Under the pieces are notes generated by a model. It ran no database searches and had not been told where the DNA came from. It was given only the letters and a program-made list of their open reading frames with translations. Below, piece by piece: positions 1 to 30,590 of a DNA stretch of 30,590 nucleotides. The DNA is from an archaeon (GTDB taxonomy: Archaea; Asgardarchaeota; Thorarchaeia; Thorarchaeales; Thorarchaeaceae). The DNA is taken from assembly GCA_024275415.1 (NCBI GenBank), contig JAJRZD010000003.1, positions 1 through 30,590 of the forward strand. The letters are read 5' to 3'. The translations under genes were made by a program, and so were the position numbers. How positions within the stretch are numbered: the first letter of the stretch is position 1; each line of letters starts with the position of its first letter.

Positions 1-662
1 CAGGGATCTCACTCAGATTGATCGGGATGATGTGGTATCGCAAGGACGAGATGAGGGAGAGATATGGCAAACTAGCATTCCAGAAGATGTTCCCCTATGG
101 ACTCACGGGTGTGATCCTTGTCTTCTCACTGTTGGCGCATACAGCCACATCCGTTCGCTCCCTGCCACCATCACCACCAATAAATGACCTCACCATCCTG
201 TGGTCACAGTCCATCTTCCCGCTAATAGGGATCCCGACCGAAGTGGACATCCTCATCAGAATCACGTTGGGCGGCTTCTTTCTGATGCTAGGATTGCTTA
301 CAATACGTGCCGCACTCCTCACCTTCGGTATCGACTACATAACAGTGGTCTATCTCTTTTTTCCAGAGGAGTCGGAAATCCAAGAGCGCGAGATATACTC
401 TGTCATTAGACACCCGACCTATCTTGGTGCGATACTGTTCGGGGTCGCAGCATTCCTGTTTCGGTTCTCGGTCTATTCATTCCTGCTGTGCTGTATCGTC
501 TACCTGCTATTCAAGATTCACATTCGCAGGGAAGAAAGGGAGCTGCTGGAGAGGTTCGGAGAGCCTTTTAGGGAGTACATGGATAGGACAGCGGGGTTAT
601 ACGTGAGCCCGAGGAATATCCCGATATATCTCCGGTTCTTGAAAGGGCCTCAGAGAAACTGA
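1..662 (+). CDS. Isoprenylcysteine carboxyl methyltransferase (ICMT/PEMT)-family membrane methyltransferase, 5'-truncated by window edge
   Basis: Frame is open from the window start. Several TM helices, with the family motif YSVIRHPTYLG followed by EE.EL.ERFG..F.EY near the C-terminus. Confidence 0.8.
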   Translation, partial: GISLRLIGMMWYRKDEMRERYGKLAFQKMFPYGLTGVILVFSLLAHTATSVRSLPPSPPINDLTILWSQSIFPLIGIPTEVDILIRITLGGFFLMLGLLTIRAALLTFGIDYITVVYLFFPEESEIQEREIYSVIRHPTYLGAILFGVAAFLFRFSVYSFLLCCIVYLLFKIHIRREERELLERFGEPFREYMDRTAGLYVSPRNIPIYLRFLKGPQRN

Positions 663-767
663 CAGCATAAACAATATTCACGAGATATTTCGGCAAGCCA
701 CAATGATGACACACGAAAAAGTTAGTGAAAATCGGTTAAATACCTACAATCCAAGCACATACCGGTA

Positions 768-1571
768 ATGAAAATGGACTCGGAATCTGAGAACGTGTTG
801 AAGGCTCTCTCGAGCTCGACACGTCGAACAATCATGAAGCAAATCTCAGAGAAAGGCAGTGCGACCTATACTGAGATCATGCAGGTGTTGGGACTCGATC
901 CATCCCTCATGAGTGGCACCTTCAATTATCACCTGAAGGAACTCAACGAAGCAGGATTGATCGAACGAACCAACGGGGAATACAGAATTTCGGATCTTGG
1001 AAAGCGAGCACTTATCCTCGTCGACCAAGTCGCGAAGGACGCAAAGATTGACAAGTATGGTGTCCTTTCGGCAGTGATGTCGATGCGCCCGACGCAGGAG
1101 TTTTCACTCTTTGTAGGCCAGATGGGGATCATAATCGGGCTCATGCTGACCTTTCTGTCATTCATCCTGTACATGCAGACTTGGGGTGCCGGAACGATTG
1201 ATAGCTGGCTTGTGCTGTTTGCATTCGGCACATCCGTTGTGATCGCAGTGGGAGCAATAGCGAATGTAGTTGCAATAGTAAGGAAGTTCAAGGTGGGATT
1301 CTCCATCCTCCTGTTCCTGTCAACGGACTGGTTCTTCATCAGGTCCCCTAACAGGAACAGGTTCTTCGTGCTGACTCTAGCGATAGTCATAACGTTAATT
1401 GCTGGGATGCTTGCTATTGTTCTCCCGGTGACAGGCACGATGGCTCCATACACGCTTGAGTGGTATGGCTTCTTCGTGTTTGCGGTAGGTTTTGGATTGC
1501 TCTCGACTTGGCTATTCTTTAGCACAATGAACAGAGCAAGAGCATTGGAGGAGATGCATGATGGGCGATAG
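768..1571 (+). CDS. ArsR-like winged-helix domain fused to a C-terminal 4-TM membrane domain (membrane-anchored regulator)
   Basis: N-terminal LKALSSSTRRTIMK...FNYHLKEL.EAGLIER...YRIS.LG wHTH pattern, then four hydrophobic segments. Confidence 0.75.
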   Translation: MKMDSESENVLKALSSSTRRTIMKQISEKGSATYTEIMQVLGLDPSLMSGTFNYHLKELNEAGLIERTNGEYRISDLGKRALILVDQVAKDAKIDKYGVLSAVMSMRPTQEFSLFVGQMGIIIGLMLTFLSFILYMQTWGAGTIDSWLVLFAFGTSVVIAVGAIANVVAIVRKFKVGFSILLFLSTDWFFIRSPNRNRFFVLTLAIVITLIAGMLAIVLPVTGTMAPYTLEWYGFFVFAVGFGLLSTWLFFSTMNRARALEEMHDGR

Positions 1572-1832
1572 TGCTGTGGAGGAGAGTGTTGACCAAGTCT
1601 TGGATCTGCTCTCTAAGCCTCTCAGTCGGTACATACTGTCCGTGCTCGCAGGCATCGATCCTGGTGTGTACAACGAGCCAATTGCTGGAAACGACCCCAC
1701 CCAAGTTGGGGACGATAGGACATCCTGACACGGCATGTTCCAGCAATGAAGCAATATGCCCTTGACTGGTTCAAGGGCCATCTCTTTTTTTGAGGTTGGA
1801 AGCGAAGAGGGGTGTGGTTTGAACCGTCCAAA

Positions 1833-2933
1833 TCATCGGAATATGACTTTCTCAAATGAGGTTCCAATGATCTCCTTTATCTCGGCATCATTCTTCAAGT
1901 CTACAGCCACCGTGCCGTCAGGAGATACTAAGTCTTGATATGACGCAAGCAGATTGTCAGAGAAGACCTGTAGGGCAATAAGGAGTGCAGTATCAGGCTC
2001 ATCGCCAATTCCCAGAAAGACTATGTGCTTCCGCCTCTCGATTGAAACGACCTTGTTCGCATAGTATATTGACTTCAAGCTGGTGATGGAGTCAAGAAGG
2101 TCGTTCATCATGCTCTGGAGGGCTGAGAACAGTGCAGAGAAGAGTGCAGGATCGCTCAACTCTTCTGTATTGAGGTCATAGAGCAGAACCGGATAGCCTG
2201 AGTCCGTCATCACAAGAATCTTCTCGAACTTTCGCTTGGTGAATATGAGATTCAAAGGCCTTCGAGTTGTAAGAACTATCCATACACCCCAACCGGCCGC
2301 AAAGAAGAACGGTCTGATTGTTTGTACGATTGCGATAGATGATATAGAATTGGTTGCAGCCCACAATAAGAGGAATGACGGGACTATCAGCAGGCTGAGG
2401 GACTCGTATTGCACCTTCCTTGTCTTTGCTAGCCTAACTTTGGTCAGGATTGGAAGCAAGAATACAATGATGAAGAGCAAGATGAGTGGCCCTGCTATCA
2501 GGCTCACGACCGAATCGTAGGACGCGATGTATATCTCCACATCTGCGAGATATGAGATGTGGAACCAATCTGGATTAGAGAATGCAAGAAGTGTTGCACC
2601 CCCCATGATTGATGCGATATTGGATCTTGCAGGTAGTCGGTTGTATTGAAAATAGAAGAACGAGTAGAACGTGGTGATTATCCCCAAGATGAGAAAGAAG
2701 TTCATTGCCGCCCATAGAAAATTGGCCTGCTGCACGGGTGCAGCCTGTTCTGTGGCGTTTAATAGTATCCTGCTGAGTGAGCTGAGCATCCATAGGACGA
2801 ATGAGAGCTGCATATAGCCGTGTGACGGGAACCTGTATTTTTGGTAGATCCGCCACATCAGCACTGCACCGCTAACAAAGACCACTTGTTCAAAGAGAAA
2901 CAGGACGAGGGCGACCGTTGAAGGGATTATCAT
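1833..2933 (-). CDS. Multi-pass (~7 TM) membrane protein with a C-terminal cytoplasmic longin/roadblock-like domain
   Basis: About 7 hydrophobic helices in residues 1-225. The C-terminus (ILVMTDSGYPVLLY..., LFSALFSALQSMMNDLL, LKSIYYANKVVSIE, IVFLGIG, LQVFSDNLLASY) has the beta-beta-alpha-beta-beta-beta-alpha pattern of longin-like folds. Fold assignment is inference. Confidence 0.6.
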   Translation of the reverse strand: MIIPSTVALVLFLFEQVVFVSGAVLMWRIYQKYRFPSHGYMQLSFVLWMLSSLSRILLNATEQAAPVQQANFLWAAMNFFLILGIITTFYSFFYFQYNRLPARSNIASIMGGATLLAFSNPDWFHISYLADVEIYIASYDSVVSLIAGPLILLFIIVFLLPILTKVRLAKTRKVQYESLSLLIVPSFLLLWAATNSISSIAIVQTIRPFFFAAGWGVWIVLTTRRPLNLIFTKRKFEKILVMTDSGYPVLLYDLNTEELSDPALFSALFSALQSMMNDLLDSITSLKSIYYANKVVSIERRKHIVFLGIGDEPDTALLIALQVFSDNLLASYQDLVSPDGTVAVDLKNDAEIKEIIGTSFEKVIFR

Positions 2934-3111
2934 GTTTTTTCACCAATGGTTCTCTCTGTTCGGTGTGAATATGAATCTAATTCGGGTGGAGCGATTCAGG
3001 TTTCAATACAGCTTCGTAAAAATCGAAAAAGTCGTACATCTTTTAATCAATCATCTGGGATGTTTCGGAGGTCATTACATGTTAGTTTGTACGACTTGCA
3101 ATGAACGGTAG

Positions 3112-3136
3112 AAAAAGAGGGGAGCACTGGGCTCCC
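3112..3136 (-). terminator. Candidate terminator of the 3170..3937 gene (6-bp GC hairpin followed by a T-run on the minus strand)
   Basis: gggagc-actgg-gctccc stem at 3120-3136; AAAAA at 3112-3116 reads as TTTTT downstream on the minus strand. Confidence 0.35.
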
Positions 3137-3169
3137 ATAATGGTTTGAGATAGGATACACAAACTGAGT

Positions 3170-3937
3170 TCAAGGTGTCAACACAGGAGTGGGCGAAGAG
3201 CGGAGGAGTACGGGTCCACCGCCGCCTCCACCACCGCCTCCTCCGCCACCGCTGGGTGGAGTTCCGTCAAAGGTTACTGTGAAAGTTTCATAGCTGTGGT
3301 ATGCTATTATCCCTCGCATCCATTTACTGTGGATGGTGAATTCTGAAGAGAACGCGGAACCTTCAGTGACTCTGACAAGTAGACTGTATCGTATTGTGTT
3401 CTGTTCGTATTTCGCATCACCCATCATATCGTAATTCCAATAGGTCTGACCACCCCAATCTGCGTCAGTCACAGGAGTGATATCTACATCGGGAATGGAA
3501 ACAGAAGATGACGAGCTAAATGTTGCCACGCCAAGGCTGTTAATGGAAGCTCCAGTACCATAAGAATAGGAATCAGAACTTCGTCCAGGCAGTACATCAA
3601 CCACCATTTGCGATGAAGTGAGCAAATCAACAGTCATACGTCCACTTTCAATCCTGCCAATCCCTGACCCATCTGCGGCATCGGGAGTGTGAGTCACGAT
3701 AATTAGAACCGCATAAAAGTCATAATCGGCAACACTGTTGTCGAGGTAGTCCACCATCCATTCGTAATGCAGCTGACCCAAATTCTTTCCTTTGTTTGTT
3801 ACATAATTGATGACTCTGAACCCGGAATCATCCGGATCTGTCCAGAGGTCATAATCTGTAGCGGCAACAGAGGTCACCTGCACTGCAAGCACACACGTGA
3901 GTAGCAGTAAAACTGCCATCATTTTTTGTGGTTTCAC
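3170..3937 (-). CDS. Secreted beta-rich hypothetical protein with a Gly12/Pro-rich C-terminal tail
   Basis: Signal peptide (MKPQKMMAVLLLLTCVLAVQVTSVAA); Ser/Thr/Asp/Tyr-rich body; 12 consecutive Gly codons. Confidence 0.75.
   Translation of the reverse strand: MKPQKMMAVLLLLTCVLAVQVTSVAATDYDLWTDPDDSGFRVINYVTNKGKNLGQLHYEWMVDYLDNSVADYDFYAVLIIVTHTPDAADGSGIGRIESGRMTVDLLTSSQMVVDVLPGRSSDSYSYGTGASINSLGVATFSSSSSVSIPDVDITPVTDADWGGQTYWNYDMMGDAKYEQNTIRYSLLVRVTEGSAFSSEFTIHSKWMRGIIAYHSYETFTVTFDGTPPSGGGGGGGGGGGGPVLLRSSPTPVLTP
3215..3250 (-). repeat. Low-complexity (GGN)12 poly-glycine tract
   Basis: Minus strand reads ggt ggc gga gga ggc ggt ggt gga ggc ggc ggt gga. Confidence 0.9.
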
Positions 3938-4081
3938 GATTTACATTCCTCTATCGAGTTCTTACACCGTTAGGTGTATTTTATTGTTATATGCATATTG
4001 TTATAAAGCTATCCCTCGTGCTGGGGATGGCGTATGAAATACTTTGAGTTCTAAAACTCTGAAGAGAAAACTTCGGAAAAA

Positions 4082-5278
4082 TTGATTACGGCTCACGAAC
4101 ATATCAAGATGACTTTCATGATTTTATCTGTGCCCATCTTATTGAATGCACACAATGCTACTTTCATCTTTGTGTCAGCCCTGAATACCCCTATCCTGAC
4201 TTTCTTAGCAATTAGGATTTACAGGTTGGATTCCAATTCAAAAGTCAACCAGCTCTTCTCGCTGGCACTAATCATACTGGTAATAACATTCATCCTTTTC
4301 CCACTGGGAGGTGTGTTATGGTATGCTGATATTTTGGGTGTACGAGCAATCTTGGTCACCACCCGCCTGATGCAGTTCTCAAGTTTCCTAAGTATGGTAT
4401 TCTTGGCATGGTGTGCGAGGGTACTATATCTAGGGGAGAACACATGGAGCCATAAGGAGAACTATCTGATAGTGTTCTTAGCTGCAATGGTTTTTATCAT
4501 TGCAATGCTGGATCCTGATTCAGTCTATATTATTTCTGGACCACCGGATTCACAGTTCATTGACACTGGCGAAGGAGTCATTTACAGAGGGGTGTACTAC
4601 CTTGGTACATCCGTATTCATCTTCTCGGCATTAGGCTATTTCGTAAGGACGTATTTTGAGTATAGAAAGGACGACCCCGTGCTAGAAAGGCAGGCACTCC
4701 TTCTTGTGTTCGGACTCCTCGCGGCCCTCGCTTGTTTCTCTGTGGCATTTCTTTCAACATTATTGGTCACGTATGCACTCACGCCAATCATGTTGACATC
4801 AATGACTTTGGGAGTCATCCTTATGTCATTCAGCTTTTCAAAGGAAGCAAGTCTTGATAGGTTCAAGATAACGAGTGGTCTCAGGCGCCTGAAGGTCTTG
4901 CTAAAGAGAGGAAGAACGGGCATAGCCAACGCCCAGATAGAGTTCTTAAAGCACATAATAGATAGACACATTCATCCCGCATTCTATCTCCACATCCTGA
5001 TTCTTGAAGCTAAGATAGGCATGTATCATGGCATTTTGGATAGTGCCCAGTCCTCGCTTGAGATAGCACTCCAGTTCTGTGAAGAGCAAAACCATGAGAG
5101 TTTCAAATGCGACCTGGAAACGGAGATGAATCATCTTAATGTGCTAAAAACGGCAATAAGCTTGGGCAGGGATTTCAAGAGTGTGGAACAAACTGCATTC
5201 CGAGAGCCGAGCTTGCAGGACGTGGTCACATATTTGGATGGTGTGTTGCATGAACATGATAGTGAATGTGTGCCATAG
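4082..5278 (+). CDS. Multi-pass (~7 TM) sensor-like membrane protein with a C-terminal TPR-like helical domain
   Basis: About 7 hydrophobic segments resembling N-terminal 7TM sensor modules. The C-terminal helical repeats (AKIGMYHGILDSAQSSLEIALQFC) are TPR-like. Start may be a downstream ATG. Confidence 0.6.
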   Translation: MITAHEHIKMTFMILSVPILLNAHNATFIFVSALNTPILTFLAIRIYRLDSNSKVNQLFSLALIILVITFILFPLGGVLWYADILGVRAILVTTRLMQFSSFLSMVFLAWCARVLYLGENTWSHKENYLIVFLAAMVFIIAMLDPDSVYIISGPPDSQFIDTGEGVIYRGVYYLGTSVFIFSALGYFVRTYFEYRKDDPVLERQALLLVFGLLAALACFSVAFLSTLLVTYALTPIMLTSMTLGVILMSFSFSKEASLDRFKITSGLRRLKVLLKRGRTGIANAQIEFLKHIIDRHIHPAFYLHILILEAKIGMYHGILDSAQSSLEIALQFCEEQNHESFKCDLETEMNHLNVLKTAISLGRDFKSVEQTAFREPSLQDVVTYLDGVLHEHDSECVP

Positions 5279-5449
5279 TATTCATCGAAACAGGACATTC
5301 GACCGGAACGTGATCCAAGATTTACACGGAAGAAATCGTTCCAATGCCATCTGCAGAATATCCAGAAACTGTTCACCGAGTCCGATTCCTTTTTTTAGTT
5401 CAACTTACCCTGTGAGCTACCAAGGTTATGCGTGAAAGAGTTGGGATAA

Positions 5450-6235
5450 ATGACCACACTAACAGTACATAGCATAAAGGGCGGATCGGGTAAATCATTG
5501 ATTGCCGTCTTAAGCGCCTATGAATTGAGTAAGAAAGGAGAGAAGGTACTGCTTATTGACGGTGACTACAATGCCCCTTGCTTGGATTCGTTTTTCCCAA
5601 CAAAGGGCAATGCAGACCCTTTCACAGCGTATCTAGTTGGGAACACTGAACTCTCCCATGTCATCTCCAAGACCGACTCTGCTAATCTGTTTGTCAGTCA
5701 TGCGCCTACACCAGATTTCCGGCAAGAGATCATGAGGGCTGATGTCCGAACACATGGGATGTATCTGAAACGTATTCTTGAGGGAATGGACATCGCTCAC
5801 AATGAGCTTGGTTTCGACTGGGTCATCTTTGACAACTCCAGCGGCATCTCGCTCCCCGCAATCAATCAACTCTCATGCAGTAATATGAGCGTCATCGTCC
5901 TTCGACCGGTAAGGTATGGAATAGAATCCACCCATACGCATCTCGATACCATTTACAGGAAACTCAGATACGCAGGCGGGTCATCCCCTCGCGAGGACTT
6001 TCTGATATGGAACCAAGTACCAACTACAGATGGACTTGTATCAGACCCTAGAGTCACAGAATACCTTGAACACTGGAATGCCCGATTCGAGGAAGCAGGA
6101 ATAAGATGTGCAGCGACAATACCGTATCTACAGGAAATCGTCATTGCGATGATGGGTCATGGGAGCTTGGAAATACCAAATCTCGCCAAACTTGTGCAAG
6201 AACATCTCAAACCGTTGATAGAACTGCTCCGGTAG
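5450..6235 (+). CDS. MinD/ParA-family ATPase
   Basis: Deviant Walker A KGGSGKS, LLIDGD, and switch region FDWVIFDNSSG. Confidence 0.85.
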   Translation: MTTLTVHSIKGGSGKSLIAVLSAYELSKKGEKVLLIDGDYNAPCLDSFFPTKGNADPFTAYLVGNTELSHVISKTDSANLFVSHAPTPDFRQEIMRADVRTHGMYLKRILEGMDIAHNELGFDWVIFDNSSGISLPAINQLSCSNMSVIVLRPVRYGIESTHTHLDTIYRKLRYAGGSSPREDFLIWNQVPTTDGLVSDPRVTEYLEHWNARFEEAGIRCAATIPYLQEIVIAMMGHGSLEIPNLAKLVQEHLKPLIELLR

Positions 6236-6312
6236 TACATCAGCGGTATCTTTATGACATTATTAGTAAAGCTTCTGAATCTGAATGGGAAGAACTGCTT
6301 GAGAGAACTAAA

Positions 6313-6978
6313 TTGAGTAAGGATTCGATGAACGCACGAGTGATAAAGGCACTTGCAAGGATAGAGAAAAAGCTGGAGAGCATAGAGGGGGCGTTGCATG
6401 GGCTCGATGACCGGCTCTCGGCACTAGAGAGCGGGAAAGGTCTGGGAATCCCGTCTGAGAGCCCATCGATATACTCGCGTGTGCTCATGGGAACCCTTGA
6501 CGCCATCCGCGAATACGAGAAGGAGCACGGTCAAGGGGTCGTAGCGCGCGACCTTGCGAGAATCCGAAATGTGGAACTGCCAACAATCTACGACCATCTA
6601 TCGAAACTCGAAGCGGAGAACCTTGTCATGTGGCAGAGGGGGACGGAGATTGGGCTCAAGCCTTTCAATGCAAAGTTCTATTCAGTGGCACAGAGAGATG
6701 AACTACTCTCAGACCTCCCAGTGCTCATGGCATTGCCTGAAAAGGTCATTCCAATTGCACAAGCGATCATTAAAGAGTCGAAGAAGGGAGTCACGGAAGA
6801 TGCGCTTGTAAGCATTGTCAGGGAATTGAAAGCCAAAGGGGATGCGCAATGGAGGGAGGTTCCAGACTCGGAGCTGGAAGAGGAGGTCGATATTGCCCTC
6901 AAACTACTGCTCAGGCGCGTGCTCATCAGGAGAGAACGCGAGAGAGAACACGACAGGTACTTTCCTATTGAGTCGTGA
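6313..6978 (+). CDS. Coiled-coil plus winged-helix DNA-binding protein
   Basis: The ORF track starts at 6106, but that overlaps the MinD gene; TTG 6313 or ATG 6328 is more plausible. Heptad segment ALARIEKKLESIEGALHGLDDRLSALE, then wHTH (ARDLARIRNVELPTIYDHLSKLEAENLV). Confidence 0.65.
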   Translation: MSKDSMNARVIKALARIEKKLESIEGALHGLDDRLSALESGKGLGIPSESPSIYSRVLMGTLDAIREYEKEHGQGVVARDLARIRNVELPTIYDHLSKLEAENLVMWQRGTEIGLKPFNAKFYSVAQRDELLSDLPVLMALPEKVIPIAQAIIKESKKGVTEDALVSIVRELKAKGDAQWREVPDSELEEEVDIALKLLLRRVLIRREREREHDRYFPIES

Positions 6979-7469
6979 AAAATAGGAACTCGTAATCAAT
7001 GCTCACACATCGGACAAACGGATTCAATCATTTGAGATTTTCCAAAAATGTGACCGATACACAGGTTCTAGTATGAGAAGTTGTTTCGGATTTCATGAGG
7101 AAAAACAATCAATCGTCCCCTAGCTATTTATGACTTCCAGTGCAGACAGATTTAAACAGAAAATCATAGATACTCCAAGGAAGATGGTGAAAGAGGACTT
7201 TTTCCGAAACTCACGGGTAAGCCTCAATATCTCTCGTTCTATAGTAGATACAATTACCTAAAAGGCGGTCAGCAGCTATACAAGGCCTGAGGAATTTGTG
7301 CATCACTTGCTTCATTTGACAATCGTGTAGAGTTGAATTAGTAGAAGCCTTTGGTTTGTTGTATCGTAGAATTCGTGGAAATACGTGAGAGGTACACCTA
7401 CTGAAGCATTGGCGACCACGAAGACGGTATACCACACTATCGAACCTGTATTCACGACAATCGAGGTGT

Positions 7470-8129
7470 CTATTCTTTCGTTCTTAATTTAATATATACA
7501 ATAGTACAAGCAATTAATGGTAACGCAAGACTGACCAAGACGACTGAGTATTGTAATATGTCATTCTGTCCGCTGCCGATTTTGCCTATCTCCAAGAGTA
7601 CATTCTCACCAATATACCCAGTGATCCCGTCGTTATCCTGTATCGCTGCGGGCTCATAGTATTGAGCCTCTGGTATGATGTTCCTTGGGATGTACTGCTC
7701 ATTAATGATGGTATGGTTCGGGAAAAGTAGAAATACACTTCCAGATAGACACACGGGTAGTAGTTCTCTGTTATTGTCCCATTCTCATGTAATGTTCGTA
7801 TGAAGAACTCACCATCAATGAAGGTATAGTTCTTCAACATATCAGTCGTATTGTCCCCTGCTATGATAGCCCGCACACCTGTGAAGCTAGGAGCAGCAGA
7901 CGTATTTATCTTCAATATCACCAACCCTAGCCCAATCGATATCGTCGTGTTGGGTCTTGGGCGTACTTCTAGTGTAAGTACTTTATCGTACCTATCGTAG
8001 TCAGCTTCTGTTATCTGGGTATTGAATGCCCCAAAACTGGAACACTTCCTCAGCAATGAATCCAGCCGAGGATGTCATTGGCATCAACATAATCAAGACT
8101 AATGCAAATAATGTATAGTATGTCCTCAT
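7470..8129 (-). pseudogene. Cell-surface glycoprotein gene split by two compensating single-base frameshifts
   Basis: Signal peptide from ATG 8129 (MRTYYTLFALVLIMLMPMTSSA). Frame switches at A4 runs 8033-8036 and 7723-7726 join ORFs 8001..8183, 7586..8056 and 7470..7754 into one protein with six N-x-S/T sequons and a C-terminal TM anchor plus basic tail. Confidence 0.65.
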
Positions 8130-8378
8130 CGTGTTTTTCTTCAGGCATTTATATTCGTTCTTGAAAGTTCTTGATTTTGTCAACTATAGCCACGATTATG
8201 GCAGTATTATCAATTGCAATTCCCAAAACGGGAGATTTGCTTTTTACAACAGCGCCTAGAACATATTAATTTTGTCCGAGGGAGCTGTGTAGAAAATGAA
8301 GATGGACAACCCCCTCGTAAAAGGTATATATGTGGAATTATAAAGAGTGCATAATGCATTATCGGGAGAAGGAGCTTC

Positions 8379-8885
8379 ATGCAATACAAGTTATTCACAT
8401 ATAATATTAGTAATTTTGACTCAATGCCTAGTACTATGAATTCTGAAATTGCAGGTATAATTCACGAAACTGTGTTGGAGTTAGAACCGAATAGCATTAG
8501 AAGAGATCTATCAAACCAGTTTATGACGGTTTTTGAAGAACACGGGTGGATCGGAGAAACCAACCTTTACTTTGAACCTGCTCGTAGAAGAACGTTGCAT
8601 TATTCGAAGAACCGCATTCATGCATTAGTAAGCTGGAGGCACTATAACATGATTGGAACCGAGCTTTTAAAACTCCAAACGGATTTTGTGGAAAATAGAA
8701 TAGATGCAGGGGTCTATATCTGTATAACTAATGAATTAGCTGAAATGATTAATGAAATATCTGTGAGAGCGGATAGTACAAATCCTTTTGATGGATCAAT
8801 AACTATGGAAAAAGTTTCGGAATACCTACAATGTGTTTCAAAGACAATTACAGTCCCTTTGGCGGTTATGGGGCTTATTCATTGA
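8379..8885 (+). CDS. BglII/BstYI-family restriction endonuclease-like protein, catalytic residues apparently substituted
   Basis: Family pattern F...GW..E, K.RI....., ELLKLQ, NRIDAGVYI, ITMEKV..YL, ITVPLAVMGL. The positions of the usual D and E-x-Q read H and L-x-S. Confidence 0.65.
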   Translation: MQYKLFTYNISNFDSMPSTMNSEIAGIIHETVLELEPNSIRRDLSNQFMTVFEEHGWIGETNLYFEPARRRTLHYSKNRIHALVSWRHYNMIGTELLKLQTDFVENRIDAGVYICITNELAEMINEISVRADSTNPFDGSITMEKVSEYLQCVSKTITVPLAVMGLIH

Positions 8886-8895
8886 TCATAAATAT

Positions 8896-10062
8896 CTATT
8901 TGCTTAGATTTCGTAATCTTTTTGATTCTTCAGATATTCGAGATACTGCATACTCTACTTCTTGTTGGGTAGTAAAACGTCCAATACCTATTCTGATTGA
9001 TGACTTTATGGATTATTCATCCAAACCCAATGCTGACAATACATGAGAAGATTGAACGTTGCCGGTTTCGCAAGCAGACCCGGTTGAAAATGCAAGTTCT
9101 TCTCTCAAACTATATTGAAGTGCCTTGTTCCGTACTCCAGGAATGCAGAGATTTAGGTTATGAGGGAGTCTTTTCTTTGAATGTCCATTAATGATGATTT
9201 CATCCAAGCTGCTTTTAAGACTGGAAAAGAAATGGTTTCTTAGTGACTCAAGTCGTTTTTTCTCCGTAGAAAGTAGGGTTTTTGAGATCTCAGATGCTTT
9301 TCCCAAACCTACTATCCCAGGGACATTCAAAGTTCCTGACCGAATTCCCCGCTCATGACCACCACCATATATGAGGGGTTCTATCTTGACACGTGGGGAT
9401 CTACGCCGTATAACTAATGCACCTATCCCTTTAGGACCATACATCTTATGACCTGAAAGTGAAAGAAGGTCGATATCATTTTGTGTCAAATCAACATTCA
9501 GATATCCAACTCCTTGAGCAGCATCTGTATGAAAGAAAGCGCCGAATTCATGTGCAATCGTCGCCAATTTAACGATTGGTTGAATGGTGCCGATCTCGTT
9601 ATTGGCCATCATTATCGAAACCAAGAGTGTGTTTTCATCAATCGCATCTCTGAGATCATCAGGGCTAACCAAACCGTATGTATCCACAGGCAAAATTGTC
9701 GATTCATAGCCATTCTTTGATAGATACTCAACCGATCTGAGGACAGCTTTGTGTTCAATTGCGCTTGTAATTATTTTTCTCTTTTCAGGATTGGCCTTTG
9801 CGCATCCAATAATGGCTAGATTGTCTGCTTCTGAGGCACCACTTGTAAAAATAATCTCTGATGGATTACATCCTAGGAGAGAAGCTAAACGTTCGCGGGC
9901 CAATGCAACCCCCTTTTGGGCTTCAGAGCCGAAATAATGGTCTATGCTTGAAGGATTGCCAAACTTGCTGGAAAAATAAGGGATCATTTCCTCGAGTACT
10001 TTGGGATCTGTTGGCGTAGATGCGTTGTAGTCCAAATAAATGGGTAAACTGAGGTCATTCAT
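8896..10062 (-). pseudogene. dndA: Cysteine desulfurase DndA (IscS-type) interrupted by an in-frame TAA at 9013-9015
   Basis: IYLDYNASTP, HTDAAQ, PLP lysine motif SLSGHKMYGPKG, catalytic STGSAC. After TAA the same frame continues SIKSSIRIGIGRFTTQQEVEYAVSRISEESKRLRNLSK to TAG at 8896-8898, the typical IscS C-terminus. Confidence 0.85.
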
Positions 10063-10074
10063 GATTTGATCACT

Positions 10075-10437
10075 TCAGGATTTATACAAGTTTAAAAGAT
10101 CTGATAAAGTCTTAATACGGCTATGCAGCAAGGAAATCCCTCGATTCAGATGAGCCTTAAGATAGAGTAATCCTTCTTTCTCAAGATCCACTCCATCATT
10201 CTTCATTCTTTCAATCAATAACGCTATGAACAGCTTGTCCCATTCACCTGTAAGGGTATACCTGTTGAATTCTTGTCCATTCTCATCGAAGTCGGTGGGC
10301 GGCAGGTGGGAAGTTTCTAATGAATAACACAGTCCTATTCTACATAGCAGATTAGGTCTTAAACCTGTTCGGCGCTTCAGGACTGTTATTTTTGAGGTTG
10401 CAGATTGACTTAGTTTGATTTTCTTAAAGGAGATCAT
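10075..10437 (-). CDS. dndE: DNA sulfur modification protein DndE
   Basis: IKLS..A...I..LKRRTGL.PN.LCRIGLCYSL...EFNRYTLTGE...HL.RGI..L pattern; directly follows dndD (4-nt overlap). Confidence 0.9.
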   Translation of the reverse strand: MISFKKIKLSQSATSKITVLKRRTGLRPNLLCRIGLCYSLETSHLPPTDFDENGQEFNRYTLTGEWDKLFIALLIERMKNDGVDLEKEGLLYLKAHLNRGISLLHSRIKTLSDLLNLYKS

Positions 10438-12437
10438 GTGCTAACCCCCGTAGTAACAACCAATGAACTTGATCCTTTTTTCCCATTGAATCGAATCTTA
10501 TATTCCTGAATAATATGAGGTGCAATGGTTTCTCGAATTGATTTGGTCATTTCGGTATTGGTGGCAAAGAGTATCAGCTGATCACATGACAGGCTTAATA
10601 GATTCTCTATAACACTTTTTCGGTGTTTTCTGTCTAGTCTTGCTAGTGGAGTGTCAACAAGCAATGGAAAGGATCTATTGGACAGTCTAAGTATCGATAA
10701 TAATAGAGCTACTGCATAGAGCTGTTTTTCCCCGGCCGATAACATCGAGCTTGCAGTATAATCGGTGTTGTTGCGGTAAAGATTGGCAGTAAGATTCTCT
10801 GCATCGATATCAACTCGTTCAATCTGCTTTGATGGCGGTCGTAAATTATTAAATACAACTTTGAACACAGATTCCAGCTCTTTGATTCTTCTCTGTAGCA
10901 GATAGTCTTCAAATTCCTGTAGCACCTCAATAGCATTTCCCGCTAGACCGGCTTTCCGAGTTTCAGAAGATTCTTTTCTGATTTGTTCGAGAATCTTGGC
11001 TTTTTCTCGTTCCTTGATTTCAATGGATTGTTCTAGAAGCTTTACCAGTTCATGGAGGGATTCAAGTTTCAATTCCTGCCGTGATAATTTTCTCGATCTT
11101 GCATTAAGTTCCTCAATCAATGGTCTGACGACCTCATCTGCTGGGACTCGTTCCAAATCTGACTTTGTTTTCACTAAGATCTCCGTCTTTTCATTCAACT
11201 CATTTACAAGTTCCTGAAGTTTAGTTGAACCGAAGTCCTGTAAATCGTCTATCAGTCTTATAAACAGATACCTTTCAGATTTACTCAGATTATGCCTAAT
11301 CTCACTTATGCTTTCAGGGGTAGTGAGCATAGACTCAAGAATGTGATTGATGCGTGTATAGATGTTGGTTCTGCGTTCCTCATCAATCTCAATATCCCAG
11401 ATGGATGCATTGCTAAATGCAGAAGCAAGTACTCCTCGAACATCTTGAATTGCCTCTTTTCGGTCTTGAAAAGCAAGAAAATCTAATTCATTCCTCAGCT
11501 GAGTCTTGAGTTTCTTAGATAAAGTTGGACAGAATGAAAATGGCAGAATTCCTTCAGCCAGTCCAGCAATATCCTTTTTTATTGATTCAATTTGGTGTTC
11601 TAGTTGGGTCACAATACGGATTTTCTTTTGCCGATCCTTTGCAAAACCAGACCCTTCTCTTGCTAGACGCTGTTCAATTTCAGATATTTTTTTCAGAGAG
11701 TCGCTGAGTCCTAACTTGATGCTTTTGATTAGTTCTTTTGTGTGTTCAATTTTCTGTGAAATTAGACCAATTTCGCTTACAACTTGTTGATACTCCTTCT
11801 GAAGGCTGCTTGATTTTGTCTTATCCAAACTGGATAGATATAGACTTACATCTTTTCGTGCCCGTTTCACCAAATCGATGCCGGTTATTGCATGGAATCC
11901 GTCTTTCAAGAGTGCATGAGAATTGGATGTTTCGGCAAATTCCTTTATTTTTTCACCATCGAAAAAAACCAGTTGTGATAAGCCAATGGGATACAAGTTG
12001 AGGAGAAACTCTTGAGGATTTGTGATAAAATCCATGTGCCCGCTCTCATCAATTACACATACTTGCAAATTCTCTGAAATCGTATCCTTCCTAATCGACC
12101 AAGACCTAGAAACTTCGATCTGATATGTACGTCCAGCTTCAGTATAGGAAAATCTTGTCTTGATTTGTGCGGTTGTGTTCCTCTTTGAGGAATCAGCATG
12201 AATTCTGTTCATTAGGTGATTTCGATAATCCTTTGAAGGCATTTTTTTTCCTGAGAAAAAAGGCCCCAGAATGCAAAGGGAGATTGCTTCGAAAAGGGTG
12301 GTTTTTCCTGAACCATTATTCCCCATAAATAGAACAACCTCAGGAGCCCTAGCAGTGTTGTTTGATGAAACAAAATCTATAATGATATCGCCTGAATATA
12401 TCCCGAAGTTGTTAAGTCTTGCCCGTAGAAGTTTCAT
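10434..12437 (-). CDS. dndD: DNA sulfur modification protein DndD (SMC/ABC-type ATPase)
   Basis: L.NFGIY, Walker A GNNGSGKTT, FFDGEKI, long coiled coil, signature LSAGEKQL, Walker B/D-loop LVDTPLARLD..HR. Confidence 0.92.
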   Translation of the reverse strand: MKLLRARLNNFGIYSGDIIIDFVSSNNTARAPEVVLFMGNNGSGKTTLFEAISLCILGPFFSGKKMPSKDYRNHLMNRIHADSSKRNTTAQIKTRFSYTEAGRTYQIEVSRSWSIRKDTISENLQVCVIDESGHMDFITNPQEFLLNLYPIGLSQLVFFDGEKIKEFAETSNSHALLKDGFHAITGIDLVKRARKDVSLYLSSLDKTKSSSLQKEYQQVVSEIGLISQKIEHTKELIKSIKLGLSDSLKKISEIEQRLAREGSGFAKDRQKKIRIVTQLEHQIESIKKDIAGLAEGILPFSFCPTLSKKLKTQLRNELDFLAFQDRKEAIQDVRGVLASAFSNASIWDIEIDEERRTNIYTRINHILESMLTTPESISEIRHNLSKSERYLFIRLIDDLQDFGSTKLQELVNELNEKTEILVKTKSDLERVPADEVVRPLIEELNARSRKLSRQELKLESLHELVKLLEQSIEIKEREKAKILEQIRKESSETRKAGLAGNAIEVLQEFEDYLLQRRIKELESVFKVVFNNLRPPSKQIERVDIDAENLTANLYRNNTDYTASSMLSAGEKQLYAVALLLSILRLSNRSFPLLVDTPLARLDRKHRKSVIENLLSLSCDQLILFATNTEMTKSIRETIAPHIIQEYKIRFNGKKGSSSLVVTTGVST

Positions 12438-13852
12438 GGATTATCCCCTGTTTCTTGTAATGCAATGAGTTCTTCCTCAGATCGCCACTCTTCAGAGAAT
12501 ATTCTATCAATCTTTTTTGCAATGTTCTTTCTTCTAGATAATCCCTGTGAAAGCGATTCCAAATCAAGTATCTTCTTGATTAGACCAACCGGAACACCAT
12601 ATTTCGTGCAAATTGAGTGAAGTTGGGACTCGTCCTCTGGATGAAATGATACAATATCATCCTTTTTCCATTCCAGGTCGGACTTCATAACATCTCTGTA
12701 TATATCTGGAAGACAGTCTTGCCAATCACTACGCTCGATTCTCCAGAGTCTTCGGATCTCGTGGAGTTCCTCATCAGATATCACTTGGAAATCAATTTGA
12801 TTTCTGACAAAGTTCCTTTGAATCTCCAGCAAATCGTGCAGGATCTTTTTACATGTTTCAAATGTGTAAGGACCACGAGCAATTGTTGTATGATCGTTAG
12901 TCTTGAAAAGGACTCGTCCATCTCGTCGCTTATAGTCTCTGAACTTGTGTTTGTTTTTTGGTTCTGTGGTTTCATAGAGGTAATCTCGTAGCACTAAAAG
13001 ATGTTCCATCCAGTCCATGCCGGAGTCAATTAGGTTTTCCATCGATTTGTCTCTAGAAACAACAGTGCATGTCCAGCACCCAAATCGGGTGTTTCCGCAA
13101 GAAGGCGTGCTTCGGTCTACAACCAAGGGACATTCACCATCTTGTGCATCGCGATATAGTGATAACAGCTGATAATTATCATCACCCCAAGGAGATTTCT
13201 GTTGAAGAAGATAGCCCCAAACATCTTCCAATGAGAATTCACTTATTGGTGCATAAACGTATGCTCCAGAAAAATTCGAGTGTGAATATAGATTCATTCT
13301 CTTTGTTTTTCGAAGGCTGAGAACTTGATCACGCGTAGCACTCTCTCCTTTTCTAACTCCGAGTACAATGATCACCTCGCCATGATATGCGATTTGATCC
13401 TCGATGAATTTATTGGAAGGTCGGATTTTCAGTCTGTCTGTACACCATCTAAACTGGCGAGTGGGCGCTGCATATCCTCGTCCTACTAAATTAACCCAGA
13501 ATGTTTGGGATCTATCCGGATATACAATTTCTATTTTGAAAGGCAATGCTTGTTCTTTGGCAGCCTTTCGCATGTTTTCGACTGACTGATGTATTCGTTT
13601 CAGGACGATAGGATTCTCAACAAGAGTGTCAGAAGTAATTACATAGACAGGCTTTGATAGATCCTTTCGAGAGAGCCTTGAAAGGGCAAGCCAAACAAAT
13701 TGCAATGTTGCAGTTGAGTCCTTTCCTCCACTGTATCCTACAATCCAAGGTCGGTTATCAGAAAGATACAGGTTTCGTATTTCATCGTAGATGCCATTAA
13801 GTCGCATTTCGTGCAACGGATAGAATGTATCCGCACCGTTATCTTCAGTCAT
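12434..13852 (-). CDS. dndC: DNA phosphorothioation sulfurtransferase DndC (PAPS-reductase family)
   Basis: PWIVGYSGGKDS, SDTLVENP, FWVNLVGRGY.AP...FRWCTDRLKI, CPLVVD..TPSCG..RFGCWTCTVV..DKSM. Confidence 0.95.
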   Translation of the reverse strand: MTEDNGADTFYPLHEMRLNGIYDEIRNLYLSDNRPWIVGYSGGKDSTATLQFVWLALSRLSRKDLSKPVYVITSDTLVENPIVLKRIHQSVENMRKAAKEQALPFKIEIVYPDRSQTFWVNLVGRGYAAPTRQFRWCTDRLKIRPSNKFIEDQIAYHGEVIIVLGVRKGESATRDQVLSLRKTKRMNLYSHSNFSGAYVYAPISEFSLEDVWGYLLQQKSPWGDDNYQLLSLYRDAQDGECPLVVDRSTPSCGNTRFGCWTCTVVSRDKSMENLIDSGMDWMEHLLVLRDYLYETTEPKNKHKFRDYKRRDGRVLFKTNDHTTIARGPYTFETCKKILHDLLEIQRNFVRNQIDFQVISDEELHEIRRLWRIERSDWQDCLPDIYRDVMKSDLEWKKDDIVSFHPEDESQLHSICTKYGVPVGLIKKILDLESLSQGLSRRKNIAKKIDRIFSEEWRSEEELIALQETGDNP

Positions 13853-14159
13853 ACAAGCATCGCCTTCCGATTATAACCAAATACCCTGCCTCTTGTATGT
13901 TTTAATAATGCTCCTTAAAGTCCTATATTACAATTAGTTGTAAGTGGACGATGTAGTTAGGTTTTTGATGGTTTCCTTTCTTTCCAGTGGTATCATCTAT
14001 ATCTGAATTGTAAAGTACTTTCCTAAGGTCAATGCATAAACCCGCAACTTAAAAATCAACACCATATCTGCAACAATGAACAGAAGTGTCGAGTACAGGG
14101 GGATCTGTGAAGAACATTTTTATTGTAGTTCGCTGGAAATCGATTGTCTTCGGTAGAGC
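13853..14159. promoter_or_regulatory. Divergent AT-rich intergenic/promoter region between the dnd and pbe-like operons
   Basis: Both operons start from this ~300-bp gap. TATA-like tracts are present (e.g. cctatatta near 13922, tttaataat), but exact elements are not resolved. Confidence 0.45.
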
Positions 14160-15968
14160 ATGGTGAGTGATATGAGTAAAGTGCTTATGGGCATGAATAC
14201 ACTCAATAATCTCCTCAAGATCGGGCTGGAAGAAATCGCATCGGACACGCTGTATTGTATGAGCTATAATGTAAATCTTGATTATGTCTTATCACTATTC
14301 GATTCATACAGTAGCCTCGAACGAGTCTTCATTTATGCAAACAATGAGATGATAAGTCACTCTGGTAGAAATACTAACCGAATTGTTGAACTTATAAATA
14401 ATGGAAATCTGCGAATCCACTATGTTTCATTAAACCGCTTATTGATCCATGCAAAAGTGTATGCATTCCATAAAGACGGAAAATGTACATTGGCAGGGGT
14501 TGGGTCTTCAAATTTCTCGTCTAAATCGAATCAAAACTTCGAAGTTATTACTGTCTTTCGAGATCCAATTCCGGACGAGCTTCCACATATTTGGAGCGAG
14601 GTTTTGTCAATGTCTAGAGGTGCGTTAAAAAAGACTGAAGGAGCACCGCCATTTGTCTATAAACGACCGCCCTCGACACTTTTTGTGGTCGATTCGAAGA
14701 TCACGGAAGGGTTATGGGAACACCAAAAGATCATTATCGATTGGCTCTCGACACGTACTAGATCCATTGTAAACATTCCGCCGGGAACAGGGAAAACAAA
14801 GATAGCACTTGTTTATGCTATGCACCTGAAAAATGTAAAACCAAACTTAGCAACCGTAATACTTGTTCCTACAAAAACGCTGATACAACAGTGGATTGGT
14901 ATTCTTCAAGATGCAGGTATGGAGGCATACGAAGGAGGTACAGACCACTCTTCACTTGCAGGATTCTTGGGTGCTCCAGAGGGGTGCTTTTTGGTTACGC
15001 TTTATAATCGGTTTTGGGATTATTCTGACTATATTCTAAGAGAGATTGCAATCATTAATGTCCCGTTTCTAATCATTGCGGATGAATGTCATCGACTATA
15101 CTCTAGACTAGACTCTCTGTTTCGCACTACTCAACAATTGGAGAATAATGGTGTCGAGTACTATCATCTCGGACTTTCTGCAACAATAGATACATTTTAT
15201 GAGAATCTTTTGGATGACTACTTGTCATACTGTGGAGGGACTGATTCGCAATTCAGCATCGAGCTTGCTCCGTTCTATTCTCAATGGAATGACAGAAATG
15301 ATTCACCCATTCTCAAGGAAGTTGAGTATTATCCGGTCTTCTGTAGATTATCGGATCAAGAGATGAAACGCTTCAAACAACTATCAAAGTATATAGCAAT
15401 CCAGTCAGGAAGCATTGATATAGATGGGAAGTCTGTAGGTAGAGCATCTATTCAGAGAGCGAGATTCGTACGGGGAACTGAAAGTGGAGTTAGGGCGCTA
15501 CGATCCCTCCTAGATGATGCGATGAGCTTGATCAACAACCAAAATACAATCATATTTGTGCAAAGGAACGAGATTGCGGAAAATATCCGTAACTATATTA
15601 CAAATCATAAACTTTGGAATCCCGATTCCTCTGCCTATGTATATGATTCTCATCAACCCGAGAGATACTTGGACTACGCAATGGAACGGTTTAGATCCAA
15701 CAAGGGATTCTGCCTTATTGCAGAGCAGATGATAGCAGAGGGATTCGATCTTCCAAGTATCGCCATGATCATTCTTCACGGGTCGCATAGATCTGAAAGA
15801 GATTGGATCCAAAAAGTTGGTAGAGCAATAAGATACGATAAAATGCGCCCTGATGATGTCGCGAAAGTATTTGATATAGTATTTTGTGATACAAATGGAA
15901 ATATCTTGGAAATGGAACAAGAAAGATATGCTACACTTACAGCAATTTCAGTGAGGAAGATCAAGTGA
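14160..15968 (+). CDS. pbeA: PbeA-like protein: PLD-family nuclease domain plus SF2 (DExH) helicase
   Basis: IHAKVY...GSSNFS (HKD-type PLD), Walker A PPGTGKT, IADECH, LSAT, EGFDLP, QKVGRAIR. First gene of a four-gene cluster beside dndCDEA, as in the archaeal Dnd-Pbe system. Confidence 0.8.
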   Translation: MVSDMSKVLMGMNTLNNLLKIGLEEIASDTLYCMSYNVNLDYVLSLFDSYSSLERVFIYANNEMISHSGRNTNRIVELINNGNLRIHYVSLNRLLIHAKVYAFHKDGKCTLAGVGSSNFSSKSNQNFEVITVFRDPIPDELPHIWSEVLSMSRGALKKTEGAPPFVYKRPPSTLFVVDSKITEGLWEHQKIIIDWLSTRTRSIVNIPPGTGKTKIALVYAMHLKNVKPNLATVILVPTKTLIQQWIGILQDAGMEAYEGGTDHSSLAGFLGAPEGCFLVTLYNRFWDYSDYILREIAIINVPFLIIADECHRLYSRLDSLFRTTQQLENNGVEYYHLGLSATIDTFYENLLDDYLSYCGGTDSQFSIELAPFYSQWNDRNDSPILKEVEYYPVFCRLSDQEMKRFKQLSKYIAIQSGSIDIDGKSVGRASIQRARFVRGTESGVRALRSLLDDAMSLINNQNTIIFVQRNEIAENIRNYITNHKLWNPDSSAYVYDSHQPERYLDYAMERFRSNKGFCLIAEQMIAEGFDLPSIAMIILHGSHRSERDWIQKVGRAIRYDKMRPDDVAKVFDIVFCDTNGNILEMEQERYATLTAISVRKIK

Positions 15969-16141
15969 CAGCCGACAAGATCGATATCCAACAGGAAATC
16001 GAAATAATATTGGAACGTGAGTTTGGATCTATGTTAGAATCTTTGTCTGAAAATCCTCTCTTCGAGATTGTCAAGTCAGGCGAGATTAAGGACATGACAC
16101 TTGATGATGTAAAGAAAAAAGTCCTTGGGAGACGCTCATAA
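15965..16141 (+). CDS. Small acidic 58-aa protein, PbeB position (not in ORF track)
   Basis: GTG 15965 overlaps the pbeA stop (GTGA) and its TAA overlaps the next ATG (TAATG). Translation: MTADKIDIQQEIEIILEREFGSMLESLSENPLFEIVKSGEIKDMTLDDVKKKVLGRRS. Confidence 0.7.
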   Translation: MTADKIDIQQEIEIILEREFGSMLESLSENPLFEIVKSGEIKDMTLDDVKKKVLGRRS

Positions 16142-18018
16142 TGAGTATCAGATTCCTCTCAATAACTGTTTCAGGGTATCGCGGGAGACACTTCAAGCTA
16201 GATATGGGCGACGAAGAGCATTCAGTTTTTGTGATGGATGGCAACACAGGCAAAACAACCACGATCGAGCTTCTTAGATGGTGCTTCCGATTTAAGGAAA
16301 GCGATGCCAAGTACAAATTCAGACATATGTGGGCGGATCCAGCCCATATTCTCGATTTCGAGGTTGAAGGCAAACAGAAATGCTTGATCGAGATTCAATT
16401 CAAGGATGATAAGGGAAACCATTACAAGTTTATTCGCGAAACAATTGGAGAACATGATAGAACAAGATCAGGTGATAAAAAAACACGGGGGGATATCATA
16501 TTCAGCATAAGGGATACACTTGAGATCAATCGAGGGAAACCGGTACTACAAGGAGATAAAGTAAACGAATTCCTTAACGCGCAGTTTAGGCTTGGAGTAT
16601 CTGCTGATTACTTCTGCTTTGATGGTGAAAAGGCCAGAGAAATGATAAGGATGGCCACCTCTGAAGTACAACGGTTGATTGACCTTATCAGACAGCGTAC
16701 AACACACTCGCTAGTTCAGCTGTATCTCAGGAGGCTTGACGACCTACGCGATAACTTGTTGACCCAATCATCAGTCACACTAACTGATCGAGTTCAAAGA
16801 TCATTGAAAAAAAAGCTGGAATCAAAAAAATTCGAGCTTGCATCTCATAATGATGAGATCGATAGACTAAATGATGGAATATTTGTTTACGAACAGGAGG
16901 TAGACAAGCTTGATGATGAGATAAGAAACCTCACTGAGAAAATAAGATCTGCAGAATCAGATACGATTAGACGAAAAGCGGTTCTTGAACATGAACTAAT
17001 TATTTCGAAGAAGCAAATCGAACAGATGAGAGGAGAGGTCTACAAAAACTGCAGAATATGGATGGAACCACAAAACCATCACCTGGTAATGCAGATTAAG
17101 GAGCTGGTTCGCGAACGAGGGCGTTTTCCGGACCCATATCACACGGATCTCATCACTGAATGTTTGAAAGATCCTCCCATATGTCAGATTTGTGGTAGAC
17201 CTCTAGATTCTAAATCCATAGAACGAGTCAAGAAACTTGGTATGCAGATAGCACCACATGAAGTTCAAACATTTCTAACTTCCGAGGTTGTTTCGGAGGA
17301 CAGTAATTATGATGTAGTAGAAATCCGAAGAAAGATACAATCTGAAGTCCAGAAGCTGAAACGGATTGAAAATGAGTATCAAAGGATTTCTCTAAGCAAA
17401 GAAGATGAGGATTTATTCGAGGAACGAGCTGAAAAGGCAAGACAACGGGAGGAGTTCAATGGCAAGCTCATTGAAAGTCGTTCATACCTAAAAGATGCAT
17501 TGGACTATAAAGCTATTCTTGAGCACGAAGTTGAGCAGATAATTCAAAAGAGTGATGCCTTTAAGAAGAACAAACCTCTACTTGACGAAATCGAAAGATT
17601 AGAGATTGCTCTTAATGAGGCCCATGACAGAATGAGAGCAAGAACCATAGAAGTAATAGGAGAAGTCATTTCGAGAGCAGCTTCCAGCATCCTTGGAAAA
17701 GAATTTACCGCAAAGCTCTCTGAAAAAGACGGACTGATGTTAGGCGAAAAGGGATTTTATAGTGCTGAGATTGGAGGGTATTCAGGACGCCTTATCCTGT
17801 CATATCTCTTTGCAGAAGCCATGAGCCAGGTAAGTCCTATCATCATAGATACCCCAGTAGGAAATGTAGGGACTCATAGACCTGCTTTGGCAGAACACTT
17901 GGCAAATAATCACTCACAAGTTATTCTTCTATGTCTCCCAACAGAGCTTGGGGGTTTTGCAGAGAAGTTTGCAAAGCCAGCGAAATTCAAAACCATAAAA
18001 AACCAACCGAGAGAATAG
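16141..18018 (+). CDS. pbeC: PbeC-like SMC/Rad50-type ATPase (DndD paralog) with a zinc-hook CxxC
   Basis: Walker A DGNTGKTTT, YFCFDGEKA, coiled coils flanking CQICGRPL, Walker B IIIDTPVG. Confidence 0.8.
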   Translation: MSIRFLSITVSGYRGRHFKLDMGDEEHSVFVMDGNTGKTTTIELLRWCFRFKESDAKYKFRHMWADPAHILDFEVEGKQKCLIEIQFKDDKGNHYKFIRETIGEHDRTRSGDKKTRGDIIFSIRDTLEINRGKPVLQGDKVNEFLNAQFRLGVSADYFCFDGEKAREMIRMATSEVQRLIDLIRQRTTHSLVQLYLRRLDDLRDNLLTQSSVTLTDRVQRSLKKKLESKKFELASHNDEIDRLNDGIFVYEQEVDKLDDEIRNLTEKIRSAESDTIRRKAVLEHELIISKKQIEQMRGEVYKNCRIWMEPQNHHLVMQIKELVRERGRFPDPYHTDLITECLKDPPICQICGRPLDSKSIERVKKLGMQIAPHEVQTFLTSEVVSEDSNYDVVEIRRKIQSEVQKLKRIENEYQRISLSKEDEDLFEERAEKARQREEFNGKLIESRSYLKDALDYKAILEHEVEQIIQKSDAFKKNKPLLDEIERLEIALNEAHDRMRARTIEVIGEVISRAASSILGKEFTAKLSEKDGLMLGEKGFYSAEIGGYSGRLILSYLFAEAMSQVSPIIIDTPVGNVGTHRPALAEHLANNHSQVILLCLPTELGGFAEKFAKPAKFKTIKNQPRE

Positions 18019-18020
18019 AC

Positions 18021-18611
18021 ATGCGATTAACAGGTAATGTAAGTATGCCAATGGAATTAGTTGAACTCCTCAAGGTTAGAGAGAAGAAAGTTAGACAAGA
18101 AGACGTCGAGTCCAACTCTGAGGATTATTTATCACACATCCCTCGCCTTGCGGATATCCTTCTTATGTGTGTTTTCTATGGTTTCTATAGGGCAAAAGAA
18201 TTACCATCGTCGGTCAATACGAATGATATGGGATCTTACGAGTTCAATGTAAGAATTGATAAAGAAGCATCTCGTCTTAGGCATGCACTCTTGATGATAT
18301 GGATAAGGGAAAATAGAGAACTACTCTGGGGTTCTAAAGATGAGTTTCGCCTCAAATTGTACGATTTTCTAAAAGACATTTTAGACGATTCATACTTGAT
18401 TCAGGTTATCTTTCCGTTCTACCTTTCTAAATCTGCAGAACCTTATGGCGATGTATCATTTATTAAAAGGCTTGAAAGAAGTAGATTCGTGGAATGGGAA
18501 ATGAAACAGCATGCGCCCGAGAGAATCGCTATCGAATTCGTGTCTCGGATGCGCGAGTTCGAAGAATGGCTTGCTAAGTCACTAGAGGAAATAAGTGAAA
18601 CATTCGAATAG
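18021..18611 (+). CDS. PbeD-position protein, DndE-like pattern
   Basis: ATG 18021, 2 nt after the pbeC stop (track start 17931 overlaps pbeC). Shares LP...EFN...ALL spacing with the DndE in this window. Confidence 0.65.
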   Translation: MRLTGNVSMPMELVELLKVREKKVRQEDVESNSEDYLSHIPRLADILLMCVFYGFYRAKELPSSVNTNDMGSYEFNVRIDKEASRLRHALLMIWIRENRELLWGSKDEFRLKLYDFLKDILDDSYLIQVIFPFYLSKSAEPYGDVSFIKRLERSRFVEWEMKQHAPERIAIEFVSRMREFEEWLAKSLEEISETFE

Positions 18612-18856
18612 CATTCATACTTGATTAAATGGGCCTGTTCGTGACGATATACCGTTTTTGTGAAACAGGTTCGAACTCGAGTAGTAAGATAACTGGCATT
18701 ATACGTAAGATCAGAACCTTCTTGAATAGATACAATGAGAACGGATGATGACATGTTTGGATTATCATACTACTGCAATAAATGGAGGTTATTGCAATAA
18801 ATCATTCATCTACACGAATCTCAATGTGTAAGGTAACAAAACATTTGAAACAAGTG

Positions 18857-19769
18857 GGAGTCACAGGAGATCATCACATGTAAATGCGATCAGAATAATG
18901 ATCTCCATGACTCGTCGAGAACGAATTGTGAAGTATTCTCTTAAGAGATCTGTGACTACCGCCTCCATGGTCTTCAGTCTTTCGAGATTCTCCGTCTATC
19001 CTTGGCGCAAGGCATACTCCGAAGGAGGGCAAGAGGGCCTGCGACCCAGGTTCACCGCACCTCACAGTCCAAGAACCGTCCTCACCGACGAGCTCCTACA
19101 CAGGATCCTTGCACACAGGAAACTGGGGTATGGTTCTTTGAAGACCAAGGCTCTGTCGAGGAGGGAAGGTATCAATGTTTTTCACATGACGGTCTACTGT
19201 TTCCTGAACGGCAGCGGTTTCGTGAGATCCCAGAAACAGAGGAGGAAACACAACAGGGCATGGCCATGGAAGAGGCGGAACGAGCTGTGGCAGCTGGACT
19301 TCAAGGGCCCCTACCAGAGGAGTGGTAGGATCCTGTGGAGGTCGGACATAGTGGACGATGCGAGCGGGTTGTTGGTCGCAAGTGTGGAGTGTGAGAGTGC
19401 CAGTTCCAAGGTGATCCTGGACACCATGAGGGCTGCGGTGAAGAGGTACGGGATGCCCCTTCAGGCACTGGCAGACAAAGGTGCGGTGTCTGTGAGAGGA
19501 GGGGTGTGTGCTTTCCACAGGTGGTGCATAGAGGACAGGGTACAACATATCCGGGTCAGGAGAAACCAGACCCCGAGGAAGGTGGAGCGGATTCACCGGA
19601 CGATACAGGAGGAGCGCGAGCGGATGGGGAAGGGACTGGACGAATATCACAACAGGGAACGTCCTCACTCGCCCCTGGGATACAAGCCACTCTGGGATCT
19701 GTACGACACTCCAAGGAGGTATGGAGCACCATGTTAAAAAGGAGGCTGTCCTACATCTCCTGTGATTCC
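18857..19769 (+). mobile_element. IS481-family insertion sequence (probably decayed)
   Basis: Transposase ORF flanked by a 15-bp inverted repeat with 14/15 identity (ggagtcacaggagat 18857-18871; atctcctgtgattcc 19755-19769). GC-richer than its neighbours. Exact ends are uncertain. Confidence 0.65.
18898..19737 (+). CDS. IS481-family DDE transposase (HTH + rve integrase core)
   Basis: ELWQLDFKGP (D1), IVDDASG, LADKG (D2), KVERIHRTIQEE (E), YH...RPHS.LGYK. Confidence 0.85.
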   Translation: MISMTRRERIVKYSLKRSVTTASMVFSLSRFSVYPWRKAYSEGGQEGLRPRFTAPHSPRTVLTDELLHRILAHRKLGYGSLKTKALSRREGINVFHMTVYCFLNGSGFVRSQKQRRKHNRAWPWKRRNELWQLDFKGPYQRSGRILWRSDIVDDASGLLVASVECESASSKVILDTMRAAVKRYGMPLQALADKGAVSVRGGVCAFHRWCIEDRVQHIRVRRNQTPRKVERIHRTIQEERERMGKGLDEYHNRERPHSPLGYKPLWDLYDTPRRYGAPC

Positions 19770-19870
19770 TCAAACAGGAAAACAGAAGAGAAAAACTAAA
19801 ATCCACAATGTGGGACACTACTGTATCACTAGTAGGGTGACAAGGATAAAGAGGTAGGATAGTAGGTTCA

Positions 19871-21766
19871 ATGGCACTTGGTGGAAATGAAAAAGAATAT
19901 GCTGAATCAATGGAATATTGGAAGAAACAAAGTCAAGGTGCCCAAAAGATAATTCTAAGATCTCTTGCAGAAAATGAGTGGCAAATTGACGAAATAATAC
20001 CAAGATGGGGAGATTGGTTGGAACATGTGCCTTTGAGCTTTCTTAAAATGGAGCATAAGCGTCTAGAGTTAACACCAAAATGCACTGAGGAACACCTTGA
20101 AGAAGAAATTGATGCTACACCGCTGAAAAACACCCTAGAGAAGTTGAGCGAACAATGTGCAATAGGTGAAGCATTCGCCGAGCTTGTTGATAACATATTT
20201 GATAATTTTGAGAGAAAAGGAAAACCATCAGGTCAAGAATCAATACAGATAACGTTCTATTTCAGTTCGGACAATGAAGATGGTTTTAGTGAGATTATTC
20301 TTAAAGAGAACAGTGGAGGAGTAGCACGTGAAGAGCTAATCCCGCTTGTACGACTAGGGGATTCTGCTGTCGCCGAGTCCACATCAATTGGTGCATGGGG
20401 ACAGGGATCTAAGATTGCTTGCTTTGTAATTGCTGATAGCATCGACATTTTCACTTATCATTCAGGTGATACACCAATATGTATAAGATTCCCTAATGGA
20501 TGGTTGAAGAAGAGTAGTCCATATTACAGAACATGGGATGTTAAGGTCTATCGTGCAGAGGATATGGAAGAAGGAACAACCATTTTCAAGTTTCAGAATT
20601 TAAAAACGAGAGCGCAAAAAGCAGACCTGGATGAAATAGCAAGGTATCTAGGAAGAATATACTCCTTTAGACTCGAATCTTATGCTGAAGAGGGTATTGA
20701 TGTCAAAGTTACTTTGGAGGACTTGCTTGGAGATAGAGTGATACAGATAACCCCTTCTTTTACTTTGAAGACTCTTGAAGAAAGACACGAGTTTTTGTGG
20801 ATGCCAGATTATTCTCCTGTTCAGATTGAACATTCGCTCCGGAGTTCAGATCAATATGGTCGAGAAATCGAGGTAGATCTAATCATGGTTGTTGGCATTC
20901 TGCGGCATGGAAGCAGGGATTTGGGTGGTGTATACATGTATGGCAATGATAGATTGTTTACTCCAAATCCAATCCAAGACGGCATAATTGGCATAGGAGT
21001 GCAAGTTCCTGGAAAACGAAGTCGCATAAGAAAATATGGGCCTCCATTATACCGTCTAGTAGCATTATTATTCTTTAAATGCAAACCGGGACAAGCCGAA
21101 TTCATACCATGGGCCGCACCATTGAAGAACCGATATAATCCTAATAATATCTTCCATGATGAGATATTGAATATCGTATATCATGTTATTTTTCCATATA
21201 GTCAAATTTGCGAAGGAGTCATTGAAACGCAACTTGACTTCTTTTCAAGCAAGTGGCTCTCGATGGATGCTAGTGCCCGATTGGAAAAACTAAGAAGATA
21301 TTTCCAGGAGGTTGAAGATGATTTCCTTAGGAGTGTCGCAGAAACTCACTCCTTTGACAATGATTTGGATCAAATTCCGCACTATGGCTTTGAATCAATA
21401 AAGGCCAGTACCAACCTACCTTTTGGATTAAACAAAGCAAGCAAGATAAAGGATTTTCTCAAGAAAGTTAATGATAATAGTTTTGATCTAGAACCAAAGG
21501 ATTTTCTGATTGGATTCTTCTCAAAATCTATAAACGAGGTTTTTGAATCCACAAATTTCGGTTTGACTGAGGCTCCAGATCCTGCCCACCTGAATTATGA
21601 CTTCATAGCGAAGCGTGTAACTGAAGCGAGCGCTGTTTTTGAAACTGCAACGCTAAGTCTTAGTATTGACAATAAAGAGAAGCTCCTTAAGAAACTTGGG
21701 CTTCCAGATGATACATCAGCAACAGAAATAGCGAAGGTACTCATATCAAAAGAACTGGGAGAGTAA
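19871..21766 (+). CDS. MORC-like GHKL (HATPase_c) ATPase with S5-fold domain
   Basis: GHKL motif I AFAELVDNIFD, motif II ENSGGV, motif III IGAWGQGSKIA, motif IV GTT, and the S5-like GVYMYGNDRLF. About 80-aa N-terminal extension. Confidence 0.8.
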   Translation: MALGGNEKEYAESMEYWKKQSQGAQKIILRSLAENEWQIDEIIPRWGDWLEHVPLSFLKMEHKRLELTPKCTEEHLEEEIDATPLKNTLEKLSEQCAIGEAFAELVDNIFDNFERKGKPSGQESIQITFYFSSDNEDGFSEIILKENSGGVAREELIPLVRLGDSAVAESTSIGAWGQGSKIACFVIADSIDIFTYHSGDTPICIRFPNGWLKKSSPYYRTWDVKVYRAEDMEEGTTIFKFQNLKTRAQKADLDEIARYLGRIYSFRLESYAEEGIDVKVTLEDLLGDRVIQITPSFTLKTLEERHEFLWMPDYSPVQIEHSLRSSDQYGREIEVDLIMVVGILRHGSRDLGGVYMYGNDRLFTPNPIQDGIIGIGVQVPGKRSRIRKYGPPLYRLVALLFFKCKPGQAEFIPWAAPLKNRYNPNNIFHDEILNIVYHVIFPYSQICEGVIETQLDFFSSKWLSMDASARLEKLRRYFQEVEDDFLRSVAETHSFDNDLDQIPHYGFESIKASTNLPFGLNKASKIKDFLKKVNDNSFDLEPKDFLIGFFSKSINEVFESTNFGLTEAPDPAHLNYDFIAKRVTEASAVFETATLSLSIDNKEKLLKKLGLPDDTSATEIAKVLISKELGE

Positions 21767-21772
21767 GGCTCA

Positions 21773-22273
21773 TTGCGCCTTAGAACTATTTCTGGGAATG
21801 AAATGATATCGCAAGTCTACAAATCGTTTTCTGCATTAAGGGGTCATCCTTGGTTGAAAACAGAAAGTGACATCAAGTGTGCGCTCTACACAGCATTATA
21901 TAACCGCCTATGTGCCAGAATTGGGAACCTGTCTAGTTGTGAATGGAACATCATAACAGAATATCCGATTTCAAATAGTGCATTCATTGACTTCGCTTTA
22001 TTTAGAAATGAAAATCTATTCTTGCTAATCGAATTGAAATATATAAAGAAAATTAATGAAAAAGAAATACAACGAGTCGAAGATGATTTTCAGAAACGGC
22101 GGCAATATGTAATTGATAACTCGGTCAGATTTCTTCAATTGATCGTAAGCAAGGAAAACAGTCAGTTCAAAACCGAGCTTACAACAATAATGAAAGAACA
22201 TTTCCAAGGTCTGTATGCGCCCAAGCTTTCCAAGGTGGGTGCAGATATTTCTATTCTATATATTAATTACTGA
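21773..22273 (+). CDS. PD-(D/E)XK-family nuclease
   Basis: TESDIK helix, ITEYP, FIDFAL, LIELK motifs. Starts 6 nt after the GHKL stop (TTG; alternative ATG ~21802). Confidence 0.7.
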   Translation: MRLRTISGNEMISQVYKSFSALRGHPWLKTESDIKCALYTALYNRLCARIGNLSSCEWNIITEYPISNSAFIDFALFRNENLFLLIELKYIKKINEKEIQRVEDDFQKRRQYVIDNSVRFLQLIVSKENSQFKTELTTIMKEHFQGLYAPKLSKVGADISILYINY

Positions 22274-22488
22274 GGCTCTGTGGAAAAAGTCCATTATCCG
22301 ATATTTGAAGTGTTAATTTTCGAGTCAGATTCCTTCAGGGCGTCAGATTTTTCACATTATCCAAGGTTCGAATGTGATTTTTCATTTCTTCGCTCGACTT
22401 ATTCCACAGAGCCTACGATTTGGGTAAATTCCTATCATTCCCGGGAAAATCTAGCTAATTGAGGGTGTGTACCGCCTTGATTAACTGA

Positions 22489-22710
22489 CACTTTGATAAT
22501 TCCCATCGAATCGTCAGAAACATATTGCTCCCAAAGTCGAACACCGAGGACTGGAATACGAAATTCGAGGGAAATGTGGCGCGTGATGAAAAGAAACGGC
22601 AGGCGCTCGAGGATATGGGTTGGAAAGTATTCACCATCTGGGAATGCGAGGTGAAGGAAGACCCCCTCGGTGCTGCAATGAGAGTGAGGGCATATATTGA
22701 CCAGATGTGA
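22489..22710 (+). pseudogene. vsr: Very-short-patch repair endonuclease (Vsr) C-terminal remnant
   Basis: PKSNTEDWNTKFEGNVARDEKKRQALEDMGWKVFTIWECEVK matches the Vsr C-terminus. The frame is closed by TGA at 22486-22488 and no N-terminal catalytic half is visible. Confidence 0.75.
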
Positions 22711-23135
22711 TGTCAACACTACATCTGCAAGGAAGAGAAACCATCATTTGAACGCAAATCACATCACCTTATTCCAATTTAGAGCATAATATCAGTTTAA
22801 AGAAGCATGGAAAACACTGCAAGAATCATCGTACAGACTTTCTTCAGTTGTGATTCTAGGGAAAAGTCTTGAACAAATTCAAGAACACCGAGATAATGCC
22901 TCTTGTACCCAGTTACGCACAATCACGTCTGAATACAATGAAGGTGGGCAATATCGACTTCACAAATCATGCTGATAGTGACTCGGTCAATGAATACATT
23001 GGGCGATTGAATCTGAAATCCCCAGTCGTTATCAAACCGAATTGAGGATGTTCGGCTTTCTTTACGGAGGCAAGAGTCATCGACTGGGTACTTTCATTAA
23101 TTAAAGGGAGAAGCTGGTCGTCGAGTGAAGATTGC

Positions 23136-23486
23136 TTATCCACAACATCCGCTGCTCGTGTTGTCGCATCCAGAATCCGTCGCACATGCCTCATCTTCCG
23201 AACCGGCGCCCACATCCGAGTCCTTTGTCCTGGATAGCATCCGGGCAATCTGGTTCCAGATGCACCCGCAGCCGAAGTTCGTGACAGAGATAGCGTCGCC
23301 CAGACAGTTCTTAGCACAGGCAGTGCAGTTCGTGCAGTCCTCAGGACGAGCCATCATCGCAGCACCGCGCTCTGGCAGTTCCCAGACATTGAAAGGGCAC
23401 ACCTCTACGCACATCCCGCACCTGTTACATGCCGAGGGGTCGTAGATCACATCGGTCCGTTGTTCTTGAGTAACGACTGTCATCAT
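23136..23486 (-). CDS. hgcB: HgcB-like 2[4Fe-4S] ferredoxin with Cys-rich tail
   Basis: CNRCGMCVEVCP and CTNCTACAKNC cluster motifs, AISV..FGCGC (HgcB GVGC position), C-terminal GCCG. ATG lies 1 nt after the hgcA-like stop. Confidence 0.75.
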   Translation of the reverse strand: MMTVVTQEQRTDVIYDPSACNRCGMCVEVCPFNVWELPERGAAMMARPEDCTNCTACAKNCLGDAISVTNFGCGCIWNQIARMLSRTKDSDVGAGSEDEACATDSGCDNTSSGCCG

Positions 23487-23487
23487 A

Positions 23488-25212
23488 TCACCATCCGAAT
23501 AGGAACACAAGCACATTGAACGCGACGAGGAAGGCTGCTCCCAGTATCAGTGTCAGCAACATATAGGGATACTCTGCCCTTATGGATTTCGGGTCGCTCA
23601 CCGAGGTCATCCCTGCGAAGTCCATGGTCAGCGTGATTGAGAGGATGAACTGAACAGCCACCCAGTTGACCACCACTGTCCAAGGTGCGCCAAGGAATAG
23701 CAGGGTAAGCAGTGCCGCAGGAACCGTGAGCACAGCGAAGCCGGCCCCCCGTCTAAGGAACGAGTTCTCACGAGATGGGAGGATTGGGAATAATATGCCT
23801 AGGAGAAGGGCATTGGCAAGCAATGCGAACACGAACTGGAACAGCAAGAAGAGCAACGATATGCTTGGCTCAAAGGTCAATAGGAACAGGTCTTGGAGAA
23901 AGATGTAGAAGAACGAGTTCGCGGCAAGGAGTCCTACGAGTAGCACAGCCAGTGGTTTCCACAAGAGGACGGCGAACAGGAACGGGATGTGGGCGACCGT
24001 CATCTCCATCCGCTCTCGCAGGTTGAAGGTCACTGTGGACATTTCCCGAGGCTTCGGTCGCGGTTTGCCAAGCTGTAGCCATTGCGAAAGGTCTTTGATC
24101 CTGACCGGACCATACCGGACTCGAAAACCAGTCCTTTCCTTTATCTCTCGCGGATCCATCCCCGCAGCTGAAAGCTGTGGCAGTATCAACTCGCGGTGAT
24201 TCACGACCTCATTCAGCCCAGTGAGCCTGATCATATGGACGAGGTCGTCGCTATCGAAGTGGGTGCCGCGTGCTGCACACCAGACATTGATGCCATCGGT
24301 ATCGCACACAAGCACCCATGCATCGACACCATCCCTTGCCAACGTACGCATGACAGTGTAGTAGGTCAGCTCATAATTGGCGGTCACTATGACCGGACTG
24401 TCAGCATCAGGCGCCCCAGCCCTGTACAGTCCCGGTTGGACAGTAATACCTCTCCAACTACCAGTAAGATGATTGTACCATATCCTACCTCTTGCTTTCA
24501 CACCATGAAAGGCACGCTCAGGGAATCGGTGTGGGTTGCTAGGCGCGTGTTCACCTTTCCTCCCGACGATGAAAGTTATCTCAGGACCGTACATCTCGCT
24601 CAGCTCGACCTCTAGTCCTGAACCACTGATGATTTGCTCCAGATTGACGACTGGCGGTGGAAGGCGCCTTCCAGACTCTTTTTCCGCCTTCCGTCGATTT
24701 CTCCAGAATATCCTTCTGTCAGACCGGCCCAGCGGGAGTGTTTCCGAGGCGACCGCAAATATGCCATCCTTCTTCAGGTGACTCCTTATGATGCGCATGA
24801 GCAGGTATCTCTCGGACGGTTTCAGCTCGGACAGAAGGAACGTACTCACGATGAGGTCGTACTTATCTTGCACATTGGTCGATTCGCTACCAGCCTTGTC
24901 CTGCTCCTCGCCTAATCGAAGGATGTCCTGATGGATGAAGTTTGGCAGGTCACCCCCTTCCGGATCCCGCGTCTTTGCGAATGCAATCATGTCCTTATCA
25001 GCGTCGATGGCATCGACAAGTGCACCTTTCTTCGATGCCTCAAGTGCGAATAGTCCGGGCCCGCAGCCGATATCCAACACCTTCATTCCGGGTGTCACAT
25101 AGTCGAGAATCCTCTCCCGAATCCTTGCTGCTCTTCCGCCGAGTACATGGTCAAATGAGTGATCGTATATTTCAGGCGTATCCTCAAGTGCGATCATGAA
25201 TGAAACAGCCAT
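23488..25212 (-). CDS. hgcA: Class I SAM-dependent methyltransferase fused to an HgcA-like corrinoid-binding membrane protein
   Basis: Residues ~1-220: VLDIGCGPG, IDAD..M, YDLIVSTFLLSEL. Then VQPGLY..G.PDADSPVIVTANY, DTDGINVWCAARG, LILPQLSAAG, GFRVRYGPVRI.DL, VTFNLRERM, 4-5 TM helices, and MDFAGMTSVSD..SIRAE (HgcA C-terminal motif position). Confidence 0.8.
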   Translation of the reverse strand: MAVSFMIALEDTPEIYDHSFDHVLGGRAARIRERILDYVTPGMKVLDIGCGPGLFALEASKKGALVDAIDADKDMIAFAKTRDPEGGDLPNFIHQDILRLGEEQDKAGSESTNVQDKYDLIVSTFLLSELKPSERYLLMRIIRSHLKKDGIFAVASETLPLGRSDRRIFWRNRRKAEKESGRRLPPPVVNLEQIISGSGLEVELSEMYGPEITFIVGRKGEHAPSNPHRFPERAFHGVKARGRIWYNHLTGSWRGITVQPGLYRAGAPDADSPVIVTANYELTYYTVMRTLARDGVDAWVLVCDTDGINVWCAARGTHFDSDDLVHMIRLTGLNEVVNHRELILPQLSAAGMDPREIKERTGFRVRYGPVRIKDLSQWLQLGKPRPKPREMSTVTFNLRERMEMTVAHIPFLFAVLLWKPLAVLLVGLLAANSFFYIFLQDLFLLTFEPSISLLFLLFQFVFALLANALLLGILFPILPSRENSFLRRGAGFAVLTVPAALLTLLFLGAPWTVVVNWVAVQFILSITLTMDFAGMTSVSDPKSIRAEYPYMLLTLILGAAFLVAFNVLVFLFGW

Positions 25213-25214
25213 AG

Positions 25215-25607
25215 TCAGTTCTCCACAAGTAAATCAATGAGATGAAGCAGTGAGTCCTTCCTCTTCTCAGAAAGGGTGTAATACGTCCACCTTCCACGAC
25301 GCTCGCCAACAATCCATCCTGCCTCCTTCAGTTTCCGAAGGTGGTGCGAGATCAATGGTTGCCGAGTTTCATTCAACGCGGCCTGGAACTCGCAGACACA
25401 TGCCTCGCCGATCATTAAAAGGAACAAGATGATGCCTGTGCGTATCCCTGCGGTGAATATGTCGCCACCAAGTGAGGTGAAAGAATCGCTGAACGACTGG
25501 ATGAGCTCACGACGCCTCTCATAAGGCACACAGCAAGGGGCCTTCTCAGGGGATTCCTTACAGAACCTATGAAGATTCTCAAGACGTTCGATATGCTCTT
25601 GGTTCAT
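25215..25607 (-). CDS. ArsR/SmtB-family metalloregulator
   Basis: GEACVCEF (alpha3 CxC), ISHHLRKLKEAG, ERRGRWTYY, plus an N-terminal C...CC. ATG 25607 preferred over GTG 25616; ends 2 nt before the hgcA-fusion ATG. Confidence 0.85.
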   Translation of the reverse strand: MNQEHIERLENLHRFCKESPEKAPCCVPYERRRELIQSFSDSFTSLGGDIFTAGIRTGIILFLLMIGEACVCEFQAALNETRQPLISHHLRKLKEAGWIVGERRGRWTYYTLSEKRKDSLLHLIDLLVEN

Positions 25608-25616
25608 GTGTGTCAC

Positions 25617-25636
25617 ATAAATCTAGTTTATATAAA
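25617..25636 (-). promoter_or_regulatory. Archaeal TATA box (tttatataaa, 25627-25636) with an overlapping imperfect palindrome, candidate ArsR operator
   Basis: The TATA lies about 20-29 nt upstream of ATG 25607, consistent with a leaderless transcript. Imperfect palindrome ataaatctagtttat at 25617-25631. Confidence 0.5.
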
Positions 25637-25775
25637 TTTAATGCATGTAACATTCGTCAGATAGTGAGGGGAGAAAAATTGAGAGGGGAATTCTGGAATT
25701 TCTATTTAATGTAGCAGAGAATATATCATTGGGCTTGAGGACGTAGTGGAATTGATGGGACTGATAGTTGTAACA

Positions 25776-30590: not shown

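Follow-up and report, generated by a model that had tools for sequence, protein, structure and literature searches.

The question raised by this locus is what an Asgard archaeon does with a single gene that joins a class I SAM methyltransferase to a membrane-embedded corrinoid protein resembling HgcA, and it has to be answered in steps: whether the gene is real, to which families its parts belong, and what the encoded protein may methylate. The window, that is, the whole stretch of DNA that was analysed, is 30,590 nt long, and an initial annotation had described in it an uninterrupted 574-aa ORF from a probable Asgard archaeon, with a methyltransferase joined in frame to an HgcA-like corrinoid protein. 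The Asgard host is borne out, and ORF, Pfam and NCBIfam analyses confirm the joined frame at 23488-25212, which has to be placed on the minus strand; a plus-strand reading was rejected since it is broken by many stops throughout the frame. The gene and its parts are as follows.

23488-25212, minus strand: the whole fusion gene P0001, 574 aa, consisting of methyltransferase, linker, corrinoid-binding domain and a domain of five transmembrane helices (stop codon at 23488-23490)
24538-25212, minus strand: CpaM-like class I SAM methyltransferase domain, aa 1-225 (Pfam, NF043040, invariant columns, Foldseek, tree)
24463-24537, minus strand: structured and conserved linker, aa 226-250 (invariant columns; AlphaFold2 helix at aa 238-249)
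24058-24462, minus strand: HgcA-type corrinoid-binding domain, aa 251-385 (PF03599, 80.6 bits; PDB and structural matches)
24265-24294, minus strand: cap helix GINVWCAARG, aa 307-316 (Cys312 codon at 24277-24279; motif census)
23491-24030, minus strand: transmembrane domain, aa 395-574 (AlphaFold2 secondary structure and hydropathy)

The fusion junction is genuine, neither an assembly chimera nor a missed stop, because the same architecture recurs, over 95-100% of the query length, in more than 100 protein clusters (90% identity) from independent contigs and because residues of the linker are conserved (G237 invariant, R243 and I244 near-invariant, in 63 homologues). Each cluster that bears a name comes from Asgard archaea, and the contigs, drawn from NCBI, JGI, ENA and Logan, include ones of 0.57 and 3.16 Mb. 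Set against this repetition of the full-length architecture in independent assemblies, the conserved linker and a confident AlphaFold2 full-chain model (pLDDT 83.9, pTM 0.79), the idea that a chimera, frameshift or missed stop produced the fusion is vanishingly improbable, and the corresponding worry of the initial annotation can be set aside. The fusion is not the singular find for which it had been taken: it is common in Asgard genomes, some 548-aa fused proteins already carry the PGAP label 'CpaM', and NCBIfam names already couple the methyltransferase with the corrinoid protein. Judged from sequence, it is a variant form of a catalogued module whose biochemistry is putative.

Pfam places Methyltransf_23/25/11 domains at aa 24-175 of the fusion, with SAM motif I reading VLDIGCGPG (aa 45-53). 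Among the 63 full-length homologues, G51, G53, the acidic D70, T124, F125, S128 and E129 are invariant, as are L9, E10, P13, Y16 and F20 of the N-terminal helix. CpaM (NF043040) is the best methyltransferase family for the fusion, ∼23 orders of magnitude in E-value ahead of the next, BchM (E = 2e-10), and the CpaM-like character suggested in the initial annotation is thus borne out, though the score of 114.1 bits lies below the cut-off of 180 and genuine CpaM proteins reach 211-286 bits in a genome search. That search, run with the family model, is how stand-alone CpaM genes were found, a domain query of a word-indexed database having given mostly truncated fragments. Like members of CpaM, the fusion has a class I SAM methyltransferase with intact SAM-binding motifs and an HgcA-type corrinoid protein adjoining or fused to it; in the methyltransferase tree its domain is the sister clade of the CpaM group, and its sequence marks it as a CpaM relative. 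An ArsM identity was rejected, the ArsM-family models giving weak, generic matches only. A literature search found no paper on CpaM together with a corrinoid protein and none on an N-terminal methyltransferase domain in HgcA-like proteins; such a domain may have stood in the first 327 alignment columns, which were trimmed by Lin et al. (2023).

Foldseek relates the methyltransferase domain to small-molecule class I methyltransferases, and its nearest solved folds are small-molecule and lipid enzymes, e.g., phosphoethanolamine and phosphatidylethanolamine N-methyltransferases. This resemblance speaks for a reading in which the protein methylates an organic substrate at the membrane (a lipid, cofactor or natural product), or else acts in the reductive dehalogenation of halomethanes, with the neighbouring ArsR serving as a sensor of something other than a metal; a preprint that reports dechlorination of CCl4 by HgcAB adds a precedent for other corrinoid chemistry (10.64898/2026.04.26.720869). 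The gene neighbourhood, described below, weighs on the other side.

The second half of the protein matches Pfam CdhD/PF03599 at aa 256-374 (80.6 bits). Its top PDB sequence matches are the B12 domains of CFeSP large subunits (2h9a and 4c1n, E = 1.8e-13), and its top structural match is the deposited HgcAB integrative model 9a0b_A, at 33% identity over 320 columns. The cap helix GINVWCAARG, including Cys312, the cobalt ligand predicted from sequence, is invariant across the 63 full-length homologues and has RG where the canonical helix has GK. Five transmembrane helices follow at about aa 405-435, 442-476, 488-508, 511-533 and 546-574 in the AlphaFold2 model, with which hydropathy agrees. The homologous B12-binding domain (PF03599) is shared with CdhE/AcsC, the CFeSP large subunit of the Wood-Ljungdahl pathway, of which the fusion matches only the C-terminal B12 domain and lacks the N-terminal 4Fe-4S or TIM-barrel part. 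A CdhE identity was rejected because the fusion scores 97.3 bits on NF003195, over the B12 domain only, against a cut-off of 306, because contig C112, away from this locus, encodes a true CdhE/ACDS gamma subunit (558.6 bits), and because the outgroup branch is well separated; the clustering with CdhE that the initial annotation had named as fatal to its proposal does not appear in the tree.

The fusion gene stands between two small genes, in the order arsR / fusion / hgcB-like.

25215-25616, minus strand: ArsR/SmtB-family metalloregulator P0122, 133 aa (Pfam HTH_5; NCBIfam HTH_metalloreg, 57.1 bits, cut-off 55)
23136-23516, minus strand: HgcB-like 2x[4Fe-4S] ferredoxin P0121 (NF040864 HgcB, 57 bits, cut-off 99; Fer4 families)

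The stop codon of P0122 lies 2 nt ahead of the fusion ATG, and the protein has ACVCE in its predicted DNA-binding helix region as well as N-terminal Cys residues (FCK...APCC). The probable start of P0121 is the ATG at 23484-23486, 1 nt past the fusion stop, and the protein contains CX2CX2CX3C twice as well as GCGCIW, and its Cys-rich tail terminates in CCG. Neighbours were counted in 27 Asgard loci from related genomes, so that the counts are not independent. A separate HgcB-like homologue, whose motif is of the GCGC(I/L)W type and whose C-terminal tail carries CC or CxC, lies immediately downstream in all 27, and the 'self-contained' machine of the initial annotation accordingly has to be widened to take in this constant partner. 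An ArsR orthologue that keeps the CVC motif stands immediately upstream in five of the seven loci of the Thor-type clade, to which the fusion belongs; in the Thor-type loci L008 and L010 the ORFs upstream of the fusion match no family, and hence no ArsR is present. Neither arsR nor acr3 occurs in two Thor-type loci and in the T3 loci (four of four). Of the 16 Loki-type loci, which make up the sister clade, 10 have an ACR3-like permease immediately upstream (264.8 bits on TIGR00832, cut-off 282.8) and 11 a divergent ArsR. No acr3 adjoins the operon in the 30,590-nt window; the source genome carries a canonical Acr3 (416.7 bits) and no ArsM above the cut-off of 263 (best 80.4 bits). ArsR/SmtB regulators as a family sense many different ligands. 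ArsR and acr3 neighbours have also been reported for canonical hgcAB (PMC7438021), and the hgcAB regulator of ND132 responds to S-adenosylhomocysteine and arsenic (10.1101/2022.10.17.512643).

These neighbours bear on the organic-substrate or dehalogenation reading: the genes conserved around the 27 Asgard loci include ArsR and ACR3-like ones but none for biosynthesis, and soft metal(loid)s are suggested both by the ferredoxin tail and by ArsR, each of them rich in Cys, while dehalogenation would have no need of a SAM methyltransferase. That reading is accordingly considered improbable.

As to family membership of the HgcA-like half, Cys312 corresponds to the cobalt-ligand Cys of HgcA (Cys93 of ND132), the corrinoid domain is followed by five transmembrane helices, and the adjoining HgcB-type ferredoxin ends in a Cys pair, though its 57 bits compare with an HgcB cut-off of 99. 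The fusion operon thus shares with HgcA/HgcB of Pseudodesulfovibrio mercurii ND132 a corrinoid domain with Cys ligand, five transmembrane helices, a partner ferredoxin with C-terminal Cys and an upstream ArsR-type regulator; it differs in that the canonical form has no methyltransferase domain, has a cap helix ending in GK and falls in a different clade. The fusion is, by sequence, not a canonical HgcA because its scores lie below the cut-offs, its cap motif is not an accepted one and its clade is separate. It reaches 205.2 bits on HgcA NF040863 (HgcA_corrinoid; model positions 28-321 of 325; cut-off 275) and 219.4 bits on HgcAB_like NF043039 (model positions 11-280 of 350; cut-off 285), where a true HgcAB-like member, L006, scores 397.6 bits. 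NVWCAARG, invariant in the fusion clade, is absent from the six accepted cap-helix motifs, which are tied to confirmed methylators (PMC10087281). A tree of the corrinoid and transmembrane domains, which gives four solid clades with no supported order among them, puts the fusion in a clade of its own (100% support), apart from canonical HgcA (99%) and from the ferredoxin-fused HgcAB-like proteins; it replaces an earlier tree, built from 138 columns and 197 rows of just the corrinoid domain, which was poorly resolved, with a basal split of 78-79%. Of the 'HgcA-like protein' in the initial annotation, the corrinoid domain, the Cys and the five helices therefore stand, and canonical HgcA status does not. 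Its remark that characterised HgcA proteins have no methyltransferase domain fits the sampling of GK-motif sequences, none of which carries one (107 in the non-redundant set), and two sampled canonical HgcA loci have no methyltransferase neighbour.

The same findings bear on whether the protein is a true mercury methylase, that is, a working HgcA that incorporates a SAM-binding domain, by which the organism would make methylmercury. The HgcA-like part, transmembrane domain included, aligns to canonical HgcA representatives over query positions 13-317 at 36-39% identity and scores 205 bits on NF040863; the Cys ligand and HgcB features (C-terminal CC) are kept, and the reported ArsR/acr3 neighbours of canonical hgcAB are compatible with such a role (PMC7438021). 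Nevertheless, the score lies below 275 bits, the cap motif falls outside the six of confirmed methylators (PMC10087281), the clade is separated from the canonical one with 99-100% support, and, as indirect evidence, all tested organisms with fused HgcAB-like proteins, which form a different clade, made no methylmercury (PMC4646819; PMC10087281). Mercury methylation by this protein is hence judged quite unlikely.

The closest relative among described systems is the pair of CpaM (NF043040) and HgcAB-like (NF043039) proteins, the 'fused HgcAB' of Podar 2015, Capo 2022 and Lin 2023. It consists of three modules in the order seen here, has a conserved NVWC cap helix with no GK after it, as here, and is likewise frequent among Asgard archaea, one of which, the cultured Promethearchaeum syntrophicum MK-D1, has it in the split form. 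As in HgcAB-like proteins, the corrinoid protein has a CpaM-type methyltransferase partner, here fused at the N-terminus; unlike them, P0001 has no CX2CX2CX3C motif, the ferredoxin being a separate downstream gene, which is the reverse of the type arrangement. The fusion also scores under both cut-offs, and its methyltransferase and corrinoid parts each form their own clade with 100% support. Its transmembrane domain is nearer to canonical HgcA, most ferredoxin-fused representatives aligning over about the first 160-200 query positions (the corrinoid domain) only.

Across these systems, the three modules form an obligate association whose order is constant in split, pair-fused and triple-fused Asgard forms. 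They occur as three separate genes in L007, as cpaM adjoining a ferredoxin-fused hgcAB-like gene in L005, L006, L011 and L012, as a methyltransferase-HgcA fusion with separate hgcB in L001, L008, L010 and 20 more loci, and as triple fusions of 597-668 aa in L003, L004 and L009. In the sampled metagenomic ferredoxin-fused representatives, a methyltransferase of ∼220 aa lies directly upstream in three of three, with a 4-nt gene overlap in two. The methyltransferase and corrinoid trees recover the same clades (THOR 100, LOKI 99-100, T3 95-98, ferredoxin-associated 96-99). A split-chain model of the methyltransferase (aa 1-232) against the HgcA part (aa 245-574), with SAM included and cobalamin left out, gave an ipSAE of 0.64, the best of three controls giving 0.00; this level is attained in 58 of 80 solved complexes and in 2 of 110 mismatched pairs, counts that are only a rough guide here, where a custom alignment and a ligand went into the model. 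Three runs share at least 95% of contacts, with partner pLDDT of at least 79. D304 and D306, which immediately precede the cap helix, belong to the predicted interface, as do methyltransferase residues 131-140, just past the conserved post-β4 loop, and linker residues 226-232; the methyltransferase is thus predicted to dock on the corrinoid domain, although some contact is unsurprising between chains that stem from one polypeptide. With split, pair-fused and triple-fused forms in constant order, matching trees and a docked model, the Rosetta-stone logic of the initial annotation holds.

Such a contact would fit equally well a module for reactivation, in which the methyltransferase domain, like the AdoMet domain of MetH, would use SAM and a ferredoxin electron only to rescue Co(II), the routine methyl donor being another, e.g., Wood-Ljungdahl methyl-pterin or a methylated substrate. 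In MetH, SAM and reduced flavodoxin remethylate cob(II)alamin, flavodoxin being the carrier used for repair. The activation cycle of MetH resembles the fusion system in its logic, since SAM binding and B12 binding are combined with a low-potential electron carrier and domains are fused on one chain; it differs in the fold of its SAM domain, which is unrelated to class I methyltransferases (textbook knowledge), in using SAM for repair only, and in having neither membrane domain nor Cys ligand. This analogy may indicate a possible way of working and not family membership. The CdhE/ACDS gamma subunit in the genome (558.6 bits) means that methyl-pterin chemistry is present, and a low-potential ferredoxin is co-encoded in 27 of 27 loci. 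Conversely, the conserved neighbours of the operon in the 27 loci include neither a methyl-pterin-binding gene (MeTr/MtrH-like) nor one for a substrate methyltransferase, and SAM is the turnover donor in the sole characterised relative (PMC11588087). A role restricted to reactivation is therefore regarded as unlikely, if somewhat less so than mercury methylation or an organic substrate.

The reading favoured here is that the fusion is probably a SAM-to-cobalamin methyl loader that feeds the methylation of a thiophilic metalloid. The operon arsR / cpaM-like::hgcA-like / hgcB-like would encode a membrane-anchored, cobalamin-dependent methyl-transfer machine, in which the HgcB-like ferredoxin would bring the corrinoid of the HgcA-like domain to the Co(I) state, the fused methyltransferase would bind SAM and methylate Co(I) to methyl-Co(III) with Cys312 as lower ligand, and the methyl group would pass at the membrane domain to a thiophilic metal(loid) held by the Cys-rich tail of the ferredoxin. 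ArsR, with its Cys sites, would switch the operon on upon exposure to that metal(loid). The direction of methyl flow, the action of the methyltransferase in each turnover and the identity of the acceptor are what we infer, the acceptor being most likely As(III) or Sb(III) rather than Hg(II). In purified HgcAB, methyl-Co(III) with a Cys ligand arises from SAM, so that SAM as methyl donor of HgcAB, which the initial annotation had taken as established, is indeed published (PMC11588087), and SAM is likely the methyl source in both ND132 HgcAB and the fusion operon. Canonical HgcAB, however, lacks a methyltransferase domain and yet obtains its methyl group from SAM (PMC11588087), which means that the chemistry does not demand a loader and that the domain may have another role.

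A more specific form of the loader proposal takes the Asgard fusions and their HgcB-like ferredoxins to be a cobalamin-dependent, ArsM-independent arsenite/antimonite methylase, in which SAM would load methyl-Co(III) via the fused domain, HgcAB-like delivery would carry the methyl group to thiol-bound As(III), and ACR3-like export would follow; this stronger claim is put forward tentatively and is clearly less probable than the loader itself. ArsM methylates As(III) straight from SAM, which leaves the benefit of a cobalamin relay unexplained. In ars operons, ArsM resembles the fusion as a class I SAM methyltransferase in an ArsR-controlled context with ACR3 beside it (as in the sister clade); it differs in having no cobalamin/ferredoxin relay, and the fusion has no ArsM-level score and no identified Cys triad.

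For surveys of hgcA, the consequence is practical. Fusion-type genes pass a moderate HMM threshold (≥100 bits) yet lack an accepted cap-helix motif, and because of this missing motif they should be left out of counts of mercury methylators from sediment metagenomes, in which Asgard archaea abound. For the family, SAM as the methyl donor of HgcAB was shown in 2024, unexpectedly, and sister clades with a dedicated SAM methyltransferase, separate or fused, offer a natural experiment on corrinoid loading, of which the in-frame fusions should be the easiest form for expression and structural study. The tight ArsR/ACR3-like linkage of the Asgard clades makes a role in arsenic or antimony metabolism directly testable. 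If the arsenite/antimonite proposal is true, the operon would constitute a second, mechanistically distinct route for biological arsenic methylation, and would hint that the methylation of metalloids, not of mercury, was the ancestral job of the HgcA superfamily.

The initial annotation had given the fusion ORF as 23488-25212 and left its strand unstated; the ORF itself holds, and translation places it on the minus strand as a single 574-aa frame (P0001), the plus strand over the same interval containing many stops. It is flanked by two genes with which it forms an operon:

25215-25616, minus strand: ArsR/SmtB regulator (P0122), directly upstream of the fusion, its stop 2 nt before the fusion ATG (HTH_metalloreg, 57.1 bits, cut-off 55)
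23488-25212, minus strand: methyltransferase-HgcA-like fusion (P0001)
23136-23516, minus strand: 2x[4Fe-4S] ferredoxin (P0121), directly downstream of the fusion (top NCBIfam match HgcB, 57 bits, cut-off 99)

P0122 carries an ACVCE motif and N-terminal Cys residues, and the ferredoxin ends in the tail ...SSGCCG. The ferredoxin start is likely the ATG at 23484-23486, 1 nt past the fusion stop, which is consistent with orthologue alignments. Upstream of arsR, at a distance of 159 bp and in the same orientation, is a PAS/HATPase sensor histidine kinase (25776-26948, minus strand), with no response regulator seen adjoining it. A low-GC block at 7500-22500 (38-45% vs 48-53% in the flanks), which encodes an rve-type integrase (18898-19737) as well as a GHKL ATPase (19871-21766), stops just short of the operon, whose own composition is flank-like; this puts the operon on the border of a probable foreign island.

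In P0001, Pfam matches class I methyltransferase domains to aa 24-175, and CdhD (PF03599) to aa 256-374. Its three top NCBIfam matches each stay under the model's cut-off: HgcAB_like, which describes a ferredoxin-fused HgcA relative (NF043039; 219.4 bits, cut-off 285), HgcA_corrinoid (NF040863; 205.2 bits over model positions 28-321 of 325, cut-off 275), and CpaM, the corrinoid protein-associated methyltransferase (NF043040; 114.1 bits, cut-off 180). An AlphaFold2 model built on an alignment of 63 homologues is confident (mean pLDDT 83.9, pTM 0.79) and comprises a Rossmann-type methyltransferase, a structured linker, a B12 domain and five long C-terminal helices, in agreement with the five transmembrane segments found by hydropathy. 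Within the PDB library its closest structural counterpart is the HgcAB integrative model 9a0b_A (33% identity, 320 columns), and the methyltransferase part resembles generic small-molecule class I methyltransferases. An assembly artefact as the origin of the fusion is effectively ruled out by recurrence across independent assemblies and by the conserved linker: more than 100 clusters at 90% identity, drawn from NCBI, JGI, ENA and Logan assemblies, share the Pfam architecture at 95-100% query coverage, some of the genes lie on contigs of 0.57 and 3.16 Mb, and the linker contains invariant or near-invariant residues. All clusters with a named source come from Asgard archaea (Thor-, Sif-, Loki-, Hod-, Hermod-, Odin-, Heimdall- or Promethearchaeota).

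A tree of the corrinoid and transmembrane domains (78 rows, 321 columns, LG+C20, rooted on Asgard CdhE) gives four groups without a resolved order among them: the Thor-type clade including P0001 (100% support), the Loki-type methyltransferase-fused clade (100%), canonical HgcA with the ...GK cap helix (99%), and a joint group (89%) of ferredoxin-fused HgcAB-like proteins (99%) and the methyltransferase-fused T3 clade. Clustering with CdhE, named at the outset as a refuting case, is not what the tree shows: the corrinoid domain falls well inside the HgcA superfamily and far from CdhE. The true CdhE of this genome (ACDS/CODH gamma subunit, 558.6 bits) is encoded on another contig (G000:C112:30690-32075), and this Wood-Ljungdahl corrinoid protein is thus present separately from the fusion. 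The cap-helix signatures are NVWCAARG(I/T/V)H in Thor-type, NVWCAARG(N/D/G)x in Loki-type and NVWCAAGKGT in canonical proteins; P0001 therefore fails the high-stringency HgcA test of the hgcA survey consensus protocol, which accepts only six ...GK motifs (PMC10087281). One database protein of 4450 aa, P0131, aligns with the HgcA-like query over 38 distinct segments (28% identity); it may be either a giant protein built of repeats or the product of a faulty concatenation.

A tree of the methyltransferase domain recovers matching clades (Thor-type 100, Loki-type 99, T3 and relatives 98, CpaM proteins of the ferredoxin-fused group 96), from which it follows that the two modules diversified together. 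Among 151 Asgard genomes scanned with the CpaM model, with loci then fetched and domain-scanned, the three modules occur in four arrangements of constant order (methyltransferase, corrinoid/transmembrane, ferredoxin):

Arrangements of the three modules in Asgard loci
(a) stand-alone cpaM, above cut-off, adjoining a ferredoxin-fused HgcAB-like gene: L005, L006 (CpaM 282 bits, HgcAB_like 397.6 bits), L011, L012
(b) three separate genes: L007
(c) triple fusions of 597-668 aa: L003, L004, L009
(d) methyltransferase-HgcA fusion with separate hgcB: the window and 26 more loci

Arrangement (d) was counted by ORF length and score in about 27 of the 151 genomes, 23 of them confirmed by domain scan. One genome of the window's family (G134) holds three paralogous systems: split (L007), methyltransferase-HgcA-fused (L008) and triple-fused (L009). 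In both trees the ferredoxin clade mixes triple-fused with split forms, a sign that fusion or fission happened more than once. Outside the 151-genome set, a methyltransferase of ~220 aa lies directly upstream in all three sampled ferredoxin-fused metagenome representatives, overlapping the fused gene by 4 nt in two of them. No methyltransferase domain was tallied among canonical ...GK sequences, and no methyltransferase neighbour was found at the two canonical hgcA loci sampled.

To predict contact between the modules, two pieces of the chain were modelled as separate partners, aa 1-232 for the methyltransferase and aa 245-574 for the HgcA-like part, using slices of the 63-row alignment, with SAM present and cobalamin absent. 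The pair scored 0.64 and the best of three controls 0.00; of 80 solved complexes 58 attain this mark, as do 2 of 110 mismatched pairs, a rough calibration here given that a custom alignment and a ligand were supplied. Three runs shared at least 95% of contacts, with partner pLDDT of at least 79, and since no similar complex is among solved structures, the result is unlikely to reflect memorisation. The model supports, short of demonstrating, binding between the two parts, with the proviso that the pieces belong to one natural chain. The predicted interface involves residues 98-108, 131-140, 183-186 and 226-232 of the methyltransferase and, on the corrinoid side, 259-264, D304/D306 just ahead of the cap helix, 322-336 and 360-362. 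Residues 131-140 directly follow an invariant T124-F125-x-x-S128-E129 loop. The corresponding loop lines the acceptor cleft in class I methyltransferases.

The favoured interpretation is a three-step relay under ArsR control, which we regard as reasonably probable overall. The ferredoxin would reduce the corrinoid to Co(I); the fused CpaM-like domain would then move the SAM methyl group to give a Cys-ligated methyl-Co(III); and the methyl would pass at the membrane domain to a thiophilic metal(loid) held on the ferredoxin Cys tail. The second step is suggested by modules that have fused repeatedly and whose trees match, by a SAM site that is intact, by the contact in the model, and by HgcAB, where cobalamin methylation from SAM has a precedent (PMC11588087). 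A strict need for such a loader is weakened by canonical HgcAB, which in purified form works with SAM although it has no methyltransferase domain (PMC11588087). The main rival, a MetH-like repair role for the domain, is judged unlikely.

The metal(loid) step is drawn from genomic context, surveyed at 27 distinct methyltransferase-HgcA fusion loci whose counts, coming from related genomes, reflect within-clade conservation and not independent events. An HgcB-like gene with two cluster motifs follows the fusion in all 27, with GCGC(I/L/V/M)(W/S/G) soon after the second cluster in 26 (GCRC in L034); every C-terminal tail carries Cys and ends in CC, CxC or one lone Cys; the motif and tail mirror Cys73 and Cys94/95, listed as important in HgcB (PMC11588087). 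In 5 of 7 Thor-type loci an ArsR gene with a conserved ACVCE motif immediately precedes the fusion on the same strand. Among the 16 Loki-type loci, an ACR3-like permease is directly upstream on the same strand in 10, a divergently transcribed ArsR occurs in 11 (contig ends cut two more loci), and a DUF166 gene in 5. The fusion in this clade lies in an ars-like cluster (L030-L046, e.g., L030:1554-5998) in the order divergent arsR, DUF166, ACR3-like permease, methyltransferase::hgcA-like, hgcB-like. This permease aligns over its full length to TIGR00832 with the PCTAM Cys conserved (264.8 bits, cut-off 282.8) and may be a specialised paralogue. All three neighbours are absent from the four T3 loci. 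The Loki-type locus L045 has DUF166 and an additional class I methyltransferase ORF (5930-6742, 271 codons stop to stop, weakly matching the fused domain) upstream of the fusion, where ArsR/ACR3 would stand. The window's genome encodes a canonical Acr3 at another locus (416.7 bits) and no ArsM above cut-off.

For canonical hgcAB, ArsR and acr3/arsC neighbours have been reported (PMC7438021; 10.1101/2022.10.17.512643), so the arsenic-gene link looks like a shared superfamily trait, one that is especially tight in the Asgard fused clades. A metagenomic canonical (GK-motif) hgcA-hgcB pair (L053/L054:2303-3353), preceded by a C_GCAxxG_C_C protein and followed by an SBF-family (ACR3/BASS-type) transporter, echoes the setting reported for canonical hgcAB. 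On this context As(III)/Sb(III) would rank above Hg(II) as acceptor; true Hg methylation appears improbable, and an organic-substrate or dehalogenation chemistry is held to be a similarly long shot.

The partnership of methyltransferase and corrinoid protein is already embodied in the NCBI family names CpaM and HgcAB-like, and some 548-aa fused Hodarchaeales proteins are labelled 'CpaM' by PGAP. Asgard sequences were assigned to the 'fused HgcAB' section of an HgcA tree whose N-terminal columns had been trimmed (Lin et al., 2023; PMC10083202), and a literature search found no description of CpaM, of the methyltransferase domain or of how the fused clades are linked to ACR3. P0001 represents a distinct clade confined to Asgard archaea, scoring under the cut-offs of all three models, with methyltransferase fused and ferredoxin separate; it is a variant of a catalogued, common module of putative function. 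The fusion is relevant to the part that SAM has recently been found to play in HgcAB, and its arsenic linkage makes the native function of the HgcA superfamily testable.
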